Assembly (NCBI GenBank): GCA_965248595.1
Contig: CBDFJM010000003.1
Coordinates: 10,729 to 74,728 of the forward strand
DNA from: Dehalococcoidia bacterium
GTDB lineage: Bacteria; Chloroflexota; Dehalococcoidia; Lucifugimonadales; SHYF01
DNA: 64,000 nt
Direction: 5' to 3'
Shown here: positions 1 to 64,000 of the stretch, in pieces
Numbering within the stretch: position 1 is the stretch's first letter
Layout of the letters: the number at the start of each line of letters is the position of its first letter
Notes under the pieces: generated by a model
The model's database searches: none
Told to the model about the DNA's origin: nothing
Seen by the model: only the letters and a program-made list of their open reading frames with translations
Program-made: the position numbers and the translations under genes

Positions 1-1504
1 CCCTTCAACGCCTCCACCAGGCCGGGGATAGAGTGGACCTTGGCCTCCACATGCACCTCCAGGCCAAGCTCCCTGGCCGTAGCCGCAGTCACAGGGCCAA
101 TGCATGCGATGGCTGGCTTAGCCAGCAGTGATACGTCGCCACCCAGCAGCTTGACCAGGTTACGCACAGTGGACGAACTTGTGAATGTAATGGCATCTAT
201 CTTGCCCTCCGCCAGCAGGGCTAGCGCCTTCTCCTGCAACTCCTCCGGCACCAGAGTGCGGTACGCCACTACCTGGGTCACCTCTGCGCCCATGGAGCGC
301 AACTCCTCTGCCAGCAATGACCGGCCCTCTTCCGCGCTGGGAAGAAGGGCGTGGTCGCCGGGCCGTATCCGGCCTTGCAGTGCCTTCGCCAGGGCTTCCG
401 AGACATACTTCCTAGGCACTATGTCTGGGTGGACTCCGTGGCTCGCCAGGGCGTCGGCGGTGGCGGAGCCTATGGCTGCCAGTCGAACGCCTCCCAATGA
501 CCGCGCATCCAGTCCTTCCCGCTCCAGGGCTTGCCAAAAGGCAACCACACCGTTGACGCTTGTGAACATCACCCACTGGTACGAGGATAGCTCACGAGAG
601 GCCTGGCGCAGGAGCGTATCGTCGGTCAGGGGCGCGATCTGGATGGTTGGCATCTCCAATGTCTCTCCACCTTCACGGGCCAGCAGGTCAACCAGTTGGC
701 TAGCCTGGTCTCGAGACCGCGTGACCATGATGCGCTTGCCTGAAAGCGGGCGGTTGTCAAACCAGCGTATGTGCTGGCGCAGGCCCACCACCGACCCAAA
801 TACCGCCACTACCGGCGGCTCCAGGCCAGCCTGCTGGCCCCGTCCCATGATGTCCGCCAGGGTTCCTTCCACAGTGCGCTGGTGGGGTTCGGTCCCCCAC
901 TGGACGAGGGCTGCCGGCGTATCCGCCGACATACCGTGGGCTAACAGTGCCTCCCTGACTCTGGGGAGGCTCTCCCATCCCATGAGCACCACAAGAGTGC
1001 CGGCGCCAGTGGCCAGCGCCTGCCAGTCAATCAGCGACTCCTCTTTGGACGGGTCTTCGCTGCCGCTGACCACGGTAAAAGAGGAGGCGATTTGCCGGTG
1101 GGTAAGCGGTATTCCAGCGTAAGCGGGTACGGCTATGGCCGACGTGATGCCGGGGACCACCTCGAATGGAATGCCCGCATCCGCCAAGGCCATCGCCTCT
1201 TCGCCGCCACGCCCAAAGACAAATGGGTCGCCGCCCTTCAGTCGCACGACGCTTCTTCCATCCCTGGCGCGCTGGACCATGTAGCTTATGATCTCGTCCT
1301 GGGTGTTGGACTCCCGTCGAGGCCACTTGCCCACGTACTCCACCTCGGCATCCGGGCGGGCGTGGCGCAGAAGCCGCTCGTTCACCAGCCGGTCGTAGAA
1401 CACGGAGTCGGCGTGCTGAAGCAGTTCCAGGCCGCGCACGGTGATTAGGCCGGGGTCGCCCGGGCCTGCGCCCACCAGGTATACTGTCCCTGGCCTGGCG
1501 ATCA
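1..1504 (-). CDS. cobA-hemD: Uroporphyrinogen-III C-methyltransferase / uroporphyrinogen-III synthase fusion (CobA-HemD); 3' end runs off the window
   Basis: Own minus-strand translation; absent from the ORF track. GTG start at 1504 overlaps the hemC stop as GTGA, and there is no stop inside the window. Sequence VIARPGTVYLVGAGPGDPGLITVRG...LKGGDPFVFGRGGEE is followed by a HemD-like half. Listed + ORF 40..1122 is its antisense shadow. Confidence 0.85.
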
Positions 1505-2437
1505 CGGAGCGTCCCCTGTGGTGTTCACCAGGCGCAAGGCTCCTGTCTCCATCAGCTTGCGGTATGCATCGTGGGCAACGGCCTCTGGGTTGGCTGCTTT
1601 GCCGGAAGCCGTAACCTTGTAGACCTGCGCTCCAGTCTCCTCGGCCAGCATTGCCGTGATGGTTAGGGAGTCGCCTGTCACTGAGGCGTAGGCCCCAAAT
1701 GGGGCCTGGCATCCGCTTCCCAGGCTTGCCAGCAGGGCGCGCTCAGCTTGCACGGAGGCTGCTGTATCGGCGTCCTGGACTCGGCCTACCATTCCAGCCA
1801 CCTCTTCGTCATCCTGGCGTATCTCCAGCGCCAGCGCCCCCTGGCCCGGGGCGGGTAGCATCGTTTCCGCATCGAAGACCTGCGTCGCCTCGTTCTCCAG
1901 ACCCAAGCGCCGCAGCCCTGCCAGAGCCACCACCACGCCGTCCAGGTCATTGCCCCGCGCCTTCGCCAGACGGGTCGCAACGTTGCCCCGCACGGGGGTC
2001 ACCGTGAGGTCGGGGCGCAGGTGTAGCAGTTGGGCGGCTCGCCGTGGGCTGCCAGTGCCTATGCGCGCCCCCTGGGGTAGCTTGTCTAGAGGCAGGTCCC
2101 ACCTGTCCACTAGGGCGTCGCGCGGGTCCTCACGGCGCGTCACGGCGGCGATGACAGACCCGTCCGGCTGCGAGGTGGGCATATCCTTCAGGCTGTGCAC
2201 CGCCAAATCTATCTCATGACGCAGTAAGGCGACCTCCAGCTCTTTCACAAAGACCCCCACGCCCAGGCGGACGATGGGGATATCGGGGTGTATGTCTCCG
2301 CCGGTGGCCACGGTGGTCACTCGGAAAAGCACAGTGGGAAACGCCGCCTGAAGCAGCACCAGAGCTTCCTGCGTCTGCCTCATGGCCAGCTCACTGCCGC
2401 GGGTGCCCATAACTATTGTTCTGTTTGGTGATGCCAA
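1502..2437 (-). CDS. hemC: Hydroxymethylbilane synthase (porphobilinogen deaminase)
   Basis: 311-aa ORF with N-terminal GTRGSELAMRQT and HemC-like sequence throughout. Lies between hemA and cobA-hemD. Confidence 0.93.
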   Translation of the reverse strand: MASPNRTIVMGTRGSELAMRQTQEALVLLQAAFPTVLFRVTTVATGGDIHPDIPIVRLGVGVFVKELEVALLRHEIDLAVHSLKDMPTSQPDGSVIAAVTRREDPRDALVDRWDLPLDKLPQGARIGTGSPRRAAQLLHLRPDLTVTPVRGNVATRLAKARGNDLDGVVVALAGLRRLGLENEATQVFDAETMLPAPGQGALALEIRQDDEEVAGMVGRVQDADTAASVQAERALLASLGSGCQAPFGAYASVTGDSLTITAMLAEETGAQVYKVTASGKAANPEAVAHDAYRKLMETGALRLVNTTGDAP

Positions 2438-2491
2438 ACTAGCGCCATATCCTTTACGCCTAAGAATGGCATGTTGTACCGGTTGTAGCCA

Positions 2492-3745
2492 CTACTCCCC
2501 TTCTTTGCCCAGGTCAAACAACTCCCGCGTCACCTGGGTGTAGGTGGGGTTCCGCTTCTCTTTCAGCGAGGCGATGGGCTGGTGCATTAGCTTTTTGACC
2601 AGGGCCTTGCTGAAGGCCGTCAACCTTCGTTGCTCCTCCTCGTCCAGGCTTGGTAAACGCTTCATCACCCTGGCCAACTCCCGTGCCCGGAGGCTGTCAG
2701 CCCGCTCCCTGAGTGCGGCCACCGTGGGGATAACTTCCAAGGAGGATAGCCACTCCATGAACTGATCCACCTCCTGCTTCACGATGGCCTCCACCTTCTG
2801 GGCCTCCTGCTCTCGCTGGCGGCGGTTGGCCTCGGCCACGAGTTCTAGATCGTCTATGTCGTACAGGTGGACGCAGGAGAAGTCCTTCACCGCCGGGTCT
2901 ATGTCCCGCGGGACAGCGATGTCTATGAGAAGCAGGGGCCGGTCATTGGCTACCCTGGCCTGCGCAACCATCTCCTGCGTTATCACGTAGCCTGGCGACC
3001 CCGTGGCGCTGACCACAATGTCGGCTTCTTCCATCATGTCACCCAGGCCGTTGAAGGGCACGGCCCTGCCGCCAACCTGGATGGCCATTTCCACGGCCCG
3101 CTGGTAGGTGCGGTTGGTCACGGCAATGTCCCCAACTCCGGCATCGGCCAGGGCCTGGGCCGCCAGTCTGCCAGCATCTCCCAGACCAACCACAAGGACC
3201 CGCTTGGTGCTCAGATTGCCCAGGGCGCGACGGGCTATCTCCACGGCGGCCCGGCTGACAGAGAGAGCGTTCCGCCCGATGTCTGTCTCCCGCCTGGCCC
3301 GTTTTCCCACACGCAGAGCATGGTGGAACAGCCTGGCGAGAGTGCCCCCAGCCAGTCCGGTGCGGCTGGCAGCGCCGTAGGCGTCCCGTACCTGTCCCAG
3401 GATCTGTGCTTCGCCTATTATGAGCGAGTCCAATCCAGAAGCCACGCGGAACAGGTGCCGTGCAGCCCTCCGCTGGCTGTAAGCGTACAGGTGAGGTTCA
3501 ATCTCGCGGCGGGCCACCCGGTGGAAGGCGGTAAGAAACCCCTTCAGACTCTCCGTGCCCTGAACTGCCGAAGGCACCAGGGCATACACCTCAGACCGGT
3601 TGCAGGTGGAGAGGATAACTCCGTTGCCCACCCTGAGGCGCAGGGCTCCCAGGGCCTCGTTCATCTCCTCCGGGCCAACCGTCAACTGCTCGCGCAGGGC
3701 CAGGTTAGCCGTCTGATGATTGAGTCCTATGGCCACGATCTTCAT
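2492..3745 (-). CDS. hemA: Glutamyl-tRNA reductase
   Basis: 417 aa. MKIVAIGLNHQTA...LSTCNRSEVY catalytic-Cys region and GLGDAG nucleotide-binding motif. ATGA overlap with the upstream gene. Confidence 0.93.
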   Translation of the reverse strand: MKIVAIGLNHQTANLALREQLTVGPEEMNEALGALRLRVGNGVILSTCNRSEVYALVPSAVQGTESLKGFLTAFHRVARREIEPHLYAYSQRRAARHLFRVASGLDSLIIGEAQILGQVRDAYGAASRTGLAGGTLARLFHHALRVGKRARRETDIGRNALSVSRAAVEIARRALGNLSTKRVLVVGLGDAGRLAAQALADAGVGDIAVTNRTYQRAVEMAIQVGGRAVPFNGLGDMMEEADIVVSATGSPGYVITQEMVAQARVANDRPLLLIDIAVPRDIDPAVKDFSCVHLYDIDDLELVAEANRRQREQEAQKVEAIVKQEVDQFMEWLSSLEVIPTVAALRERADSLRARELARVMKRLPSLDEEEQRRLTAFSKALVKKLMHQPIASLKEKRNPTYTQVTRELFDLGKEGE

Positions 3746-4398
3746 GATCGTATCTCCTGAGTAGAACCGGTTTGCTGCTGGAGCATGTGCAGCAGCCTCT
3801 CCTTGGCTTCATCCTGCCGCCCGGTATGAAACATGTCCAGCAGTTCGTCGTCCATGCACTCCTGCCATCGCTCCGGGTCGGGCCGTACCCCATCCCTGCG
3901 CAGCGTCAGGCGGACCTCCGAAAGCATGTCCGCCATCTCAGCCCACCGTAGTATGGGGCTTTCGCTCAACTCCTCTCGAAGCCGTCTCGCCAGAGCAGGG
4001 CTGAGTCCGGAGGTGGATATGGCGAAGGTGACTTCACCGCTCCGCACAATGGCGGGAGCAATAAAGCTGCACAGGTTGGTCGTGTCCACAACGTTCAGCA
4101 GCACCCCACGCCGCTCTGCCTCCTTGGCCACCTCTGTGTAAACCCTGGGCTTATCATTTTCGGCGACGGCCAGAAAGATGCCTTCCAGATCGCCCGCCTG
4201 GTACTCCCGGGAGATCCAGTCAATCAAGCCACGACTGGCCAGGTCTTGAAGCGCAACGGTAATCTCGGGGCTGATAACACTTACTTGGGCGCTGCATTCC
4301 AGGAGCCCGATGGCCTTGCGCTCCGCCTCGGCGCCGCCTCCGAAGATCACGCACCGGCGACCTTTCAGGTTCAAGTAAACAGGATAATAGGATGGCAT
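3742..4398 (-). CDS. sirC: Precorrin-2 dehydrogenase / sirohydrochlorin ferrochelatase (SirC/Met8/CysG-N family)
   Basis: 218 aa. N-terminal Rossmann motif CVIFGGGAEAERK. Operon context with hemA, hemC and cobA. Confidence 0.8.
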   Translation of the reverse strand: MPSYYPVYLNLKGRRCVIFGGGAEAERKAIGLLECSAQVSVISPEITVALQDLASRGLIDWISREYQAGDLEGIFLAVAENDKPRVYTEVAKEAERRGVLLNVVDTTNLCSFIAPAIVRSGEVTFAISTSGLSPALARRLREELSESPILRWAEMADMLSEVRLTLRRDGVRPDPERWQECMDDELLDMFHTGRQDEAKERLLHMLQQQTGSTQEIRS

Positions 4399-4408
4399 GG
4401 AGTCCTCC

Positions 4409-5413
4409 CTAGACGAAGTACCTTACCCGGGTCTTTTTGTACTCGCGGTAGCTGTACAGCACCTGATACTCGGTGATGCCCGTCTGGTGCGATATCTCGC
4501 GGGCAATCTCTTCGCACCCCTCTTTGGACGTGGCGTGGACCATGCTGAAGTGGGTGTACGGCCAGTCGGGGAAGGTGGGCCGCTCGTAGCAGTGAGTCAC
4601 AGCGAGATGGGCCGCCATGATCCGTCCTACCTCCTCGGAGCGGTCGGGTGATACCTTCCACACTGCCATGCCGTTGGCGCGAAAGCCCGCCCTACGGTGG
4701 TGCAGGACGGCGCTGAATCGGCGCATAAGCCCACGCTCTTGGAAACCCTTGCCGTAGGAGAACAACTCCTCCTCGGTGATGCCCAGGCGTTTCGCCATGC
4801 CCTCAAAGGGACGAGGAGTGAGCGGTACATCCTCTTGAAGCTCGCGTATAATCTGGACCTCAAAATCTGTGACCGTCTCCACCTTGTTCCAGTTGGCCTG
4901 TCCGTCCTTAAAGCCATCGGGGCTGTAGTAGTCGTAAGCGGCGCCTTGCTCCTCCACCATGTCGAAGTTCACGCCTATCTTGAAGAACCTGATGGTGGGC
5001 ATTATGCGGACGGCTTCGGCCCTAGTTTCCTTGGCCAGGCGGTCCACCGTATCTTCTAAAACCTCGCCAGGAGGCACCGCAATAGTAAACCACAGATTGA
5101 AGAATCCGTTGCGAGCGTAGTTATGGCTGACGCCTGGGTGCTGGTTGATGTGGTGGGCCGCCCTGGTAAGCGACCCGTGAGGAAACCGCGCAGCCACCAG
5201 GCAGGTCTTATAGCCCAGGCGCCGCGTATCGAATATGGCGCTGATCTGCCGCACCACGTTCTTCTTCTTCAAGACGGCCACGCGCTGGATGGCATCTTCT
5301 TCTGGTATGCCAAGCTGGTGGCCAATGATCTTGAACGGGTCCGATTTCAGTGGAAAGGACGACTGGATGATATTGAGCAGTTGCCGGTCTAACAAATCCA
5401 TCTGGGCTGCCAT
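4409..5413 (-). CDS. ahbAB: Siroheme decarboxylase, fused AhbA/AhbB (NirD/NirL-like, two Lrp/AsnC-type modules)
   Basis: 334 aa with two tandem AsnC-like halves (LDRQLLNIIQ... and VQIIRELQEDVPL...). First gene of the tetrapyrrole operon. Confidence 0.7.
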   Translation of the reverse strand: MAAQMDLLDRQLLNIIQSSFPLKSDPFKIIGHQLGIPEEDAIQRVAVLKKKNVVRQISAIFDTRRLGYKTCLVAARFPHGSLTRAAHHINQHPGVSHNYARNGFFNLWFTIAVPPGEVLEDTVDRLAKETRAEAVRIMPTIRFFKIGVNFDMVEEQGAAYDYYSPDGFKDGQANWNKVETVTDFEVQIIRELQEDVPLTPRPFEGMAKRLGITEEELFSYGKGFQERGLMRRFSAVLHHRRAGFRANGMAVWKVSPDRSEEVGRIMAAHLAVTHCYERPTFPDWPYTHFSMVHATSKEGCEEIAREISHQTGITEYQVLYSYREYKKTRVRYFV

Positions 5414-5473
5414 ATTGCTCCTAAGCTATTTTGATACTCGTCCTCGACAGTTGGTAGAGCCTCGTGGCTAAAG

Positions 5474-5556
5474 CCCGCTCATATGGTTCGACGGGCTCAC
5501 CATGAGCGGCGTAATAATCTCGCTCATCCTGAGCTTGTCGAAGGAAATGAGCGAGG
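5474..5556. repeat. REP/MITE-like palindromic repeat, family A (GGTTCGAC-GGCTCACCATGAGCGG unit + CCTGAGCTTGTCGAAGG unit)
   Basis: Two hairpin units, CCGCTCAT..ATGAGCGG and CGCTCAT..ATGAGCG. The same units recur at 6449-6538, 27374-27447 and 35795-35893. Confidence 0.85.
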
Positions 5557-6219
5557 CACACTCAGCTGCCCTGTTGCAACGCCGTGGTCGGCCTCCTGGC
5601 AGGCTCGGACAATGCCCTTGAGGACTTGGTCCGTCACCGTATTTACCTGTTCCCATTTCCGGTAAATTGCTTTTGGTGAGTTGTCGGAGGTTTTGGTGCC
5701 CTGAAGCCCTTCGACCAGGGAGTTGCGAAAGAAGATGAAGGCCTGGGTAGCCTCCTCCAGGGATAGTCCCAGGCGCGCCGTCTCCGTTCCGTACTCCTCG
5801 CCCACTAGACGGGCCGATGCCAGCAGCTCCGACCTATGTCCCTGTCCGCCCAGGTAGTCGGCGGACAGGGTAAGGAGGCGATACCCAAACAGCCGCATGC
5901 GCCCGCGGTCCTCCTCCTGGATGTGCTCGTACCAGCCCTGGTGGGCCATGGAACGGTTGTGCAAGCGCCGCCGGATGTGCCGCAGCGCGGCCTCCGTCAC
6001 CTCGGACCGCGTATCTTCCTTGTTGACAGTGGGCGCGCCTTTCACTATGGCACGCAATTCCTCCTGGGAGAATCGCCGGTGGCCTCCGGGTGTACGATAG
6101 GAGCGTATGAGGCCCCGGTCTGCCCAACGGCGTATGGTGGCCTGGTCTGCCTCCAGCACCTTGCAGGCGGCGCCCAGTGGCAACCATTGCCGCTTGTTCG
6201 ATTCAACGTCTTTGATCAT
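5524..6219 (-). CDS. Excisionase/MerR-type HTH DNA-binding regulator with C-terminal sensor-like domain
   Basis: 231 aa. WLPLGAACKVLEADQATIRRWADRGLIRSYRTPGGHRRF is a typical HTH_17/MerR-type helix-turn-helix. The last ~10 codons run into repeat family A (5524-5556), so the true C-terminus is uncertain. Confidence 0.6.
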   Translation of the reverse strand: MIKDVESNKRQWLPLGAACKVLEADQATIRRWADRGLIRSYRTPGGHRRFSQEELRAIVKGAPTVNKEDTRSEVTEAALRHIRRRLHNRSMAHQGWYEHIQEEDRGRMRLFGYRLLTLSADYLGGQGHRSELLASARLVGEEYGTETARLGLSLEEATQAFIFFRNSLVEGLQGTKTSDNSPKAIYRKWEQVNTVTDQVLKGIVRACQEADHGVATGQLSVPRSFPSTSSG

Positions 6220-6320
6220 AGACCAAATCTATACAATTCTGTACTATTATAGTGGCCGACATGGTGCGACACTTAGAATATCAGGCCGCCAAAGCGCCCG
6301 TCAATGGGTCAGAGTAGCCT

Positions 6321-6443
6321 TGTACAAAAACGTTGCTGGAAGCAGGAAGGTGCAAGAAACCTGGGTTTCCTGCCAGGGGTCTAAGGGGGTGTCCCCCTTT
6401 CCAACAACGTTCCAGGGTGGGAGGGTCGGAAGGAAGACGTTGG
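6321..6443. repeat. ~125-bp dispersed repeat, family C, copy 1
   Basis: Near-identical inverted copy at 43918-44045, checked by hand reverse-complementing; a few substitutions. Confidence 0.85.
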
Positions 6444-6448
6444 AGTGA

Positions 6449-6538
6449 CCCGCTCATATGGTTCGACAGGCTCACCATGAGCGGGGAAGAACTCCCACCG
6501 CTCGTCCTGAGCTTGTCGAAGGATGCGAGCGGTGGGAG
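6449..6538. repeat. REP/MITE-like palindromic repeat, family A
   Basis: CCGCTCATATGGTTCGACAGGCTCACCATGAGCGG plus CCCACCGCTCGTCCTGAGCTTGTCGAAGGATGCGAGCGGTGGG hairpins. Confidence 0.85.
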
Positions 6539-6645
6539 GGCACTGGGAACTATGTCGGTGTATTTTCTCAATAACCACTAGTGCTATGACAAGCCACAAC
6601 CACGCAAAAGCAAACAAAACCGGCCCTTGGAAATGGTAACACCAC

Positions 6646-7317
6646 GTGAATCTTGAGGGACAGAAACGCCGACTCCTGTCTCGACTGCGAAGGGACATCT
6701 CCGATCAGCGGGTGCTGGAGGCTATGGAAAGCGTCCCACGCGAGGCCTTTGTGCCAGAAGCCAGCCACCACTTGGCCTACGAGGACATTCCTCTGCCCAT
6801 AGGCGAGGGGCAGACCATCTCTCAGCCGCTTATCGTGGCGTTGATGGTCGCCTCCGTTGGATTGAAGTCCTCGGACAAGGTGCTGGAGTTGGGCACAGGT
6901 TCCGGCTATCAGACCGCTATCCTCTCGCTCCTCGCTCGCGAAGTAATCAGCACTGAGCGCCTCGTGCCCCTGGCCGGCGGTGCCCAGGCACGCCTGGTTG
7001 AGCTGGGCTACCGCAACGTGACGGTGCTGCCGGCTGGCGACACCCTGGGATGTCCGGCGGAGGCCCCCTTCGATGCGATCATAGTGGCGGCAGGTGCGCC
7101 GCGCTTGCCCAGAGTGCTGCTGGACCAGCTATCCGAGGGCGGACGCTTGTCCATCCCAGTGGGATCCCGCCGCGAGCAGGACTTGCTGGTGGTGGAGAAG
7201 ACCCACGACGGCTACTCCGTCAAGAGCCTGGGGCCATGCCGGTTCGTGCCCCTGGTAGGCCCCAGCGCGTGGGAGGACGACGGCGAGGAACACGATAACG
7301 AGGCGGAGTTTATATAG
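6646..7317 (+). CDS. pcm: Protein-L-isoaspartate O-methyltransferase
   Basis: 223 aa. GQTISQPLIVALM and the SAM motif VLELGTGSGYQTA. Confidence 0.9.
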   Translation: MNLEGQKRRLLSRLRRDISDQRVLEAMESVPREAFVPEASHHLAYEDIPLPIGEGQTISQPLIVALMVASVGLKSSDKVLELGTGSGYQTAILSLLAREVISTERLVPLAGGAQARLVELGYRNVTVLPAGDTLGCPAEAPFDAIIVAAGAPRLPRVLLDQLSEGGRLSIPVGSRREQDLLVVEKTHDGYSVKSLGPCRFVPLVGPSAWEDDGEEHDNEAEFI

Positions 7318-7356
7318 CGGGCCAAGGCTCAGTCACCGTGATATACTCCCGGCGAA

Positions 7357-9054
7357 ATGCGCCAGCGCCGATGGAAATCTCTACTTGGCATATGTGGCTT
7401 GGCCACGGCTACGGCTCTGCTGCTGGTTACAAGCTCTGGACTATCCATGCCCATGGCCCAAGCGCAGACACCGACACCAACTCCAACACCTCTACCAACT
7501 TTCACGTTCACGGTGGACTCCACTGGAAACGGCAGTGATTCCAATACTGGCGATGTCGTATGTGATGACGGCACAGGCTCATGTACCTTGCGGGCGGCGA
7601 TTGAACAGGCCAATGCGTGGGTGTCTGGCGCACAGTCCTTCAAGGACACCATCCGTTTCAACATCCCTGGCCCTGGTCCTCACACCATCCAGCCCACGTC
7701 TGCCCTGCCTACCATCACCGATCCTGTGGTCATTGACGGCTACACCCAGCCTGGGGCCAGCCCCAATACCAACGGCCCTGGCCTTGGCCTGAACACCGTG
7801 CTCAAGATTGAGCTGGATGGAACAAACGCGGGGGTGGGCTTCACGGCGAACGGGTTGTGGATCACGTCAGGAGCCACGACGGTGCAGGGGCTAGCAATCA
7901 ACCGATTCGACGGGAGCGGAATCAGGATTGAGACTAATGACGGGAACGTTGTTCAGGGCAACTTCATGGGAACAACCCTCTCAGGCAATGCTGCCTTCGG
8001 TGGTGGCGGTATATTCATCGGTTTCGACTCGTCCAACAACATAGTGGGTGGTGCCACCCCTGAGGCGCGTAACGTGATCTCAGGAAACGGGCTCGGTGTC
8101 TTCATTGTGGGAACGGCGGCATCCGGCAATCTCGTACAGGGCAATCTTATCGGCACCGACGTCACGGGCACCGTAGCTCTCGGCAACACTGGTAACGGTG
8201 TGCAACTAAAAGGTGCGGCCGGCAACACCATCGGGGGCACGACGGCCGCCAAAGGTAACGTCATCTCAGGGAGCGGCAACGAGGGTATCTGGATCTTAGC
8301 GAGCAGCGCGACTGGGAATCTTGTGCAAGGCAATTTCATTGGTACCGATGTCACAGGCACGCTGAACGTGGGAAACACCTTAGCAGGTGTGAAAATCGAC
8401 CTCGGCGCGTCAGGTAACACCATCGGAGGGACCACAGCCGGTGCGGGTAACACCATCGCTTTCAACGGTGGTGACGGAGTCTTCGTTGAAACAGGTACAG
8501 GCAACTCCGTCCTGGGCAACTCCATCTTCTCCAATACTGGCCTTGGCTTAGATTTGGACCCTGATGGAGTGACTCCCAACGATTCTACGGACGCCGATGC
8601 AGGTGCCAACAACCTCCAAAACTTTCCTGTGGTAACCTTTGCCACCACCGGCAGCATCATAATCCAGGGAACTCTCAACGGTGCGGCCAGCACCCAGTTC
8701 AGGCTGGAATTTTTCTCTAGCCCCTTTTGCGACCCCTCTGGCTACGGCGAGGGCAAGACTTTTCTTGGCTTCAAAGATGTGACCACTGACGGTACTGGCA
8801 ATGCCAGTTTCACCGCCAACTTCGCAACCACGGTCACCGTAGGAAATATGGTCACGACCACGGCTACCGACCCAAGTAACAACACTTCGGAGTTCTCGGC
8901 GTGCACATCTGTTGGCGCCATACCGACGCCAGCCCTGACCTCCACGCCCACACCCATACCAGGCGTGACCCAGTGGGGCCTCATAGGCATGGCGGGCCTG
9001 CTGGCTGGGTTGGCCTACCTCACCCTGTGGCGCAGAGGGGTCCCATCCTTGTAG
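7357..9054 (+). CDS. Secreted right-handed parallel beta-helix repeat protein with CSLREA-like N-domain and IPTL-CTERM-like sorting tail
   Basis: 565 aa. Signal peptide and PT-rich linker. CTLRAAIEQAN motif. Many GN..GNxIGG beta-helix repeats. C-terminal IPTPALTSTPTPIPGVTQWGLIGMAGLLAGLAYLTLWRR. Confidence 0.75.
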   Translation: MRQRRWKSLLGICGLATATALLLVTSSGLSMPMAQAQTPTPTPTPLPTFTFTVDSTGNGSDSNTGDVVCDDGTGSCTLRAAIEQANAWVSGAQSFKDTIRFNIPGPGPHTIQPTSALPTITDPVVIDGYTQPGASPNTNGPGLGLNTVLKIELDGTNAGVGFTANGLWITSGATTVQGLAINRFDGSGIRIETNDGNVVQGNFMGTTLSGNAAFGGGGIFIGFDSSNNIVGGATPEARNVISGNGLGVFIVGTAASGNLVQGNLIGTDVTGTVALGNTGNGVQLKGAAGNTIGGTTAAKGNVISGSGNEGIWILASSATGNLVQGNFIGTDVTGTLNVGNTLAGVKIDLGASGNTIGGTTAGAGNTIAFNGGDGVFVETGTGNSVLGNSIFSNTGLGLDLDPDGVTPNDSTDADAGANNLQNFPVVTFATTGSIIIQGTLNGAASTQFRLEFFSSPFCDPSGYGEGKTFLGFKDVTTDGTGNASFTANFATTVTVGNMVTTTATDPSNNTSEFSACTSVGAIPTPALTSTPTPIPGVTQWGLIGMAGLLAGLAYLTLWRRGVPSL

Positions 9055-9058
9055 GGCA

Positions 9059-9085
9059 TAGGGGCACAAGGCCTTGCGCCCCTAC
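9059..9085 (+). terminator. Stem-loop immediately after the beta-helix protein gene
   Basis: TAGGGGCACAAGGCCTTGCGCCCCTA palindrome 5 nt after the stop. No clear U-tract. Confidence 0.35.
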
Positions 9086-9159
9086 TGAAACGAATCCTCA
9101 TCGCTACCTCTCCCCTGCTATACTATCGGCGTACTCTCGACAAAGGGTGTGAAAGGCGT

Positions 9160-10656
9160 ATGACTACATCCGTCGCAACTGAATACGAACCCGTCATAGG
9201 GCTAGAGGTCCACGCCCAGCTGCTGACCCGCAGCAAGATGTTCTGCTCCTGCCGGTCGGACTACCAGGGCGCGGAGCCCAACACCACGGTATGCCCTGTC
9301 TGCATGGGTATGCCGGGCTCGCTGCCGGTCATCAACCGGCGGGCCGTGGAGTACGTCATCATGACCGGCCTCGCCCTCAACTGTGCCATCGCGGAGCACA
9401 CCAAGTTCGACCGCAAAAACTATCCGTACCCTGATCTTATGAAGGGGTATCAGATATCCCAGTACGACCAGCCCATTGCCGGCGAAGGCTGGATGACTCT
9501 TCTGGTGGACAGCCAGGAGAGACGGGCTGGCATCACCCGCGTCCACCTGGAGGAGGACGTAGCCAAGCTGTTCCATCGCGCCGACCCTTCGGGCGAGACC
9601 TACAGCCTGCTGGACGTGAACCGCGCGGGTGTGCCCCTCATGGAGATCGTCGGCGAGCCTGACCTCCGCTCCCCAGAGGAAGCGCGGCAATATCTGGTCA
9701 ACCTGCATTCCATACTTCAATACCTGGGCGTATCCACTGGCAACATGGATGAGGGTAGCTTCCGGTGCGACGCCAACATCAGTATGAGGCCCAGGGGGAG
9801 CACCACCCTTGGCACCAAGGTGGAAGTGAAGAACATGAACAGCTTCCGCTCCGTGTTCCGCGCGTTGGAGCACGAGATCGAGCGCCAAGGGCGCGTGGTA
9901 AGGGAAGGTGGCCGCATCGTTCAGGAGACACGCGGCTGGGTAGAGGAGCGGGGCGTCACCGTATCCCAGCGCTCTAAAGAGTACGCCCACGACTACCGGT
10001 ACTTTCCGGAGCCGGACCTTCCGCCTCTGGCCATCAGCCGCCAGTGGGTGGATGAGATACGGTCTCGGATGCCGGAACTGCCCGAGGCGCGGCGCAGCAG
10101 ATATATGAAGGAGTCCAGCCTTTCCGCCTACGCCGCCGCCCTTCTGACGGCATCAAAGACGACGTCAGACTTCTTTGATGCGGCCGTCGCTCTAAAAAGG
10201 CTGGACGGAGACGCCATTCGCCAGCGGGCCAAGGCTGCCTCCAACTGGATGGTTGGAGAGGTGGCCCGGCTTGTGAACGCCTCGGACGTGGAATTGGAGA
10301 CGAGCCGCCTGCGTCCTGCGCACCTGTCCGAGCTGCTGGACCTGGTGGACTCGGGTACCCTGAGCACCACCATGGCCAAGACGGTGCTGGAGGAGACCTT
10401 CGCCACGGGCAAGGCCCCCGGGGCCGTGGTGCAGGAGAAGGGCCTGACCCAGATTACCGACGCATCTTCAATTGAGCCGGCGGTGCAGGAAGCCCTGCAA
10501 GCCAACGCCGCCGCCGTTGCCGACTACCTCAATGGCAAGGAGACCGCCATGCGATTCCTGGTGGGACAGGTCATGAAAGCTACTCGCGGTAGTGCCAATC
10601 CCGCGCTGGTGAACCAGGTGGTGAAGGACAAACTGGAGGCCATGAGGGAAGGGTAG
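9160..10656 (+). CDS. gatB: Asp-tRNA(Asn)/Glu-tRNA(Gln) amidotransferase subunit B
   Basis: 498 aa. YEPVIGLEVHAQL..., SFRCDANIS and C-terminal YqeY-like domain. Confidence 0.95.
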   Translation: MTTSVATEYEPVIGLEVHAQLLTRSKMFCSCRSDYQGAEPNTTVCPVCMGMPGSLPVINRRAVEYVIMTGLALNCAIAEHTKFDRKNYPYPDLMKGYQISQYDQPIAGEGWMTLLVDSQERRAGITRVHLEEDVAKLFHRADPSGETYSLLDVNRAGVPLMEIVGEPDLRSPEEARQYLVNLHSILQYLGVSTGNMDEGSFRCDANISMRPRGSTTLGTKVEVKNMNSFRSVFRALEHEIERQGRVVREGGRIVQETRGWVEERGVTVSQRSKEYAHDYRYFPEPDLPPLAISRQWVDEIRSRMPELPEARRSRYMKESSLSAYAAALLTASKTTSDFFDAAVALKRLDGDAIRQRAKAASNWMVGEVARLVNASDVELETSRLRPAHLSELLDLVDSGTLSTTMAKTVLEETFATGKAPGAVVQEKGLTQITDASSIEPAVQEALQANAAAVADYLNGKETAMRFLVGQVMKATRGSANPALVNQVVKDKLEAMREG

Positions 10657-10767
10657 CAGACTTCTGAAGAAGGGGAGTCCAGATGGGCGAAGGGGTTTTG
10701 TAACCATCGAAGGTAGTTACTTGACACTACACAAACTCCTGCTACTCTAGATACCTAGAGGGACCAC

Positions 10768-10983
10768 ATGCAGACCTATCTCAACATAGCTGAAGTTATA
10801 GTCGCGGTCGTCCTGATCATTGCGGTGCTTATGCAGGTCAAGGGAGCGGGTGGCGGAGTCTTCGGCGGCGGCCAGACCGCCTTCCGCACTCGCCGGGGCG
10901 TAGAGCGCATCCTGTTCCAGTTCACCCTGGTCCTGGGCGGCATCTTCGTCCTGCTCGCCATCATTAGCCTACTGATAGCGTAA
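10768..10983 (+). CDS. secG: Preprotein translocase subunit SecG
   Basis: 71 aa, two TM segments, with the Gly-rich loop LMQVKGAGGGVFGGG. Confidence 0.8.
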   Translation: MQTYLNIAEVIVAVVLIIAVLMQVKGAGGGVFGGGQTAFRTRRGVERILFQFTLVLGGIFVLLAIISLLIA

Positions 10984-10991
10984 GGCCGGCT

Positions 10992-11813
10992 ATGTCCGGC
11001 CCTGTCATCACCCTGCTCACCGACTTCGGCCTGGCCGACGCTTATGTGGGCGCCATGAAGGGCGTGGTGTTGGCGGCCAACCCCCAGGCGACCCTTGTTG
11101 ACCTCACCCACGACGTTCCGCCTCAGGATGTCTTGCAGGGGGCCTTCCTTCTGGGTACAGCGTGGCACTACTTTCCCGCCGGCACCATCCATGTGGCGGT
11201 GGTGGATCCAGGGGTGGGCACGGAGCGGCGCGCTCTGCTCCTTGAGGCCCACGGACACCTGTTCCTGGCCCCCGACAACGGTCTGCTGACCTTCATCCTT
11301 CCTTCACAGGATGCCGATACGCCCCTTCATCAACCTTACCGTGCCGGGCTTCCCCAGGGCTTCCGGGCATACACCCTGACCAACTCCCGATACTGGCGCC
11401 ATCCTGTTAGCGCCACCTTCCACGGCCGTGACATCTTCGCACCCGTAGCGGCGCATCTATCTCAGGGTCTTGCGCCCAAGGATGCAGGAGACCCCATGGA
11501 CAGCCTCATACGACTGGCCATTCCCGTTCCCATCTGGCGGGATGACCGGCTGGCGGGCCACGTGCTTCACGTAGACCGGTTCGGCAACGTGGTCACCACC
11601 CTACTGGAAGCGGCGCTGGCTGGTTGGGAGAGCCTGGTTTTGGAGGTAGGAGGGACCACCGTGCGAGGCCTTGTCCACACCTATGCCGAAGCCGATGGCC
11701 TGGCGGCGCTCATAGGCAGCCACGGCTATTTGGAGATAGCCATGAGCAACGGCAGCGCAGCCCAGGTGCTGGGCGTGAAGGTGGGAGACGAGGTGAGGGT
11801 GAGAAGGGCCTAG
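10992..11813 (+). CDS. SAM hydrolase / SAM-dependent halogenase family protein (DUF62, SAM hydroxide adenosyltransferase-like)
   Basis: 273 aa. N-terminal ITLLTDFGLADAYVGAMKGV is the family signature. Confidence 0.8.
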   Translation: MSGPVITLLTDFGLADAYVGAMKGVVLAANPQATLVDLTHDVPPQDVLQGAFLLGTAWHYFPAGTIHVAVVDPGVGTERRALLLEAHGHLFLAPDNGLLTFILPSQDADTPLHQPYRAGLPQGFRAYTLTNSRYWRHPVSATFHGRDIFAPVAAHLSQGLAPKDAGDPMDSLIRLAIPVPIWRDDRLAGHVLHVDRFGNVVTTLLEAALAGWESLVLEVGGTTVRGLVHTYAEADGLAALIGSHGYLEIAMSNGSAAQVLGVKVGDEVRVRRA

Positions 11814-11888
11814 CCCTGGGACTCTTCCACAGGTCGAGAGTCGCGACACAGTCGAACTTGTAGAACCACGAGGCGAGATATAGCTGGT

Positions 11889-12278
11889 TCACAACGCTAG
11901 GTCGTTAATCAGATCCGCAACGCTCCCCACTACCGCATCCGCCTGCTCCTTGGGAAGGCTCACAAACAAGTGACCAGCGTGCACAATCTTATTCCGCATT
12001 CCGACAAGTTCGTTCAAGCCCAGTAAACTAGGGCGAAGACTTCGGGTTTCCTTCTCTTGGAGGGCTTGCTCAATGGCATTTCGCAATTCGCCAAAAGAAA
12101 TCCCGTCCTGGGTCGGATAGCCCAGGCGGTTAAGTTTTAGCTTCAACGCAGCTTCTACCAGAGTAAGCGCAGCTATTGCGCGAACCCAATGAACGTTTAA
12201 GTAGAGTCCCAGGAAGTGGTGTAACAAGAGTAGAGGGTCTGGATGAAGAGAGACCACCACGTCATCCTTAGCGGGCAA
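11889..12278 (-). CDS. HEPN-like domain protein; 5' end apparently replaced by IS256 sequence
   Basis: 129 aa. Rx4H motif MRNKIVHAGH in an all-helical context. The first ~25 codons (12204-12278) lie inside the IS256 left inverted repeat region. Confidence 0.45.
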   Translation of the reverse strand: MPAKDDVVVSLHPDPLLLLHHFLGLYLNVHWVRAIAALTLVEAALKLKLNRLGYPTQDGISFGELRNAIEQALQEKETRSLRPSLLGLNELVGMRNKIVHAGHLFVSLPKEQADAVVGSVADLINDLAL

Positions 12279-13567
12279 AGACGAGCCTGAGAAAGGAGGA
12301 CAACGGTGGTCAAGGAAAGGATGGACCTGCTTGAGCTAATGCGCAAGAGGGGAGTCGACGGTGACGTGGACTTTCTACGAGAGGCACTGAGAGTGCTGGT
12401 CGAGGAGATCATGGAGGCTGATGTGTCATTGAGGACCGGCGCTGGGTATGGAGAACGCAACCCTGAGCGGGTGACCCAGCGCAACGGGTACCGGTCTCGA
12501 GCATGGGACACTCGCGTAGGGACCATGGAGTTGCAGATACCCAAGCTGAGGGAGGGGAGCTACTTTCCGAGCCTGCTGGAGCCACGGCGTCGCAGCGAGC
12601 GAGCTCTGCTGGCGGTGATCCAGCAGGCGTATGTGGAGGGTGTATCGACGAGGCGAGTGGATGATCTGGTCAAGGCTCTTTGGTGCGAGGGTATCTCAAA
12701 GAGCCAAGTGTCGCGTATCTGCCAGGAGCTGGACGGGGTGGTGGAGAGCTTCCTGGGTCGGCCGCTGGACGGCGGATCATATCCCTACCTGTGGCTGGAC
12801 GCACTAACCCAGAAGGTCAGAGAGGCCGGTAGGATAGTCAACGTCAGCGTGGTGGTGGCGACGGCGGTCAACAGCGAGGGCAAGCGTGAGATCGTTGGGA
12901 TGGACGTGGGTACCAGTGAAGACGGCGCCTTCTGGTTAGCCTTCCTGCGCTCACTGGTCGCCAGGGGCCTCGGCGGGGTGGAACTGGTGGTATCGGACGC
13001 TCATCAGGGACTCAGGGATGCCATCGCAACTGTCTTCGGTGGGGCCAGTTGGCAGCGGTGCCGCACCCACTTCATGACCAACCTGCTCACTCGGGTCCCC
13101 AGGAGCGCTCAGCCCTGGGTGGCCACCATGGTACGCACCATCTACCAGCAGCCGTCCCCTCAGGAGGTGCATGCCCAACTCGAGCGGGTGATTGCTCAGC
13201 TCCAGGACCCGTTCCCACAGGTCGCCTCTCGACTGGACGAGGCTGGACCCGACGTCCTGGCCTTCTCCAGCTTCCCACTCGCCCACTGGAAGAAGGTCTG
13301 GTCCAACAACCCCCTGGAGCGTCTCAACAAGGAGATACGGCGCCGCACCGATGTGGTGGGCATCTTCCCTAACCGCCCAGCTGTCCGTCGCCTGGTCGGC
13401 GCCGTCCTAGCTGAGCAGCACGACGAGTGGGCCGTCGGCCGTCGATACATGACACAGGAGGTAACCACCTCCAACGAAGCTCTACCCAGAGCCGAACTCG
13501 CAGAGGCAGCGGCCTAGACGATATCAACAGGATGACGTACTCTTACACCACTCTATGGGACGTGACC
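12204..13567 (+). mobile_element. IS256-family insertion sequence (~1.36 kb)
   Basis: Imperfect terminal inverted repeats GAGTCCCAGGAAGTGGTGTAACAAGAGTA (12204-12232) and the reverse complement of TACTCTTACACCACTCTATGGGACGTGACC (13538-13567). They flank a single transposase gene. No target duplication was identified. Confidence 0.75.
12306..13517 (+). CDS. IS256-family (MULE/mutator-type) transposase
   Basis: 403 aa. Typical N-terminus ...LLELMRKRGVDGDVDFLREALRVLVEEIMEADV and DDE core (YLWLDA...VVSDAH...CRTHF...NPLERLNKEIRRR). Confidence 0.93.
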   Translation: MVKERMDLLELMRKRGVDGDVDFLREALRVLVEEIMEADVSLRTGAGYGERNPERVTQRNGYRSRAWDTRVGTMELQIPKLREGSYFPSLLEPRRRSERALLAVIQQAYVEGVSTRRVDDLVKALWCEGISKSQVSRICQELDGVVESFLGRPLDGGSYPYLWLDALTQKVREAGRIVNVSVVVATAVNSEGKREIVGMDVGTSEDGAFWLAFLRSLVARGLGGVELVVSDAHQGLRDAIATVFGGASWQRCRTHFMTNLLTRVPRSAQPWVATMVRTIYQQPSPQEVHAQLERVIAQLQDPFPQVASRLDEAGPDVLAFSSFPLAHWKKVWSNNPLERLNKEIRRRTDVVGIFPNRPAVRRLVGAVLAEQHDEWAVGRRYMTQEVTTSNEALPRAELAEAAA

Positions 13568-13755
13568 CAATGTATTACATTTTTAGCTAGCCAGTTAACT
13601 GTTAACTGTAACAGTAAACGACTAGCTAACGACAGTTGACCAGTTGCCAACTAACGGCAGGCCGCTTCGAGCTCGTCAAAGAGAAAGCTGGTCGTGGAGA
13701 CCTGGGTGCTGAGGCGCTATCCTGTCCAGGTCGTTCTGACCAGGTTGGAGATCAG

Positions 13756-13839
13756 GTCATGGACACTACGTCATGGACAGTACGTCATGGACAATATGTC
13801 CTGGACAGTAGGTTATGGACACTACGGCATGTACAGTTC
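13756..13839. repeat. Six tandem 14-bp units, consensus GTCATGGACAnTAC
   Basis: Units counted by hand at 13756, 13770, 13784, 13798, 13812 and 13826, with progressive degeneration. Followed by the near-palindrome CCAGGTCATAATGACTGG. Confidence 0.85.
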
Positions 13840-14201
13840 ATATATACCAGGTCATAATGACTGGGTGATGAAAGACAGGCCATAGCCTGGCCATAGGGAG
13901 ACGTGGCTTATTCAGGGTAGGTTCCGCGCGGGCTGGTTCCTTTGGCGGGTACCTTCAGGCAGAATAATACAGGTACCTAGAGTAACTAATGTAGCCCTGT
14001 GAATGGTATTGAAGTTAGCGAAGGCTTGACGTAGGTGAGGCCTGGCTCAGTCTTCGGTTCGCTGGTCCCATAGGAGGGCGGAACCGGACGGCATTAATCA
14101 GGGAATCCGAGCTCAGTCCAAGGCCCTGCGGCCAAGACGTACAATATCAAGCAAGGTTGTCCAACCATACGAGCGGGCGAGGTTGACGACCTGGATTGTA
14201 T

Positions 14202-15707
14202 TTACGCCCCTGGCAATATCGCCGCAGTAGCCGTCTGAATGACCTTTACCAGAGGCCCCGGATAGACACCGATGAGGACCGTGCCAGCTACCAAGACGCC
14301 CAACAGGCCACCCGTAACCCATGTCACACGCACAGGCGTGGTCTCCTTGGTAGGCTCGATGTACATCTGCCGGACGACCACCAGGTAGTAGTAGACCGAG
14401 ATAAGACTGTTGACAATGGCCAGGCCCGCCAGCCACAGCATGTCGGCCTCCGCTGCGGCTATGAACAGGTAGAACTTGGTGATGAAGCCCGCGAAGATGG
14501 GCAGCCCCGCCAGGGAGAACATAGATACGGTCAGGGCCATAGCGATGAACGGATTGCGCTGGGCCAGGCCGGCGAAGTCGCTGACCTCATCCTTGCCCGT
14601 GGAGTTATAGAAGGCGATGATCGCCACGAAGGCCCCCAGGTTGGTTATGCCATACCCCACCAGGTGGAGGATGATGGCGTTGGAAGCACCCGGGGAAACG
14701 GTCACGTCCCCGTTGGAACTCACCAGGCCCAACGCCGCCAGACCCACCAACAGATATCCAACCTGGCCGATGCTGGAGTAGGCCAGCAGCCGCTTGATGT
14801 TGTGCTGGGCCAGGGCGACAAGGTTGCCCAGGGTCATTGTTGCCGCGGCCAGGATGGCAATCACCATTTGCCACTCCTGTATGGCGGGCAGGAAAGCGGT
14901 GGCGAAGAGGCGCAGCACCAGGGCAAAGGCGGCGGCCTTGGAACCCACCGCCAAGTACGCCGTTACGGGTAGAGGCGCACCCTCGTACACATCGGGGGTC
15001 CACATGTGGAAGGGCACCACCGCCACCTTGAAACCCAGGCCCGATATTATGAACACCAGGCCCACCAGGAATAGCGGCTGAACGGTAGCCCTGCCCTGAA
15101 GGTGGGTGCTGATGGACTGGAAGGTGGTGGGCGATTCTATGTTGTCCAGCACCACGGCCCCATACACCATGCTGATGCCATACAGGAGCAACGCCGAGGC
15201 AAAGGCACCCAGAAGGATATACTTGGTGCCAGCCTCGTTGGACTTGGGGTCCCCCCGGCTATGGGAAACCAGGACGTAGAGGCTGAAGCTCAGAAGCTCA
15301 AGGCCAATGTACGCTGTGAGTAGCTCCGTGGCGTCCACCATGAGCATCATGCCAAGGGTGGAGAACAACACCATGGCGTAGTACTCGCCGGGATGCGTCA
15401 GATACCGTTTGACGAAATCCACCGAAGCCAGGATGACCAGCACGCCCAGGGCCATAAAGGCGACTTTGAAGAAGAGGGCAAACCGGTCCACCATCAAGAT
15501 GCCGTTATAGAGAGGAGTGGCGTCCTTGCCTACAAGGAAAACCAGCGTGAAGACGATCAGTCCAACCAGACCCACCACGGCCACCACAGCCAGAGCATTC
15601 TTCCTCTCCGCGGGCAAAAAGAAATCGATGGTAAGCACCACCAGCGCCAGCGTGGCCACAAGGACCTCCGGCCATAGCAGATGAATGTTTGCAGTCAGGT
15701 TTTCCAT
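14202..15707 (-). CDS. nuoN: NADH-quinone oxidoreductase subunit N
   Basis: 501-aa polytopic antiporter-like protein. Last gene of the nuo operon. Confidence 0.9.
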   Translation of the reverse strand: MENLTANIHLLWPEVLVATLALVVLTIDFFLPAERKNALAVVAVVGLVGLIVFTLVFLVGKDATPLYNGILMVDRFALFFKVAFMALGVLVILASVDFVKRYLTHPGEYYAMVLFSTLGMMLMVDATELLTAYIGLELLSFSLYVLVSHSRGDPKSNEAGTKYILLGAFASALLLYGISMVYGAVVLDNIESPTTFQSISTHLQGRATVQPLFLVGLVFIISGLGFKVAVVPFHMWTPDVYEGAPLPVTAYLAVGSKAAAFALVLRLFATAFLPAIQEWQMVIAILAAATMTLGNLVALAQHNIKRLLAYSSIGQVGYLLVGLAALGLVSSNGDVTVSPGASNAIILHLVGYGITNLGAFVAIIAFYNSTGKDEVSDFAGLAQRNPFIAMALTVSMFSLAGLPIFAGFITKFYLFIAAAEADMLWLAGLAIVNSLISVYYYLVVVRQMYIEPTKETTPVRVTWVTGGLLGVLVAGTVLIGVYPGPLVKVIQTATAAILPGA

Positions 15708-15710
15708 GCG

Positions 15711-17198
15711 TTAGATGCCCGTCACGTGTTTCACGAACGGCATAACGCCGCTGTCGATGACCCGGATGAAGTAGGTGGGATAGACGCCCACAAGCACAAT
15801 CACCGCCACCATGGTGCCAGCGACAGCCGCTTCCAGCCGCGAGGCGTCGGGAAGGCGTTGCCACTGGTCTGGCAGAGGGCCAAAGAACACCTTGGCCAGC
15901 AGCCGCAGGATGTATACGGCCGTGATGGCGGCACCGATGACGCCCAGCACGCCAAGCACGGGGTATGTCCTGAACAGCCCGATGAACACCAGCAGCTCGG
16001 CTACGAAGCCGCTCAGCCCTGGAAGCCCCAGGGATGTCAGCCCCACCACCGCAAAGAAGGCAGCGGTGACCCCCATACGCTTGGCCAGCCCCTCCAGCAC
16101 ACCGATGTCCCGGATATGCGTGCGGTCATAGATAACACCCACCAGGGCGAAGAAGAGGGCCGTCATAATGCCGTGGGAGAACATCTGGAGCACAGCGCCA
16201 CCCACACCCAGGGGCTCCAGCGTCGCAATGCCCATGAGCACGTAACCCATGTGGCTGACGCTGCTATATCCTACAACATACTTCAGGTCGCGCTGCCCCA
16301 TAGCGGAAATGGCACCATAGATGACGTTCACAGTCCCCAGGCCAATGAGAACTGGCATCCAGACTTCCGCACCCTGTGGCAGTATCTCCATGGAGCGGAT
16401 CACGCCGTAGGCACCCAGCTTCATCAGCACACCAGCGTGGACCATGCTTACAGCCGTGGGCGCTGCCACATGGCCATCGGGCGACCAGGTGTGGAAGGGC
16501 CACAGGCCGGCGAGCACACCAAAGCCAACCATAAAGAATGGGAAGAAGAAACGCTGGAAGCCCAGGGTGAACTCCGCATTCTGGAGGTCCCGGAAAAGGA
16601 AACTGTGCTGGTCGCCGGCCACGTACACCGCCAGGATGGCTATCCACGCCAGGACGCTGCCCGCCACCAGGTATAGCATCAGCTTCATTGCGCCGTACTC
16701 CTTGGTGCGCAGAAAGGTGTGGAAGTCGGAGGAGCTGCCCCAAACGCCAATGAGCAGGTACATGGGCACCACCGCTAGCTCGTAGAAGAAGAAGAAGAAG
16801 AACAGGTCTTGGGATACAAACACGCCAAAGACCCCCGCCACCAGAAGAAGGTACAGGACAAAGAAATCTTTGGGGCGGTGAGCAATGTTCCACGACATCA
16901 GGACACCAGCGATGAAGACGATGCCCGTAAGCAGGACCATCAGTACAGAGATGCCGTCGACGCCCAGGCTGTAGCTGATACCCAGCACAGGCAGCCACTC
17001 GAACTCGTTGATGAACTGGAAGCCACCGGCACGGTCGTCATAGGAGAGAAAGGCATAGACCGCCAGAAGACAGGATAGGGCGGCCACCCCGGTGGCGTAC
17101 CCGCGGATCAGTCCATGCCGCTGCCCTGGGAGGAACATAAGCCCTACCCCCCCTACCAGGGGCAAAGCTATGAGGATAAACAAGACCCAGTCGTTCAA
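15711..17198 (-). CDS. nuoM: NADH-quinone oxidoreductase subunit M
   Basis: 495-aa antiporter-like membrane protein (ND4 family) in operon order. Confidence 0.9.
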   Translation of the reverse strand: MNDWVLFILIALPLVGGVGLMFLPGQRHGLIRGYATGVAALSCLLAVYAFLSYDDRAGGFQFINEFEWLPVLGISYSLGVDGISVLMVLLTGIVFIAGVLMSWNIAHRPKDFFVLYLLLVAGVFGVFVSQDLFFFFFFYELAVVPMYLLIGVWGSSSDFHTFLRTKEYGAMKLMLYLVAGSVLAWIAILAVYVAGDQHSFLFRDLQNAEFTLGFQRFFFPFFMVGFGVLAGLWPFHTWSPDGHVAAPTAVSMVHAGVLMKLGAYGVIRSMEILPQGAEVWMPVLIGLGTVNVIYGAISAMGQRDLKYVVGYSSVSHMGYVLMGIATLEPLGVGGAVLQMFSHGIMTALFFALVGVIYDRTHIRDIGVLEGLAKRMGVTAAFFAVVGLTSLGLPGLSGFVAELLVFIGLFRTYPVLGVLGVIGAAITAVYILRLLAKVFFGPLPDQWQRLPDASRLEAAVAGTMVAVIVLVGVYPTYFIRVIDSGVMPFVKHVTGI

Positions 17199-17208
17199 TT
17201 GACCCTCG

Positions 17209-19101
17209 CTAGATAATTCTGGGGATGACCAGCCACCAGAACAGGGCTACCAGCACCACGCCCAGGACCATGGCCAGGGCGTAGTTGTACAGCATCCCTG
17301 TCTCTATGTAGCGGATACGGAACCCTGCGTTCCGGACGGTGTAGGCGGTGCCATTGATGGCGCCATCGTTCACCACCACCCGGTCGAACACCGCCACCAG
17401 GCCGGAGAAGGCCATCACCACCCTGTCAATGGCCCACTGGTAGATGTTGTCCAGGTAGTACTTGTTTGCCAAAAGGCGGTGTAAGGCCCCGAACCGCTGT
17501 ATCAGCGGCTCAGTGGATATGGCGTGTCGCTCGTAGATGGCGTATCCCAGGCCCAGGCCGCCCAGCGCTACAACCACCGATACGGCGGTCAGCCAGAGGT
17601 TCAGTTCGAACTTGTGCGCACCGTTGGTCAGGAAGGAGATGAACCCTGGGTAGCCCCCCACGCTCAGGGCGATGTACCCCGCGCTGAAGGCTCCCACAGC
17701 CAGCACCAGCATGGGCAAGGCCATAGACCGCGGAGCCTCGTGGGCATGTTCGTTCTCAGGCTTCAGGTCGCCCCAGAACACCAACAACGTGGCCCGCGCC
17801 ATGTACAAAGCGCTGAGGAACACAATCCCCAAGGTAATTACCAGGAAGATGGGGTTGCGCCCGTGTAGCACAGCCAGCAGAATCTCGTCCTTGCTGAAGA
17901 AGCCGCTGAGGAGCGGGAATCCCGCCAGGGACAAAGCTCCAATGGCAAAGGTGTAGGCCGTAATAGGCATCCGGTGGCGCAGGCCGCCCATCTCTCGGAT
18001 GTCCGTCTTGTTGGCGCTATGCATCACGCTGCCCGCACCCAGGAACAATAGAGCCTTGGAGAAGGCGTGCACCAATAGGTGGAATATGGCCGCACCCACG
18101 CTGCCAGCGCCAAGGGCCAGCATCATGAACCCCAGGTGGCTTATGGTGGAGTAGGCCAACACCCGCTTCAGGTCTGTCATCACCAGGGCCATTGTGGCTG
18201 CCATACCAGCGGTGATTAGGCCAATGATGGTCACCACCAGCAACGCTGCGGGAGCTGCCTCAAAGAGCGGAAATGTCCGGGCCACAAGGTAGACTCCGGC
18301 GGCCACCATGGTGGCCGCGTGGATCAGTGCGCTGACGGGCGTTGGGCCTTCCATAGCGTCGGGTAGCCACACGTGGAGTGGGAACTGCGCCGACTTCCCC
18401 ATGGCACCTATGAATATCAGGATGGCCGAAAGGGTGAGGCTGGCGTCTGTGAGCAAGCTGGGCTCTCCGGCAACCAGTTTGTAGGCCTCGTCAAATATGG
18501 CCGACATCTGGAAGGTCCCGGTGGCCTTGAACAGGATGAGGATGCCTATGAGCAGGCCCACGTCGCCAATGCGCGTGGTGACGAAGGCTTTCTTGGCCGC
18601 TTCGGCGGCAGAGCGGCGTTCGTACCAAAAACCTATGAGCAGATAGGAACCCAGGCCCACAATTTCCCACGCGATGTATAGAAGCAGGAAGTTGTCGGCC
18701 AGCACCAGGGTTAGCATGGCAGCAGAGAACAGGGCATGGGCGGCAAAGTACCAACCGAATCGCGCCTCGCCGGCCATGTATCCAACGGAGTAGATCTGGA
18801 CGAGCAGCGCTACGAAGCTGACAAGGCCTAGCATGACCAACGACAGGGGGTCAATGGTCATGCCCAGTTGGATAGCCTTGTCGCCCGAGGCATCGCCTAT
18901 CTCAAACCAGGTGCGGGCAAAGCCATAACTTCCCGCGCCCTGGCCCAGAAAGTCCGCCAGCACAAACCAGAACACGGCAAAAGCGCCGCCAATGGCCAGA
19001 ATGGCCAGGAAAGCGCCCTTGCCGGGCAGGTACCTGCCCAGGAGGACTATGAGGCTAAAGGCAGTAAAGCTAAAGGCTGGTGCCAGCCAAGCCGATTCCA
19101 T
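17209..19101 (-). CDS. nuoL: NADH-quinone oxidoreductase subunit L
   Basis: 630-aa ND5-family membrane protein with a C-terminal lateral-helix extension. Confidence 0.92.
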   Translation of the reverse strand: MESAWLAPAFSFTAFSLIVLLGRYLPGKGAFLAILAIGGAFAVFWFVLADFLGQGAGSYGFARTWFEIGDASGDKAIQLGMTIDPLSLVMLGLVSFVALLVQIYSVGYMAGEARFGWYFAAHALFSAAMLTLVLADNFLLLYIAWEIVGLGSYLLIGFWYERRSAAEAAKKAFVTTRIGDVGLLIGILILFKATGTFQMSAIFDEAYKLVAGEPSLLTDASLTLSAILIFIGAMGKSAQFPLHVWLPDAMEGPTPVSALIHAATMVAAGVYLVARTFPLFEAAPAALLVVTIIGLITAGMAATMALVMTDLKRVLAYSTISHLGFMMLALGAGSVGAAIFHLLVHAFSKALLFLGAGSVMHSANKTDIREMGGLRHRMPITAYTFAIGALSLAGFPLLSGFFSKDEILLAVLHGRNPIFLVITLGIVFLSALYMARATLLVFWGDLKPENEHAHEAPRSMALPMLVLAVGAFSAGYIALSVGGYPGFISFLTNGAHKFELNLWLTAVSVVVALGGLGLGYAIYERHAISTEPLIQRFGALHRLLANKYYLDNIYQWAIDRVVMAFSGLVAVFDRVVVNDGAINGTAYTVRNAGFRIRYIETGMLYNYALAMVLGVVLVALFWWLVIPRII

Positions 19102-19113
19102 ACTTAATCCTCA

Positions 19114-19599
19114 ATGACCCTCACCCCATCCCTCTCCCGAAATGGGAGAGGGTGCAACATTCTCCCTCCAAGGCCAACAAGATCGTTTGTTTGACTCCCT
19201 CAATCTGCTGCAAGACTTCTGTGTTCCAGAAACGTAACACCCGAAACCTCTGAGAATTCAGCCGATTCGTGCGTGCCAGGTCGTACGCTGCATTGTTCCC
19301 ATGCTGTCCACCATCCAACTCTACGATCAACCGTTTCTCAAAACACACGAAATCGGCGATGTAGGGACCAAGCGGTTGCTGACGGCGGAACTTATATCCT
19401 CCAATCTGACGTCGGCAAATATGCCTCCACAAAGCAAGCTCGGCTTCGGTTGGGTTCTTACGTAATTCTCTGGCTTTGGCTGTTGTCATCTGCTAACTAA
19501 GTTGGCGCTGGCTTCACCCCCACTTTTACTCTCCCACGTCAAGGGGGAGAGTAGAGAATACCTTCCCCATTCATGGGGGAAGGTAAGGATGGGGGTCAT
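19114..19599. mobile_element. Putative small cassette carrying a DUF559 gene, bounded by imperfect inverted repeats and G/C-rich hairpins
   Basis: ATGACCCTCACCCCATCC (19114-19131) matches the reverse complement of GGATGGGGGTCAT (19587-19599). Internal hairpins are CCCTCTCCCgaaaTGGGAGAGGG, CTCTCCCacgtcaaGGGGAGAG and CCTTCCCCattcatGGGGAAGG. Fills the nuoK-nuoL spacer exactly. Confidence 0.35.
19121..19489 (-). CDS. DUF559 (Vsr/endonuclease-like) domain protein
   Basis: 122 aa. ARELRKNPTEAELALW...GYKFRRQQPLGPYIADF...IVELDGGQH...R...L...G..VLRFWN is the classic DUF559 pattern. Confidence 0.85.
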   Translation of the reverse strand: MTTAKARELRKNPTEAELALWRHICRRQIGGYKFRRQQPLGPYIADFVCFEKRLIVELDGGQHGNNAAYDLARTNRLNSQRFRVLRFWNTEVLQQIEGVKQTILLALEGECCTLSHFGRGMG

Positions 19600-19606
19600 C
19601 TCCATC

Positions 19607-19915
19607 TCACCATTTCATCATGTTCAACTGGTCCACGTTGACAGACCCCCGGTTCCTGTACAGTCGCAGGATTATGGCTAGGGCCAGGCCAACCTCCGCT
19701 GCCGCTACCGTTATGACAAAGATAGCGATGATCTGGCCCAGGAACTGCCCGTGGTCCAAGAAGGCGGCCACCCCAATAAGGTTCACGTTCACCGCGTTCA
19801 GCATCAGTTCGATGGCCAGAAGGATAAGCACGGCGCTGCGCCGTGCCAGCACGCCATACAGACCTATACAGAAGAGGCCCGCGCTCAACACCTGAAGATG
19901 CACCAGCGTAATCAA
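19607..19915 (-). CDS. nuoK: NADH-quinone oxidoreductase subunit K
   Basis: 102 aa, three TM helices, ND4L family. Confidence 0.9.
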   Translation of the reverse strand: MITLVHLQVLSAGLFCIGLYGVLARRSAVLILLAIELMLNAVNVNLIGVAAFLDHGQFLGQIIAIFVITVAAAEVGLALAIILRLYRNRGSVNVDQLNMMKW

Positions 19916-20403
19916 TCTCTATCTCCTACCCGGGCTATAACGATAGCGCCAATCAGGACCACCAGGAGCAGCACCGATGCCACCTCAAAGGGAATGGCCC
20001 ACTGGGTGAACAAGGAGGTTCCTATCTCCTGTACGCTGGGGCCCTGGCGCTCCGCGCCAGCGGGCGTTCCAGTTTGGACTATGGCTGCCGCAATAACGCC
20101 GAATAGGCCCAGGGCCGCCAGGGCCGCAACAGGCCACTGGGGGTTCTCCATGGAACCTCGGAACTCCTGGAGGCGGGTAAGCATCAGGGCAAACAGAACG
20201 ACGATGACGATAGCGCCGCCGTAAATGAGGACCTGTACCAGTGCCAGGAACTCTGCGAATACCAGGAGATAAATGCCAGCCACGCCCATCAGCGAAGCCA
20301 GAAGAAACAGCGCGGCATGCACAATGTTCCTGGTGCCAACCACCCCCACAGCCCCTCCTAGAGTGAGAGCGCCTGCCACGTAGAACAGCACCAGTGAGGT
20401 CAT
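19912..20403 (-). CDS. nuoJ: NADH-quinone oxidoreductase subunit J
   Basis: 163 aa, ND6 family. 4-nt overlaps with its neighbours. Confidence 0.88.
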   Translation of the reverse strand: MTSLVLFYVAGALTLGGAVGVVGTRNIVHAALFLLASLMGVAGIYLLVFAEFLALVQVLIYGGAIVIVVLFALMLTRLQEFRGSMENPQWPVAALAALGLFGVIAAAIVQTGTPAGAERQGPSVQEIGTSLFTQWAIPFEVASVLLLVVLIGAIVIARVGDRD

Positions 20404-20900
20404 ACGGACGCCCCTTCTTTCGATGCCTCCTCCGCGGTCTCACCGGCCGGATTCCATCCTGCCTTCTGCTGGTACTCCAGTCCCATCTTCAGAAGCTGCT
20501 CCCTGTTGGCCCGGTTGCCGTCGCGAGCCACAACCGAGAGTTCGTGCTCGTGGCTCATCAGAATGGCGTCGAAGTTGCAAACGTCCACGCATATGCCGCA
20601 CACAATGCACCGGCCAAAGTTTATCTCGAACTCCCCCACAATCTTGCGACGTTTGCTCTTTCCTTCCTGAAACAACGGGTTGTCCTTCATGGTGGCGGTC
20701 ATACATTGGGTGGGACAGTAGCGGATGCACACCATGCAGCCAGTACAGTACGGTTCTTCCACCTTCTCATCCCAGGTGAGCACAGGGAACCCCATGAACC
20801 GGGGAGCCACAGGCAAGTGCTCCTTGGGATATTGGGCGGTTACGACCGGGCGAAAGAACTCCGCCAGCGTAGTCATCAGGCCTTTCAGATTACCTAACAT
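20400..20900 (-). CDS. nuoI: NADH-quinone oxidoreductase subunit I
   Basis: 166 aa. Two 4Fe-4S motifs, CTGCMVCIRYCP and CIVCGICVDVC. Confidence 0.92.
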   Translation of the reverse strand: MLGNLKGLMTTLAEFFRPVVTAQYPKEHLPVAPRFMGFPVLTWDEKVEEPYCTGCMVCIRYCPTQCMTATMKDNPLFQEGKSKRRKIVGEFEINFGRCIVCGICVDVCNFDAILMSHEHELSVVARDGNRANREQLLKMGLEYQQKAGWNPAGETAEEASKEGASV

Positions 20901-22017
20901 CGGGCACCTCCGTCCTCCGGTAGGCCCTGGCCCGGGCCAGCCGTTCCTCCGCCGTAGCTCTGGCGGGCTTAGTCACCGACCGGTAGATGGCGTATCCCAC
21001 GGCCACAGTCATCGCCAGTGAAATCACGGTCAACGAACCACTGGGCCAGCCATAGAACAGGTACACAGCGGTGATGCCAATGTTCACAAAGGAGAGGGGG
21101 ATAAGCAGCTTCCAGCTAAAGGACATGAGCTGGTCCACCCGCAGCCGCGGGAATGTCCCACGGAACCAGAACATGACGAATACCACCAGGTAGGTCTTGG
21201 CCACCACCCAGAGAAAGCCCAACCACCAAACGTCCGGCATCAGTGGGAAGGCCCAGCCACCCAGGTACAAGATGGCCACCAACGCGCCTATGGCGAAGGT
21301 GTTGATGTACTCCGCCAGGAAGAACACCGCCCAGTGTGCTCCGCTGTACTCCACGAAGGGCCCCCCTACTATCTCCGATTCGGCGAAGTAGATATCGAAT
21401 GGCGTGCGCCCCACCTCGGCGATGCCAGCCGTTAGGAATATGGCCAGGCCCAGAGGCTGAAGCGCCGCATAGGGAATGGCTCGCTGCGCTTCCACGATGG
21501 TGACCAGGTCCATGGACTGGGCGAGCATGGCCACGGCAACCACAGCCATGATTATTGGGATCTCATAGCTCACCAGTTGAGCAGCCGACCGAAGGCCCCC
21601 CAGAATGGCGTACTTGTTGGCGGAACTCCAGCCCGCCAGGATCAGGCCCACTATACCCAAGACGGAAAAAGCGATGATGAAGAGGAGGCCCATGGGCATG
21701 TTTCGGACAACAACATCCCTGGCCAGTGGAATAGTGATCCAAATGATTAAGGCTGGAGCGAAGACGAGCAGGGGAGAAACCCAGAAGATGGCCCTGTCTG
21801 ACCAGCCTGGGACCAAGTCCTCTTTGAGGATGAGCTTCACGGCGTCGGCCACGGGTTGCAGCAACCCGTGGAACCCCACGCGCATGGGGCCCATGCGACG
21901 CTGAACGCGGCCCAGGATCTTCCGCTCAAACCAGACCAGGGACAGCACGACTACAGATAGGGCTGTGAGGAGGCTGAGGATTTGGATGATTACCACCAGC
22001 AGGTCCAGGGCCTTCAT
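20890..22017 (-). CDS. nuoH: NADH-quinone oxidoreductase subunit H
   Basis: 375-aa ND1-family membrane protein. Follows nuoD directly, with no nuoEFG in between. Confidence 0.92.
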   Translation of the reverse strand: MKALDLLVVIIQILSLLTALSVVVLSLVWFERKILGRVQRRMGPMRVGFHGLLQPVADAVKLILKEDLVPGWSDRAIFWVSPLLVFAPALIIWITIPLARDVVVRNMPMGLLFIIAFSVLGIVGLILAGWSSANKYAILGGLRSAAQLVSYEIPIIMAVVAVAMLAQSMDLVTIVEAQRAIPYAALQPLGLAIFLTAGIAEVGRTPFDIYFAESEIVGGPFVEYSGAHWAVFFLAEYINTFAIGALVAILYLGGWAFPLMPDVWWLGFLWVVAKTYLVVFVMFWFRGTFPRLRVDQLMSFSWKLLIPLSFVNIGITAVYLFYGWPSGSLTVISLAMTVAVGYAIYRSVTKPARATAEERLARARAYRRTEVPDVR

Positions 22018-23126
22018 CGGTCCACCTCTCCCAGGACTATGTCCAGGGACCCCAGGATCATCACACAGTCGGCCACATAGCAGTCCCGCATCATGTGCCT
22101 CAAACCCATCAGGTTACAGAAGGAGGGCGGACGCATCTTCACACGGTATGGCCTTTCCCCGCCATCGCTTACCAGGTAGACGCCGAAGTCACCCCGTGGG
22201 TTCTCGGCGTGGACGAATACCTCGCCCTTTGGGGGCCGGGCAATGCGGCGCACCTGCGCCATGATGGGACCCTGGGGCATCTGCTCCAAGGCCTGCTCAA
22301 TGATACTCAGGGACTGGTACATTTCCTGAATACGAACGTAGTAGCGGTCCCAGCAGTCACCTCGGTCCCCCACCGGTATATCGAACTCCAAGCGGTCGTA
22401 CACCAGGTAAGGCTCTGTCCGGCGCACGTCGTATGGGACGCCAGTGGCGCGCAGATTGGGGCCAGTGAGGCCCATGCTAATGGCTGTCTTGGCATCTATG
22501 GTGCCCACGTCCCGGGTCCTGGCCAGGAACACCTCGCTGAATGTGAGCAGGCGGTCGGCCTCCTCCACACCCTGGCGGATCTCCCCAAGCAGCCAGCGGA
22601 TGCGCTCTAAGAAGTCCGAGGGGACCTCCTCCTTGACGCCGCCGACTCGGAAGTAGTTGTGCATCATGCGAGCGCCACTCACCGCCTCGAAGAGGGACTG
22701 GATACGTTCCCTGTCCCGGAAGGCGTACATGACGGGTGTCATGGCACCGGCATCCAGGCCAAAGGTGCCATAGAACAGCAGATGGCTGGACAGCCGGTTC
22801 AGCTCACATAGGATAAGCCTGATGTACTGGGCCCGCTCGGGCACCTCCAGCCCCGAGAGCTTCTCCGCAGCCATGCAGATGACCAGCTCGTTGTTGAAGT
22901 TGGAGAGGTAGTCCAGGCGGTCGAACAGGGTGATGATCTGGCTGTACTGTTCCCCTTCGCACAGCTTCTCGGTGCCGCGGTGCAGGTAGCCTATGTGGGG
23001 CTCAACGTCAACAATGCGCTCGCCGTCAATCCACAGGACCATACGGAAGACGCCATGAGTGGCAGGGTGCTGAGGCCCCATGTTCAGCATCATCTCTAGG
23101 CTATCGAGCTGTCGGTCAGTTGTCAT
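22014..23126 (-). CDS. nuoD: NADH-quinone oxidoreductase subunit D
   Basis: 370 aa. NMGPQHPATHGV and IGYLHRGTEKL motifs. Confidence 0.95.
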   Translation of the reverse strand: MTTDRQLDSLEMMLNMGPQHPATHGVFRMVLWIDGERIVDVEPHIGYLHRGTEKLCEGEQYSQIITLFDRLDYLSNFNNELVICMAAEKLSGLEVPERAQYIRLILCELNRLSSHLLFYGTFGLDAGAMTPVMYAFRDRERIQSLFEAVSGARMMHNYFRVGGVKEEVPSDFLERIRWLLGEIRQGVEEADRLLTFSEVFLARTRDVGTIDAKTAISMGLTGPNLRATGVPYDVRRTEPYLVYDRLEFDIPVGDRGDCWDRYYVRIQEMYQSLSIIEQALEQMPQGPIMAQVRRIARPPKGEVFVHAENPRGDFGVYLVSDGGERPYRVKMRPPSFCNLMGLRHMMRDCYVADCVMILGSLDIVLGEVDR

Positions 23127-23166
23127 GGTCTATTCGGCCTACGTCTCTCATATCCACGTCAATCAT

Positions 23167-23318
23167 GTCATTCTGAGTCCCGATGAATCGGGACGAAGAA
23201 TCTAAAGTTTTTGCCTTATTCATGTTATCGTCCCTTGAACGGCGACCCTTGAAAGCGCCCCAGATTCTTCGTCGGCGGAGTTTACCCTGAGTACAACGAA
23301 TGGGCTCCTCAGAATGAC
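23167..23318. repeat. ~150-bp nested palindromic element (family B) in the nuoC-nuoD spacer
   Basis: Outer arms GTCATTCTGAG / CTCAGAATGAC, inner arms GAAGAATCT / AGATTCTTC, plus the TCCCGAtgaaTCGGGA hairpin. Confidence 0.75.
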
Positions 23319-23327
23319 AGGGAGAAA

Positions 23328-23843
23328 TCACCACTCCTGGTAATCGTTGAAGGGAAAGCTTTTGAGGCCCGGATACCCTTCGAACCCCTCATAAAGCAGC
23401 AGGGGCGCCAGGTTGGGATGCCCATCGAAGACCACGCCAAACAGGTCATGCCCTTCCCGCTCATACCAGTCGGCGCCAGGCCAGACGGAGATGAGGGACG
23501 GAACGTTGGGGGCCTCGTAGGGCACCGTGGTCTTCACAACGAACCGGTGGTTCTTTTCCAAGGAGTAGAGATGGTATACAACCTCAAAGTGGTTCTCGTA
23601 GTCCACCACCGAGAGGCACAACAGTAGGTCGCAAGCGGTGCTTGGGTCGTCCCGGAGCGTGCGACCAACCTCTACCACCTGGTGAGGCCGGATGGTGACA
23701 ACCACCTCGTCCAGGGTGGCGCCCATCTCCGGCTGGAACTCCTGGAGGGTCTCTTCAAGCAACGTCGTTAGGGCTTGCCCTTTTTCGTTCAGGGCAGCCT
23801 GAGCTTCGGCTGGCGCTGGGTGTCTAGCCCTTTCGCTTGCCAC
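23328..23843 (-). CDS. nuoC: NADH-quinone oxidoreductase subunit C
   Basis: 171 aa, 30-kDa subunit family (...LLCLSVVDY...[18 protein letters not shown]). Confidence 0.92.
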
Positions 23844-24441
23844 GAGCCCTCGCGTCCTGTTTGATTTTTTCTTGGAGTCGCATAATGCCCTCCATTAGGG
23901 CTTCGGGACGGGGCGGACAACCTGGGATGTAAATGTCTACCGGAACAATGTGGTCCACGCCCATCACAACGGAGTAGGAGCGATAGTAGGGTCCCCCAGT
24001 GGAGGCGCAGCTCCCCATGGCGATGACCCATTTAGGGTCCGGCATCTGCTCATACAGCAGACGGATGGGGTCCGCCATCTTCTTTACCACTGTGCCAGCA
24101 ACTATCATAACGTCGGACTGCCGGGGCGATGGCCAGGTCACAACGCCGAACCGGTCGAGGTCGTGGTGGGCCATGTAGGTGCTCATCATTTCAATGGCGC
24201 AGCACGCCAGACCGAAGGTCAGCGGCCACAGGGACGAGGTGCGGGCCAGGGCAAAGAGCTGCTCTGCCTTGGCGGTAATTATGCCCGGTGTCCCAGACTT
24301 GTCGAAGGGACTGGGTGCTGGGCGATTCCCTTCGGGCACGGCCTGTCGCGTCTCCCAGGTGGGGCTCTCCAGAGGTATCTCCAGGGCATGACGCCGGTTA
24401 GTGTCCCACCGCTCCGGCTCCATGGGGGGCTTCACCGCCAT
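23824..24441 (-). CDS. nuoB: NADH-quinone oxidoreductase subunit B
   Basis: 205 aa. [17 protein letters not shown] and [11 protein letters not shown] cluster-N2 motifs. Confidence 0.95.
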
Positions 24442-24836
24442 TGCAGCACCCCCTTCCGCCAGCCGTACAGGATACCGAAGCCCAGGATGGCGATGAATAG
24501 CACCATCTCGTAGAAGACGGCGTTGGCTGCAGACTGAGTGAACAGTGTCCCCACTCCTTGCTTCACCTGCATGAACACTACCGCCCAGGGGAACAGGAAC
24601 ACGGCTTCAACGTCGAAGATGAGAAACAGGATGCCGAAGATGTAGTAGCGGATATGGACCTGGGACCAGGTGTAAGGGGCAGGACGGATGCCGGACTCGT
24701 ATGGGATAGCTTTGTCGGCTGAGCGGCGCCTGGGCGCTAGCATGGCCGACAAAGCGAACATGATGCCCATGGCTAACACACCTACCACACCGGCGATAAT
24801 CGCCGCCGCCCAGTTGAGTGCGTATCCTTCAGGCAA
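24432..24836 (-). CDS. nuoA: NADH-quinone oxidoreductase subunit A
   Basis: 134 aa, three TM helices, ND3 family (PYESGI...). First gene of the operon. Confidence 0.9.
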
Positions 24837-25280
24837 AGCGCAACCCCCTTGAGACTTGTAAGGAGGATCACTGGGGTACAGCCCGATTGGTGCCGTCCAA
24901 GAAAGGAACTATATCATCGGCAGGCAGACTGCGTCAATCGAGAAACGTAGCAACAATACTCAGTTCGACCTGCCTCCAGGGGGATTCATACCGCACAGCC
25001 GCGCACGGTCCCACGAATGTTTCCGTGCTCACCGTGCCAAGAGTCGCAAGGGTGTTTGGCGTGCTATAATTACACCTTATCTGCTATTCGCGGCATTTCA
25101 CCCTGGCATGGCGAAGAATGCCGCCAAGAAAACGAAGGGTGTTCATGGCTAGAGCTACCATCGAGCGCACCGAGTTCGCCTATAGAGACCGTGGGCAGGG
25201 CGAAGCGGTCCTTTTTGTGCGTGGCTGATGCATGGCTTCTCGCTGGCTAACTTCAATAGTTCCATCTTTAGGAGGAATAC

Positions 25281-25724
25281 GTGGCAGTAATTAGAGATGC
25301 AAACGTAGTATGGACAGGCGACCTAGCTTCAGGGAGCGGTGTGGTGGATGCCGTTACCAGCAAGGCATTCAACGCGCTTCCCGTTACCTGGGCCTCGCGT
25401 ACCAAGGCCGCTGATGGGCGCACCAGCCCCGAAGAGCTAATCGCTGCGGCCCACGCCAGTTGCTTCGCCATGGCCTTCTCGGCCGGCCTGGGCCGGGGTG
25501 GCACGCCACCGCAGAAGCTGGAGGTCAGCGCCACCGTCACTTTTGATAGGGTAGAGTCGGGCTGGCGCGTCATCTCCAGCGCCCTAATGGTGCGTGGCAT
25601 AGTGCCCGGCATGGAGGAGGCTGCTTTCCAGGCGGCGGCTGAAGCGGCCAAAGACGGCTGTCCCATCTCTCAGGCCCTCAAGGGCAACGTGGCCCTCAGC
25701 GTGGAGGCCACTCTGGAGGGATAG
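25281..25724 (+). CDS. osmC: OsmC family peroxiredoxin
   Basis: 147 aa, GTG start. TSPEELIAAAHASCF and KDGCPISQAL, the two conserved Cys regions of OsmC. Confidence 0.88.
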   Translation: MAVIRDANVVWTGDLASGSGVVDAVTSKAFNALPVTWASRTKAADGRTSPEELIAAAHASCFAMAFSAGLGRGGTPPQKLEVSATVTFDRVESGWRVISSALMVRGIVPGMEEAAFQAAAEAAKDGCPISQALKGNVALSVEATLEG

Positions 25725-25752
25725 GAGCCAGGGAAAGAGACGGCAGCGTGTG

Positions 25753-26058
25753 TTACACTTCTTCCCCGTTCTCGCCGAAACTGTGGTTGGTGTAGACGCC
25801 CACGTCGCGGCCCTGGTGAACGTGCACGATGAACTCTTCCCGGGCAATCCCCACCACGTCCAGCAACTCGTCGTCAACGGTCTGGATAAGCTCCTCTATC
25901 ATCTCGCGGGTCAGGCTTTCCGAGACGCAGAGGGTGCCATGGACAGCGCCGTTGGCAAAGTGCAGGTCCAACCGGCCAACGGGCGCGTCGTCTTCCAGTA
26001 TGTTGTACGCTTCGGAGTTAGGCGTGCGGCATTCCCGTTCAAAGTAGTAATCAGCCAT
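25753..26058 (-). CDS. Hypothetical acidic protein (101 aa)
   Basis: ORF only; no recognisable motif. The + strand ORFs overlapping it look like shadows. Confidence 0.4.
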   Translation of the reverse strand: MADYYFERECRTPNSEAYNILEDDAPVGRLDLHFANGAVHGTLCVSESLTREMIEELIQTVDDELLDVVGIAREEFIVHVHQGRDVGVYTNHSFGENGEEV

Positions 26059-26075
26059 GAGTACCCCCTAGTTGT

Positions 26076-27356
26076 CTAGCTGCGGACCTGGCCGGTACCC
26101 AGCACCGTCCATTTGTACGAAGTCAACTCCCGGAGTCCCATAGGCCCACGGGCGTGCATCTTGTTCGTGCTTATAGCCACCTCAGCGCCGAGTCCAAACT
26201 GCGCGCCGTCGGTGAAGCGGCTGCTGGCGTTCACCATTACCACGGCGGCATCCACCTCATCCAGAAAGCGCATGGCGGCGGAGTAGTCCTCGGTCAGTAT
26301 GGCTTCCGTATGGCCGGAGCCGTACCCCTTGATGTGTTCCAGCGCCTCGTCCAGGGAGTCCACGACCTTTACCGCTGCGGTGAGGGATAGGAACTCCTTG
26401 CCCCAGTCCTCCTGTGTGGCGGGAAGGATGCGCTGCGATTCCATTGGTCCCAGGATGCTCATTGCGCGGCTGTCGGCGTGAATCTCCACACCAGCCCGTA
26501 TCCATGCATCGGCTATTTGGGGCAGGTACTTGGGCGCTACCTGCACGTGTACCAGCAGCGTATCCAGGGCATTGCAGACGGTGGGGCGCTGCACCTTGGC
26601 GTTGAAGGCGATGTCCGCCGCTTGTTTCAGGTCGGCGGTGCGGTCCACGTAGGTGTGGCATACGCCTATGCCGCCGGTCACCACTGGCATGGACGCTTCC
26701 TGGGCCACGCGGCGGATCAGCTCTGCGCCACCCCTGGGGATGATTAGATCAATGTACTCCTGCATGGCAAGCATCTGCCCCACCAGGGCGCGGTCGGTGT
26801 CTTCTATGAACTGTACGGCGTCTTCGGGCACTCCCGCCGATGACACAGCCTCTCGCACCAGGCGGGACAGGGCTGTGTTGGAATGGATGGACTCGCTGCC
26901 GCCCCGGAGGATAACGGCGTTGCCGGACTTCAGGCACAGGCTGGCTATGTCCACCGTGACATTGGGGCGGCTCTCGTAGATGGTGCCGATGACGCCTAGG
27001 GGCACGCGACGCTTGCCCAGGATGAGGCCGTTGGGGAGGGTACGAACGTCGAACTGCTCACCGACGGGGTCGGGCAGCGAAGCCACATTGCGCACGTCGG
27101 CAGCCATGGCTGCCAGCCGCTCCCGGTTGAGCAGCAGACGGTCTAGCAGCGCCTCGCTGAGGCCGCTCCGTTTCCCTGCGTCGTAATCCTGCTTGTTGGC
27201 GGACAGCACCTCGTCATGGTGGGCCGCCAGGGCATCGGCAACTTTCAGGAGCGCCTGGTTCTTTGCTGCAGTGGAGAGCCTGGCCAGCTTGCGAGCGGCG
27301 GCCCTGGCCTGCTGGCCTAGGGCTATGAGGTTTGGTGAAATACTGGTCGAACTCAT
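26076..27356 (-). CDS. proA: Gamma-glutamyl phosphate reductase
   Basis: 426 aa, aldehyde-dehydrogenase fold with the typical ProA sequence (...IYESRPNVT...VCNALDTLLVH...GHTEAI). Confidence 0.95.
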   Translation of the reverse strand: MSSTSISPNLIALGQQARAAARKLARLSTAAKNQALLKVADALAAHHDEVLSANKQDYDAGKRSGLSEALLDRLLLNRERLAAMAADVRNVASLPDPVGEQFDVRTLPNGLILGKRRVPLGVIGTIYESRPNVTVDIASLCLKSGNAVILRGGSESIHSNTALSRLVREAVSSAGVPEDAVQFIEDTDRALVGQMLAMQEYIDLIIPRGGAELIRRVAQEASMPVVTGGIGVCHTYVDRTADLKQAADIAFNAKVQRPTVCNALDTLLVHVQVAPKYLPQIADAWIRAGVEIHADSRAMSILGPMESQRILPATQEDWGKEFLSLTAAVKVVDSLDEALEHIKGYGSGHTEAILTEDYSAAMRFLDEVDAAVVMVNASSRFTDGAQFGLGAEVAISTNKMHARGPMGLRELTSYKWTVLGTGQVRS

Positions 27357-27373
27357 TTCAGCACTCTTTGACG

Positions 27374-27447
27374 TCGTCCTTCGGCAAGCTCATGACGCAC
27401 GGGAACCCTGTAATCCATTCGTGGTGAGCCCGTCGAACCATGAGCGG
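27374..27447. repeat. REP/MITE-like repeat, family A (reverse orientation) in the proB-proA spacer
   Basis: TCCTTCGGCAAGCTCATGA unit plus CCATTCGTGGTGAGCCCGTCGAACCATGAGCGG unit. Confidence 0.8.
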
Positions 27448-27476
27448 ACGTTTGGTGTTAATGGCCGTCCCTTCCA

Positions 27477-28631
27477 CTATAGCACCGCCAGGTTGTTGCG
27501 GTGCACCACTTCGTCGCCGTACTGGTGGCCCACGGCTACTTGAATGCGGTCCGAGTGGAGGCCCTTGATGGCAGCGACGTCCCCGGCCGAGTAGTTGGCC
27601 ACGCCGCAGGCAATCTTCTGCCCCTGGCGGTCTACGATGAGAACCACATCCTGGCGGTCGAAGTCGCCACGGGCTTCCACGACTCCAGCCGGCAGCAGGC
27701 TGCGATGTTGAGAGCGCAGGGCCAAAGCCGCACCATCGTCTACCATGATCTCGCCCCGGGCGGACAGGCCGCTGAGGAGCCACCGCCTGCGGCTCTCCAT
27801 CTTGCTGGCGCTGGGCGAAAAGAATGTGCCCCGTTCCTTGCCCGCGGCCACATCCAGCAAGACATCCTGTTCCCGACCACCGGCGATAACCACGGCTACC
27901 CCCCAACTGGTAGCCAGGCGCGCTGCCTCCAGCTTGGCGGCTATCCCACCACGGCTCCAAGGATGCCGCTCCTCTTCCCTGGCCAGGTCGCGGATAGTCT
28001 GGTCTATTCGGTTCACCCGGTTGATCAGCCGTGCCTCAGGGTGAAGGGCTGGGTCCGCGGTGTACAGGCCAGCGGTGTCGCCGAGCATGACCAGGAGGTC
28101 GGTGTCCACCAGGTTCGATACCAGGGCTGAAAGGGTATCGTTGTCGCCGAACACCTCGTCGCCTATCTCCTCGGATGTCACCACGTCGTTCTCGTTGATG
28201 ATGGGTATCACCCCCAGTTCCAGCAGGCCCAAGAGCGAGTCCCGCACGTTCAGATAGCCCTGCCGGTCCGAGATGTCGGCGCGGGTGAGAAGGGCCTGAG
28301 CCACCAGGACGTGGTGACGGCCAAACAACTCCTCGTAGGTGTGCATCAGGCGGCTCTGACCCACGGCAGCTAGCATCTGGCGGAATGGCACGTCGGGCCG
28401 GCCTTTGGGCTGGCCCAGGGCCTGGCGTCCGGCTGCCACGGCCCCGGAGGTGACCAGCAGAACCTCGTGGCCTTCCTGGCGCAGGTGAGCCATCTGGTCG
28501 GCCAGGCCGGTCATTACCGCCACATCCAGGTCACCGGTGCCGCTGGCCAGGACGCTAGTGCCGGCCTTGACCACGATTCGATGGAAGGCGGTCTGGCCGG
28601 CAGAGGAGGATATGGAGTTTTTGAGGGACAA
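27477..28631 (-). CDS. proB: Glutamate 5-kinase (with PUA domain)
   Basis: 384 aa. IVVKAGTSVL...LVTSGAVAAG...NENDVV...GDNDTLSA, with a PUA-like C-terminus. Confidence 0.95.
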   Translation of the reverse strand: MSLKNSISSSAGQTAFHRIVVKAGTSVLASGTGDLDVAVMTGLADQMAHLRQEGHEVLLVTSGAVAAGRQALGQPKGRPDVPFRQMLAAVGQSRLMHTYEELFGRHHVLVAQALLTRADISDRQGYLNVRDSLLGLLELGVIPIINENDVVTSEEIGDEVFGDNDTLSALVSNLVDTDLLVMLGDTAGLYTADPALHPEARLINRVNRIDQTIRDLAREEERHPWSRGGIAAKLEAARLATSWGVAVVIAGGREQDVLLDVAAGKERGTFFSPSASKMESRRRWLLSGLSARGEIMVDDGAALALRSQHRSLLPAGVVEARGDFDRQDVVLIVDRQGQKIACGVANYSAGDVAAIKGLHSDRIQVAVGHQYGDEVVHRNNLAVL

Positions 28632-28764
28632 TGGACAAATCCGTTGCGAGATTAGGTATCAATCATATCAGCTAGACATAGGACCAACAAGGAAACTGGC
28701 TGAAACCGCCACCGGAATCCCTGCTTGCCGGGACTCCGGTCTCCTCTTTTTGGGCCGGTGCTAC

Positions 28765-29169
28765 TCACCGGGAGCGGCCAATCCTTGGAGAACGGGTAAT
28801 ATTTAGGGCCACTTGTGCCTTCTCCAAGTCGTCAACTCCAATGACCAGGCGCGTGCTAGTCGCCAAATACACTAGATCGATATTCGCCCCTGCGTCGGCT
28901 ATTTGACGGAATATTCTGGCGGCCTCACCCGGCCTGTCCTCCACTTCCATCACCAGCACGTCCCGCTCACCACGTGTACTTATCCCCACCTCTCTAAGGG
29001 CACGACGGGTCGCTCTGGCATTCTCCGCAAGTATGTGGATCAGGCCTTTTCCGCCTACCGGGAACCCGCACATGCCATAGATGTTCACACCAGCTTTCCC
29101 CAACGCGTCTGCAAGAGCAGCCAGAGTGCCGGGTTGGTTATCCAAGTATATTGTGAGGTCCTTGGGCAT
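28765..29169 (-). CDS. ACT domain-containing protein (two ACT modules)
   Basis: 134 aa. DNQPGTLAALADALGKAGVNI and EDRPGEAARIFRQIADAGANI. Confidence 0.7.
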   Translation of the reverse strand: MPKDLTIYLDNQPGTLAALADALGKAGVNIYGMCGFPVGGKGLIHILAENARATRRALREVGISTRGERDVLVMEVEDRPGEAARIFRQIADAGANIDLVYLATSTRLVIGVDDLEKAQVALNITRSPRIGRSR

Positions 29170-29300
29170 CGTTACCTCCTAGTCATTGCGAATTGCGTCT
29201 ATCCGTTGGATGCCTCATTATAATGGGAGGTCAATGCTTTGTACTATCCCACCTCCCTCACGTTGACAGGTCAAACCCACATCCGTACCATGATGGTCTT

Positions 29301-30617
29301 ATGGACGCCTTCTCAGCCAAGCACGTTTTTCCCCAGACAGCGGCCGTAGCCGCCAGCGGACACCTTGTACTGGGCGGATGCGACGTGGTGGACCTGGCGG
29401 CGGAGTACGGCACACCACTGTACATCTTCGATGAGCAGACCCTTCGAGAGCGGTGCCAGGCGTTCCTGCTCGAGTTCCAGGGTCGCTATCCCAATACGCG
29501 AGTGATATACGCCTCCAAGGCATTCACCAACCTGACGCTGACCAGGCTTCTGGTAGAGGAGGGCCTGGGAATGGACGTGGCCTCGGGTGGCGAGATGGCG
29601 GCGGCCCGCGCCGGCGGTATGCCGCCCTCCGAGGTCTACTTCCACGGCAACAACAAGAGCCGCAGAGAGATGGAGGAGGGTTTGGCTTGGGGAGTAGGGC
29701 GTATCGTGGTAGACAACTTCCACGAGCTGGGCCTGCTGGACCAGGTGGCCCAGGAAGCCGGGCGTGCTCAGGACATAATGCTCCGGGTGTCCCCAGGAGT
29801 GGACCCCCATACCCACGCCTACATTTCCACAGGGAGCCTGGACAGCAAGTTCGGCTTCCCCATCGGCACGGGGCAGGCGCAGGAAGCGATACGTCAGGCG
29901 CTCTCCTGCTCCCACCTGCGCCTGGTGGGTCTCCACTGCCACATAGGGTCGCAGGTGTTCGAGACCCAGCCGTTCCAGGCGGCCATCCGCGAAACCCTGG
30001 AGTTTGCCGCCAGGATGCGAGAGGAAGGGCTGGAGCTAACAGAGTTCAGCCCTGGTGGAGGTTTCGCCATCCCATACACGCGGGATGAGCAGGCTCCATC
30101 CATCGCGCAGTACGCCGACTCTATCACTTCCTCCTTCCGCCAGGGGTGCCAGGAGTTGGGGTTTGGCGAGCCTGCGCTTGTCATAGAGCCGGGTCGGTCC
30201 ATAGTTGGGCCAGCGGGGATCGTTGTGTACACTATAGGCGCTCGGAAGGCCATCCCAGGCATCAGGACATACGTGAGCGTGGACGGAGGCATGGGCGACA
30301 ACATCCGCCCCGCTCTGTACCAGGCTAGCTACGAGGCGGTGGTGGCCAACCGGATAGACCAACCATCGGCGGAACGGGTGACTATCGCCGGCAGGTACTG
30401 CGAGTCCGGCGACATCCTTGTGAAAGACGTGGATCTCCCCATCACGGAGCCAGGGGATCTGCTGGCCTTGCCTGCTGCGGGCGCCTACTGTGTGCCCATG
30501 TCCAGCAACTACAACATGGCCCCCAGGCCCGCCATTGTCATGGTGAGGGACGGTGCCGCCAGGCTTATCCGCCGGCGGGAGACCTACCAGGACCTAATGG
30601 CGGCGGATACGGTGTAG
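29301..30617 (+). CDS. lysA: Diaminopimelate decarboxylase
   Basis: ORF 29193..30617. I prefer ATG 29301 (MDAFSAK...) as the start. YGTPLYIFDE, YASKAF (PLP Lys), HCHIGSQ, GGGF and CESGD motifs. Confidence 0.92.
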   Translation: MDAFSAKHVFPQTAAVAASGHLVLGGCDVVDLAAEYGTPLYIFDEQTLRERCQAFLLEFQGRYPNTRVIYASKAFTNLTLTRLLVEEGLGMDVASGGEMAAARAGGMPPSEVYFHGNNKSRREMEEGLAWGVGRIVVDNFHELGLLDQVAQEAGRAQDIMLRVSPGVDPHTHAYISTGSLDSKFGFPIGTGQAQEAIRQALSCSHLRLVGLHCHIGSQVFETQPFQAAIRETLEFAARMREEGLELTEFSPGGGFAIPYTRDEQAPSIAQYADSITSSFRQGCQELGFGEPALVIEPGRSIVGPAGIVVYTIGARKAIPGIRTYVSVDGGMGDNIRPALYQASYEAVVANRIDQPSAERVTIAGRYCESGDILVKDVDLPITEPGDLLALPAAGAYCVPMSSNYNMAPRPAIVMVRDGAARLIRRRETYQDLMAADTV

Positions 30618-30740
30618 CCAGTCCAGGAAACCCAGCCACCTTATGCACAGCATCATTCGTCTAGCCAGGGAGCGGGTACATCGTAGCGTCTTCAGGGACC
30701 GGCGACGGGAGCCTGAGATAGAGCGCTTTTCCCGGCGTGT

Positions 30741-31028
30741 GTGGCCCTGGCGGGAGTCCTGCTGGCACGCTCGGTCGCTTTGCTGGCCACCCTGGACTTT
30801 CTGAGCACCTACGCTCTCCTGGAACTCGCCAACAAGCGGTATGTCTACGAGAGTGGCCCTCTTGCCAGTTGGGCCCTCCACACTGGAGCCTTTCCGGCCC
30901 TCCTGGTAGTGGACATCCTGGCTGTTGGCATCCTGTGGCTGCTGGCAGCCGGCGCCAGGGCCGTGTACTCGCAGGCAGGCTGTTACGGCTACGCCAGGGC
31001 CGCCTATGTAGCCACGTTGCTACCGTAA
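30741..31028 (+). CDS. Small membrane protein (possibly DUF5658-like)
   Basis: 95 aa, GTG start, three hydrophobic helices. Weak call. The competing 347-aa minus ORF is rejected as a shadow. Confidence 0.35.
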   Translation: MALAGVLLARSVALLATLDFLSTYALLELANKRYVYESGPLASWALHTGAFPALLVVDILAVGILWLLAAGARAVYSQAGCYGYARAAYVATLLP

Positions 31029-31066
31029 ACAATCTGGTGCTAACAATAGCGTAGATATCCAATATT

Positions 31067-32107
31067 ATGGCTCCCTGGACAATCCACGGACAGGAACATC
31101 TGACCCTGGCCCTAGACCGGGGCCTCAGTGAGGGCCACCTTGCACATGCATACCTGCTTGTAGGCCCGCCCCACGTTGGCAAGGATACCCTGGCGCTCCA
31201 GATGGCCCAGGCTGTCAACTGCCTGCGCGATGACCCCCCCTGCGGCCAGTGCACCCAGTGTCGCCGGATTGAACGAGGCATCCATCCGGACGTCCAGAGT
31301 ATAGCGCCTACCCAGGATGAGAGAACGGGCCGCCTGCACACCGAGATTCTCATAGACCAGGTCCGCGCCTTGGAGCACGCCACCGCCCTGGAGCCATACG
31401 AAGGGAGATACCGCGTTTTCATTTTTGAGGGAGCGGAAAAACTAAACCAGGACGCGGCCAACGCCCTGCTGAAGACCCTGGAAGAGCCACCGGCGCACGT
31501 GCTTCTGCTGCTCACCACCACCGAAGAGGAGGCGCTGCTTCCTACGATCCGCTCTCGGTGCCAGCGGCTGGAGCTGCGACCCCTGCCCGAGGATAGGCTC
31601 GTGGCCCTGCTTACCGGAGAGCATAACGTCGCACCGGAGGACGCCAGGTTGCTGGCACGTGTATCCGGCGGCAATTTTGGGTGGGCGTTGGCCGCCGTCG
31701 CCAATCCCAGGCTGCTGGAGGAGCGCCAGCGAAGGCTGGAGACCCTGCTGTCAGTGGTGGACGGGGGCCTGGAGCGGCGGTTCCAGTACGCTCAAGAGCT
31801 GGCCCAGAGGTTTGGCAGGGACCGCAGCGCCGCCCGGGAGGAACTGGGCTTCTGGCTACTGTGGTGGCGGGATCTTCTGGTGCTCATGCAGCAAGCGCCG
31901 GAGCTGGTGGTCAACGTGGACTGTCGGCAAATCCTAGAAGATAGGGCAGGCCGCTTTCAAGCAGGAGAGGTCGCCACGGTGGTACGGGAGTTGGTGGCAA
32001 CCCTGGAGCGTTTGGAGCAGAACGCCAACCCCCGCATCGCATTGGACGTACTGATGCTGACCCTGCCTAGGGCTGAGCAGATAAGGGCCAGCCAGGGCAC
32101 GGCATAG
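31067..32107 (+). CDS. holB: DNA polymerase III delta' subunit
   Basis: 346 aa. HAYLLVGPPHVGK (Walker A), CGQCTQCRRI zinc module and the SRC motif (IRSRCQRL). Confidence 0.9.
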   Translation: MAPWTIHGQEHLTLALDRGLSEGHLAHAYLLVGPPHVGKDTLALQMAQAVNCLRDDPPCGQCTQCRRIERGIHPDVQSIAPTQDERTGRLHTEILIDQVRALEHATALEPYEGRYRVFIFEGAEKLNQDAANALLKTLEEPPAHVLLLLTTTEEEALLPTIRSRCQRLELRPLPEDRLVALLTGEHNVAPEDARLLARVSGGNFGWALAAVANPRLLEERQRRLETLLSVVDGGLERRFQYAQELAQRFGRDRSAAREELGFWLLWWRDLLVLMQQAPELVVNVDCRQILEDRAGRFQAGEVATVVRELVATLERLEQNANPRIALDVLMLTLPRAEQIRASQGTA

Positions 32108-32123
32108 TTCCCAGGCCCAGCCC

Positions 32124-32642
32124 TCACTCCGCCCACGGAATGAACTGTAGCCACTCCTTCTGGAGAGGGCGGCGAAAGAACATGTAGTAGGGATTGGGGC
32201 GGGGTGCCCTGGGTTGCCGCCGCAGTCTCATGCCCGCCTCTAGGAGAGTGCGGCTCGCCTTGCGATGGTTACATGGAATACATGCCGCCACCACGTTCTC
32301 CCAATCGTGGGTGCCTCCACTGAACCGAGGGATAACATGGTCCAGTGTCAGGGAATGACTCTCCTTGCCGCAGTACTGGCAGGTGTGGGCGTCACGAGCG
32401 AATATCTCACGGCGTGATAGCCTTCGCCCAAGGACGGGCCGCCGCACCATGTATATCAGCCGGATAACAGATGGAGCCACCAGAATTACCGTGGGAGTTC
32501 GCAACTCGCCCCGGCCGTTGACCAGCAACTCAGCCTTGCCACGGCCCAGCAGCACCACCGCCCGCCGGACGTTGCACACGTTCAACGGTTGATAGTTCTG
32601 GTTCAAGACCAGAACGGGCGCGTTGACCAGTCCGTTCACCAT
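32124..32642 (-). CDS. HNH endonuclease
   Basis: 172 aa. CQYCGK...LTLDHVIPRFSGG...WENVVAACIPCNHRK. Confidence 0.88.
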   Translation of the reverse strand: MVNGLVNAPVLVLNQNYQPLNVCNVRRAVVLLGRGKAELLVNGRGELRTPTVILVAPSVIRLIYMVRRPVLGRRLSRREIFARDAHTCQYCGKESHSLTLDHVIPRFSGGTHDWENVVAACIPCNHRKASRTLLEAGMRLRRQPRAPRPNPYYMFFRRPLQKEWLQFIPWAE

Positions 32643-32737
32643 ATACTGTGAAGCCTTTCCCTTACAGGGTGGTGAAAGACATATCTGGGGGGCTTCCTGT
32701 CTGACTAGACTCTGGCCTCCCCATTTTCAGCAGCCTG

Positions 32738-33328
32738 TTACGGAGATTGCTGCAGGTCGATGAGCTGTTCAATCTGCCCCAGTGCAACTTTGAAGTCTCC
32801 TGGAACGAACCCCAAGGCGTCGGCCGGTATTGCATTGGTGATGTCAATAAACACCGGCACCAGGGTGGACTCCACCAGGGTTGTCTGAAGAGAGCCGCGC
32901 AAGCCTGTCATGGTTACCACAGTGCCAAGAGCTCCCTCAGTGGGCAGGTCGGTTCCGAATCGAGCCGTAATAAGGATCAACGCCCCCGCCAGGGCCAGGC
33001 CAAAGACCAGGCCCACCACTATGGACCCGAGGGAGTCAACCCAGCCCAGGAAGACCAGGCTCAACATCTTCTTGGCGACGCTTTTGGCCACCTGAGCACC
33101 GAAAAAGACCCCAACAACGATAGCTACGTAGGCCAGCACCGTGGCTATGGCGTCGCCCGTGCCCTGCTCGGCGATCCAGGCAGCAATGTCGTCACTGAAA
33201 CGGCCCGCAACGAAGATCCCCACGACGACGCCAATAGTATTAAAGATAGCCCCCAGGAGGCCGATCTTCCAGCCAATGATCAGCCCCATGAAAGCGACCC
33301 CGGTAATGCCGTAATCGAACCAGTTCAT
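32738..33328 (-). CDS. cvpA: CvpA family membrane protein
   Basis: 196 aa. N-terminal MNWFDYGI...GLIIGWKIGLLG and four TM helices. Confidence 0.75.
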   Translation of the reverse strand: MNWFDYGITGVAFMGLIIGWKIGLLGAIFNTIGVVVGIFVAGRFSDDIAAWIAEQGTGDAIATVLAYVAIVVGVFFGAQVAKSVAKKMLSLVFLGWVDSLGSIVVGLVFGLALAGALILITARFGTDLPTEGALGTVVTMTGLRGSLQTTLVESTLVPVFIDITNAIPADALGFVPGDFKVALGQIEQLIDLQQSP

Positions 33329-35700
33329 GCTGCCTTCTCTTGCGAGGCCTCCGATGTCCGCAGCGCCACTTCCAGAACCCGGTCCATGTCCTTTGAATAG
33401 ATGAACTGGATATCGCGCCTCACCTTGGCGGGTATGTCTGCCACGTCCCTGCGGTTATCCTCGGGAAGGACGAATGTCTTGATACCGGCCCGATGTGCCG
33501 CCAGCACCTTCTCCTTGATTCCGCCCACTGGTAAGAGCTTGCCCCTCAAAGTGATCTCGCCTGTCATTGCTACGTCCTTGCGTACTGGGCGGCGAGTGAG
33601 CGCAGATACCAGGGCGGTGGTAAGGGCTGCGCCGGCTGAAGGGCCGTCCTTGGGGGTGGCCCCCGCTGGAACGTGGATATGAACGTCCAGAGTGGCAAAG
33701 AAGCCGTCTTTGACATTCCACTCCTGAGACCTGGCCCGCGAGTAGCTCAACGCAGCCTGGGCCGACTCTTTCATTATGTCTCCAAGATGGCCGGTGAGAA
33801 TGAGATTGCCCTTGCCCTTAAGGAGCGCCACCTCCACCGACAGGACATCGCCGCCCGTGGGTGTGTACGCTACGCCGGTGGCGACCCCCACCTCGTCCTG
33901 CTCCTCTGCCGTGCCCCAACCAAACCTGGGCGCTCCCAGGTAACCTGGTATGGACTGCGGACGAATAAGGCTGGAGGTTGTCTGCCCCTCGGCCACGTGT
34001 TTGGCCACCTTCCGGCAGATGGAGCCTAGCTCCCGCTCCAGGTTACGCACTCCTGCCTCCCTGGTATACTCCCGAATAATGCGCAGGATAGCCTTGGGGG
34101 AAAACCGTAGCTGACTTTCGGCTAGGCCGTGCTCTTGCACCTGCCTGGGCACAACGAACCGCTTGGCTATCTCCAGCTTCTCTTCCTCCGTATAGCCGGG
34201 CAGCTCGATAACCTCCATGCGGTCGCGCAGGGCTGGAAGGATGGGGTCCAGGACGTTGGCCGTGGTGACAAACATCACCCTGGACAGGTCGTAAGGGACC
34301 TCAAGGAAATGGTCGCTGAACGAGTGGTTCTGCTCTGGGTCCAGCACTTCCAACAACGCCGAGGATGGGTCGCCCCGGAAGTCCATGCCCACTTTGTCTA
34401 CCTCGTCCAGCATGAAGACCGGGTTGACGGTGCCGGCGCGGCGCATGGTCTGCAGTACCCGGCCAGGCAGAGCGCCCACGTAGGTGCGGCGGTGGCCGCG
34501 TATCTCCGCCTCGTCCCGGATGCCTCCCAGGCTTACGCGGACAAATTTGCGGCCCATAGCGGCGGCGATGGACTTGCCCAGGCTGGTCTTGCCAACACCC
34601 GGGGCTCCCACAAAGCACAGGATAGGGCTGCGCAGCTTCCCTTCGGACAGCTTCCTGACCGCCAGATACTCTAGAATGCGCTCCTTCACCTTGGCCAGGC
34701 CGTAATGGTTCTCATCCAGAACGCGCGCGGCCTGCCGTATGTCCAGGTTGTCGTCGGTCTGGGTTTTCCAGGGCAAGGAGATAAGCCAGTCCAAATAGCT
34801 CCGAACCACCGAGTTTTCTGGGGAGACTGGGGATATCAGGGCCAGTCGCTCCAGCTCCTCCAGTGCCTTTTTGCAGGCCTCTTCCGGCATACCGGACTCT
34901 TCTATCTTCGTCTTGAGGCTATCCACCTCCCGAGCTTGAGAGTCCGTCTCCTGGAGCTCCTTCTGTATGGCCCGCAGCTGCTCCCGGAGGAAGAACTCCC
35001 GGTGACTCTTGTCAACGGAGCCCTTTATCTCAGAGTCAATGCGGCCCTGCACCTCCAGGACATCCACCTCCTGGGCCAGGTGTATGTTCACCATGTGCAG
35101 CCTTTCCCCGGGTTCCAGGTTCTCCAGGACTGCCTGGCGTGCCTCCATGGGTATGTTGAGGGAGGAGCAGACCAGGTCCGCCAGATGCCCGGGGCCACCG
35201 GCATTCATGGCGGCCACATAGGAGTCCCAGAAGAGGTTGGGTGAAAGGCGTACGCACTTCTCGAAGAGGGCCAGCACAGAGCGCATAGACCCTTGGGTCT
35301 GGAGGGTATCTATCTGCGGCTCTAGCATGACCTCTGCTTTGGCCCGGTACCAGGGCTCCGTCTGGGTCACCTCGAGGATCCTCACCCTCTCCTCGCCCTC
35401 CAACCACACCGTGGCCGAGCCGTCGGGCATTTTCAACATCCGGCCCACAATGGCTATAGTGCCCACTGGGTAGAGGTCAACCACATCGAATTCGCGGCGG
35501 TCAACGTTGCGTCTGCCCACCACCAGGATCTTGCGATCGCCAGAGATCGCCTCTTCCAGGGCGCGCTGGTAAGCCGGGCGCATCACCATTAGCTGGGTAA
35601 GCAGCTTGGGAAACACCAGGGTATCCCTCCTGGGGAGGAGAGGCACCTCCATGGTCTTTGTTGTCTTTGAGTCTGCTTCAGCCGCCAGGTTAGTTGTCAA
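33325..35700 (-). CDS. lon: ATP-dependent protease Lon (LonA)
   Basis: 791 aa. LON N-domain, Walker A GAPGVGKTS, and protease PKDGPSAGAAL (catalytic Ser) ...GGIKEK. Confidence 0.97.
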   Translation of the reverse strand: MTTNLAAEADSKTTKTMEVPLLPRRDTLVFPKLLTQLMVMRPAYQRALEEAISGDRKILVVGRRNVDRREFDVVDLYPVGTIAIVGRMLKMPDGSATVWLEGEERVRILEVTQTEPWYRAKAEVMLEPQIDTLQTQGSMRSVLALFEKCVRLSPNLFWDSYVAAMNAGGPGHLADLVCSSLNIPMEARQAVLENLEPGERLHMVNIHLAQEVDVLEVQGRIDSEIKGSVDKSHREFFLREQLRAIQKELQETDSQAREVDSLKTKIEESGMPEEACKKALEELERLALISPVSPENSVVRSYLDWLISLPWKTQTDDNLDIRQAARVLDENHYGLAKVKERILEYLAVRKLSEGKLRSPILCFVGAPGVGKTSLGKSIAAAMGRKFVRVSLGGIRDEAEIRGHRRTYVGALPGRVLQTMRRAGTVNPVFMLDEVDKVGMDFRGDPSSALLEVLDPEQNHSFSDHFLEVPYDLSRVMFVTTANVLDPILPALRDRMEVIELPGYTEEEKLEIAKRFVVPRQVQEHGLAESQLRFSPKAILRIIREYTREAGVRNLERELGSICRKVAKHVAEGQTTSSLIRPQSIPGYLGAPRFGWGTAEEQDEVGVATGVAYTPTGGDVLSVEVALLKGKGNLILTGHLGDIMKESAQAALSYSRARSQEWNVKDGFFATLDVHIHVPAGATPKDGPSAGAALTTALVSALTRRPVRKDVAMTGEITLRGKLLPVGGIKEKVLAAHRAGIKTFVLPEDNRRDVADIPAKVRRDIQFIYSKDMDRVLEVALRTSEASQEKAA

Positions 35701-35794
35701 AAGGGGTCACCTTCTTGCCGCAAAGGCTAACAGGCCTATTTTAGCTAGTGTACCACAGGCCAAACTATCTGAAAACGCTGCCACGCCCAGTGCA

Positions 35795-35893
35795 GCCGCT
35801 CGTCCTGAGCCAAGTCGAAGGGCATGAGCGGCCCGATCCAGGGTAAGGATATTCCGCCCGTATGGTTCGACAAGCTCACCACGAGCGGAATAT
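35795..35893. repeat. REP/MITE-like repeat, family A (unit order swapped)
   Basis: CCGCTCGTCCTGAGCCAAGTCGAAGGGCATGAGCGG plus ATTCCGCCCGTATGGTTCGACAAGCTCACCACGAGCGGAAT. Confidence 0.85.
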
Positions 35894-35924
35894 CCTTCTT
35901 GCGAATGAACCTGCGCGTTGGCTG

Positions 35925-36641
35925 CTATCGCCCCGACCCACCCTCCTGATAGGAGGAGGCCCCACCCCTGAGCCTCCGACACAGGTACACCAGCAAGGCA
36001 ACGGACGGGATGCCCAAGGCAACGCTCCCCAGCACATCGCTGGGCCAGTGGGCTCCCAGGTACACTCTGGATGCGGCGACGGCAAGGACCAGCAAGAGCA
36101 ACAGCGCCGCGACCACGCTCCGGAGCCACTTTGGGCGTATGCCAGGCACTACCAGCGCAAGCAATAGCCCTCCAAAGACAACGGCGTGGAAGACGTGGCC
36201 ACTGGGGAAGCTCCCACTGGAGCCGCTTTCCATTACGCGCAGCAGCTCCTCGGTCGGGCGAGGGCGGCCTACCAAAGACTTGAGAACCTGAACGGCTCCC
36301 TCCATTACCACTTCTCCCAGGAAAGCAGCAGCCTCCGGCCAGCGCCGCGCCAGGGCAAAAGCGACTAACAGCGTCACGATGCTGGCTCCCGCCTCGTAGG
36401 TCATGCCAATGAAAGTCACCGCATTCATGATGGTATCCAGCCAGGGAGTGGCCACAGACTGGACGCCACGGGCAACAGGCAAGTCCCCCGGGAGACGCGG
36501 CTCAAGAGCTGCCGCCACGGAGAGCGCCAGCCCAACCGCAAGCAACAGCGCCATGCCGGTAAGGACGGCGCGACTGGTCAAGGGAGGGAAGCCTGGGGAT
36601 CTGGACAAGAGAACCTCCTGTACGGTGCTAATGCCAGTCAA
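35925..36641 (-). CDS. PAP2-family phosphatase (membrane)
   Basis: 238 aa. KSLVGRPRP...SFPSGH...SRVYLGAHWPSDV, the three PAP2 motifs. Confidence 0.88.
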   Translation of the reverse strand: MTGISTVQEVLLSRSPGFPPLTSRAVLTGMALLLAVGLALSVAAALEPRLPGDLPVARGVQSVATPWLDTIMNAVTFIGMTYEAGASIVTLLVAFALARRWPEAAAFLGEVVMEGAVQVLKSLVGRPRPTEELLRVMESGSSGSFPSGHVFHAVVFGGLLLALVVPGIRPKWLRSVVAALLLLLVLAVAASRVYLGAHWPSDVLGSVALGIPSVALLVYLCRRLRGGASSYQEGGSGR

Positions 36642-36899
36642 TATACACAGCCCGCTCCTCCAATGACAAGCGGGGCTACAGGCAGCCCAAAGGCGTCAAC
36701 GTGGTATCGTCAAGGCCAGTGTCGCTACAGCCGAAACCTTTGCACATCTGGCAACAGTGGACGGAATAGTGTCCGCCGGCCTATCTGATATGGATTTGAT
36801 ACGGGAATAGTGAAGGTGATGTTATAATGCGCTGACGGATCTGGGACAGGGTCGGTGAAAACAACCCGTTGGGGATTCGGAATGTCTGAAGGAGTCAAC

Positions 36900-37328
36900 A
36901 TGGTCAAAAGAGCCACACTACCTGCGCTGCTCGTCGGCTTGGCCATATTCCTTGGCGCAAGCTGCGGGCAAGGCCAAACCAAACTGGTGGTGCCGCTTTT
37001 ATCCCTACCCGGATCAAACCAATCGGGCACCGCTGAGTTGGTGGCTGCTGAGTTGGTGGCTAAGGGTGACAAGACCAAGGTCGTGATTAAGGTGGCCCCT
37101 GCTTCCCCCGATGGAACATCTCAACCGGCGCACATCCACTTCGGTACGTGTGGGGCGCGGCTGGGACAAGTCCACTACCCCCTTGCCAATGTTGTGGAAG
37201 GGAAGTCGGAAACAGTCGTGAACGCGCGGCTAGAGGACCTGCGGGACGGCGATAATGCCATCAACATTCACAAGTCACCGTCCGAGATACAGATATATAC
37301 CGCATGTGGCAACATCTCTCAAAAGTGA
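36900..37328 (+). CDS. Putative lipoprotein, CHRD/SOD-like (AHIHFGTCG)
   Basis: ORF 36855..37328. ATG 36900 has a GGAG 6 nt upstream. Lipobox LGASC. Function uncertain. Confidence 0.5.
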   Translation: MVKRATLPALLVGLAIFLGASCGQGQTKLVVPLLSLPGSNQSGTAELVAAELVAKGDKTKVVIKVAPASPDGTSQPAHIHFGTCGARLGQVHYPLANVVEGKSETVVNARLEDLRDGDNAINIHKSPSEIQIYTACGNISQK

Positions 37329-37391
37329 GCGCTCAGGCCGGCACCACAAGGCGGGACGAGACAGAGCCATGGGGGTATAGCTACCGGCCTA

Positions 37392-38831
37392 ATGCAATGG
37401 AGTGCGGCTGTGGCGGATAGTATACGCGGCTCTCTTTCCACAAGGCGGTTTCCCCTCCTAAGGAACTTCGTTATTGCTAGCGTGATAGCCATTGGACTGG
37501 TCACGCTGGTGGTGAGCTACCTCTTCGTCCGGTTCAGCGAAGCCTCATTTAGAGCGAGGGTAGAGGACCGGAGCTCGGAAGAGGCCGTGCACTTTGCCGA
37601 GATGTTCCATAAAACTGTCTGGATGCCCAGCTTACGAGATACTCCTGATGGCGCCATTCAAGATATCAACCTTTCCATTGTGGACGCCTTTGCCCATGAT
37701 ATCGCTTTTGGGCTTAGCATCGTGGGTGTCACCATAGTTGATCTGGACGGCGTACCTGTCTACTCCACAGACCACAATGTCGCTGGGTCAGGGAATCTGG
37801 CCGATCCCACTTTGTACCAACGCGTTGTGAGGCAAGGTAGGCCCTACTCCGTGCTGGAGCAAAGTCAGAGCATCACATTGCCCACGGGAGCGCAGGAATC
37901 CCTTGATGTGATCAACACAATTACTCCGCTGGTCGACGCATCCGCTGAGGCGTTGCTAGAGGGCAAGGTCGTGGGCATTCTGCAGCTATATCAAGACGTA
38001 ACCACGGACCTGGCTTCCGCCAGAGTCCAGGCTGTGCGGACCGCTATAGTCGGGGCCGTCGGGACCGGGGTGGCCCTGTTTTCCCTCCTGTTCTTGATCG
38101 TCCTTCGGGCCGATGGGGCACTCCGCCGGCAGGAGCAGGAACTGGAGCACGCCCATGCCCAGAACATAGAGTCAGCTAAGCTTTCAGCCATGGGACTCCT
38201 GGTTTCGGGTGTGGCCCACGAGCTGAATAACCCCCTAACGGGTGTCTCGGGCCTGAGCGAGCTTCTGCTCCGTCGCAACCTCAGCGACGATGTGAAAGAA
38301 GAGGTGAGCATGATCCACGACGAGGCTCTGCGCTCCCTGCGGATCGTCCAGGACCTGCTTGTCTTCGCACGCCCCAGCGGTGTGGCTGCCAGAGAACCCA
38401 TCTCCCTTAACACAATCGTGGAAAACGTGCTGAACCTGAAGAAGTACGATCTTACTACACAGAACATTCAAGTGGAGACAACACTGGCCCCCCGGCTACC
38501 CTTGGTAGTGGCCAATCTCCACGCCATTCAACAAGTCGTTTTGAACCTGGTGGTCAACGCTGAGCAGGCGATGGTGGACCTGCACGGAATGGGCCTCTTG
38601 CGAGTAAGAACGGAGCAGGCAGGGTCAATGGCACGCGTCGTTGTTAGCGACGACGGCCCTGGAATCCCCAAGGAAAACCTTGCCAAGGTATTTGACCCGT
38701 TCTTCACAACCAATGCCGATAGCGGGTGTGGAGGTTCTCGCGGCATCGCGAAGGATCGGAGAGGCGGCAGCCCGACCAATAGCAGAACCGCTCATATCCC
38801 AATCCGGACCTGTTCCAGAAAGGGAGCCTGA
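37392..38831 (+). CDS. Sensor histidine kinase with atypical/degenerate C-terminal ATP-lid
   Basis: 479 aa. TM-flanked sensor domain, H-box SGVAHELNNPL, N-box NLVVNAEQAM, G1 VSDDGPGIP and F-box FDPFFTT. No recognisable GxGLGL G2 box in frame. Confidence 0.8.
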   Translation: MQWSAAVADSIRGSLSTRRFPLLRNFVIASVIAIGLVTLVVSYLFVRFSEASFRARVEDRSSEEAVHFAEMFHKTVWMPSLRDTPDGAIQDINLSIVDAFAHDIAFGLSIVGVTIVDLDGVPVYSTDHNVAGSGNLADPTLYQRVVRQGRPYSVLEQSQSITLPTGAQESLDVINTITPLVDASAEALLEGKVVGILQLYQDVTTDLASARVQAVRTAIVGAVGTGVALFSLLFLIVLRADGALRRQEQELEHAHAQNIESAKLSAMGLLVSGVAHELNNPLTGVSGLSELLLRRNLSDDVKEEVSMIHDEALRSLRIVQDLLVFARPSGVAAREPISLNTIVENVLNLKKYDLTTQNIQVETTLAPRLPLVVANLHAIQQVVLNLVVNAEQAMVDLHGMGLLRVRTEQAGSMARVVVSDDGPGIPKENLAKVFDPFFTTNADSGCGGSRGIAKDRRGGSPTNSRTAHIPIRTCSRKGA

Positions 38832-39391
38832 TGAGCAGCCAGCCTAAAAGCATACTGGTAGTGGACGATGAGAGGTCCATTCGCTACCTCCTCTCTAAAC
38901 AATTGGAAGAGCTTGGGTATCAGTGCGAAACAGTCCCCAGCGGGCAGGAGGCTCTGGAACGTTTGGCCCAGCAGGGGGTTGATCTTGTCATGCTCGACCT
39001 CAGGATGCCAGGGATGTCAGGACTGGAAGTCCTGCGACGAGTGCAAGCCGACCATCCCAGCACTCGCGTGGTAATGCTCACCGCCATCGTGGATACTGGC
39101 CTGGCAACCCAGGCCCTGAGCCTTGGGGCCGACGATTACATGACAAAGCCCTACACCCTGGATGAGCTAAGGTCTAGAGTGGAGCGGGCGCTGGATAAGA
39201 AGGACTCCTTGGCCGAGGGTGGGGTGGCTGACTCGTCGCTGAAGGCGGAGGAGAGAATGCTCATCAATGAGCGAGAGGTCACCGTGGATTTGATCAACCA
39301 GCAGGTAAGCGCGTTTCAGCAACTTACCGAACCCGCGGACAAGGGCAAGCAGAGCGCCAGACGTCGCTGGTGGCCTTGGAGTCGTCGCTGA
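38831..39391 (+). CDS. Response regulator, stand-alone receiver domain with coiled C-terminal tail
   Basis: 186 aa. ILVVDDE...DLVMLDLRMPGMSG...MLTA...GADDYMTKP. ATGA overlap with the kinase. Confidence 0.9.
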   Translation: MSSQPKSILVVDDERSIRYLLSKQLEELGYQCETVPSGQEALERLAQQGVDLVMLDLRMPGMSGLEVLRRVQADHPSTRVVMLTAIVDTGLATQALSLGADDYMTKPYTLDELRSRVERALDKKDSLAEGGVADSSLKAEERMLINEREVTVDLINQQVSAFQQLTEPADKGKQSARRRWWPWSRR

Positions 39392-39433
39392 GGTTGGGAC
39401 TCGGCCCAAGCGCCAAACCGGAAAGGTCTAAGC

Positions 39434-39775
39434 CTAAGACGCGGTCTTTGTCTCACTCTGCTGCAAGGCCTCCACAATCCTTTTCCCAAAGAACTCCTCG
39501 TCAGCAATGATGTGCTCCAAGACTTTGCGTGGTGGCCATTCGCCCTCAGCGGGAGCCCGCTCCATGTCTTCGTCCGACAGGCCCAGGAGCAGACCTTCCA
39601 GTTCGCCTCGAGACCTCTGCAAGCTGTGCAGGATAAGCTGGGCCTCACTCTGGTGAACTTCCAAGGCCGACAGTGTCTTCACCAACTGGACAGTGTGCTC
39701 CGCCTCATGGGATATTAGAAGATAGAACATGGCCCTCACGTACCGGGGAATGCGTCCGGCCACGGGCAATGTCAT
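39434..39775 (-). CDS. DinB-family (DinB_2-like) protein; N-terminus uncertain
   Basis: Only the C-terminal ~113 aa of the listed 398-aa ORF look coding (...LISHEAEHTVQ...EWPPRKVLEHIIADEEFF). The remainder is antisense to cysK. Confidence 0.5.
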   Translation of the reverse strand: MTLPVAGRIPRYVRAMFYLLISHEAEHTVQLVKTLSALEVHQSEAQLILHSLQRSRGELEGLLLGLSDEDMERAPAEGEWPPRKVLEHIIADEEFFGKRIVEALQQSETKTAS

Positions 39776-39946
39776 CTGCTCCTCTTTTACGTCTATCAGC
39801 TGCTCTTGAAGCCGCGCCCGTGACTCCCTGAGTTTTCCACCATCTCTGCTAAAGCTCCCATTTAGGTACCTCCTGGTGTTGGTGCGTGAGATAGCATATG
39901 TTACCACGCTTCTCTTTCCTTGACGCTCCCAACCACCCATGCCACA

Positions 39947-40888
39947 ATGGGCCATCTGCTGCGGAGAATCCCCTTGACCAGATTTGCCAGTTCTGTCCTG
40001 GAACACATAGGTAACACGCCCCTGATGCGCCTGTATGCCCTGGAGACGCCCGGCTCTGCGCAGGTGCTGGCCAAGCTGGAGAACCTGAACCCCGGCGGCA
40101 GCACCAAAGACAGGGCGGCCCTGGCCATGATCCAGGACGCTGAAGCCCAGGGCAGGCTGAGGCCTGGCATGACTATTGTTGAGCCTACGGGCGGCAATAT
40201 GGGCATCTCCCTGGCTCTGGTGGGGGCCGCCAAAGGATACAGGGTGGCCATAACCATGCCTGAGAGCGTGCCCATGGAGCGCCGACGCCTGGTGACGCGC
40301 TTCGGCGCGACTGTACATCTCACGCCGGCCATCACCGGCATGGAGGGAGCCATTCAGGCGGCCCAGCGCATGCTTGACCAGGACACCAGGATGGTGATAC
40401 TGGAGCAGTTCTCCAACCCCGCTAACGCCAGAGCGCATCGGGAAGGCACGGGGAGAGAGATCCTGGATGCAACCTCTGGCCGGGTGGACGCTTTCGTGGC
40501 CGGGGTGGGCACAGGCGGCACCATTACAGGCGTCGGCGAGGCGCTGAAAGCCGCGAACGCATCTGTGCTGGTGGTGGCTGTGGAACCAGCTACCTCTCCG
40601 CTGTTGAGCCAGGGCCACGCGGGCGACCACGGCATTCTAGGCATTGGGGCCGATTTCGTGCCGTCCCTGCTGGACCGCGCCATCATTGACGAGGTTGTCA
40701 CAGTCGACACTAAGGATGCCATAGACACCACCAAGCGGCTGGCCCAGGAGATGGGGCTGCTTGTGGGCATCTCCTCTGGGGCCAATGTGATGGCTGCCCT
40801 GCTGCTGGCGAAGCGACTGGGCGAGGGCAAGGTGGTGGTAACGGTGCTGCCAGATACAGGCGAGCGGTATCCCATGCTGACCGTGTGA
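39947..40888 (+). CDS. cysK: Cysteine synthase (O-acetylserine sulfhydrylase, CysK/CysM family)
   Basis: IGNTPLMRL, NPGGSTKDRAA (PLP Lys) and GTGGTITG. Start could be TTG 39920 or ATG 39947. Confidence 0.9.
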   Translation: MGHLLRRIPLTRFASSVLEHIGNTPLMRLYALETPGSAQVLAKLENLNPGGSTKDRAALAMIQDAEAQGRLRPGMTIVEPTGGNMGISLALVGAAKGYRVAITMPESVPMERRRLVTRFGATVHLTPAITGMEGAIQAAQRMLDQDTRMVILEQFSNPANARAHREGTGREILDATSGRVDAFVAGVGTGGTITGVGEALKAANASVLVVAVEPATSPLLSQGHAGDHGILGIGADFVPSLLDRAIIDEVVTVDTKDAIDTTKRLAQEMGLLVGISSGANVMAALLLAKRLGEGKVVVTVLPDTGERYPMLTV

Positions 40889-40971
40889 ACTCAGGGCGCC
40901 GAGCTTCCGAGCTGCGTAACAGCCCATGCTACAATAGACAATGTTTCCCAGCCTGACCCAGGAAGGAGCCT

Positions 40972-42018
40972 ATGCCCCAGGAAGCCATCCGGCTCACCAG
41001 TCTGGCCCATTGCGCGGGTTGAGCCTCCAAATACAGTCCTGAGGACCTGGCGCAGGTTCTGCGCCAGCTACCCAAGATTACCGCCCCGAACCTGCTGGTC
41101 GGGACGGAGACAGGCGATGACGCTGCCGTTTATCGTCTAACGGAGGAACTTGCCCTGGTGCAGACGGTGGACTTCTTCCCTCCCATAGTGGACGACCCAG
41201 ACCACTTTGGCGCTATTGCAGTGGCCAACGCTGTAAGCGACGTCTACGCCATGGGCGGCCGGCCCCTGCTGGGGCTGAACATCGTGGCGTTTCCTATGGA
41301 GCTGTCCAAGGATATTGTGGCCAATATATTGAAGGGCGGCTACCGCAAAGCCGCCGAGGCCGACCTCCTAATCGTTGGTGGCCACACCATAGACGACAAG
41401 GAGCCGAAGTATGGCCTGGCTGTAACAGGCCTGATCCGGCCCGGAGAGCAGGTGACTAACCGTGGAGCCCGGCCCGGAGATGTGCTGGTGCTCACCAAGC
41501 CCATCGGCACAGGCATAATCACCACCGCCGGGAAGGACGGCGTGGTGAAGGAAGAGGTGCTGGCCAACGCCATCGCCGTCATGGAAACACTGAACAGGGG
41601 CGCTTCAGAGGCTATGACGCACGTAGGCGTCAATGCGTGCACGGACGTCACAGGCTTCGGGCTGCTGGGCCACTTGAAGCCCATGATGACAACCAGCGGC
41701 ACCGGTGCCCGCGTCTTCTGGTCCAAGATACCTCTGCTACCCGGCGTCCTGGAGCTGGCCAAACAGGGAATCGCCCCCGGGGGCACCCAGAGGAACCTGG
41801 CGTCTCTGGGGCCCAAGGTGCAACATCATGAATCGCTTTCCCAAGAGGCAAAGGTTATCCTGAGCGACGCGCAGACCTCCGGAGGGCTATTGATGTCAGT
41901 GCCGCGGGAACGGCTGGACCGTCTGTTGGAGGAATTGGAGAAACATGGCGTTGCTGGCACTGCAATCATCGGCGAGGTGTACGAAGGAGACGCCGGGGCA
42001 ATCCAGGTACTTCCATAA
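40972..42018 (+). CDS. selD: Selenide, water dikinase (selenophosphate synthetase), selenocysteine-containing: UGA at 41020-41022 read as Sec
   Basis: ATG 40972 with GGAAGGAG upstream. MPQEAIRLTSLAHCAG-U-ASKYSP... aligns with E. coli SHGAGCGCKISP, and Sec falls on Cys17. In frame with listed ORF 41158..42018 (VDFFPPIVDDP...DVYAMGG). Confidence 0.88.
41047..41067 (+). promoter_or_regulatory. SECIS-like stem-loop for the selD UGA
   Basis: Perfect 9-bp stem CTGGCGCAG-gtt-CTGCGCCAG beginning 25 nt after the UGA. G/U residues lie at the apex, as in bacterial SECIS elements. Confidence 0.6.
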
Positions 42019-42048
42019 GTCACGTGCCATGGAGAACCCCACGGAGCG

Positions 42049-42240
42049 ATGTTAGAGTTAGAGAAACAGTATGTTGACCAGATGGTAGCTCACGCCCTGG
42101 AGGACAACCCCAACGAGTGCTGCGGAATCCTGGCGGGGCCTCAGGGCAAAGGTGGTAAGGCTCTACCAGATGACACCGCTGCCGTCCACGTGTTCCTCTG
42201 AAACCACACGGGCGTCCATCTCTGATCTGCATGGAGTGTA
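42049..42240 (+). pseudogene. Truncated/frameshifted JAB (MPN/Mov34) metalloprotease fragment
   Basis: Own translation gives MLELEKQYVDQMVAHALEDNPNECCGILAGPQGK, then similarity continues in another frame (VVRLYQMT...) and is lost. No JAMM HxH motif present. Confidence 0.5.
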
Positions 42241-42245
42241 AGTGG

Positions 42246-42734
42246 ATGACTGAAAATCTTGCACCTGTTGAAATTCCGCGGAGGATCCTGGAAGAGGTTT
42301 ATAGAGAAGCCAGGAAGGCGTTTCCCTGGGAGTCCTGCGGGTGGTTAGCCGGATCCCAGGATGGCAACAAAGCAGAGACCGTCCGGCCTTGTGTGAACGC
42401 AGTGATGCTGGGCGCGGGTGGCACGGTGCCCGGAGGGAACGCGGAGACAGCCTACCAGTTCACAGCCCAGGATGCCATTGCCCTCGACAGGAGCTTTGAC
42501 ACCGATACGCCCGCGATTGTCATTTATCACTCTCATCCCAACGGACGGGCGTATTTCTCCCAGACAGACCGACAGGTAGCAGAGGGGCCATGGGGTGACG
42601 GGCCAGCATATCCCGTACAACACCTGGTGGTGGGCATCAGCCAATCGGGGGTGCACGAGGCGGCGCTGTTTGAATGGTCGGAGGAGAATGCAGACTTCGC
42701 GGAGATCGCGCGCTATGATGGAGCGGACATTTGA
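42246..42734 (+). CDS. JAB/MPN-domain metalloprotease (Mec/Mov34-like)
   Basis: ESCGWLAG...IYHSHPNGRAYFSQTD is an intact JAMM motif (HxHx7Sx2D). The start is probably ATG 42246 within ORF 42231..42734. Confidence 0.8.
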   Translation: MTENLAPVEIPRRILEEVYREARKAFPWESCGWLAGSQDGNKAETVRPCVNAVMLGAGGTVPGGNAETAYQFTAQDAIALDRSFDTDTPAIVIYHSHPNGRAYFSQTDRQVAEGPWGDGPAYPVQHLVVGISQSGVHEAALFEWSEENADFAEIARYDGADI

Positions 42735-42989
42735 GCAATGCCGTCATACGGGGCTCCTACCGTCCTGAATTGCCTTTTGACCAACACGGTCCCGCGGTGC
42801 GGGCCTTCAAGATCACGGACGGGCAGGTGATGGAGGAAGAGCTAAAGGCCAGATAAAAACAGCCCACGGATTGGGGTTTGGCAGCCCCGACGCGTACCGG
42901 CCCTGACGTGCTTGGCATCATATTGAGTGTTCCAGCAAGCATGTCGTGTATAGAACCATCCACTATCTGTTGGCGAATCGGAGGCGATT

Positions 42990-43856
42990 TTGAAACTAGG
43001 TGCTATCTTCCCCCAAACAGAGCTCGGCTCCGACCCCGCGGTCATTAGAGAGCACGCCCAGGCCGTAGAGGAGATGGGGTACGATTTTATTGTGGCTTTC
43101 GAGCACGTGGTCGGGGCTGATCCAGCCCAGCATGAGGGCTACCGGGGGCCTTATACTCACAAGTCCCTCTTCCACGAGCCTTTCGTGCTGTTCGGATACC
43201 TGGCAGCCGTCACGAAGAGGCTGGAGCTCGTGACAAGCATCGTCATTCTGCCGCAGCGTCAAACGGTGCTGGTAGCCAAACAGGCGGCAGAGGTAGACGT
43301 CCTTAGCGGAGGGCGGCTGCGCCTTGGAATCGGCACCGGATGGAACGCAGTAGAGTACGAAGCCCTGGGCCAGGACTTCCACACCCGGGGCCGCCGCAGC
43401 GAGGAGCAGATCGCTCTCATGCGGGCATTGTGGACTCAGGAGGTCGTTACCTTTGAGGGTCGCTGGGATAAGGTTACCGCGGCAGGGATTAACCCTCTGC
43501 CCGTGCAGCGCCCCATCCCAATATGGCTGGGCGGAAGAGCGGAGCCGGTAGTCAAGAGGGTAGGCCGCCTGGCTGATGGCTGGTTTCCTCAAATGCCCCC
43601 CAACGAGGAGGCCCATCAGGCGCTGGAACGAATGCGGGGCTATGCGAGAGAAGCTGGCCGTGACCCGGCCACAATCGGCGTGGAGGCGCGAATTGGCGTC
43701 CGAAACTCCACGCCGCAAGACTGGGCTAAGGCATCGGCAGACTGGCAGAAGCTGGGAGCTAGCCACCTGTCGATGAACACCATGGGTGCCGGCTTCACCT
43801 CCCTGAACCAGCACCTGGATGCTCTACGCCAGTTCCACGATGTTGTGAAGGGATAG
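42990..43856 (+). CDS. Luciferase-like (LLM class) F420-dependent oxidoreductase
   Basis: 288 aa, TTG start. MKLGAIFPQTELGSDPA...EEMGYD...LGIGTGWN..E is typical of the F420-dependent LLM subfamily. Confidence 0.8.
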   Translation: MKLGAIFPQTELGSDPAVIREHAQAVEEMGYDFIVAFEHVVGADPAQHEGYRGPYTHKSLFHEPFVLFGYLAAVTKRLELVTSIVILPQRQTVLVAKQAAEVDVLSGGRLRLGIGTGWNAVEYEALGQDFHTRGRRSEEQIALMRALWTQEVVTFEGRWDKVTAAGINPLPVQRPIPIWLGGRAEPVVKRVGRLADGWFPQMPPNEEAHQALERMRGYAREAGRDPATIGVEARIGVRNSTPQDWAKASADWQKLGASHLSMNTMGAGFTSLNQHLDALRQFHDVVKG

Positions 43857-43917
43857 CAGCCCTCCGTCAAAGGCGGCTTTGCCACTTCGGGCGCTTTGCA
43901 CGAAAAATCCACAGAGG

Positions 43918-44045
43918 CCAACGTAGTTCTTCCCACCCTCCCGCCCTGGAACGCTTTTAGAAAGGGGGACACCCCCTTGGACCCCCCAGCAGGAAACCCA
44001 AGTTTCCTGCACCTTCCTGTTTCCAGCAACGTTTTCGTGCAAGAC
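43918..44045. repeat. ~125-bp dispersed repeat, family C, copy 2 (inverted relative to 6321-6443)
   Basis: Its reverse complement matches 6321-6443 almost base for base. Lies at the core/accessory boundary. Confidence 0.85.
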
Positions 44046-44434
44046 CCCACTCCGGGTTACTCATGCGCTGAGCCTGCCAGGCTATCGCGTTCGTTTGATG
44101 GCATTAATCAGCTAGCCCTCAGCTTGGGATTTGATTTATTTTTTGGGAGAAACAAATCCGAGTTTCGTAGCGGGAGAAGGCTGGCGTGGATTGCGCGGCC
44201 TGGAGTTGCGGGATATGGCAATGCGAGGGCCATGACAGGGTGATAGGCGCAAGCGAAGGGCATGGGATAGGGGGATGTGGCAGGGTGGCGTCAAGGCTAT
44301 GTGTCGGGACCCGGGCCGTGCGGCCAGTTCGCCACGACACGGTTGGCAGATGCCGAGTAGTGCTACAATGGGGTTCACTGGTGACTGGGACGGCTATGTT
44401 TTTATCAACGGTTGACATAGGAAACGCCAGCTAA

Positions 44435-45668
44435 ATGACTTCCTCTTCCACAACGACAGCGATTGAGCCAATACGCCGCGCCTTTCCGGCTGAAAAGGCC
44501 AAGGCCTGGCACTTCAGGCTTCATCCCTACTACACAAAGCAGCCATCTAATGTGGTGGCTGGGTACATTCGTCATTTTTCACCGCCAGGTGGCCTAGTGG
44601 TTGATCCCTTTTGTGGTACAGGCGTCACCGGGGTTGAAGCACTTACCAACAGACGCCGCGCTGTATTGCTTGACCTGGACCCTCTAGCAGCGTTCATTAC
44701 CAGGCAGACCTTGCTCTCGCCAGTGGATTTGGATGCTTTCTGGGATGCCTTTCGCCGGGTTGAGCGCGAAATGCGCCCTATTGTTTCTTTCCTGGGAAAG
44801 GCAACCCCAGAAGAGTTGGACGATTATAAGATAGATGCCTGGTATCCACGCGGCGTCAAACTCCCCTCCAACGCTGACCGTGGCTATGAGGAAGACCTAT
44901 TCAGCAAGCCATCGCTGATCGGCCTGGCCCATCTCAGGGCGGCCATAATGCATGTCAGAGATGTTGAAGCTCGCGAACTCTTGCTGTTTGCTTTTTCTGG
45001 CATCCTTGCCCGCGCCAGTTTGACCTACAGCATTGACTCCAAACATGCTGGAGGAGGAGATAGTGGCATATTTAAGGTATACAGGTATTAGGTCCCCCCA
45101 AGCCTGATTATAGAGACGTTTGGGGGCTATTTGCTACAAGGGCGCGCCTTGTTGCAAGTGCCAAGACGCGGGGAAGCGCTGGCTTCGGTGACTATCCAAT
45201 AGAGGGAGAAACCTTTGCGGTACACTGTGACTCGGCGGAAACCTACTGAAGTATGTAAAACCTAATAGCGTAGACTACATATATACCGATCCGCCGTATG
45301 GGGCGCACATAGCCTACCTGGACCTCAGCACTATCTGGCATGCGTGGCTTGGGTTACACGTTACCCAAGAACAGAGAGCAAAGGAAGCAATTGAAGGTGG
45401 AGAGCAGCAGTTTGATGAGAAACACTATCTTGATGTTTTGGACCAAAGCTTTAAGGCCATGTTTCTGTCACTTAAGGATGACTGTTGGCTCTCCCTAGTT
45501 TTCTATCACAAACAGACAAACCTTTGGTACTCCATACGGGACATGCTTAGATACAGTGGGTTTACCTACGTTAACACCGTGGCTCAGCCACTGTCTAAGC
45601 AGACCTTTCACAAGGTCAAGAATCCCCTAAGAGTGCTTGGTGAAAGAGAAGTGGCTCCGGAAATCTGA
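44435..45668 (+). pseudogene. N6/N4-type DNA methyltransferase, disrupted by at least two frameshifts and abutted by IS3 at its 3' end
   Basis: Motif I VVDPFCGTGVTG lies in frame 2 (44435-45091). The middle segment ...YPIEGETFAVHCDSAE is in a second frame. Motif IV SVDYIYTDPPYG (from ~45243) is in a third frame that joins ORF 45438..45668. A C6 run sits at the first shift. Confidence 0.8.
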
Positions 45669-45736
45669 ACAGGGGGATAAGTGGAATCGCTGCCTGATTG
45701 AGGGCATGATAGTGCTCTCGGAGACAGGAGCGAGAG

Positions 45737-46042
45737 ATGAGCAGACGACCCCGCCGTAACCACTCGGCAGAGTTCAAGGCGAAGGTGGCTCTTGCCGCAG
45801 TGCGCGGCGACCGGACACTTTCGGAGCTGGCAAGCCAGTTCGATGTGCACCCGAACCAGATCACGCAATGGAAGACCCAGTTGCTGGATCGGGCGGCGCA
45901 GTTGTTTGGGGCCGGGACAGGGCAGGCTGAAAAGCCGGTAGATATGAAGGTCCTTCACGCTAAGATCGGTGAGCTTGCGTTGGAGAACGATTTTTTAGAG
46001 GCCGCGCTCACGAAGGCGGGATTGCCTGGCGCAAGGCGATGA
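45737..46042 (+). CDS. IS3-family transposase OrfA (HTH)
   Basis: 101 aa. RRNHSAEFKAKVALAAVRGDRTLSELASQFDVHPNQITQWK plus a leucine-zipper-like tail. Confidence 0.92.
   Translation: MSRRPRRNHSAEFKAKVALAAVRGDRTLSELASQFDVHPNQITQWKTQLLDRAAQLFGAGTGQAEKPVDMKVLHAKIGELALENDFLEAALTKAGLPGARR
45991..45997 (+). promoter_or_regulatory. Candidate -1 programmed ribosomal frameshift heptamer T TTT TTA (orfA to orfB)
   Basis: In orfA phase as gaT TTT TTA. A -1 slip reads FFRGRAHEGGIAWRKAMIDRDHK..., the orfB frame. Confidence 0.55.
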
Positions 46043-46866
46043 TCGACCGCGATCACAAGCTGCCTCTCGCCCTCCAGGCAAAGGCAGTGGGCATCAGCCG
46101 CGGGAGCATCTACTACCGGCCACGGCCGGTGGGCGAAGCCGGTCTCGGACTGATGCGCCGCATCAATGAGCTGCACCTTGAGTATCCGTTTGCAGGCAGT
46201 AGGATGATGCGAGGCCTGCTCCGCCAGGAGGGACTCTCCTGCGGGCGTAGACACATCGCCACACTGATGCGGCGTATGGGCATTGAGGCGCTGTACCGCA
46301 AGCCCAACACCAGCCGGCGACGGCCCGGCCATACGGTGTATCCGTACCTGCTGCGCGGGCTTGAGGTGAGCAGGCCCAACCAGGTGTGGGCAATGGATAT
46401 CACGTACATTCCGATGGCCAGGGGGTTCGTGTACCTAGCCGCAGTGATGGACTGGCATAGCCGCAAGGTGCTGGCCTGGCGGGTATCGGTCACAATGGAC
46501 ACAGACTTCTGCGTGGAGGCGCTCGAAGAATCCCTGGGACGCCACGGCGCGCCGGAGATATTCAACACAGATCAGGGAAGCCAGTTCACAAGTGACGCCT
46601 TCACCGGCCTGCTGAAAGCCAATGGGATCCAGATCAGCATGGACGGGAAGGGAAGCTGGAAGGATAATGTGTTCGTCGAACGGCTGTGGAAGAGCGTCAA
46701 GTACGAGGAGGTGTACCTGAGAGCCTACGAATCGGTCCCGGAAGCCAGAACTGGACTCGGGCGGTACTTCGAGTTTTACAATGCCGGACGGCCCCATTCG
46801 AGCCTTGGGGGAATGACGCCGGACCAGTTCTTTGACAGAGCGCCTGCCGAGTCCGCGGCGGCCTAA
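46039..46866 (+). CDS. IS3-family transposase OrfB (DDE integrase core)
   Basis: 275 aa. WAMDITY (D), FNTDQGSQF (D), VFVERLWKSVK (E+K) and RPHSSLG. Confidence 0.93.
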   Translation: MIDRDHKLPLALQAKAVGISRGSIYYRPRPVGEAGLGLMRRINELHLEYPFAGSRMMRGLLRQEGLSCGRRHIATLMRRMGIEALYRKPNTSRRRPGHTVYPYLLRGLEVSRPNQVWAMDITYIPMARGFVYLAAVMDWHSRKVLAWRVSVTMDTDFCVEALEESLGRHGAPEIFNTDQGSQFTSDAFTGLLKANGIQISMDGKGSWKDNVFVERLWKSVKYEEVYLRAYESVPEARTGLGRYFEFYNAGRPHSSLGGMTPDQFFDRAPAESAAA

Positions 46867-47492
46867 CGCACGGCAGCGCGATTCCACTTATCAAACCGGG
46901 CAGCGCTGTTCAGACAAACGAGACCACCTCTTTGGTCTCCTACAGTCGGGGCAAAACCTGCTGTTACATGCTGCGTTTCTACGGCTCCATTCCGAACGAT
47001 GTCTTGCCTCCCATATATACGAATCATACACCCACTAGCTATTCCTCACTACGAGGCCAAGGCTAGGTTACTAGCCACCAACACGACTCCCCTAACGGAA
47101 CAGCTTGCCCATACTCGTGGAAAGGCCCCGCGCTAGCATAGGCCACCCTGGCCAAGTCAAGAACAGATCGTAGCTGAGGTCGTTCAAAACCGCGACTCAA
47201 TGGACTTGGTCCCTTGACCAGAACACTGTCAGCCTCTGAGGGTCTGATAGAAAACTTGAGCCGGTCGTAGCTGCCTCCTAAGTCTGTTGGACGCTAGCTA
47301 AACCGGCTTCGGATATAGATTCGAGATGCGGGTGTCAAAAACTTATGGATGGTGGGCCTACGTGTACTGAACTGCGAACTTTTCGATTGGCCGTAAAGCT
47401 GTGAGGCTCGACCAAAACCGTTGCAGCTCCCCGAAAGCCTCAACGAAGAACAACGCTGACATTACAGGTGGTCTCCCTCAGAATGCGAAGCA

Positions 47493-48245
47493 TCAATTCT
47501 TGGACCATCGTTTTACGGTCGTCAGAAGGTGGAGTGCTGCGTCCGCGACTCTTGGGTCTTCTTCTAGCCGCAGGGAAGCCGCTCTGCCTTCAGGAGAGTC
47601 GGACGTTCTTTCCGAATATAGGGTAATGCTAGCCTGGCCATTACCGTCTATTACAAGTTCATAGTTCTTGACTGTCCTAGTTGGCAGGTATAGGGCTACA
47701 GCGATCAAATCTCCTTCACTGCCGTGAGGATGGCGATTAAGCAAGTACACGATGGTATCTTGGTCTATCCACGTCTTCATCCTTTCAGGAAACTCTTCCA
47801 TGACCTCTCTTAGACGCTGTGCGTCCCGAGCCTCATGGTCCACGGCAGGTTCCGATTGTCCGACTACCGGAGCGCTGGCTGGAGTTGGAGTTGTCCCTGC
47901 TGTACCTGATGGTGTCTCTGCCTGTGTCGGCGACACAGTGTCCGACCCCACTTCACCTGTAGCTGTTGGTGTGCTTGATGGCGTCTCTACCTGAGTCCCT
48001 GCTCCACCGGCCCACTCCACATCGCTGGTAGGCGTTGGTGTGCTTGATGACACCTCTGTCTGGAGCGGCGTCCCAGCGCCAGAACCGGCGTCAATCATAG
48101 CTGTTGGTGTGCTTGATGGCGTCTCTACCTGAGTCCCTGCCCCACCGGCCCACTCCACATCGCTGGTAGGCGTTGGTGTGGAGCTTCCGCAGGCAGCTAC
48201 CGTCAAGGCCACCATTCCAACTACGATGGCTCCTAGAAGTCGCAT
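47493..48245 (-). CDS. Lipoprotein with Thr/Pro-rich internal repeats
   Basis: Start moved to ATG 48245 (MRLLGAIVVGMVALTVAAC lipobox). Repeated STPTPTSDVEWAGGAGTQVETPSSTPTA modules with a globular C-terminal domain. Confidence 0.65.
   Translation of the reverse strand: MRLLGAIVVGMVALTVAACGSSTPTPTSDVEWAGGAGTQVETPSSTPTAMIDAGSGAGTPLQTEVSSSTPTPTSDVEWAGGAGTQVETPSSTPTATGEVGSDTVSPTQAETPSGTAGTTPTPASAPVVGQSEPAVDHEARDAQRLREVMEEFPERMKTWIDQDTIVYLLNRHPHGSEGDLIAVALYLPTRTVKNYELVIDGNGQASITLYSERTSDSPEGRAASLRLEEDPRVADAALHLLTTVKRWSKN
47960..48181. repeat. Two 83-bp near-identical direct repeats (1 mismatch), period 139 bp, inside the lipoprotein gene
   Basis: TAGCTGTTGGTGTGCTTGATGGCGTCTCTACCTGAGTCCCTGC(T/C)CCACCGGCCCACTCCACATCGCTGGTAGGCGTTGGTGTG at 47960-48042 and 48099-48181. 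Confidence 0.9.
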
Positions 48246-49675
48246 GATGCCACCCCCATTAAGTCGAGAATCGAATACTTTCTCTAAATAGGACGCTCTT
48301 GCCGGAGGAATAGTTCCCGGGGAGTATAATTCTGCCCCTTCTTTCTCCAAGCAAATTCTGTATCAGCGGCTACGTTGGTCCACGGCTCTCAGTCGCTCAG
48401 CACTCTCATCAGCTGGACTCCCGTTCTAATTAGGTATACGCTTCAACTGTCAATTCCGTTCCATGAACTAGCGTCTCCTAAGCGAACTAGTGCCCATCTA
48501 CTCCCAGATGCCGTCAGGGCTCACCTAATATAGGCAATGACCCCCGTTAATAAAGAAGAAGCCCCACGCATACGGCGCAGGGCAGGAGTCTAGTCTTCAA
48601 ACGGTGGCTGGCCCGGCTCATGCCAGATCGTTCACGATGCGGTCTCTGAATTGCTCACCTCATCCCAACGAGCCAGAAACTTCTACCTCTAAGCAAACCT
48701 CCATCTCAATCGGAGAAGCCCCTCCGTTACTCAACCTCAAACTCGTCTATTCATCACAAACGTACACATAGGTCGTAAAACCGCCGAATTGAGACGCCTC
48801 TGTATCGTCGGGATATTCATTCTCTGCCCAAACACCATAGAGGAAATTGCCGCAGCCTTCATCGCTGACGTCCTCGCTGTATGACGGGTGTTTTCTAAAG
48901 AAGCTATTTCAAGGTTAGCGAACCATTATATCATGTGTCTCAAAAAACTTGTGTCGGAGATTATATGTTCATGGATTCGTTTGTCTCAACTGGTGGCATG
49001 GACTAGCCAGGCGGCCTAGTGAGTAGTCACCTGTGCCCGATACGCTCAGCGGTGGGAATCTTCGTGTGGGCCAGCTTCTGAGCATTACAAGTAGCTTCTT
49101 GTCCTTTGGGGAAGGCTACGCCGCCGCATGGTGAACGCATAGTATGGATAGTCATTTATCGACGCGACGTGCAGCTATAGTCACGTCCTCGCCCAGCGGG
49201 GGTTCTCCTCAATGCGTCACGACGCGAGCAGCAGGGGGCGAAACTCGTCTCTGGCCTGCTCGCAGACTTTTTGGGCCTCATCACTCATTACCTCCGATGA
49301 GACGAGGCACATGAGTCGCCATACCCTTTGGGTCTCAGGTTCTGAGACCTTCCAACTGTGTTCACTTCCCCCTGACCTGTTGCAGGGTCCAGAATCCGTT
49401 GTCAAATATGATACAAATGTATCATGCGGTCGGCTCACAACAGTGATATCTTTAGAGTTGCCAACGTTTAAGGGGAGATGGCGACGAAGCCCATTGGTCA
49501 GTAGTGGGTCGCCAACGATGCGCGTCAGAGATATGGCGACGAATTAGAAACACTCCCATTCAATTAGGACAAGACGACTTCAATGCCGATGGATGCAAAT
49601 TTCTGAACCTGATGATTCCTAATCATTTCGCCAACGGAGGTACTTGAGCAATGGCTTCTCTTTTTTGCCCGGCCA

Positions 49676-50245
49676 ATGATATTTTTCCAGGTCCTACTCC
49701 TGTTAGGCAGTGCGGTAATTCTACTGCTGACAGTGCCCAAAGCGATGGCTCACAATTATTCTCCCAGTTTCATTTGGGATACTGACGACACGATTACCGT
49801 CGAGAGCCGAATTCCTCAAAGTACGGATGTTCACTCCGCCGCTGATGACTACGACAACAATACTGACCTTAACGTTAATCGATGCACACCGAATGGAAAC
49901 TGCGGCAATGTGATTCACTACGACGGGAACTACGGGTCGTCGGAGCCTCCCGCCTGGGCAGATCCGCTGTCACAAATGGAGCCATGCTCTGATGACGACC
50001 ACGTGCTGAATGGCTACTGCAATGAGACCAACCATAAAGTCGATTTCTCATACATTTACTACAATACCCACTCGTACGCTACAAACCTTGTCGCTTACTA
50101 CGCCCGGCACGAAATGGGCCATGTGTGGGGTCTGGACCACGTCGCATGTTCCACCGCTTCCGTGATGTGGATAAACGCCTGCTCGGGTTCGGTCTGGGGA
50201 GTGCTAACCAGTCACGACAGGTCGGACGTGAACAGCAAGTATTAA
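49676..50245 (+). CDS. Small secreted metzincin-type zinc metalloprotease (snapalysin-like size)
   Basis: 189 aa. Signal peptide ...VPKAMA|HN, HEMGHVWGLDH (HExxHxxGxxH) and a possible Met-turn SVMW. Confidence 0.75.
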   Translation: MIFFQVLLLLGSAVILLLTVPKAMAHNYSPSFIWDTDDTITVESRIPQSTDVHSAADDYDNNTDLNVNRCTPNGNCGNVIHYDGNYGSSEPPAWADPLSQMEPCSDDDHVLNGYCNETNHKVDFSYIYYNTHSYATNLVAYYARHEMGHVWGLDHVACSTASVMWINACSGSVWGVLTSHDRSDVNSKY

Positions 50246-50300
50246 CCCAGGTTTGTTCGGGTTGCCCGAGGCACAAAATCCCTCATTTAAGGAGACTCTC

Positions 50301-50984
50301 GTGGAAGCATCATCCGGAAGACTCAAAACGCCAGCCCGATTCCTACTCCCGCTCGTCACAGTGGTGATGGTCGTCCTCGCTCTATATTTCTTGATCGTCT
50401 CTGCCCAGAATGCTGCGAACCCACTCGTTGGAGCTAGCCTCGCCGTTTGGGCACCGGAGCCGGGCAGCATACAGACGCTGGTCAATCGGTCCGACGCCAT
50501 CGTCATCGGTCGCATCGACAGCATTCTTGCCGAGCGTATCGAGGGACCATACGGCGCTTCAGAAAACACTGATCAGCGGGATGTGCCCCAACCTGCTGAA
50601 TATCCCTACACGTACTACAGCATCGCCCCTGATGTGGTAGTCTTGGACGATGGTCTGGTTCGTGACAACCTCGTGATCAAGCTCAAGGGGTTCAAGAGCA
50701 AGCGCGGGTCATCACCACTGCGGATATCGCTGCCCGACGTCGGGGACGAGTTCGTGTTCTTCCTCAGCCGAAACCCCGACGACAAGAGCTACAGCTTCCT
50801 GGGCCCGTGGGCGCTGGTTGACGTTTCAGGGCCTACAGTCGTCCAATACGGCGGCGCCCGTCCGGAACCTACCTTCGCACCTGACGCCAATCCCGCTAGC
50901 TTCGCAGCGATGGTGGCCCTTGCTACACACGACAGGGTGCCAGCCTCTCCGCTTGGCGACACCAATTTGTTGGTAGACGAATAG
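50301..50984 (+). CDS. Hypothetical membrane-anchored/secreted protein
   Basis: ORF 50253..50984. GTG 50301 has an AAGGAG 7 nt upstream. Single N-terminal TM helix. No known motif. Confidence 0.5.
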   Translation: MEASSGRLKTPARFLLPLVTVVMVVLALYFLIVSAQNAANPLVGASLAVWAPEPGSIQTLVNRSDAIVIGRIDSILAERIEGPYGASENTDQRDVPQPAEYPYTYYSIAPDVVVLDDGLVRDNLVIKLKGFKSKRGSSPLRISLPDVGDEFVFFLSRNPDDKSYSFLGPWALVDVSGPTVVQYGGARPEPTFAPDANPASFAAMVALATHDRVPASPLGDTNLLVDE

Positions 50985-51235
50985 AGGAGGTGCTGTAGCC
51001 GATCCCCCGGCTCACACCTTGATGCATATGATTTGATACGGGCTGGCGTAGCCCGGGGGGTCGCCGCTCTCCTGATCCAAAGCGGCTCCCATGGTCGTCG
51101 AGTAGAGATGCGTTGGCAGCTCCCCTGCACGCTCTGAGATAGGCCCAAGACCGCTGATACCGCACAGTCTTTTTGACAAGCTCCCATGGCTTGCTACAGT
51201 GAGGATGCGACTACGCGTTTCCTATGACTACGGCT

Positions 51236-51585
51236 GTAGCTCCAGGTCATCGTGGACAACGGCCCCGAATTCGCCGGAAGGGTCTTGGATGCATGGGCCC
51301 TACCGGAGCGGTGCGACTGCACTTCATCGACCCCGGCAAGCCCATCCAGAACGCATTCATCGAGAGCTTCAACGGACAGCTCCGCGACGAGTGTCTCAAC
51401 GAGCACTGGTTCATGAGCTTGCCCGCTGCCCAGCGCATCGTGGCGACCTGGCGAGACGACTACAATGCCATCCGGCCCCACAGCGCCCTGGGCAACCGGA
51501 CACCAGAGGAGTTCGCACAACAGATGGTCAGGAAAACGCCGGTCGGACTCTAAGGATCCCTAGACCTAATCCGGGGAGCAGGTCA
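51236..51585 (+). pseudogene. Remnant of an IS3-family (IS2/IS407-like) transposase OrfB C-terminus with right inverted repeat
   Basis: VIVDNGPEFAG... in one frame and RLHFIDPGKPIQNAFIESFNGQLRDECLNEHWF...RPHSALG in another. The element end ...GGGGAGCAGGTCA lies at 51585. Confidence 0.8.
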
Positions 51586-52414
51586 ATACCACCGAATGGT
51601 CCACTCCGTGAGCCGGGCTACTGAGACTTTGAATGTGATCTCAGTTTACTAGGTTCGAGAGCGCAACTTCACGCCAGGATGTAGGGTATAACCCAAAGAA
51701 GCCAGCCGACATGAACTTCTGAGTCGTCTCAGTATCGGCCATGCTATTCGATTCCATGGATGGTCTTGAAGACGCCAATGGCAGTTAGCAGCTGCTCCCG
51801 GGTGAGATCGTGACCATAAGCGATGAGGCTAGGTCCGTCGAACCTGGGGAAGCTGATGCCGGCGAACCCTCCGGAGACGTCCGTGGAGACAAGTAGCTTG
51901 GCATTGACTCCTCCGACCTCATGGTAGAGGACAGTGTAGTCGCTCTCCCTGTTTGAGTGGGGGTCGGACTAGGAGGCAGCTGACTAATATCTTTCCTGTA
52001 GTAGTCCTGCTATAATAGGTTCCTAGCGACAGGAAAAACTTACTCAGGCTCTTCGAAGCAGTTGGCTGTGGCGCTAACCGGTGCCACCATGGCCAGCTGC
52101 GATTTGGTTACCTTTGACAGATTTCTGTGATAGGGACACTTGGGTATTTGCAGGAAGGCCCTCTCGGGGGCCGATAGGCCGGAGCTGAGCGTAGGCCGGA
52201 GCTGAGCGAAGGGAGCACCGCAACATGACGTTTCATGCGGTGGGTTACGCCAACAAGAAAGGGCCGTGTGATATATCTGCCGCCGCCTTGCTCTGCTTGA
52301 AGGGCAGCGGCCGTCGTCATGCCTCTCTGTACTTCAGGAACCGGGCCACGAGATCGGCGCTTACAGCATTCGGGTGCGGCCATTCCATATGCGGTGGGCT
52401 GGAGTTTCTCGTTG

Positions 52415-53083
52415 ATGACCATTGGCATCCTTGACCTGTTGAACCAAGCGCCATACGGTGCCTATGCCGTGGACATGAGCCAGACCATCTTGTTCTGGAA
52501 CCCCAGCGCCGAGCGGATTCTCGGCTTCAAAGCGGACCAGGTGATTGGGCGTCGTTGCTACGAGGTCTTACGAAACCTGCCCGAGGAGGGTTCGACCCCT
52601 ATATGCATCGAGAGCTGCCCCTCCATCCGGCTCGCCAGGGAAGGGCGCATCCCGCCGGTAGTCCACGTTCGGATGCTCTGCGCCTCAGGTCGCCGAATGC
52701 GAGCTACTATCACCCCAATAACGATTCCGGCCACCCGATCCAATGATTCGATACTGGTACACCTGTTCCACGTCGAGGCAGATGACGAACGGGCTAGAAG
52801 GGTCGCCAGTTCCGTCCAGAATGTGCTGCTGAAAGGGAGTACGTCGGCACCATCAGCGGACCCGATCACACAAGCGGCACTCAGACGGGTCAGTCCCCTG
52901 ACGGCCCGTGAGGTGGAAGTGTTGCATCTTCTGGCCCTGGGACTTGAGACCAAGGAGATCGCTGCTGAGCTGCACGTTAGCAGCAACACTGTTCGCAACC
53001 ACTTCAGCAATGCCCGGGGGAAGGTGCAGGCGAAGACGAAGCTGGGCGCGGTGCTCGCCGCCCAGCGTCTCGGTCTGATCTAG
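52415..53083 (+). CDS. PAS-domain LuxR-family transcriptional regulator
   Basis: Start moved to ATG 52415. PAS-like LNQAPYGAYAVDMSQTILFWNPSAERILGF. C-terminal LTAREVEVLHLLALGLETKEIAAELHVSSNTVRNH. Confidence 0.85.
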   Translation: MTIGILDLLNQAPYGAYAVDMSQTILFWNPSAERILGFKADQVIGRRCYEVLRNLPEEGSTPICIESCPSIRLAREGRIPPVVHVRMLCASGRRMRATITPITIPATRSNDSILVHLFHVEADDERARRVASSVQNVLLKGSTSAPSADPITQAALRRVSPLTAREVEVLHLLALGLETKEIAAELHVSSNTVRNHFSNARGKVQAKTKLGAVLAAQRLGLI

Positions 53084-53197
53084 CGCCTTTCGCCTCCGCC
53101 TGTGTCGACTCCACCTCATCCGGGCTGAATACCGGAATCTCTTGAAGGAAGATAGTGCAAATGCATCAGTTAAGAACCGTCTCCGGTATAAGAAATA

Positions 53198-53350
53198 TTT
53201 GACTCTGGCTCAGGATTGGGCCGGGTACTCAGGACCCTACCACAGTCACTTCCTTGAGTGAAAGCGAGGACAATGTTTTGACTCTGGCTTCGGATTGGGC
53301 CGAGTACTCAGGACCCTATCACAATCACTTCCTTGAGTGAAAGCGAGGAC
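53198..53350. repeat. Tandem duplication of a 74-bp unit (period 79 bp) in the 5' region of the downstream gene
   Basis: TTTGACTCTGGCT(C/T)(A/C)GGATTGGGCCG(G/A)GTACTCAGGACCCTA(C/T)CACA(G/A)TCACTTCCTTGAGTGAAAGCGAGGAC at 53198-53271 and 53277-53350. Confidence 0.9.
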
Positions 53351-53356
53351 GAAGTA

Positions 53357-54019
53357 ATGACTAAATGGACGATAAAGAGCAAGCCAACCTTCTTGGTGTT
53401 GGGAGCAGCGCTTACAGCACTGTTCGTAGTTTCTTTGCTTGTATACACGGACCAAGCTGGGGTTCAGGCCAGTTCAGGTAATCTGCTTCCAAGCATGACG
53501 ATGGTGTACGAAGTGTACGGCCCCTCCATTTCCGTCGGGGAGCGCTCTATCGAGCCCTTTAAGGAGTTGCATCGCCTCGAATACCAGTCGGAGACTGAAT
53601 GGGTCGACACCGTGATCGAGTCTCCGTCGGTCGACCTTGGCCGGTATGGCGTCGGGAGTAACGTCGGCTCGTACACGAGGTTGGATGGCAGAGCTATCGA
53701 CGAGTACGATGCAATGGATGGCAGCATGGAGGAGAGCGCCGTCTCCGAGGACAGCATCTTCGTGCCGAACTCGGCTTTCGCTTACGCTTTGGCAACGCCT
53801 AACTCCATGGACGACACCCCGGGGCTCTCGAAATCCCAAGTAGTCAGCAGTGCGACAGTGTGCTTCAACGGCGATTGCGAAGAGAATGCGCGTGGGGTTC
53901 TGTATAGCGGCGACGGGTTCGAGCTAGTAATGTTGATGAACGACTCTTGGGGCATCCCCCTTAGATTGGGGGACGGATTCCTGGTCAGGGAAATCGAGAT
54001 TCAGGTCGTAAAGCAATAG
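53357..54019 (+). CDS. Hypothetical membrane-anchored/secreted protein
   Basis: ATG 53357 preceded by GAGGAC. N-terminal TM segment PTFLVLGAALTALFVVSLLVY. No known motif. Confidence 0.5.
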   Translation: MTKWTIKSKPTFLVLGAALTALFVVSLLVYTDQAGVQASSGNLLPSMTMVYEVYGPSISVGERSIEPFKELHRLEYQSETEWVDTVIESPSVDLGRYGVGSNVGSYTRLDGRAIDEYDAMDGSMEESAVSEDSIFVPNSAFAYALATPNSMDDTPGLSKSQVVSSATVCFNGDCEENARGVLYSGDGFELVMLMNDSWGIPLRLGDGFLVREIEIQVVKQ

Positions 54020-54021
54020 CC

Positions 54022-55164
54022 CTACCGCCCGGCCCTGGGCATGGACTCTGGACGCTGCTTCCAATGCTTCTCGAAGAGGGTGCCGTAGGCTCCCCGCTGG
54101 GTGTAGCCGATGGCATCGGGCTCGGAGTCCATCCCGCACAGCATCACCTGCTCCTCGTAGGGAGGCAGCCCCGATGCCACGTCGGAGAGTCTGAGGAACA
54201 CGCTATTGCCTATGAGGTGAAACAGGGCGGCTGGGGCGAGCCCCGGCCGTTCCCGCACCACCTTGCGGTATCTCCGCCTACGGCTGAACCGTCCGTCCTC
54301 CACCGAGTCGTCGTCGTCCTTGCCGATGGTGTGCTCCTCGAAGCCGTAGCGGGATATCCACCTTCCCTCCTCGGAGCGCCCGAACTCCGTCCTGATGGCC
54401 GGGCTGAACCGGTAGAGCAGGTGGAACAAGGTGCTCGAATACCCTCCAGAGAGGGTGCCGGTCAGGGTGAGGGAGCGCCCGCAGGAGTCGGCGAGGACGC
54501 CCGCTGCGATGCCCTGGGCGGAGCCCCTTCCTTTGTACTCATGCACCTCGTCTGTTACGAGCAGCTCGAAGAAGCCCTTCATCCGCTTCTTGATGTAGTC
54601 GGCGAGCGGGTATCGCTTCGGCCCGTTGGGGTCGGCTTGCCAGAGGGCGGAGCCGCACCCAGCGCAGGTGCGCCGCTTGCGCCCCATCTCCTCGGCGGTC
54701 AGGGGCACACCGTCCTTGTCCACGATCTGGCTGGCCCGTTCTCTTGACATGATGGCGAAGAGGGGTCCTGGGCCGGTGGAGAGGCGCAGCTTCTCCAGGT
54801 CGGTGATGGAGGCGACGATGGCGACGCGGGCCTTGGGCACCGTCTGCTCGACCTCCCGCTTCCACTTCCGGGTCAGGTGCGGGGGTGTGAGGACGAGCAC
54901 CCGCTGGAAGCCAGCGGCGTAGGCTGCCGATGCGCCGAGGAAGGTCTTGCCGGTGCCCATCTCCCCCACGATGTTTGTGCCCTGGTGGGCCTTGAGGGAG
55001 AGGGTCACACCCCGTATGGCGTCGGCCTGCGCCCCCAGGGGGGAGCGTAGGAGTTGGGGCAGGCCGACGCCGTTCTGAGAGGGCCGGTAGAGGGGCGGGT
55101 AGGACTCCACCACCCGCTGAGCTATTGCGTCTCGGTAGGTGTCGATGAACTGAGCGAGGTCCAT
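54022..55164 (-). CDS. SNF2/DEAD-like helicase, N-terminal ATPase lobe only (3'-truncated)
   Basis: 380 aa. Walker A GEMGTGKT, motif II LLVTDEVHEY and LTGTLSGG. No helicase C-terminal lobe. The ORF stops exactly at the junction with AT-richer DNA. Confidence 0.75.
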   Translation of the reverse strand: MDLAQFIDTYRDAIAQRVVESYPPLYRPSQNGVGLPQLLRSPLGAQADAIRGVTLSLKAHQGTNIVGEMGTGKTFLGASAAYAAGFQRVLVLTPPHLTRKWKREVEQTVPKARVAIVASITDLEKLRLSTGPGPLFAIMSRERASQIVDKDGVPLTAEEMGRKRRTCAGCGSALWQADPNGPKRYPLADYIKKRMKGFFELLVTDEVHEYKGRGSAQGIAAGVLADSCGRSLTLTGTLSGGYSSTLFHLLYRFSPAIRTEFGRSEEGRWISRYGFEEHTIGKDDDDSVEDGRFSRRRRYRKVVRERPGLAPAALFHLIGNSVFLRLSDVASGLPPYEEQVMLCGMDSEPDAIGYTQRGAYGTLFEKHWKQRPESMPRAGR

Positions 55165-55287
55165 TGGTCGTCTCCTTCCTTATATATAGATATGTATGCC
55201 GGGTTCTTGTGGGTTGTAGCAAGAGGCGAGGCCCCGCTGGTCACTGACACCAGTGGGGCCTCGTGATGCGGCTCTGGGTGAGCAGTC

Positions 55288-56325
55288 TTATGCGGCGATG
55301 TCGGTTATCATGCCGTCCTCCAGGTCCAACGCGACGACAGTGGTGCGGAGCTTCTCCCGGTAGGTCTCCTTATCGGGGGTCTCCTCCACCAGGACCAGCT
55401 CCTTGGTGGTCTTCCCCTTGACCAGGATGCGCCGACCGTCGGCCTGGAGCTGGAGGTTGTCCAGGAAACCGGCAGCGATGAGCATGGCCATGTGTCCGCG
55501 ACGGAGCGGCATCAGTGGACGGGTGCGTTGGTCTTTGCTGGGCCACAGCGCGTCGGTGACCTCGGCGTTGGCCCACAGGCCGGAACGCCTCGCCTCGGCA
55601 GCAGCGGCCACGGGATCGACGTTGCGGGTGGCGAACAGGATGTCGCCTGCATCGGCGGTGGATGGGGTGTAGACGGGGTAGTTCGAGGAGACCAGCGGTC
55701 TTGGCTCCCCCTCCGACCACTCCCGTATCTCCCTCTCGACCTCCACGTCCAGATGGGGCTCCAGTTGCCGGTAGCCCATGACCACCACCTGGTCGAATGC
55801 CTCACGCTCAGGGTGCGGGAAAGCCCAGCACCTCAGCCTGGCGTAGTATGACGCCAGGTACTTGGCGGAGACGGCGAGACGCTGCCGGGGCACGATGAAC
55901 ACCAGCAGCCCTCCCTGGTCCAGGTAGCGGGTGACGTGGGTGAGAAACGCGTGCTCCGTCCGCTTACTTTCCGGATCGTGGTCGTATGGAGGGTTCAAAA
56001 AGCAGACGCCGAACGCCTGGTTGCCGATGGAGGTCTGGAACAGGTCCGCCGCCAGGGTGCGGCGCAAACGGCCCGCCGCCTCTTCCGCTCTCTCCTGGTG
56101 CAGCTCCACCCCGTAGGTCTCGATGGGGACCGTGTTGACGCTGGCCAACCGCTCCGCCAGTTGGGCCGCCGCTTCCCCCGCACCGCAGCAGGGGTCGAGG
56201 ATGCGGAGCGCCTCCCGGTTCCGGTAGTAGGAGCCCGAAGGAACCCGTATCAGCGAGGCGATGAAGTCAACCACCCGTTCTGGCGTGGGGTAAAAGCCCC
56301 CTTTACTCTGTGCTGCTAGTCTCAT
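55288..56325 (-). CDS. N6-adenine-type DNA methyltransferase (resembles mobile-element DUF6094-type methylases, from memory)
   Basis: 345 aa. FYPTPERVV, motif I ILDPCCGAGEAA and motif IV CFLNPPYD. Confidence 0.75.
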   Translation of the reverse strand: MRLAAQSKGGFYPTPERVVDFIASLIRVPSGSYYRNREALRILDPCCGAGEAAAQLAERLASVNTVPIETYGVELHQERAEEAAGRLRRTLAADLFQTSIGNQAFGVCFLNPPYDHDPESKRTEHAFLTHVTRYLDQGGLLVFIVPRQRLAVSAKYLASYYARLRCWAFPHPEREAFDQVVVMGYRQLEPHLDVEVEREIREWSEGEPRPLVSSNYPVYTPSTADAGDILFATRNVDPVAAAAEARRSGLWANAEVTDALWPSKDQRTRPLMPLRRGHMAMLIAAGFLDNLQLQADGRRILVKGKTTKELVLVEETPDKETYREKLRTTVVALDLEDGMITDIAA

Positions 56326-56585
56326 GACGTCTCTCCTTTCTCATGGTCGGTCGATATTGATGGGCCGAACTTGCAGGGTTCGGGGTTGCAGAAGTAGCAG
56401 TCCCTCCTCGCCCTGGGCGGTGGGACGTAGTCCTCGGCGGACAGCGCCTGGAATATCACCTGCACCCCGCAGGAGTTGCAGTGGTAGCTCTCTCCGGTAT
56501 GGACATCCTTGTCCGGCTCCTCAATCTGGGCGGACCGCTCCTCGCAGTGCGGGCAGGTGAAGAACAGGGTCTGGTTTGTGGTCAT
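56322..56585 (-). CDS. Zinc-ribbon protein (87 aa, three CxxC pairs)
   Basis: ATG 56585 with AAGGAG 8 nt upstream, inside the listed 186-aa ORF. CPHC...CNSC...CYFC. ATGA overlap with the methyltransferase. Confidence 0.6.
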   Translation of the reverse strand: MTTNQTLFFTCPHCEERSAQIEEPDKDVHTGESYHCNSCGVQVIFQALSAEDYVPPPRARRDCYFCNPEPCKFGPSISTDHEKGETS

Positions 56586-56614
56586 AGTGTTTCTCCTTTC
56601 ATCGGCTACCGCCT

Positions 56615-57013
56615 TCAGGCGGCGAGCCGCTTTTCTGACTTGATTCCCACCACCTCTCCGATAGCGCGGGTCCGCTGGTAGCAGAGGACCTGGCGGGTGC
56701 CGGCAGCTTCTGCGCAGGCGGTACAAAAGGCTGTGATAATCTCGGCGTGTTTCGCCACCGGCATCCGTCTGACCAGCACGTAGCCCCCATCGACTAGCGG
56801 GTGGCGGTAGAGGGTTACCCTGGGGTCGCGCCTCTCTGCCTCCGTCGCTGGCCGATAGAAATGCGGTTGCGCGGAGGTGCACAGGTGCTGCGTGTGGTCG
56901 TGCCGGCAGAAACGGCAGGTCGTTCCGTCCGGCGAGAAGCGCTGCCAGGCTTTGAAATGCCGCTCCTGCCTGCGTTTGTTTGTGCGTTTGGCAATTGTCA
57001 GCGTCTTATCCAT
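56615..57013 (-). CDS. Hypothetical Cys/His-rich protein (132 aa)
   Basis: GGAGGAGGG SD. CRFC and CTAC pairs. No family recognised. Confidence 0.55.
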   Translation of the reverse strand: MDKTLTIAKRTNKRRQERHFKAWQRFSPDGTTCRFCRHDHTQHLCTSAQPHFYRPATEAERRDPRVTLYRHPLVDGGYVLVRRMPVAKHAEIITAFCTACAEAAGTRQVLCYQRTRAIGEVVGIKSEKRLAA

Positions 57014-57665
57014 ACCCTCCTCCGTTCACTGCTGCCACGATGGACTCTTCCTCTCCGGGTAGGGTCAGCGTCCCAGAAGCCACCGCCTCCGAGAGGTCCT
57101 CCTTGAGGGATTCGGGGTTGGGGTTGCAGCGGTAGGCGACCACTCCCGTCGATTGGAGCTGAGTGGTCTCCTCCTTCTGAAGGCCCCGCCGCCACAGCCA
57201 GTCTGCCCAGGAGGGATGCAACGGCAGTGGGCTCCTCTTGTCCAGGAAGCGGTAGTGGAGCCTGGGGGCCTCGTCTTCCGTCTGGGCCAGGAGGAGGAAG
57301 GTGTCGTGTTCGGAGGCGTACTGGGCCATTTTCGTATAGACCAACGCGTGCCAGCCCCCACTCACCGGCAGCTTGGCGATCTTGGTCGTCCACGTGCCAA
57401 TTGTTTGGTACGGGATACCGCAGCGCTCATACCCTCCCGAGAGGGCCATCCCATCCGCGCCCTGGATGAGGTGGGCAACATCGGGCGGTTGCTTGAGCAG
57501 GGAGGCCCAGATCGCCTTGAGCGCCGTCTGGGAGCCCACCATCGAGACGAACCAGAGGCCGTCGGTCGCCTCGTCGCGGGCGAAGGCGTCGGCGGTGGCC
57601 GAGAACCCCCCGGCGTTGATGGTGTACAGGGCTTCGGGGTCGAGTGTGTGGTCGGTTGCAAGCAT
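57006..57665 (-). CDS. Hypothetical protein (219 aa)
   Basis: AAAGGAG SD. Overlaps the downstream gene by 8 nt. No family recognised. Confidence 0.55.
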   Translation of the reverse strand: MLATDHTLDPEALYTINAGGFSATADAFARDEATDGLWFVSMVGSQTALKAIWASLLKQPPDVAHLIQGADGMALSGGYERCGIPYQTIGTWTTKIAKLPVSGGWHALVYTKMAQYASEHDTFLLLAQTEDEAPRLHYRFLDKRSPLPLHPSWADWLWRRGLQKEETTQLQSTGVVAYRCNPNPESLKEDLSEAVASGTLTLPGEEESIVAAVNGGGYG

Positions 57666-57769
57666 GGGTATGTCTCCTTTCGGTAATTGGAATGCTGATG
57701 CGCGGAGGCGCGGTGACTCCGTGGGGCCGGTAAGGGTCGTTGCTGGGCTGCCTGGGTTTTCCTATAGGG

Positions 57770-58273
57770 TTAGAGGGTGGTGATGAGGCCGCGCTCCTTG
57801 AGGCTGACGGCCTTGTCCCCGCCGATGACCACGTGGTCCAGTAGCTCGACCCCCAGGAGCTTGCCCGCCTCCATGAGCTTCTTGGTAATAGCCACGTCAG
57901 CCGGGCTCGGTTCGGGGTCTCTGCTGGGATGATTGTGGACGACGATGATGCTTGGAACCGCCTCAATGACGGCGGGCCGGAACACCTCCGCCGGTCTGAC
58001 GGTGATGGAGCTCACGTCGCCCTGGTAGACGACCCGCTGGCCCACCACTTCGGTCCTGGTATTGAGGAGCAGGACCCGTAGCTGCTCCTGGGCGAGGCGG
58101 GCCATCTCCGGCGCTAGCAGCAGCCGCACCGCCTCGGGCGAATAGACCGCCGGAGGGTCGGCGGGGCGCGGTGGATGGGTCTCCACCCCGTAGCGCACGG
58201 CCAGCTCTCCCAGGATGCTGACGTTGCGCCGGAGGGTCTCCAGTAGTGTGTCGGTGTAGCGTTCCGTGGTCAT
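57770..58273 (-). CDS. radC: RadC-like JAB domain protein
   Basis: Start moved to ATG 58273 (GGGAGG SD). ...IIVVHNHPSRDPEPSPADVAITKKL...GVELLDHVVIG. Confidence 0.88.
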   Translation of the reverse strand: MTTERYTDTLLETLRRNVSILGELAVRYGVETHPPRPADPPAVYSPEAVRLLLAPEMARLAQEQLRVLLLNTRTEVVGQRVVYQGDVSSITVRPAEVFRPAVIEAVPSIIVVHNHPSRDPEPSPADVAITKKLMEAGKLLGVELLDHVVIGGDKAVSLKERGLITTL

Positions 58274-58387
58274 AGGGACCTCCCGTAGGTGTAAGTGGAC
58301 TGAAACGAGAAGCGGGGCCGATCCCAAAGGTGGGAACGGCCCCGTGGAGCGCCTGCGAAACGGCGGACGGCAGTAGGTGTTTCTGGC

Positions 58388-58783
58388 CTAGAAGGGTGAC
58401 TTGGCCGTCACCGGTTCCTCAGCAGCCGCGTCCTCAGACTCCTTCGCAGAGCCATTCCCGTTGCGAGAGTCGAGGAAGACCACCTCGGAGGCGTGAATCT
58501 CGGTGCGGTGCCTGCGCTGTCCGTCCTCGGTTTCATACGAGTTCTGGGCCAGCTTGCCTGCGACGTACAGCCGGTCCCCTTTGGCGACATACTGGTTCAC
58601 CGCTTCGGCCAGGCCGGACCAGCAGGTGATACTGTGCCAGTCCGTGCTCGTCTCTCCGTTCTGGCGGTGTCGGTCGGTGGCCAGCCGTAGCTGGGTGATG
58701 GCGGTGCCGCTCTGGGTGTATTTCATTTCGGGGTCTGCTCCGACCCGTCCCAGTAGCTCTACCTTGTTGATTGTGCGTGCCAT
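58388..58783 (-). CDS. ssb: Single-stranded DNA-binding protein
   Basis: 131 aa. MARTINKVELLGRVGADPEMKYT OB-fold and an acidic tail ending ...SPF. Confidence 0.92.
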   Translation of the reverse strand: MARTINKVELLGRVGADPEMKYTQSGTAITQLRLATDRHRQNGETSTDWHSITCWSGLAEAVNQYVAKGDRLYVAGKLAQNSYETEDGQRRHRTEIHASEVVFLDSRNGNGSAKESEDAAAEEPVTAKSPF

Positions 58784-58897
58784 GTCGTTTCTCCTTTGTG
58801 TGTGTAGTAGTGCGGCGTTGCCGCACTCGAATGGAAATGCAGCGCCGTCCCCTTCCGAAGGGAACGGTCTTGTCCATGCGCTCCCGTTACAGAGCGT

Positions 58898-59956
58898 CTA
58901 GCTCACCCGCACGTACTGAGACACGGCCTCCGTCACAATGTCGACGCGGGTATCCGGGTCCAGCAGCGCGTTCAGCTTGCGGTAGTCGACCGAGAAGCGG
59001 CGGGTCTGCACCAGGCTTACCGACCGGCCCTCGACGCTTGCTTTGGTCATCCCCCGCTGCCGCATCCACGACTTGAGGGTGTCCAGCGCCCGGCGTTTGG
59101 CCTGTTCCGGCTCCCGAAGGGCTTCCTGCGCTTCCAGGTATGCCCGCGCCGCCTCCCGGGCCTCCTCCGCGCTCACCTCCCTTCCTTCTATGTCCGGTGA
59201 CTCGTCTGTTTCTCCTCTTTCCTCGGCTGCTCCGGGCTTGCACGTGTTCAGGAACGGGCAGCTCCGGCACTGCCAGCTACCGGCGCGGAAGTCCCGCTCC
59301 GGCAGCTCGTCCGGGTCCTGTCCGTGGGCGGCGTAGTGGTCGGCCAGCTCGCCGAGCCGGAATGTAACGGCCTCCATCGCGTCCTCCACGCGTTCGGCGG
59401 GAATCGTCTCCGTGTCCCAGGCTCGGCTGCCCGTGTCCATCGTGGCGATCACCACATCGCGCTTCTCCCCGAATAGCCCGTAGGTGTAGAGAGCGGCCTG
59501 GGCGACCGATTCGGGGTGACTCCGCTCTGCGCCAAGGGTCTGCCAGCGCTTGTAGGCTTCCGGCCCCCTGGTCTTGACCTCGACGATCACCTCCGGCCCT
59601 CCGAAGAAGGGGAGGATGCCGGTGGCGTCGGGGTGGCCGGTAACGCGGAGGTTGGGGGTGATCTGGGCCGTCACCTCCCTGGGGTTGTTGGGGTCCACCG
59701 GGGTCACGTCCCAGCTCGCACGCTCCATCGCCCGCAGCACCACCTGCTCAAGGGCCTGCCCCGCCTCCATGACGGTCAGGGATTCGTCGCTGGGAGGGTT
59801 GGTGGGCTGATGTTCAGTGGCGGCATACCAAAGGGCTCTGCGGCAGCTGCTGGCGGCCGATGCCCGCACCACCAGCGCCCCGTCGCCGTCGAAATGGGCT
59901 GCCGGTCGTGAGTAGACCTCCGACCGGTCGTTGGTCAGGTCCTCGTTCTGGCTCAT
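58898..59956 (-). CDS. PD-(D/E)XK nuclease, Cas4/RecB-like with C-terminal Cys cluster
   Basis: Start moved to ATG 59956 (AAAGGAG SD). GHPD...IVEVKTR nuclease core, with SSCRR... and CRSCPFLNTC cysteines. Confidence 0.7.
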   Translation of the reverse strand: MSQNEDLTNDRSEVYSRPAAHFDGDGALVVRASAASSCRRALWYAATEHQPTNPPSDESLTVMEAGQALEQVVLRAMERASWDVTPVDPNNPREVTAQITPNLRVTGHPDATGILPFFGGPEVIVEVKTRGPEAYKRWQTLGAERSHPESVAQAALYTYGLFGEKRDVVIATMDTGSRAWDTETIPAERVEDAMEAVTFRLGELADHYAAHGQDPDELPERDFRAGSWQCRSCPFLNTCKPGAAEERGETDESPDIEGREVSAEEAREAARAYLEAQEALREPEQAKRRALDTLKSWMRQRGMTKASVEGRSVSLVQTRRFSVDYRKLNALLDPDTRVDIVTEAVSQYVRVS

Positions 59957-60048
59957 GGTCACTTCTCCTTTGCTCCTGAATATGAAGAGCGGAGCCGCCC
60001 CCGTAGAGACAGCCCCGCCTTTGCGCAACGCTCGGTTGTCTGTGCAGC

Positions 60049-60468
60049 TCATGCGGCTGCCTTAGCTTCGGTTCCTTCTTCCTCTCCTCTCTGCTTCTCC
60101 TCTCTCTCCTGCCTGGCCTTGAGGAAGCCCCGCAGGATGTGGGCGATAGCGTCTCCTAAACCGAGCACCCATATGCTCGACCCATCGCTCAACTGATTGG
60201 CGAAGGGCTGCATCTCAGCTATGCCCTGGCACTGGTCCACGATCTCGGCGACGGGCGTGCCCCTCCGCAAGTGCAGCGAGACGAGTCGGCAGGCCAACTC
60301 CGTCACCCCGGAGGTGAAGGAACCCGCCTTGCCGATGCTTCCGAAGACCTCGAAGGGCTCACCGTCCTCGTCCAGGGACACCGTGATGTAGAGGTTCCCG
60401 TGCTCGGTATGGAGCTTGGTCGTGCTGCTTGGCAGCGTCCTGGGCCTGGGCCGTGTCGCCGGGGTCAT
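60049..60468 (-). CDS. TSCPD-like domain protein (RNR class II C-terminal-like), conserved cysteines replaced
   Basis: 139 aa. GNLYITVSLDEDGEPFEVFGSIGKAGS...LVSLHLRRG resembles the TSCPD domain. ...GLGDAIAHIL stands where TSCPDAIA is expected. Confidence 0.55.
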   Translation of the reverse strand: MTPATRPRPRTLPSSTTKLHTEHGNLYITVSLDEDGEPFEVFGSIGKAGSFTSGVTELACRLVSLHLRRGTPVAEIVDQCQGIAEMQPFANQLSDGSSIWVLGLGDAIAHILRGFLKARQEREEKQRGEEEGTEAKAAA

Positions 60469-60785
60469 GGTCCCTCCCCCTTCTCAAGGAGATAGGGAAG
60501 GGCTGGGGCGTAGCGGTCGAAGAATTTGGCGACCTTGAGGGCACACTCCCGGTCCCTCTTGTCGCCGATGCCCAGCAGCGTCTGGACGATGACCTCTTCG
60601 CAGTCCTCTTCGGCGTAGGTCGGGGTCAGCAGCGTCTCTTGGACGGCAGGGGGAAGGGAGTCCCACCGCTCCCAGCTCAGCTTCAGCCCGCCGTGGCTGG
60701 CCGTTTCGATCCGCACCACGCCCTCGGCCAGTGCTACGACGTCCTGGGGAGGTCCCCACGGGGTATACATAGTGTTCACTTTCAT
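60465..60785 (-). CDS. Hypothetical mobile-element protein (TPWG...SHGG motif; DUF7007-like, from memory)
   Basis: 106 aa. MYTPWGPPQDV...IETASHGGLKL. GAAAGGAG SD. Confidence 0.5.
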   Translation of the reverse strand: MKVNTMYTPWGPPQDVVALAEGVVRIETASHGGLKLSWERWDSLPPAVQETLLTPTYAEEDCEEVIVQTLLGIGDKRDRECALKVAKFFDRYAPALPYLLEKGEGP

Positions 60786-60808
60786 GTCGTCTCCTTTCGG
60801 TCCTGTAG

Positions 60809-60846
60809 ATGAAAACGGGGCTGCCCCGGTGTGCAGACAGCCCCGT
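60809..60846 (-). terminator. Stem-loop with short T-run after the Rad52-like gene
   Basis: Minus strand AACGGGGCTG-N14-CAGCCCCGTT followed by TTC. Lies between the stop at 60875 and the next start at 60785. Confidence 0.4.
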
Positions 60847-60874
60847 TACGTGGGCTCGCTATGGCGCGTTGGGC

Positions 60875-61627
60875 TCATGCCGCTTCCGCCGCCTCTGCTT
60901 CCCGCGTCTGCTGGAGCTTCCGGGTCGCCCCTTGCACGAGCGGCGTCAGCTCCGATGCCGATACCGCCTCAAGGTCCTTGCCCGTCTTGCCCTTGACCGC
61001 AGCCCGCACCTGCTTCTCGTCGAACCCCTGCATCGCCCCCAGGTCGATCAGCGTCGCCCGCAGCGGCGGAGCAAGGGAGTCGGCTGCGCTTTCCTGCTTC
61101 GCCGGTTGCCCGGTGGCCGCCTGGTCTCCGTAGAGGCAATTCCCGAACTGGTCTCCGAAGCTGCGCAGGGCGCGTTTGAGACCGTCGGTAACCGACCCTT
61201 TGCAGGCTGTGTCGTGACCCTCCGCCGTCTCCTCCGCCACGGCGTGGAACCCGATATCCGTGCGGGGCGGAGCGCCGGGGACGGTGACCCGCACCGGAGC
61301 GCTGTAGGCGCGGATGCGGCTGATCTCGCCCGTCTTGGGGTCGACCTGCTCGATCTCCCGCAGGGTCACGTCGCCCACCACTTCATAACCCCAACCCGCT
61401 AACCCGAAGATGCGGTTCGCCTGGTCGATGACGGTGTGGCCCTCGATGTAGTTGTAATTGCGCCCGGCCCGTCCCTTGCGCTGGGAGACCAGGCTCGGGT
61501 CGAGGGGCTTCTCCAGCTCGCTCACCACCTTGGGGGACAGGCTGTCCCAGAGCAGGTCGTGCTCCGGAGTGATGGCAGCGTCCGGGTGGACGCCGTTGCT
61601 TCCGTTCTTGGTCGATGAGGTCGTCAT
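60875..61627 (-). CDS. Rad52/Rad22-family single-strand annealing protein
   Basis: 250 aa. ...LVSQRKGRAGRNYNYIEGHTVIDQANRIFGLAGWGYEV... Confidence 0.8.
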   Translation of the reverse strand: MTTSSTKNGSNGVHPDAAITPEHDLLWDSLSPKVVSELEKPLDPSLVSQRKGRAGRNYNYIEGHTVIDQANRIFGLAGWGYEVVGDVTLREIEQVDPKTGEISRIRAYSAPVRVTVPGAPPRTDIGFHAVAEETAEGHDTACKGSVTDGLKRALRSFGDQFGNCLYGDQAATGQPAKQESAADSLAPPLRATLIDLGAMQGFDEKQVRAAVKGKTGKDLEAVSASELTPLVQGATRKLQQTREAEAAEAA

Positions 61628-61846
61628 TGTGCTTCTCCTTTGTGATGTCTCTGCTGTTTCTCTGGTCGGTGCAGGTTGCCCCTATGGGGAGCCCGTAGGC
61701 GGGGCAAGCCCCGTCATTCATTGGGCATAGCGCCTCCTTGGGTAATGCTGTAGGGGGGTCGATGGCGCAGGCACGGAGCCTGCAAGACGGCGGGCGGCGT
61801 GGGCACAAGAGCGGGCGGGAGGCCCGTGTCGAAGGGGAACTGTGTG

Positions 61847-62905
61847 CTACCTAACGGTGCGGGATGCCCGTGCAAGCAAGCCCCGGAACGTGGTCTGTCC
61901 GTGGGGCGTCGTGGCGAGCTCGGCCACGTCAGCGGCCACCCCAAACAAGCGCACCGTGGCGGCGCGCCGTCCAAGCAAGCTTTCAAGCCGCTCGGCGGCC
62001 TCGCGGCCCGCATCGTCTGAGTCGAAGGCGAGGAACACGCGAGGGAAGGCAAGCAAGCTACCTGCCACCCGCTCCATGCCCTGTGTCCCCAGGGCTGCGC
62101 AGGCGGGGAGGCCCCACTGCTCAAGGGCAAGCCAGTCGAACACCCCTTCAGTAAGGACCACCCAAGACGGCGCAAGGCCAAGCCGCCCAAGTCCAAGCAC
62201 CGGCTTGGGTCCGGGCAGCGCCTGAAACCTCGGCGTCCGCTCCGGGTCAATGGCCCGGCCCACAAGCCAGCGGGCGCGGCCCGAGGCCAGGTCGGGAACC
62301 ACCACCATCCCTGCGAACCGCTCGCCCCGCTCGGTGAACAGGCCCGACGCCCGTATCCGCTCGCCGCCGAATCCGGCGGCGCCAAGGTACTGGCGCAGCC
62401 CGTCCCCCGGCGCGTAGCCAAGACCCAGGCGGCAGGCGGTGTCGAAGCTGATGCCCCTGGAGCCCAGATACTCACGCGCCTCACTGCTGCGCAGCATGGA
62501 CCGGAGGTAGAACCTCGTTGCCGCCGACAGCGCCGCCGGGTCCCGCTGGGGAACCACGGGAGCAGCGGTACGCCGTGGCGCGGCCTGTGTCCTCGACCGG
62601 ACGGCTGGGCTGGGAGCCAGCCCAGTCCCACCACCCAGCCTCTGTATCGCCTCGGGCAGGGTGAGGCCCTCGGCCCGCTGGATAAAGTCCAGCACGTCCC
62701 CACCAACTCCACAGCCGAAGCAGTAAAACCTGGACGTGTCGGCGTACACCGTAAAGCTGCCTTCCGACTCCTGGTGGAAGGGGCAGACGCCCTGACGGAC
62801 GCGGCCCCTTCCCCTCAGCTGCACGCCCGCAGCCTCCACCACGTCGGCCAGGGAATGGCGGCTCTTGAGCGCCTCCAGGTCAACCTGTGTGTTGGCTACG
62901 ACCAT
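61847..62905 (-). CDS. DnaG-like primase (CHC2 zinc finger + TOPRIM)
   Basis: Start moved to ATG 62905 (AAAGGAGG SD). CPFHQESEGSFTVY...FYCFGCGVGGDVLDFI and TOPRIM LTEGVFD...FDSDDAG. Confidence 0.85.
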   Translation of the reverse strand: MVVANTQVDLEALKSRHSLADVVEAAGVQLRGRGRVRQGVCPFHQESEGSFTVYADTSRFYCFGCGVGGDVLDFIQRAEGLTLPEAIQRLGGGTGLAPSPAVRSRTQAAPRRTAAPVVPQRDPAALSAATRFYLRSMLRSSEAREYLGSRGISFDTACRLGLGYAPGDGLRQYLGAAGFGGERIRASGLFTERGERFAGMVVVPDLASGRARWLVGRAIDPERTPRFQALPGPKPVLGLGRLGLAPSWVVLTEGVFDWLALEQWGLPACAALGTQGMERVAGSLLAFPRVFLAFDSDDAGREAAERLESLLGRRAATVRLFGVAADVAELATTPHGQTTFRGLLARASRTVR

Positions 62906-63363
62906 GACCCACCTCCTTTCAGGGGCTTCAGGCCCCGCAGGCTCCTCGCGGAGACCACCTTGCCCGGCTGCCACCCCATCCCCAGCACAGCCAGGACTTT
63001 CACGGTCCCGTCGCCGTGGGGAGCGAGCGCCGCAGCTCTGCCAGCGCCCTGGCTGTAGACCAGGGTCTCGCTTTGCCCGAACCGTCGTCGCACCAGGTCC
63101 TGCCACTCGGCGAAGGCCCAACGCGCCTCGCGCACATCCGCCGTGGCGGTGTCCAGGTCGGCTATGAGCGTCAACGCACCGTCGAGGTTCCCCGCCTTCC
63201 GCAGCCGCCGTGCGTCGTGGACCCTCCGGGCCACGGTCTCCTGGGGCTGCTCGCGGTTGCTGGCAAAGAGGGCATCCATCACCCGGTCCACCAGCTCCTC
63301 CAGACTGCGCCTGGGCCTTTCACCCACCACCATCGTTCTGTTGTTCATCACTGCCGTTGTCAT
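62896..63363 (-). CDS. Hypothetical protein (155 aa)
   Basis: Start moved to ATG 63363 (AAAGGAGG SD). Overlaps the primase start by 10 nt. No motif recognised. Confidence 0.5.
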   Translation of the reverse strand: MTTAVMNNRTMVVGERPRRSLEELVDRVMDALFASNREQPQETVARRVHDARRLRKAGNLDGALTLIADLDTATADVREARWAFAEWQDLVRRRFGQSETLVYSQGAGRAAALAPHGDGTVKVLAVLGMGWQPGKVVSARSLRGLKPLKGGGSWS

Positions 63364-63632
63364 CACGACCTCCTTTCTACTTTCGATTGCCGTAGTGCTT
63401 GTATCGCCTGTTTCCTGTTCCTTGCGCCCATGAACCGCCGGAGCATCAACGCTCCGCATCCAAGGGCCAGAGCGTTGACGGTGAAGGCGTCAACGCCTGA
63501 ACCGGTCAACAGGGGCATTACCAGGAGCAACGCCACGCCTGCCGCCAGCGTCCTCCGTTTGTGCCGCCGCATGGCTCTTGCGGTCCCGGCGACGGCGGCC
63601 AGGACCCGTGGGGACTGTTCCTTGCTGTGCAT
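63363..63632 (-). CDS. Small membrane protein (89 aa)
   Basis: ATG 63632 with TAAGGAGG SD. Central hydrophobic stretch TLAAGVALLLVMPLL. Appears to be the first gene of the packed minus-strand block. Confidence 0.45.
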   Translation of the reverse strand: MHSKEQSPRVLAAVAGTARAMRRHKRRTLAAGVALLLVMPLLTGSGVDAFTVNALALGCGALMLRRFMGARNRKQAIQALRQSKVERRS

Positions 63633-64000
63633 TCGCACCTCCTTATTTGTGTTGCCCGCACCGGCATCCGTGGCGCGGGTCTTCGCTACTGGGTTGACTG
63701 TCGATGGACACGCTCCGCCCACGGTGGGATGCCTCACGTGAACGCAGCGTGACTTGTCCCCGGCCTGGTCCGCGCATCGAACGCAGAGGGGCCAGGGTGG
63801 AAAAGACGCAGCTCGGCCAGGGTCTCTTCGTCGCAACGCGAGTTCAGGGGAGCTACGAAGACGCGGCGCGGCTGCCCTACGACGTGGTCACAGAACAGAC
63901 GCGGGTGTAAAAGGGCACAGCTCGACCAGGGTCAATATGGCGTACCGATTCTGGGGAAGCTGCGGTGACGCGAAGCGGCCAGCCTGCGATGCAAATGGCA

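Follow-up and report, generated by a model that had tools for sequence, protein, structure and literature searches.

A predicted selenocysteine-containing SelD, with an in-frame UGA and a downstream bSECIS-like hairpin, in an uncultured Dehalococcoidia genome

The selD gene located at positions 40972..42018 (forward strand) of the window, i.e. the whole 64,000-nucleotide stretch of Dehalococcoidia DNA analysed here, almost certainly encodes a selenocysteine (Sec)-containing SelD, in which an in-frame UGA is read as Sec. Translation, protein profiles and comparison with orthologues all support a full coding sequence of 348 codons plus a stop, with the UGA as codon 17. The genome itself is a 2.39 Mb metagenome-assembled genome (MAG) of an uncultured Dehalococcoidia, distributed among 7 contigs and 89% complete.

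A sequence-only reading of this DNA had placed the start of the gene at ATG 40972 and the recoded TGA at 41020-41022, with the frame running on into a listed open reading frame at 41158..42018, and all of these coordinates and the corresponding sequences proved to be as claimed. The ATG (40972-40974) is preceded by a Shine-Dalgarno-like sequence, GGAAGGAG (40961..40968, forward strand), which may act as the ribosome-binding site, and the spacing between the two is short (3 nt). A single TGA interrupts the frame, which is otherwise open from 40972 to 42018. With TGA translated as U, the product is 348 residues long and starts with MPQEAIRLTSLAHCAG-U-ASKYSPEDLAQVL, the U being residue 17; alignment shows that the position of the initial Met is common to many orthologues. 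When the surroundings of selD were scanned for consensus sequences, neither a sigma-70-type promoter nor an intrinsic terminator was found, such a scan being uninformative for a Chloroflexota genome.

By its sequence, the product of 40972-42018 is a putative selenophosphate synthetase (selenide, water dikinase). The read-through product reaches 384 bits against TIGR00476 (cut-off 125; profile positions 1-309 of 311) and 367.3 bits against NF002098 (cut-off 299; profile positions 2-343 of 347). It thus passes the equivalog cut-offs of both SelD profiles with its N-terminus included, and the profile match starts as early as product residue 7. Pfam recognizes an AIRS N-terminal domain (PF00586, 94.4 bits, residues 48-155) and an AIRS_C domain (PF02769, 71.7 bits, residues 167-345). 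The predicted architecture is therefore the PurM-like one, with two domains and conserved Asp motifs, whose aspartates would bind ATP and metal. Among solved structures, phmmer returned E. coli SelD (PDB 3u0o) as the best match (E = 5.9e-79, residues 2-342 against 2-340). In this alignment HCAG-U-ASK lies opposite HGAG-C-GCK without any gap, U17 facing C17 and K20 facing K20, which reproduces the earlier proposal that the UGA stands opposite the catalytic Cys17 of E. coli SelD and that Lys20 is conserved. The motifs DDAAVY, T(V/T)DFF, SD(V/I)(Y/F)AMGG and TDVTGFGLLGHL are conserved between the two proteins; DDAAVY, VDFF, SDVYAMGG and TDVTGFG of the window's protein are identical or conservative relative to 3u0o. 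No second selD was found in the genome, where the only other match to the query is an AIR-synthase-type relative with 29% identity.

The standard genetic code gives a shorter gene. The ORF listing (translation table 11) contains only a 286-aa ORF with a GTG start at 41158..42018 (forward strand), so that 62 N-terminal codons are lost from the automatic call, as the sequence-only reading had pointed out. A public record for the same contig (P0003; contig of 76,886 bp) is likewise 286 aa long and is 100% identical to this truncated ORF. Missing from it are residues 1-62, and with them U17, K20, the GDDAAVY motif and the first 15 AIRS residues. The problem extends beyond this genome: the best 120 related public protein records are 276-329 aa long, and therefore start downstream of the UGA.

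Conservation of the region upstream of 41158 was evaluated in 40 genomes of the same order, representing 39 genera. In these relatives, 37 SelD matches extend over the N-terminus, and each contains exactly one TGA. Across 30 orthologues aligned with the UGA as an anchor, the TGA always falls in the same column and the surrounding xAG-U-A[S/A]K is invariant. The peptide preceding the UGA is conserved as well ([IV][RK]LTxLxxCAG in the 30 aligned orthologues), and so are, at the protein level and in all 30, the 45 codons that separate the UGA from 41158. Thus, the whole of 40972-41157, whose conservation in relatives the sequence-only reading had made decisive for its interpretation, is kept in the order. 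Farther away, among the 80 best cross-phylum loci, which belong to Nitrospirota, Gemmatimonadota, Marinimicrobia/Fidelibacterota, Thermoleophilia and others, 73 carry a TGA at the site (the pattern used did not parse the other 7). Both this conservation and the alignment with Cys17 support codon 41020..41022 (forward strand) as a Sec-UGA codon, and U17 as the predicted catalytic residue of the N-terminal glycine-rich loop.

The genome carries the genes required for Sec decoding, dispersed over contigs C6 and C7. SelB (C6:229968-231821) is matched over its full length with 354.5 bits (cut-off 242), and SelA (C7:724326-725669) with 563.6 bits (cut-off 268). A tRNA-Sec(TCA) gene was detected by ARAGORN at C7:562461-562558 and scores 64.9 bits against Rfam RF01852 (gathering score 47). 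With 8 bp in the acceptor stem and 5 bp in the T stem, this 98-nt tRNA has the bacterial 8+5 form, and its variable arm is long. It is also the only tRNA with anticodon UCA in the genome. All three components thus lie above curated thresholds, and the absence of selB or tRNA-Sec that could have overturned the claim that this organism decodes UGA as Sec is not what the genome shows. TGA is also an ordinary stop codon here, as it terminates 588 (36%) of 1,656 long ORFs, and a genome-wide reassignment of UGA was rejected on the basis of this usage.

Downstream of the UGA lies a hairpin, hereafter stem A (41047..41067, forward strand), in which 41047-41055 (CTGGCGCAG) pair with 41059-41067 (CTGCGCCAG) around a GUU loop (GTT in the DNA, 41056-41058). 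The two arms form a perfect inverted repeat of 9 bp, which begins 25 nt past the UGA. In the bSECIS model that PMC13188914 (Fig. 2) takes over from Zhang and Gladyshev, an apical loop of 3-9 nt sits on an upper stem of 4-16 bp, loop position 1 or 2 is a G (as a rule with G or U after it), the UGA-to-loop distance is 16-37 nt, and the minimum free energy (MFE) is -7.5 kcal/mol or lower. Stem A has a 3-nt loop opening with G then U, a 9-bp stem, 33 nt (41023-41055) between UGA and loop, and -16.2 kcal/mol for the stem alone; it falls within all four published limits. It is also the MFE structure of the region: 41020-41085 folds at -21.3 kcal/mol (z = -2.36), and 5 of 200 shuffled sequences fold as low. 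The fold of this single sequence is only modestly beyond chance, which is suggestive and not decisive.

Covariation across relatives shows that stem A is real. Compensatory double changes affect 7 of its 9 pairs among the 30 orthologues, and none of 500 shuffles reaches any of the five covariation measures. In the register of stem A 84% of cells pair, versus 44% or less after a shift of the 3' partner by 1-3 columns. Double changes are illustrated by the lineages L019 (UUGGCGCAG/UUGCGCCAA), L029 (CUGUCGUA/UACGACAG) and L043 (UGACGCA/UGCGUCA), and the compensatory changes fall in separate lineages of the SelD tree. The 9-bp stem that the sequence-only reading had recognized at SECIS spacing is thereby borne out, both by its geometry and by its evolution. 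A scan of the whole window at Rfam gathering thresholds yielded zero matches, which is no argument against the hairpin.

A second hairpin, stem B, can be formed by the same RNA (41042..41060, forward strand), by pairing of 41042-41049 (AGGACCUG) with 41053-41060 (CAGGUUCU) over 8 bp around a GCG loop; its pairing excludes that of stem A. Stem B also lies within the bSECIS limits, with its GCG loop 27 nt from the UGA and an energy of -9.9 kcal/mol in the window organism, where stem A is 6.3 kcal/mol more stable. RNAalifold, applied to the UGA-anchored alignment of 30 sequences, returned no consensus hairpin and a trivial structure at -0.87 kcal/mol, because the lineages are divided between two overlapping registers. 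The two stems were therefore evaluated by explicit counts of pairs. By these counts, stem B pairs as often as stem A in relatives (86%), with little covariation. All 8 of its pairs are formed in 13 of the 30 orthologues, and it is the sole good hairpin in about 7-10 lineages. Under strict base-pair classes, 12 of the 30 orthologues form stem A only, 7 stem B only (with the stem pattern AGGACCUG-GNN-CAGGUCCU), 6 both, and 5 neither fully; the window's genus is among the 6 able to form both. Relative stem energies, by contrast, point to stem A in about 18 lineages and to stem B in about 10. Loops in the relatives read GUN in stem A and G(G/U/C)N in stem B, with the exception of the deviant L041 (CUG).

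The choice between registers is reflected in the synonymous third base of a Val codon inside the element, the codon being GTC in all 7 class-B lineages versus 1 of the 12 class-A lineages (hypergeometric probability of about 1.6e-4, uncorrected for phylogeny). GTC provides a G-C pair in stem B, while the window's genus has GTT, which provides G-U only. The stem classes are interleaved on the SelD tree, where the well-supported branches imply that each class changed at least 2-3 times. Several changes of register between the two overlapping stems thus appear to have taken place in the order, which is a mildly new observation. We take this variation for ordinary plasticity of a hairpin that lies within a coding sequence, would be bound by SelB and is under loose constraint only.

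We infer that stem A is the more likely functional element in the window organism. That the functional SECIS is stem B (41042-41060) instead, or that the two alternate, would accord with the 8 of 8 pairs that stem B forms here within bSECIS limits, with the presence of stem-B-only lineages (L020 and L021) in the nearest clade outside the genus, and with the tracking of class B by the GTC codon. It is nevertheless unlikely, as stem A is the MFE structure by a clear energy difference, strong covariation is found in stem A and little in stem B, and the GTT of the window's genus leaves stem B with a mere G-U pair at that place. As the two registers are 5 nt apart and mutually exclusive, one may also imagine that competing conformers act as a switch tuning the completion of SelD, an idea to which we accord little credence. 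If it were true, conformer competition would amount to an RNA-level autoregulation of selenium metabolism, beyond neutral drift of the hairpin.

If UGA is decoded as Sec in this organism, other genes split by UGA are likely to be mis-annotated, as had been anticipated from selD alone, and we identified nine further candidates supported by Pfam. They come from a codon-bias search for in-frame TGA in a CxxU or UxxC context with relaxed thresholds, in which SelD ranked first. Earlier scans performed without the redox context mostly picked up neighbouring genes in the same frame and antisense shadows, and missed SelD, the positive control, because their score thresholds penalise its 16-codon upstream segment. 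By design, the CxxU/UxxC scan is biased towards selenoproteins with redox motifs and misses others. It produced ten candidates, of which nine are supported by Pfam; the tenth (C7:242143-242652) has a hairpin of -24 kcal/mol and a QI-U-CAT context, and was rejected for want of a Pfam match.

In all but one of the nine, the Pfam match spans the UGA. On contig C6, these are a Thioredoxin_3 protein (736072-736821, minus strand; TPT-U-PYCP), a DSBA protein (130157-130816, minus strand, 131 bits; SDYI-U-PWCY), a Rdx/SelW-like protein (528509-528826, plus strand; YCHN-U-GY) and a DUF3179 protein (148510-149550, minus strand, 204 bits; VTW-U-PIC). Contig C1 carries another Rdx/SelW-like protein (3342-3638, minus strand; YCLG-U-GY). 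Contig C7 carries two more DUF3179 proteins (239951-241237, minus strand, 252 bits, VTW-U-PLC; and 8822-9829, minus strand, 187 bits, ITY-U-IKC) and a Prx-like AhpC-TSA/Redoxin protein (481975-483093, minus strand; WASW-U-GC). The last candidate is a GrdB-like protein (GRDB, C6:658444-659430, plus strand; ST-U-PVC), in which the Pfam match ends exactly at the UGA. A hairpin is found 15-40 nt past the UGA in each of the nine. The TGA of the DsbA-like gene is kept in 14 of 15 homologues from relatives. Among homologues of the DUF3179 genes, some contain a TGA and others are stop-free (the latter classed by absence of TGA alone), which is the pattern expected of putative Sec/Cys pairs.

FdhA is usually the commonest bacterial selenoprotein. 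Its homologue in this genome (C7:225795-227864) has no internal stop, i.e. no Sec, and FdhA was consequently rejected as the expected main selenoprotein. A search for the selenouridine synthase SelU (TIGR03167) gave no match in the genome, which is 89% complete. All nine candidates, the DUF3179 proteins among them, belong to families already listed for prokaryotic selenoproteins (PMC9312934, PMC13188914). In aquatic metagenomes the predominant selenoproteins are SelW-like, SelD, Prx-like and Trx-like (PMC9312934), and the selenoprotein profile of the genome is the same.

These data bear on readings of the selD UGA other than Sec insertion. Were it a true stop, the 16-codon ORF before it would be spurious or a leader, and translation of SelD would begin internally, for instance at GTG 41158. 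This is how the standard-code ORF call and the public record present the gene, and TGA is a common stop in the genome, but the resulting product would be deprived of the Sec/Cys17-Lys20 loop, of the GDDAAVY motif and of the first 15 AIRS residues. Moreover, the 45 codons between the UGA and 41158 contain no start codon, yet they are conserved in all 30 aligned orthologues; the [IV][RK]LTxLxxCAG peptide upstream of the UGA is conserved too, and the SelD profile match begins at residue 7. We grant an internal start hardly any probability. We regard as vanishingly unlikely, too, the possibility that selD is a pseudogene, or that its TGA is a sequencing or assembly error for a Cys codon (TGC or TGT). 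The genome is indeed a metagenome-assembled draft in 7 contigs, incomplete at 89%, and Cys-type SelD is common in prokaryotes (PMC4561486). An error, however, should not recur in the same column of 30 orthologues from independent assemblies, in 37 of 37 matches covering the N-terminus and at 73 of the 80 cross-phylum loci; in all, more than 100 independent assemblies share the codon. As for a pseudogene, the remaining frame is intact, a covarying hairpin lies downstream, and nine other genes would require Sec decoding and hence a functional SelD, while no second selD was found.

A further reading is that the UGA is recoded, not (or not only) as Sec, through near-cognate read-through by Trp or Cys or through a lineage-wide reassignment. 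Low-level near-cognate decoding of UGA does occur when selenium is scarce. Nevertheless, the sole tRNA with a UCA anticodon is tRNA-Sec, SelA and SelB are both present, TGA ends 36% of long ORFs, and the site is the catalytic Cys/Sec position of SelD; we thus consider non-Sec recoding very improbable. Insertion of Sec at codon 17 remains by far the best account of the gene.

The feature is real and ordinary: Sec-containing SelD is already well known, and nothing here departs from the known kind. Like E. coli SelD (3u0o), with which it is collinear over residues 2-342, the window's protein has a glycine-rich loop with Lys20, two AIRS domains and the Asp motifs. Unlike it, it carries Sec17 in place of Cys17; because of this Cys, E. 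coli selD can do without recoding or a SECIS. Sec-containing SelD is exemplified by Aquifex aeolicus SelD (PDB 2yye, 2zod; E = 9.4e-71), which has Sec at the same position of the catalytic loop, encoded by an in-frame UGA with an intragenic hairpin; Haemophilus influenzae SelD contains Sec as well. The present case differs from such SelD by its freshwater/groundwater Dehalococcoidia lineage, by the sequence of its hairpin and by the occurrence of two registers across the order. Stem A also differs from the SECIS elements of E. coli fdhF and fdnG, to which it has no sequence similarity. Few selenoprotein families are as widespread in bacteria as SelD (PMC9312934, PMC13188914), which agrees with the statement of the sequence-only reading that Sec-containing SelD is known in other bacteria and is not novel.

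We infer both Sec insertion and the binding of SelB to the SelD hairpin, and the process may be envisaged as follows. SelA would charge tRNA-Sec (anticodon UCA) using selenophosphate, and SelB, carrying the resulting Sec-tRNA-Sec, would compete with release factor 2 to deliver Sec at the A site. Sec17 would then be placed in the flexible glycine-rich N-terminal loop, where it would take part, together with Lys20, in selenium-binding catalysis. As SelD makes the selenium donor that its own synthesis needs, such a system would be self-reinforcing. Since SelU was not found and FdhA is devoid of Sec, SelD would supply a Sec-decoding trait serving at least nine other redox selenoproteins.

The retention of the Sec-decoding trait without a Sec-containing FdhA, but with a Sec-containing SelD and SelW-, Prx-, Trx- and DsbA-like proteins, fits established patterns, such as those described for aquatic metagenomes. 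The main value of the finding lies in annotation correction, both for this genome and for the clade, whose best 120 protein records in public databases share the fault. In-frame UGA codons would likewise have cut short or divided no fewer than nine further redox genes of this genome. Metabolic reconstructions of the abundant freshwater and groundwater Dehalococcoidia would thus underestimate their selenium dependence and mis-model their thiol-redox proteins.

Beyond selD, nine more candidate selenoprotein genes were found outside the window by scanning the same genome for in-frame UGA codons in a CxxU or UxxC context. In all nine, the UGA lies within one of these two motifs, a Pfam domain crosses or reaches it, and a hairpin is found 3' of it. 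The candidates (coordinates refer to contigs C1, C6 and C7 of this genome) comprise a thioredoxin-like gene (C6:736072-736821, minus strand), a DsbA-like gene (C6:130157-130816, minus strand), two SelW/Rdx-like genes (C1:3342-3638, minus strand, and C6:528509-528826, plus strand), three DUF3179 genes (C6:148510-149550, C7:239951-241237 and C7:8822-9829, all on the minus strand), an AhpC/TSA-like gene (C7:481975-483093, minus strand) and a GrdB-like gene (C6:658444-659430, plus strand). The UGA of the DsbA-like gene is conserved among relatives, and DUF3179 occurs among relatives as a mixture of putative Sec and Cys forms. All nine candidates belong to already catalogued selenoprotein families.

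The genome also carries a formate dehydrogenase alpha homologue (C7:225795-227864, minus strand), which scores 479 bits against TIGR01591, below the cut-off of 666 for this profile. This gene contains no internal stop and is therefore no selenoprotein in this genome. As, in addition, a selenouridine synthase was looked for and not found in the assembly (89% complete), the Sec trait appears to be retained without either a Sec-containing formate dehydrogenase or the selenouridine trait.

The genes selA, selB and selC are located on contigs other than that of selD, and no evident selenium link was detected among the neighbours of selD in the window. At 37392-39391 (plus strand) a histidine kinase is paired with a response regulator, and 39434-40630 (minus strand, opposite to selD) encodes 398 aa with DinB_2 as the C-terminal domain. 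The other neighbours are a prokaryotic JAB-domain protein (42231-42734, plus strand) and a luciferase-like monooxygenase (42990-43856, plus strand). Separately, an ORF at 44435-45091 (plus strand) matches the N6_N4 DNA methylase profile only at positions 160-212 of 221.

Across the order, the SECIS downstream of the selD UGA occurs in two registers that are offset by 5 nt and exclude each other (41042-41067 in the window, and the same alignment columns in the orthologous loci L016-L045); members of the window's genus can form either one. Lineages of the two register classes are intermixed in the SelD phylogeny, and the class is mirrored in the synonymous choice at a Val codon (GTC versus GTT/GTG). 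About half of the relatives (within L019-L045) also show a 5-bp hairpin, UGAGC-N6-GUUCA, that occupies the 16 nt starting with the UGA and so takes in this codon. The sequence of the window's genus (AAAUACAG or AAGUACAG) does not allow this small hairpin, which may simply reflect codon conservation at A-[S/A]-K-F-S.

Finally, among public protein records, the 120 best-matching homologues for this SelD clade (P0002-P0121) are all 276-329 aa long and cover 79-94% of the query; they therefore begin downstream of the UGA. Judging from these best 120 records, metagenome gene calls systematically cut the N-terminus off Sec-containing SelD.

Follow-up and report, generated by a model that had tools for sequence, protein, structure and literature searches.

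The DNA analysed here (hereafter the window) is a stretch of 64,000 nucleotides from a Dehalococcoidia bacterium. One end of it is filled by a block of fourteen genes on the minus strand, as an earlier note on this DNA had described. The features of the block, in transcription order, and of the surrounding DNA are as follows.

54022-64000, minus strand: gene block, fourteen genes, about 10 kb
63633..64000, minus strand: non-coding operon leader with two full motif copies and a degenerate third, continuing off the window
63807-63824 and 63916-63933, operon strand: conserved 18-nt leader motif GACCCTGGYCGAGCTGYG, spacing 109 nt
63363..63632, minus strand: gene 1, 89-aa protein with one hydrophobic segment
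62896..63366, minus strand: gene 2, 155-aa protein, 4-nt overlap with gene 1
61847..62905, minus strand: gene 3, DnaG-type primase, 352 aa, CHC2 zinc finger and Toprim (Pfam), 10-nt overlap with gene 2
60875..61627, minus strand: gene 4, Rad52/Rad22-family single-strand annealing protein, 250 aa (Pfam)
60465..60785, minus strand: gene 5, DUF7007 protein, 106 aa (Pfam, 4.5e-16)
60049..60468, minus strand: gene 6, TSCPD-domain protein, 139 aa (Pfam TSCPD, 8.9e-15), 4-nt overlap with gene 5
58898..59956, minus strand: gene 7, Cas4-like PD-(D/E)xK exonuclease, 352 aa (PHROG and motif)
58388..58783, minus strand: gene 8, single-strand DNA-binding protein (SSB), 131 aa (Pfam SSB, 1.7e-31)
57770..58273, minus strand: gene 9, RadC-like JAB-domain protein, 167 aa (Pfam RadC, 2.4e-36)
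57006..57665, minus strand: gene 10, 219-aa protein
56615..57013, minus strand: gene 11, 132-aa protein, 8-nt overlap with gene 10
56322..56585, minus strand: gene 12, 87-aa protein, CxxC...CxxC, zinc-ribbon-like, stop overlapping the methyltransferase start by 4 nt
55288..56325, minus strand: gene 13, DUF6094-family N6-adenine-type DNA methyltransferase, 345 aa (Pfam)
54022..55164, minus strand: gene 14, SNF2-like SF2 helicase fragment (Pfam ResIII, 2.7e-7)
54060..54070, no strand: breakpoint, an abrupt element end; all related copies lose homology at about 54066
45737-46866: IS3 transposase
12306-13517: IS256-type transposase

All fourteen open reading frames are free of internal stops. Each has, as first described, a Shine-Dalgarno sequence of the AAGGAG/GGAGG type, lying 5-10 nt on its 5' side. 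The tight packing claimed for them, with overlaps of 4-10 nt, holds for five of the 13 junctions (4, 10, 4, 8 and 4 nt); the remainder are gaps of 29-219 nt, most of which contain a GC-rich hairpin. At third codon positions the genes of the block have a G+C of 0.76-0.87, and the host genes at 1-44 kb mostly one of 0.66-0.80. The host context is made up of ordinary core genes (hemA/hemC, gatB, nuo, proBA, lon, holB), and the 10 kb adjoining the block hold the IS3 element, a methyltransferase fragment and low-GC filler. Type IV secretion system (T4SS), ubiquitin-like-system and serine-recombinase genes were found nowhere in the 64-kb window by tblastn, phage structural families were not detected by Pfam among its larger open reading frames, and it contains no tRNA. 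The only recombinase-type genes in it are IS transposases.

The family assignments of the earlier note are supported by HMM searches against Pfam and PHROG. With a CHC2 zinc-binding domain and a Toprim catalytic domain, gene 3 is predicted to encode a DnaG-type primase: Zn_ribbon_DnaG (1.9e-21, 76.2 bits) and Toprim_2 (9e-10, 39.2 bits) both score above their cutoffs, DNAG_N (1.5e-4) scores below its own, and the start that gives 352 aa is consistent with gene calls in two related loci (L001 and L002). Gene 4 matches Rad52_Rad22 over residues 35-172 (1.8e-28, 99.8 bits, cutoff 20.3), and this match to the N-terminal DNA-binding domain, which exceeds the curated cutoff, marks it as a predicted Rad52/Rad22 annealing protein. 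Gene 5, first described by its TPWG/SHGG motifs, is found in 62 related loci. Gene 6 reads LGLGD at the motif position, where the name-giving Cys is absent, and has a ribonucleotide-reductase-like PHROG match (5.7e-5). Gene 7 belongs to a family of more than 1500 homologues and matches the PHROG families Cas4-domain exonuclease (2e-16) and RecE-like exonuclease (1.4e-12); the window protein has no match in Pfam and no sequence match in the PDB. Across 22 sequences D110, E126, K128, C38, C230, C233 and C239 are invariant. The cysteines (C-x191-C-x2-C-x5-C) lie alongside the D...ExK motif, one N-terminal and three C-terminal, as in Cas4/PD-(D/E)xK Fe-S exonucleases, and an Fe-S cluster is predicted. 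In addition to the four cysteines the protein has a C-terminal domain, about 100 aa long, that is likewise conserved. The gene 8 SSB recurs, identical, on four further contigs from one metagenome. Gene 9 has an HNHPS motif and its start at MTTERY matches the 167-aa calls in relatives.

Five of the fourteen products had been left without an assignable function, and this is still so after searches of families, the PDB and structure models. Gene 1 has no Pfam or PHROG match; a counterpart of 90 aa is called in L001 and L002, and tblastn detects it in 18 loci. For gene 2, PDB profile searches give non-significant matches to ketosteroid-isomerase/NTF2-like chains (E about 0.2), and its single-sequence AlphaFold model has a pLDDT of 59. 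Gene 10 is strongly conserved (at least 66% identity in 73 loci); it has no match in Pfam, PHROG, PADLOC or the PDB, and its AlphaFold model (pLDDT 58) has no Foldseek match with E < 0.5. Gene 11 has no significant family or PDB match, and its alignment reveals invariant C33, C36, H38, H43, C97, C100 and C111, so that the protein probably binds metal. Gene 12 has only sub-threshold matches in Pfam and PHROG.

The motif GACCCTGGYCGAGCTGYG of the leader recurs at the equivalent position, on the operon strand, in roughly 55 of the 82 related loci; off-target matches number about 13 in about 3.6 Mb. It is a candidate operator/promoter or oriT.

At the other end of the operon, gene 13 matches the Pfam families DUF6094 (1.5e-24), MTS (7e-8) and N6_Mtase (7e-6), as well as mad2 (2.7e-16) and type II methyltransferase models in PADLOC; no partner restriction enzyme is present. 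Gene 14 had been called an SNF2 ATPase, which is right for the family; the window gene is a fragment with one of the two RecA-like lobes. Of the two lobes by which the SNF2 family is recognised it has the first alone, with Walker A and a DEVH box, and the whole C-terminal helicase lobe is missing. BLASTP aligns it with residues 1-406 only of the 762-aa homologue in L002, with an in-frame deletion of 40 residues, and its last 14 codons come from unrelated sequence. The second lobe of the intact 762-aa homologue resembles CHD1L/INO80/SWR1 (E 1.6e-8). G+C is about 0.65 above the breakpoint and drops to about 0.57 on its lower side. Judged by where homology stops, the window copy is truncated inside the helicase gene and the 3' end of the module is incomplete, a point that the earlier note had missed. 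Being cut off inside its last gene, the copy appears to be a partly decayed mobile-element remnant. The first 13 genes are intact, ribosome-binding sites included.

Representative genomes contain relatives at 450 places. Nearly all are in Dehalococcoidia or Chloroflexota, and the copies reside in chromosomes of 2-4 Mb. Several copies often share a genome (six in isolate bd3fcf20, three in OZ253575.1); such copies are 61-91% identical and so appear to have been acquired separately. Copies related at 90-97% nucleotide identity are present on five contigs with differing flanks. The copies are thus multiple and at different loci. Could these be ordinary replication and repair genes of the host chromosome? 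SSB, primase, RadC and recombination proteins do occur as host genes too, but several copies per genome at different loci with 61-91% identity, third-position G+C above that of host genes, the abrupt truncation breakpoint and linkage to T4SS genes leave this origin a negligible probability. It was refuted by the distribution.

The claim that the block is the replication-recombination module of a mobile element is supported, as is its extension beyond the end of the window: homology reaches base 64000, and relatives carry further element genes there. In 60-62 of 80 related loci a divergent T4SS operon lies upstream, its genes F10, TrbL and pilin at a fixed distance; it contains TrbL_3, T4SS_pilin and a PrgI-like protein. 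Intact relatives have two divergent arms, one being the operon described here and the other a T4SS operon of monoderm type with the order secreted 205-aa protein, TrbL/VirB6, pilin, PrgI-like protein (about 570 aa), second pilin, VirB4 ATPase, coupling protein, Replic_Relax protein and, last, large serine recombinase. Both loci that were read further (L088 and L089) have a VirB4-like ATPase as well as the coupling protein and Replic_Relax. The coupling protein, which follows VirB4, is 863-878 aa long and matches TrwB_AAD_bind (30.9 bits, cutoff 20.5); behind it lies a putative relaxase, named from its Pfam match (Replic_Relax, PF13814, 28.3 against a cutoff of 25.3). A large serine recombinase adjoins the element in L088, where the arm ends in it, and in L003/L005. 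The T4SS with VirB4 and coupling protein by which an integrative conjugative element (ICE) is recognised is thus found in relatives, and the window ends before the arm would begin; we infer that in the window genome it lies beyond base 64000.

The element types first proposed (a prophage early region, a satellite or an integrative plasmid) do not agree with the T4SS, coupling protein and Replic_Relax that relatives show instead. Phage recombination modules classically pair a Rad52-type annealase with an exonuclease. The block is like a phage early region in its gene content, and its Cas4-like exonuclease, helicase and methyltransferase have matches among the PHROG families; on this reading annealase, exonuclease, SSB, primase and methyltransferase would serve the replication and recombination of a prophage or phage satellite. 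Yet the Cas4-like protein has no relatives in 2.9 million IMG/VR viral contigs or in 50,697 phage records (INPHARED), and neither the window nor about 20 kb around 80 relatives contains structural or packaging genes, T4SS genes being found there instead; the gene calls of the related loci likewise include no phage structural genes. A phage origin is accordingly very improbable. No relatives were found in 72,556 plasmid records. The T4SS linkage, with nothing related in phage or viral collections, points to an ICE and not to a prophage or satellite, and the block is quite probably the DNA-processing operon of a self-transmissible ICE family carried by uncultured Dehalococcoidia (Chloroflexota). 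No paper describing such a family was found in the literature.

The T4SS arm is lost or replaced in some relatives (L002, L003/L005 and L007), and group II introns and IS110 riddle several. Such loci, together with the certain truncation at the 3' end and a neighbouring 10 kb of IS3, methyltransferase fragment and low-GC filler, lend some plausibility to a stand-alone remnant, or a non-conjugative integrative or mobilizable element, that has no T4SS of its own, is immobile and keeps its genes by chance or through co-option by the host. Thirteen consecutive intact genes with ribosome-binding sites, a leader whose conserved motifs are present up to the window edge and the T4SS arm kept by 60-62 of the 80 relatives speak against it, and we regard it as possible though rather unlikely. 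This alternative concerns the state of the window copy and is compatible with the assignment of the family to ICEs.

Past the point at which the window copy breaks off, intact copies continue with the 762-aa helicase, Prok_Ub, Prok-E2_D, Prok-JAB, ThiF-type E1, DUF2958 and variable cargo. Cargo beyond this ubiquitin-like cassette includes a type I R-M system and a dCTP-deaminase-like gene and, in one relative, an ImmA-like HTH_3 and Peptidase_M78 regulator. The methyltransferase with the SNF2-like helicase, and the E1/E2/JAB cassette, might be anti-phage systems and the other genes accessory DNA repair functions, making the whole a defence island. Consistent with this are the mad2 match of the methyltransferase, weak matches of the helicase C lobe to DpdE/ZorD models, matches of the E1 to E1-E2 models (all PADLOC), and the R-M and deaminase-like cargo. 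These matches are to generic domains, however, and not to complete systems; the methyltransferase has no cognate nuclease, the nine upstream genes match no defence model in PADLOC, the window does not contain the cassette, and the entire operon travels with the T4SS. A defence island is thus improbable.

As part of an ICE, the operon most likely serves the replication and establishment of transferred DNA, and we infer the following course. The element would excise and/or enter a recipient as single-stranded DNA, whereupon the operon would supply its functions. Priming and protection of the single strand, so that its complement can be made or the excised circle replicated, would fall to primase and SSB. 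Repair or recircularisation of the DNA may be the task of a two-component recombinase made up of the Rad52-type annealase and the Cas4-like 5'-3' exonuclease, and the N6 methyltransferase, which is an orphan, may act with the SNF2-like helicase to shield the element from restriction. The window copy, cut at 54066, has lost the ubiquitin-like cassette and the far end of the element.

We know of no counterpart of similar composition for this DNA-processing operon of 14 or more genes. For the T4SS arm, the best match of the family VirB4 in the plasmid database (34% identity) is in an Actinomycetota T4SS on the Embleya sp. NBC_00896 plasmid NZ_CP108778.1, where a PrgI-family protein, VirB4-like ATPase, coupling protein and replication-relaxation protein follow in the same order. 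The Embleya cluster differs in lying on a linear plasmid and in having no annotated VirB2-like pilin genes, and the 30 kb read there are without the primase-Rad52-DUF7007-TSCPD-Cas4-SSB-RadC operon. The monoderm MPF-FATA ICEs and plasmids of Firmicutes (ICEBs1, Tn916, ICESt3, pCF10) have a VirB4 of the CD1110/TrsE type at 22-28% identity and also share the PrgI-like VirB3, TrbL/VirB6, the coupling protein and, probably, integration by a site-specific recombinase; the ImmA-like regulator in the cargo of one Dehalococcoidia relative is a further likeness. In contrast to them, the Dehalococcoidia elements have VirB2-like pilin genes (PF18895) and a large serine recombinase, and instead of a MOBT/MOBP relaxase they carry a Replic_Relax protein; identity is very low.

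The region of a conjugative element that enters first typically carries orphan methyltransferases, SSBs and DarB-type genes (PMC11541004). The anti-defence and establishment islands in the leading regions of conjugative plasmids are, like the present operon, tightly packed on one strand and rich in SSB, orphan DNA methyltransferases and DarB-type methyltransferase/helicase functions, with many genes of unknown function (Samuel et al., 2024; PMC11541004). This likeness is one of gene content alone; the Dehalococcoidia operon adds a primase and a complete annealase/exonuclease pair, and it showed no ArdA, PsiB, anti-CRISPR or toxin-antitoxin genes. E1/E2/JAB clusters have been noted on ICE-like elements (Iyer, Burroughs and Aravind, 2006; PMC1779556). 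The Prok_Ub, Prok-E2_D, Prok-JAB and ThiF-type E1 genes directly after the helicase of intact relatives resemble such prokaryotic E1/E2/JAB/Ubl clusters and the Bil-type antiviral ubiquitin-like systems, from which the window copy differs in having no cassette. Lastly, the two-component recombinases of phages (lambda Red Exo/Beta, RecET, and Rad52-like Sak with a Cas4-type exonuclease) likewise combine annealase, PD-(D/E)xK 5'-3' exonuclease and SSB in one operon. Here, in contrast, the DUF7007 and TSCPD genes separate annealase from exonuclease, the exonuclease bears a cysteine cluster of the Cas4 type together with its additional conserved domain at the C-terminus, and the context is conjugative.

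The minus-strand operon at 54022-64000 is a truncated copy of the DNA-processing arm of a mobile element. It consists, as the earlier note had described, of 14 consecutive ORFs each preceded by a ribosome-binding site of the AAGGAG/GGAGG type; none has an internal stop. The tight packing with 4-10 nt overlaps reported there applies to five junctions (4, 10, 4, 8 and 4 nt), but the remaining eight are gaps of 29-219 nt. HMM searches agree with the family calls already made for the primase (CHC2 and Toprim), the Rad52/Rad22 annealase, the TSCPD protein, SSB, RadC and the methyltransferase (DUF6094/N6-type), and they assign the protein previously listed as “TPWG/SHGG” to DUF7007. The Cas4-like nuclease has no match in Pfam; this call is upheld by a PHROG match to “Cas4-domain exonuclease” (2e-16; “RecE-like exonuclease” was also matched) and by a D...ExK motif and 1+3 cysteine set that are invariant among 22 homologues. 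An exact-protein look-up returned no identical database protein for the window Rad52, primase or helicase fragment.

Truncation is seen in the last gene of the operon (54022-55164), for which ResIII is the sole Pfam match. The helicase of related copies measures 762 aa; the window ORF matches only residues 1-406 and has an in-frame deletion of 40 residues relative to that homologue. Nucleotide homology to all related loci ends at one base, ~54066, after which 14 unrelated codons lead to the stop, and G+C drops from ~0.65 in the block to ~0.57 below the breakpoint. The C-terminal lobe of the intact homologue, which resembles the SNF2 remodellers CHD1L, INO80 and SWR1, is absent from the window ORF. 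“SNF2 ATPase” is therefore right as a family name, but the window gene is a fragment whose predicted product cannot work as a helicase.

From 1 to 44 kb the window is ordinary host chromosome (hemA/hemC, gatB, the nuo operon, proB/proA, lon, holB, thiL-like, cysK-like). The DNA between this and the breakpoint resembles a remnant of decayed mobile DNA, and several of its ORFs have no family assignment. Features of the two regions are:

12306-13517, IS256-type insertion sequence (Transposase_mut, 4e-134) between the SAM hydroxide adenosyltransferase gene and the nuo operon, interrupting the host chromosome
44000-54066, low-G+C stretch (0.52-0.58) that separates the truncated element from the host genes
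44435-45091, C-terminal fragment of an N6/N4 DNA methylase
45737-46866, IS3-family element
52319-53083, PAS-LuxR regulator

The IS256-type element has ~85-87% identical DNA at two further Dehalococcoidia loci (L022 and L035). A segment of about 1.4 kb at 47493-48885 contains a Thr/Pro-rich lipoprotein-like ORF (47493-48362, minus strand) and shares 77-85% identity with positions 19025-20947 of L017, a related locus in a different genome, where the matching DNA adjoins another truncated copy of the element. Within the host region, 7357-9054 codes for a secreted protein of 565 aa that has a signal peptide and a C-terminal membrane anchor, and its repeats are Gly/Asn-rich and beta-helix-like. Pfam has no match for it, and the codon-position G+C of its gene is atypical. 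Scans found no tRNA in the window and no Rfam match in 43-64 kb, and tblastn found no T4SS gene, ubiquitin-like-system gene or serine recombinase anywhere in the window.

The mobility of the block is supported by its relatives. Four other contigs, all from one metagenome, encode an SSB identical to that of the window, and the whole block recurs on them between different flanks, 88-93% identical at the nucleotide level. The Cas4-like protein has >1500 homologues at ≥60% identity, and when one genome per species was scanned, 450 loci emerged, almost all in Dehalococcoidia or Chloroflexota metagenome-assembled genomes, including SAR202 and Tepidiformaceae. Several genomes hold more than one copy; as these are just 61-91% identical to each other, they are separate acquisitions, not recent duplications. 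The description of a mobile-element module is thus borne out by the multi-copy loci, the differing flanks and the T4SS linkage in relatives; residence at a single locus in related genomes is contradicted by the different flanks and the several copies per genome. Many related copies are interrupted by IS110 elements and group II introns, at various module positions in L001, L002, L008, L011, L012, L013 and L017. The introns carry RVT_1/Intron_maturas2 ORFs of ~600 aa, and a single copy can hold as many as four. The window copy has neither inside the module.

What kind of element is it? Gene-family clustering over 80 genomic loci revealed a fixed architecture, in which a gene of ~280-320 aa (family F7) lies upstream of the module on the same strand. 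Beyond it, on the opposite strand, 50-62 of the 80 loci carry genes for a secreted 205-aa protein, TrbL/VirB6, a T4SS pilin and a ~570-aa protein with a weakly PrgI-like N-terminus. The remainder of the T4SS operon was read in L088 and L089, both centred on the gene for the 570-aa protein, and comprises a second pilin, a VirB4-like ATPase (743-744 aa), a TrwB-like coupling protein (863-878 aa) and Replic_Relax, followed in L088 only by a large serine recombinase. The nearest plasmid relatives of this VirB4 are Streptomyces/Embleya proteins (34% identity) and Firmicutes VirB4 of the CD1110/TrsE type. In intact copies the helicase is followed on its 3' side by Prok_Ub, a 76-aa protein, a ~270-aa protein, Prok-E2_D, Prok-JAB, a ThiF-type E1 and DUF2958. 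The cargo beyond this ubiquitin-like cassette varies among copies (L092, 11288-19222; L096, 13220-16342) and includes radical SAM, methyltransferases, genes of the defence type (a dCTP-deaminase-like gene and type I restriction-modification with its R subunit) and an ImmA-like regulator (HTH_3 and Peptidase_M78).

Judged by gene content, T4SS arm, module and cassette together amount to an integrative conjugative element (ICE) of the monoderm type. A prophage early region, a satellite or an integrative plasmid had earlier been offered as possibilities. Against these readings stand the T4SS gene set in relatives and the outcome of searches with the Cas4-like or Rad52 proteins, which found no relative in IMG/VR, in phage genomes or among PLSDB plasmids (tblastn with both proteins). 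The recurrent “phage-like” block should be annotated as an ICE arm.

The non-coding leader of the operon (63633-64000) contains two copies of the 18-nt motif GACCCTGGYCGAGCTGYG on the operon (minus) strand, at 63807-63824 and 63916-63933, 109 nt apart. The motif occurs on the operon strand at the matching position in ~55 of 82 related loci, with few matches elsewhere, and is kept even in lineages with only ~60% protein identity. It lies ~4-5 kb upstream of the Cas4-like gene in L001, L002 and L006-L088, and close relatives have 2-3 copies 105-109 nt apart. Together with an upstream partner arm, CGCAGCTT, it forms an inverted repeat; candidate roles for the motif are operator, promoter element and oriT. 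A sigma-70 scan found no promoter. Strong GC-rich hairpins occupy most of the longer gaps, namely those at 60786-60874, 59957-60048, 58784-58897, 58274-58387 and 55165-55287, with three in the gap between the Cas4-like gene and ssb. Relatives keep hairpins at the same places though the sequence differs. Most intergenic hairpins are followed by a weak T-run, and under a strict U-tract rule terminator-like sites did not exceed shuffled expectation. Covariation in the three Cas4-like/ssb hairpins is weak (double changes in 4 of 21 pairs; covariation term -0.2); no structured RNA is claimed.

Five products had been left without an assignable function, and profile and structure-prediction searches gave none. 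The 89-, 155-, 219- and 132-aa proteins have no match in Pfam, PHROGs or PADLOC, and the 87-aa protein has sub-threshold matches only. Profile searches of the PDB found nothing for the 219-aa protein; a WD40 assignment for the 132-aa protein (match at chance level) and an NTF2/ketosteroid-isomerase assignment for the 155-aa protein (E ~0.2) were rejected. AlphaFold models of the 219-aa (pLDDT 58, 38-sequence alignment) and 155-aa (pLDDT 59, single sequence) proteins are of low confidence, and Foldseek with the former found no match better than E 0.5. Apparent 219-aa/132-aa fusions in the protein database (P0253, P0258, P0286, P0296 and P0311) result from frameshifted or read-through gene calling where the two genes overlap by 8 nt, and were rejected as evidence of functional linkage. 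All five proteins, together with RadC, DUF7007 and TSCPD, belong to the conserved core of the arm.

No Dehalococcoidia or Chloroflexota ICE, or such a gene combination, is described in the literature searched, nor is the element in that on DUF6094 and DUF7007/DUF2958/TSCPD, the coverage being incomplete in both cases. The window itself shows an ordinary, partly decayed mobile-element module with no new mechanism, but the ICE family seems to matter for gene flow in a phylum that is uncultured. The Dehalococcoidia, like other Chloroflexota, are abundant bacteria of which most have not been cultured; they lack genetic tools, and their DNA exchange is little understood. A conserved conjugative element at hundreds of loci, often as several divergent copies in one genome, would be a main channel for gene flow among these bacteria, and its primase-based replication module, recombinase pair and serine integrase would make it a natural starting point for vectors.

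The operon probably supplies what a conjugative element requires while its DNA is single-stranded or has just been circularised. Primase and SSB could serve complementary-strand priming and protection or replication of the excised circle, the Rad52-type annealase and Cas4-like exonuclease could form a two-component recombination/repair system, and the orphan methyltransferase and SNF2-like helicase could protect against restriction. A fuller reading, which we consider unlikely to be correct as it stands, would be an undescribed, phylum-restricted and very abundant Dehalococcoidia ICE family (SAR202, Tepidiformaceae and others) whose long operon is an early-expressed establishment and anti-defence programme. 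This would comprise primase, SSB, the Rad52/Cas4-type recombinase, and the orphan methyltransferase with the SNF2 helicase, to which intact copies would add a complete ubiquitin-like conjugation cascade used on the recipient cell and not for host defence, with the 18-nt leader motif as control site or oriT.

Plasmid leading regions are enriched in DarB-type genes, orphan methyltransferases and SSBs (PMC11541004), which the methyltransferase/helicase pairing recalls, although “leading region” is only an analogy for this operon. E1/E2/JAB/Ubl clusters have long been noted on ICE-like elements (PMC1779556), and the intact Dehalococcoidia copies likewise carry a ubiquitin-like cassette. In the conjugative arm, the gene order PrgI, VirB4, coupling protein, Replic_Relax is the same in an Embleya plasmid as in L088 and L089.

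Follow-up and report, generated by a model that had tools for sequence, protein, structure and literature searches.

The locus examined here raises the question of whether five adjacent genes of a Dehalococcoidia genome, three for small proteins, one for an amino-methyltransferase and one for an SNF2-type ATPase, make up a single system of a mobile element, and what such a system might do. The window, by which we mean the whole stretch of 64,000 nucleotides that was analysed, had been the subject of an original prediction in which these genes were treated as one translationally coupled cassette with a possible role in counter-defence or defence. All five ORFs exist at the reported coordinates, on the minus strand, but they do not constitute one unit. 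Only the gene for a 219-aa protein (g219), the methyltransferase gene and the helicase gene form a module that is common to unrelated elements.

The operon and its host element

The cassette closes a long operon transcribed from one strand (-), in which it follows RadC. The upstream part of the operon (57770..63459, -) encodes an unknown 187-aa protein (62896-63459), a DnaG-type primase (61847-63121), Rad52 (60875-61627), DUF7007 (60465-60785), a TSCPD protein (60049-60468), a Cas4/RecE-like exonuclease (58898-60052), SSB (58388-58783) and RadC (57770-58327), all on the minus strand and in an order that is kept in related Dehalococcoidia loci. From the primase onward the order continues through RadC to g219, the optional genes g132 and g87, the methyltransferase gene and the helicase gene. 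Each of the five cassette ORFs is preceded by a GGAG-type ribosome-binding site. The genes g219 and g132 overlap by 8 nt (57006-57013), 29 nt separate g132 from g87, and g87 overlaps the methyltransferase gene by 4 nt (ATGA at 56322-56325), as had been described for this part of the cassette. The methyltransferase and ATPase genes lie 123 nt apart and are therefore not translationally coupled. Neither promoter-like sites nor convincing terminators were found within 53900-58900, and the window contains no tRNA genes.

Loci retrieved from Dehalococcoidia and Chloroflexota genomes, which carry several copies each, share this gene order throughout. The closest relative is L095, which represents the same element as L008 and whose DNA is about 82-97% identical to the window depending on the segment. 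It encodes a type IV secretion system pilin just upstream of the operon, and in another relative (L120) a VirB4/TraC-like ATPase and TrbL/VirB6 are encoded there; the corresponding position lies beyond the window's end. The conserved element stops just past the helicase gene. The proposed mobile-element setting is thus borne out by the type IV secretion genes of related loci, and the cassette is best explained as the last part of a DNA-processing or establishment operon that belongs to an integrative conjugative element (ICE) present in multiple copies in Dehalococcoidia. An IS3 transposase gene and an IS remnant are located near the cassette, and many sister copies of the element are riddled with group II introns. 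The window also carries a housekeeping-type Lon gene (33325-35700), about 20 kb away from the cassette.

An apparently intact methyltransferase and a truncated helicase

The methyltransferase gene (55288..56325, -) appears to be intact. Its product matches the Pfam family DUF6094 (PF19587) with 86.9 bits, against a cut-off of 22.8, and E=1.5e-24; the MTS and N6_Mtase profiles match as well. It is similar over its full length, at 28-34% identity, to proteins annotated in RefSeq as "DUF6094 domain-containing protein" on 300 plasmids, and it aligns with its orthologues across residues 1-345. The motifs FYPTP (aa 11-15), DPCCGAGE (44-51) and NPPY (111-114) occur in the order X-I-IV, which places the enzyme among the gamma-class amino-methyltransferases (N6-A/N4-C), and a median dN/dS of 0.263 was obtained for the gene. 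Some methyltransferases of the NPPY type act on protein glutamine or on rRNA, and weak matches to PrmC/HemK, rRNA-methyltransferase and MTS profiles were seen; the substrate of the DUF6094 enzyme is nonetheless presumed to be DNA. As had been noted, the methyltransferase is an orphan: the operon encodes no nuclease partner for it.

The last gene of the cassette (54022..55164, -) was originally read as an SNF2 ATPase. The sequence motifs on which that reading was based are present, as are those of the methyltransferase: the product retains a Walker A motif (GEMGTGKT, aa 67-74) and DEVH (205-208), and its N-lobe matches ResIII at 2.7e-7. Comparison with a 765-aa orthologue (L008:11164-13461) reveals that the window copy is a truncated pseudogene of a Snf2-like SF2 ATPase, consisting of the N-lobe only. 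An in-frame internal deletion has removed 40 aa, including one CxxC knuckle, and 380 aa remain out of about 765. This copy reaches only as far as residue 406 of the orthologue and so lacks the Helicase_C lobe entirely. DNA homology to all of the related loci stops at position 54066, where the GC content drops from 0.65 to 0.57; the final 14 codons consist of junction sequence. The orthologue in L008 has both lobes of the Snf2 family, with matches of its C-lobe to the Snf2 remodellers CHD1L and INO80 (about 1e-8). A recurrent insertion of roughly 3 kb at about codon 75 of the helicase gene was considered as a possible intein and turned out to be a group II intron. With the element cut inside its helicase gene, the module has decayed in the window, and this copy cannot act as a helicase-containing module.

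Two optional zinc-binding proteins

The gene g132 (56615..57013, -) encodes a basic protein of 132 aa (pI 10.1) with the putative zinc-ligand pattern CxxCxH-x4-H ... CxxC-x10-C. Residues C33, C36, H38, H43, C97 and C111 are invariant across 72 sequences and C100 is found in 71 of these. No match to g132 was detected in Pfam, PHROG, NCBIfam, PADLOC or the PDB, or in a scan of IMG/VR. The gene g87 (56322..56585, -) encodes an acidic protein of 87 aa that is predicted to carry a four-Cys zinc-ribbon and a second, less conserved Cys cluster: C11, C14, C36 and C39 are invariant across 35 sequences, and C63, C66 and C71 are mostly kept. Its orthologues begin at the same Met within a listed ORF of 186 aa, so the 87-aa reading that had been proposed for this hidden gene is correct. 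Profile searches of g87 in Pfam, PHROG, NCBIfam and PADLOC returned only sub-threshold zinc-ribbon matches; its similarities are of a generic zinc-finger or zinc-ribbon kind (Lar, TIGR03655, E=9e-4; the consensus C2H2 finger 1mey of the PDB, 6.7e-6). The two CxxC pairs of g132 and the three of g87 to which attention had been drawn are real, and they are conserved among the orthologues from the related loci retrieved for this analysis. Median dN/dS is 0.220 for g132, 0.269 for g87 and 0.205 for g219. The existence of orthologues, these values in the range 0.20-0.27 and the conservation of Cys and His residues indicate that all three small ORFs are real genes under purifying selection.

Conservation where they are found does not make g132 and g87 obligate partners of the methyltransferase. 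Among 80 related loci, we counted the 74 in which the 3' end of g219 is intact: both genes occupy the slot between g219 and the methyltransferase gene in 32 loci, g132 is there alone in 27, and neither is present in 15, which amounts to 59/74 for g132 and 32/74 for g87. In some copies of the element the slot is empty, in others another gene is located there, and both g132 and g87 are missing from every unrelated element that was examined. They are lineage-specific, optional accessory genes.

A third partner with no known fold

The remaining small gene, g219 (57006..57665, -), had been described as encoding 219 aa with no motif. It belongs instead to a well-conserved, unnamed family, with 729 close homologues and 398 clusters (50% identity) at E<=1e-3, and it is found in every related locus whose region is intact. 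The positions M1, S41, P148 and W153 are invariant, and the family shows no conservation of acidic or His residues that could be catalytic. An AF2 run on a shallow alignment gave a pLDDT of 48.7; the final model, for which a diverse alignment was used, has a pLDDT of 92.9 and predicts a domain rich in beta-strands at the N-terminus and, at the C-terminus, a helical part that bears the motif PLPLHxSWxxWLW. A search with this modelled fold returned no significant match in the PDB or BFVD. Beta-barrel, Hcp, baseplate and winged-helix folds were considered and rejected, as they gave weak matches only (TM<=0.28). Searches with the g219 profile against PDB sequences, with g219 against Pfam, PHROG, NCBIfam and PADLOC, with tblastn against plasmid and phage collections (at database-wide E-values) and for a distant relative in IMG/VR were likewise negative. 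The links between g219 and plasmids that are described below come from a profile search of syntenic ORFs (the A2 profile).

A three-gene module in unrelated elements

The question of whether the cassette genes co-occur elsewhere has different answers for its different parts: g219 travels with the methyltransferase and helicase genes in unrelated elements, whereas g132 and g87 were found only in the lineage of the window. The g219 family, DUF6094 and the helicase are encoded next to each other in the metagenome contigs L086/L087, L169 and L171, and in contig L170, which is too short to show more, a g219-family gene is followed by DUF6094. Pairs of DUF6094 methyltransferase and DEAD/DEAH helicase genes are carried by Pseudomonas aeruginosa pKLC102, Bacillus anthracis pXO1, Oceanithermus pOCEPR01, Thermus pTHEOS02 and Thermoanaerobacterium pMU3262, all of them conjugative or mobile. 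Their methyltransferases and helicases are orthologous to those of the window family, with 26-43% identity and E-values of 1e-37 to 1e-159 for the helicases, and the A2 profile places a g219 domain beside the pair in pOCEPR01 (2e-13), pKLC102 (8.5e-8) and pTHEOS02 (6.8e-8). The pMU3262 helicase bears a fused g219 domain at its N-terminus (residues 20-184, 1.7e-16), and the 861-aa helicase of pXO1 has a matching N-terminal extension that is probably such a fused g219 domain. The arrangement of the genes differs between elements, in that g219 is separate and upstream in the Dehalococcoidia ICE, helicase-fused in pMU3262 (and probably in pXO1) and downstream in pTHEOS02, and the additional genes g132 and g87 are confined to the ICE. 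The triad thus co-occurs in plasmids, conjugative elements and phage-like contigs from several phyla. The literature that we searched contains no functional study of the triad and no published function for the methyltransferase/helicase pairs of these elements.

Relation to described systems

No described system accommodates the cassette: g219 and g132 are without profile matches, and those of g87 stay below threshold. The nearest described context is that of the establishment or leading-region genes of plasmids and conjugative elements, as had been suggested. The genes that neighbour the methyltransferase/helicase pair are of the type that is typical of such regions, namely SSB, primase, RadC and Rad52 in the operon of the window and ArdC in pOCEPR01. 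The leading regions of plasmids are enriched in orphan methyltransferases, for which protection from the restriction systems of the recipient has been documented (PMC11541004, PMC7736820). Examples such as M.EcoGIX and M.BceJIII share with the present enzyme a location on a conjugative element in a block with SSB and establishment genes, but the present enzyme is of a different family (DUF6094) and has obligate helicase and g219 partners.

DarB of phage P1, to which the cassette had also been compared, is likewise encoded by a mobile element and unites an orphan N6-type methyltransferase and an SF2 helicase, without a nuclease. It is, however, a single virion-packaged fusion protein of 2255 aa, as opposed to three separate proteins of a conjugative element, and homology was rejected on BLASTP E-values of 0.07 (methyltransferase) and 0.22 (helicase). 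Similarly, g87 resembles the restriction-alleviation protein Lar in being a small CxxC...CxxC zinc-ribbon protein encoded by a mobile element, but its score against TIGR03655 (19.5 bits) is far under the cut-off of 39.6; because the similarity is limited to generic zinc knuckles, g87 is not a demonstrated member of the Lar family.

Proposed role of the module and alternatives to it

We consider the chances to be about even that the operon is that of an ICE whose three-protein module couples methylation to a translocase and so protects the DNA of the entering element, with g132 and g87 as accessories and with a decayed copy in the window. The g219-family protein, the DUF6094 methyltransferase and the Snf2-like dsDNA translocase would most likely act as one complex, as the gene fusion and the gene overlap suggest. 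In such a complex g219 might dock on the N-terminus of the helicase, which is the site of covalent fusion in other elements, and the translocase might carry the orphan methyltransferase along element DNA that has just been acquired and that would be quickly methylated and so escape the restriction systems of the recipient. The small zinc-binding proteins g132 and g87 would be interchangeable accessories in a variable slot beside the methyltransferase. By analogy, the role of the module would most likely be functionally like that of DarB or of the leading-region orphan methyltransferases.

The recurring neighbours with functions in recombination and replication (Rad52 or ERF, UvrD, primases) suit a role in those processes equally well. 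The Snf2-like motor, g219 and the methyltransferase might act on the DNA of the element while an ICE or phage replicates or recombines by single-strand annealing, remodelling it (for instance at forks or D-loops) or marking it (for instance at the origin), and have no part in counter-defence. The triad is always found among such genes: Rad52, the Cas4-like exonuclease, SSB and primase here, Rad52 in pMU3262, pTHEOS02 and L086, ERF, PDDEXK, UvrD, RNR and an AEP primase in L169, UvrD in L171 and an "ICE replication protein" in pKLC102. Yet replication modules generally need no amino-methyltransferase, and genes for replication and for anti-defence are routinely found side by side in the early or leading parts of mobile elements. 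Furthermore, the constancy of the triad among replication partners that vary (DnaG or AEP primase, Rad52 or ERF) speaks for an autonomous function. We regard a replication or recombination accessory as rather unlikely. Still less probable is that the genes are defence cargo, an immunity system of the BREX, DISARM or MADS kind that guards the host or the element against phages and in which the small proteins serve as sensors or effectors. Those systems do pair a methyltransferase with either a helicase or an Snf2 ATPase, and methyltransferase plus helicase is a recurrent layout in defence; the methyltransferase catalytic domain matches PADLOC mad2 at 2.7e-16, and defence-like HATPase_c_3, Z1 and DUF4420 genes directly follow the helicase gene in L008. 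The match to mad2 is confined to the generic methyltransferase core (positions 266-401 of 492), however, that to mad8 is insignificant (E=0.0096), and g219, g132 and g87 match no component of the mad1-mad8 set. The link to BREX and DISARM that had been drawn also fails on gene content, as Pfam and PADLOC searches of the operon genes detected neither PglZ, BrxC/PglY or BrxL nor DrmA/DrmB (DUF1998) or the PLD nuclease DrmC, and the operon has no other nuclease or effector. The module is, moreover, a fixed part of the element core, in line with (and partly overlapping) replication genes and not in a variable cargo spot, and it is found alike on plasmids, ICEs and phage-like contigs.

With respect to the window copy taken by itself, we think it somewhat probable that the cassette is inert wreckage, the remnant of a decaying ICE whose remaining genes have no present function. 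Its helicase gene is truncated and internally deleted, and the nearby IS3 transposase and IS remnant and the intron-filled sister copies fit such a history. On the other hand g219, g132, g87 and the methyltransferase gene are full-length and uninterrupted in the window, so that the decay would have to be recent or partial. This explanation covers the window copy only and is compatible with the explanation proposed above for the family.

Significance of the module

Whether plasmids, ICEs and phages can cross restriction barriers depends in part on the orphan methyltransferases and helicases that mobile elements carry. The window alone has small biological weight in this regard, given that its copy is truncated and that two of its three "novel" small proteins are lineage-specific extras. 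The triad, in turn, is carried by medically relevant elements (B. anthracis pXO1 and P. aeruginosa pKLC102) as well as by environmental ones, where it is currently annotated merely as "DUF6094", "helicase" and "hypothetical". The fold-orphan third partner and its fusion to the helicase together provide a concrete hypothesis for tractable hosts. As a tentative extension, the triad might be an ancient, undescribed three-component machine of conjugative plasmids, ICEs (with the pKLC102 type and pXO1 included) and phage-like elements from four or more phyla, acting by translocation-coupled methylation or by protein stripping of incoming DNA, with g219 as a new fold and the flanking slots as a reservoir of small zinc-ribbon anti-defence proteins. 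If this were true, the triad would represent a new mechanism of counter-defence or establishment.

Gene organization of the cassette

The five open reading frames of the original prediction are all present on the minus strand between positions 54022 and 57665, each with a GGAG-type ribosome-binding site: three small-protein genes, designated here by the length of their products as g219 (57006-57665), g132 (56615-57013) and g87 (56322-56585), followed by the genes for a methyltransferase (MTase; 55288-56325) and for an ATPase (54022-55164) that is broken in the window. No promoter-like site or convincing terminator was found to interrupt this stretch. Translational coupling, which had been proposed for the cassette, would fit g219 and g132, whose reading frames overlap by 8 nt, and g87 and the MTase gene, which share an ATGA; a gap of 29 nt lies between g132 and g87, and the MTase and ATPase genes are 123 nt apart, so that this last junction is not coupled. 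Median dN/dS values among orthologues from related loci (0.205 for g219, 0.220 for g132 and 0.269 for g87) are comparable to those for the MTase (0.263) and RadC (0.349) and mark the small reading frames as real genes. The cysteines remarked earlier in g132 and g87 proved to be conserved in orthologue alignments. In the former, C33, C36, H38, H43, C97 and C111 are invariant among 72 sequences and C100 is retained in 71 of the 72; in the latter, C11, C14, C36 and C39 are invariant among 35 sequences and C63, C66 and C71 are mostly retained. The computed pI is strongly basic for g132 (10.1) and acidic for g87 and g219 (about 4.9-5.0).

The conjugative host element

Searches with the MTase retrieved 178 related stretches, the best 80 of which all derive from Dehalococcoidia/Chloroflexota MAGs, often several per genome, and searches with the primase retrieved 306, of which one chromosome can hold up to six or more. 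The related MAGs were assembled from long reads. By tblastn with the window proteins, the conserved gene order begins with a 187-aa protein, a DnaG-type primase, Rad52, DUF7007 and TSCPD, and continues through a Cas4/RecE-like exonuclease, SSB, RadC, g219, (g132), (g87) and the MTase to the helicase, as we refer to the ATPase family. Conservation ends within a few hundred bases past the helicase stop codon; in the upstream direction it reaches 10 kb or more past the primase, into DNA of the relatives that encodes, in divergent orientation, a T4SS pilin, a VirB4/TraC-like ATPase and TrbL/VirB6; in the closest relative these genes lie just past the window end, outside the window sequence. Their presence marks the element, as judged from its gene content, as conjugative and most likely an integrative conjugative element (ICE), and the cassette is the tail of the ICE's DNA-processing operon.

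This ICE family (locus sets L001-L080 and L088-L167; for example records OZ252106.1, OZ253575.1 and CBDEFX010000001.1) is unusually abundant across species-representative genomes, with many copies partly decayed; one Dehalococcoidia or Tepidiformaceae chromosome of 2.4-3.8 Mb can carry up to six or more copies. The Rad52-family annealing protein and the Cas4/RecE-like PD-(D/E)XK exonuclease (58898-61627) form a Red/RecET-like recombination pair. Between them lie the small DUF7007 and TSCPD proteins; the TSCPD domain, usually found within class II ribonucleotide reductases, stands alone in this operon. Group II introns with RT, maturase and HNH ORFs and an RF00029 domain V interrupt g219, g132 and the helicase gene of sister ICE copies, lying in the sense orientation (L004:3321-6073 and 6706-9613; L005:11388-14392; also L007, L012, L020, L022 and L042), with a recurrent site after about helicase codon 75, just beyond the Walker A motif.

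Variable slots around the methyltransferase gene

The distance from RadC to the MTase falls into discrete classes. Of 80 related loci, 74 have an intact g219 3' end; 32 of these carry both g132 and g87, 27 carry g132 alone and 15 carry neither, which contradicts the notion of a five-gene unit. An unrelated ORF of 155-180 aa occupies the same slot in 6 of these 15 loci (L047:9434-9961, L051:9495-10004, L057:9496-9981, L066:9496-9963, L067:9494-9979 and L071:9439-9981); its product has no Pfam match and shares a conserved GDCVVRAIA...TKHVAA(I/V)VDG pattern in which a Cys/His dyad is possible. The spacer between the MTase and helicase genes, 123 nt in the window, measures 0.4-1.65 kb in many relatives, where it encodes other small CxxC proteins and forms another variable slot with Zn-ribbon-like genes. 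A recurrent spacer family of 64-92 aa has the pattern C-x2-C...YH..G.CY; spacer CxxC genes are found at L013:11090-11350, L064:11712-11927, L066:11144-11359, L070:11149-12553, L077:11638-11844 and L078:11164-11382.

Neither the g132 nor the g87 profile had a match among the external elements examined, no g132 relatives were found in IMG/VR, and domain, profile and PDB-sequence searches with g132 returned no match. The nearest similarities of g87 are generic: it scores 19.5 bits against the restriction alleviation protein Lar, below the cut-off of 39.6, and its match to a consensus C2H2 finger comes from CxxC and HTGE-Y-C spacing common to the two. The slot classes and the absence from external elements indicate that g132 and g87, although genuine, selected and predicted to bind Zn, are lineage-specific and dispensable.

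A recurring triad of g219, methyltransferase and helicase

Unlike its optional neighbors, g219 occurs in all related loci with an intact region. Its family comprises 729 close homologues and, in a library of 1.84 billion proteins, 398 clusters at 50% identity; none carries a name or a Pfam domain. Each distant member that could be placed on a long enough contig immediately precedes genes for DUF6094 and an SF2 helicase: P0198 (32% identity; L086/L087) beside Rad52 and opposite phage tail genes, P0249 (L169) among UvrD, PDDEXK, ERF, RNR and AEP primase genes, and P0220 (L171) in the same arrangement. On a shorter contig, L170, a g219-family gene precedes DUF6094 and nothing further is visible.

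The window MTase, an orphan amino-MTase with gamma motif order, shares 28-34% full-length identity with "DUF6094 domain-containing protein" genes of about 300 plasmids. In 5 of 5 plasmids examined (pMU3262, pOCEPR01, pTHEOS02, pKLC102 and pXO1) the DUF6094 gene adjoins a DEAD/DEAH helicase gene whose product is orthologous to the Dehalococcoidia helicase (E from 1e-37 to 1e-159). A profile built from diverse g219 relatives matched the ORF just upstream of DUF6094 in pOCEPR01 (2e-13) and pKLC102 (8.5e-8), the ORF just downstream in pTHEOS02 (6.8e-8) and, in pMU3262, residues 20-184 of the 899-aa helicase itself (1.7e-16). In the pMU3262 protein, the part that aligns with the Dehalococcoidia helicase spans residues 189-842, consistent with an N-terminal g219 fusion, and the 861-aa helicase of pXO1 has the same N-terminal extension, so that g219 is probably fused there as well. 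A group II intron lies right after the pXO1 helicase gene. By these matches the triad extends to Chloroflexota, Deinococcota, Bacillota (for example on pXO1), Pseudomonadota (for example on pKLC102) and phage-like contigs. The fusion, the adjacency in four phyla and the overlapping reading frames argue for joint action of its products, probably as a complex. The proposal of a novel five-gene system therefore survives in reduced form: the triad recurs in unrelated elements, g132 and g87 are not part of it, and the window copy is truncated.

A confident AlphaFold model of g219 made with a diverse alignment (pLDDT 92.9, pTM 0.85) shows a beta-rich domain at the N terminus and, at the C terminus, a helical part bearing a near-invariant PLPLHxSWxxWLW. 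Foldseek found nothing significant for it in PDB (best E 0.2) or BFVD (best E 0.012, TM 0.25), and profile searches of PDB sequences gave no match. Since the invariant positions (M1, S41, P148 and W153) include no catalytic-looking acidic or histidine residues, g219 is read as a putative adaptor or DNA- or partner-binding subunit and not as an enzyme.

The broken helicase and the ICE border

In the closest relative, L008, the triad is intact, with g219 at 8661-9320 and the MTase gene at 10001-11038. Its helicase orthologue (L008:11164-13461) has 765 aa and a Helicase_C domain, and its C-lobe matches the Snf2 remodellers CHD1L, INO80, ISWI and SWR1 (1e-8 to 1e-6). The label "SNF2-type" is for this reason fair for the family, although the window copy is broken: it aligns to orthologue residues 1-406 only and has lost 40 residues internally, among them the CCPIC knuckle of a Zn ribbon that interrupts the N-lobe. 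DNA homology to every related locus ends at 54066, where GC falls from about 0.65 to 0.57. Whatever the function of the triad, its copy in the window is truncated and decaying. To the left the window carries ordinary chromosomal genes, for nuo subunits, Lon, a PLP decarboxylase, a histidine kinase and a PAS-LuxR regulator.

The non-ICE flank of the breakpoint is marked by a plus-strand ORF of 228 aa (53333-54019) that has no Pfam match and whose product carries a hydrophobic segment near its N terminus; its end lies 3 nt away from the stop codon of the truncated helicase ORF, which runs on the opposite strand. The lower-GC stretch separating the chromosomal genes from the ICE fragment contains an intact IS3-family transposase with HTH_21 and rve domains (46039-46866) and a short rve-like remnant (about 51224-51553), both consistent with rearrangement at the ICE border. 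Directly past the L008 helicase, where conservation between ICE copies stops, begins a defence-island-like trio of HATPase_c_3, Z1 and DUF4420 (PD-(D/E)XK) genes (L008:14734-20073).

Possible function and novelty of the triad

The triad resides in the replication, recombination and establishment block of conjugative and phage-like elements, near SSB, primase, RadC and Rad52 genes and, in pOCEPR01, ArdC. Its ATPase belongs to a Snf2-like family of the dsDNA-translocase type, and no accompanying nuclease was found. In plasmid leading regions, orphan MTases rank among the most enriched families, and protection of entering DNA by them has been demonstrated (PMC11541004, PMC7736820). The best-supported reading, in which our confidence and our doubt are about equal, is translocase-coupled methylation of newly acquired element DNA before restriction: the motor would carry the MTase along the incoming duplex, or clear proteins off it, and the DNA would be methylated ahead of the action of the recipient's restriction enzymes. 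Such a role would be functionally similar to that of DarB, although neither the MTase nor the helicase half is homologous to it.

The recombination genes that constantly accompany the triad would equally suit an accessory role in replication or recombination, which we regard as unlikely, if credible. A defence system of the BREX or DISARM type, as had also been suggested, appears considerably more doubtful: no hallmark of BREX, DISARM or MADS was detected save a generic match of the MTase core to mad2 of MADS, and the position of the triad is fixed in the element backbone. As a kind, an orphan MTase that accompanies a helicase on a mobile element is already known. DUF6094 is an uncharacterized, though curated, Pfam family, for which the literature searched holds no functional account (its sole mention lists it as unknown), and searches centered on PAPI-1 and ICEclc brought up no functional work. 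What is new is the recognition of a third, fold-orphan component beside the MTase and helicase, its occurrence in fusion with the latter, the wide spread of the triad over phyla and phage-like contigs, and the variable Zn-ribbon slots that flank the MTase.
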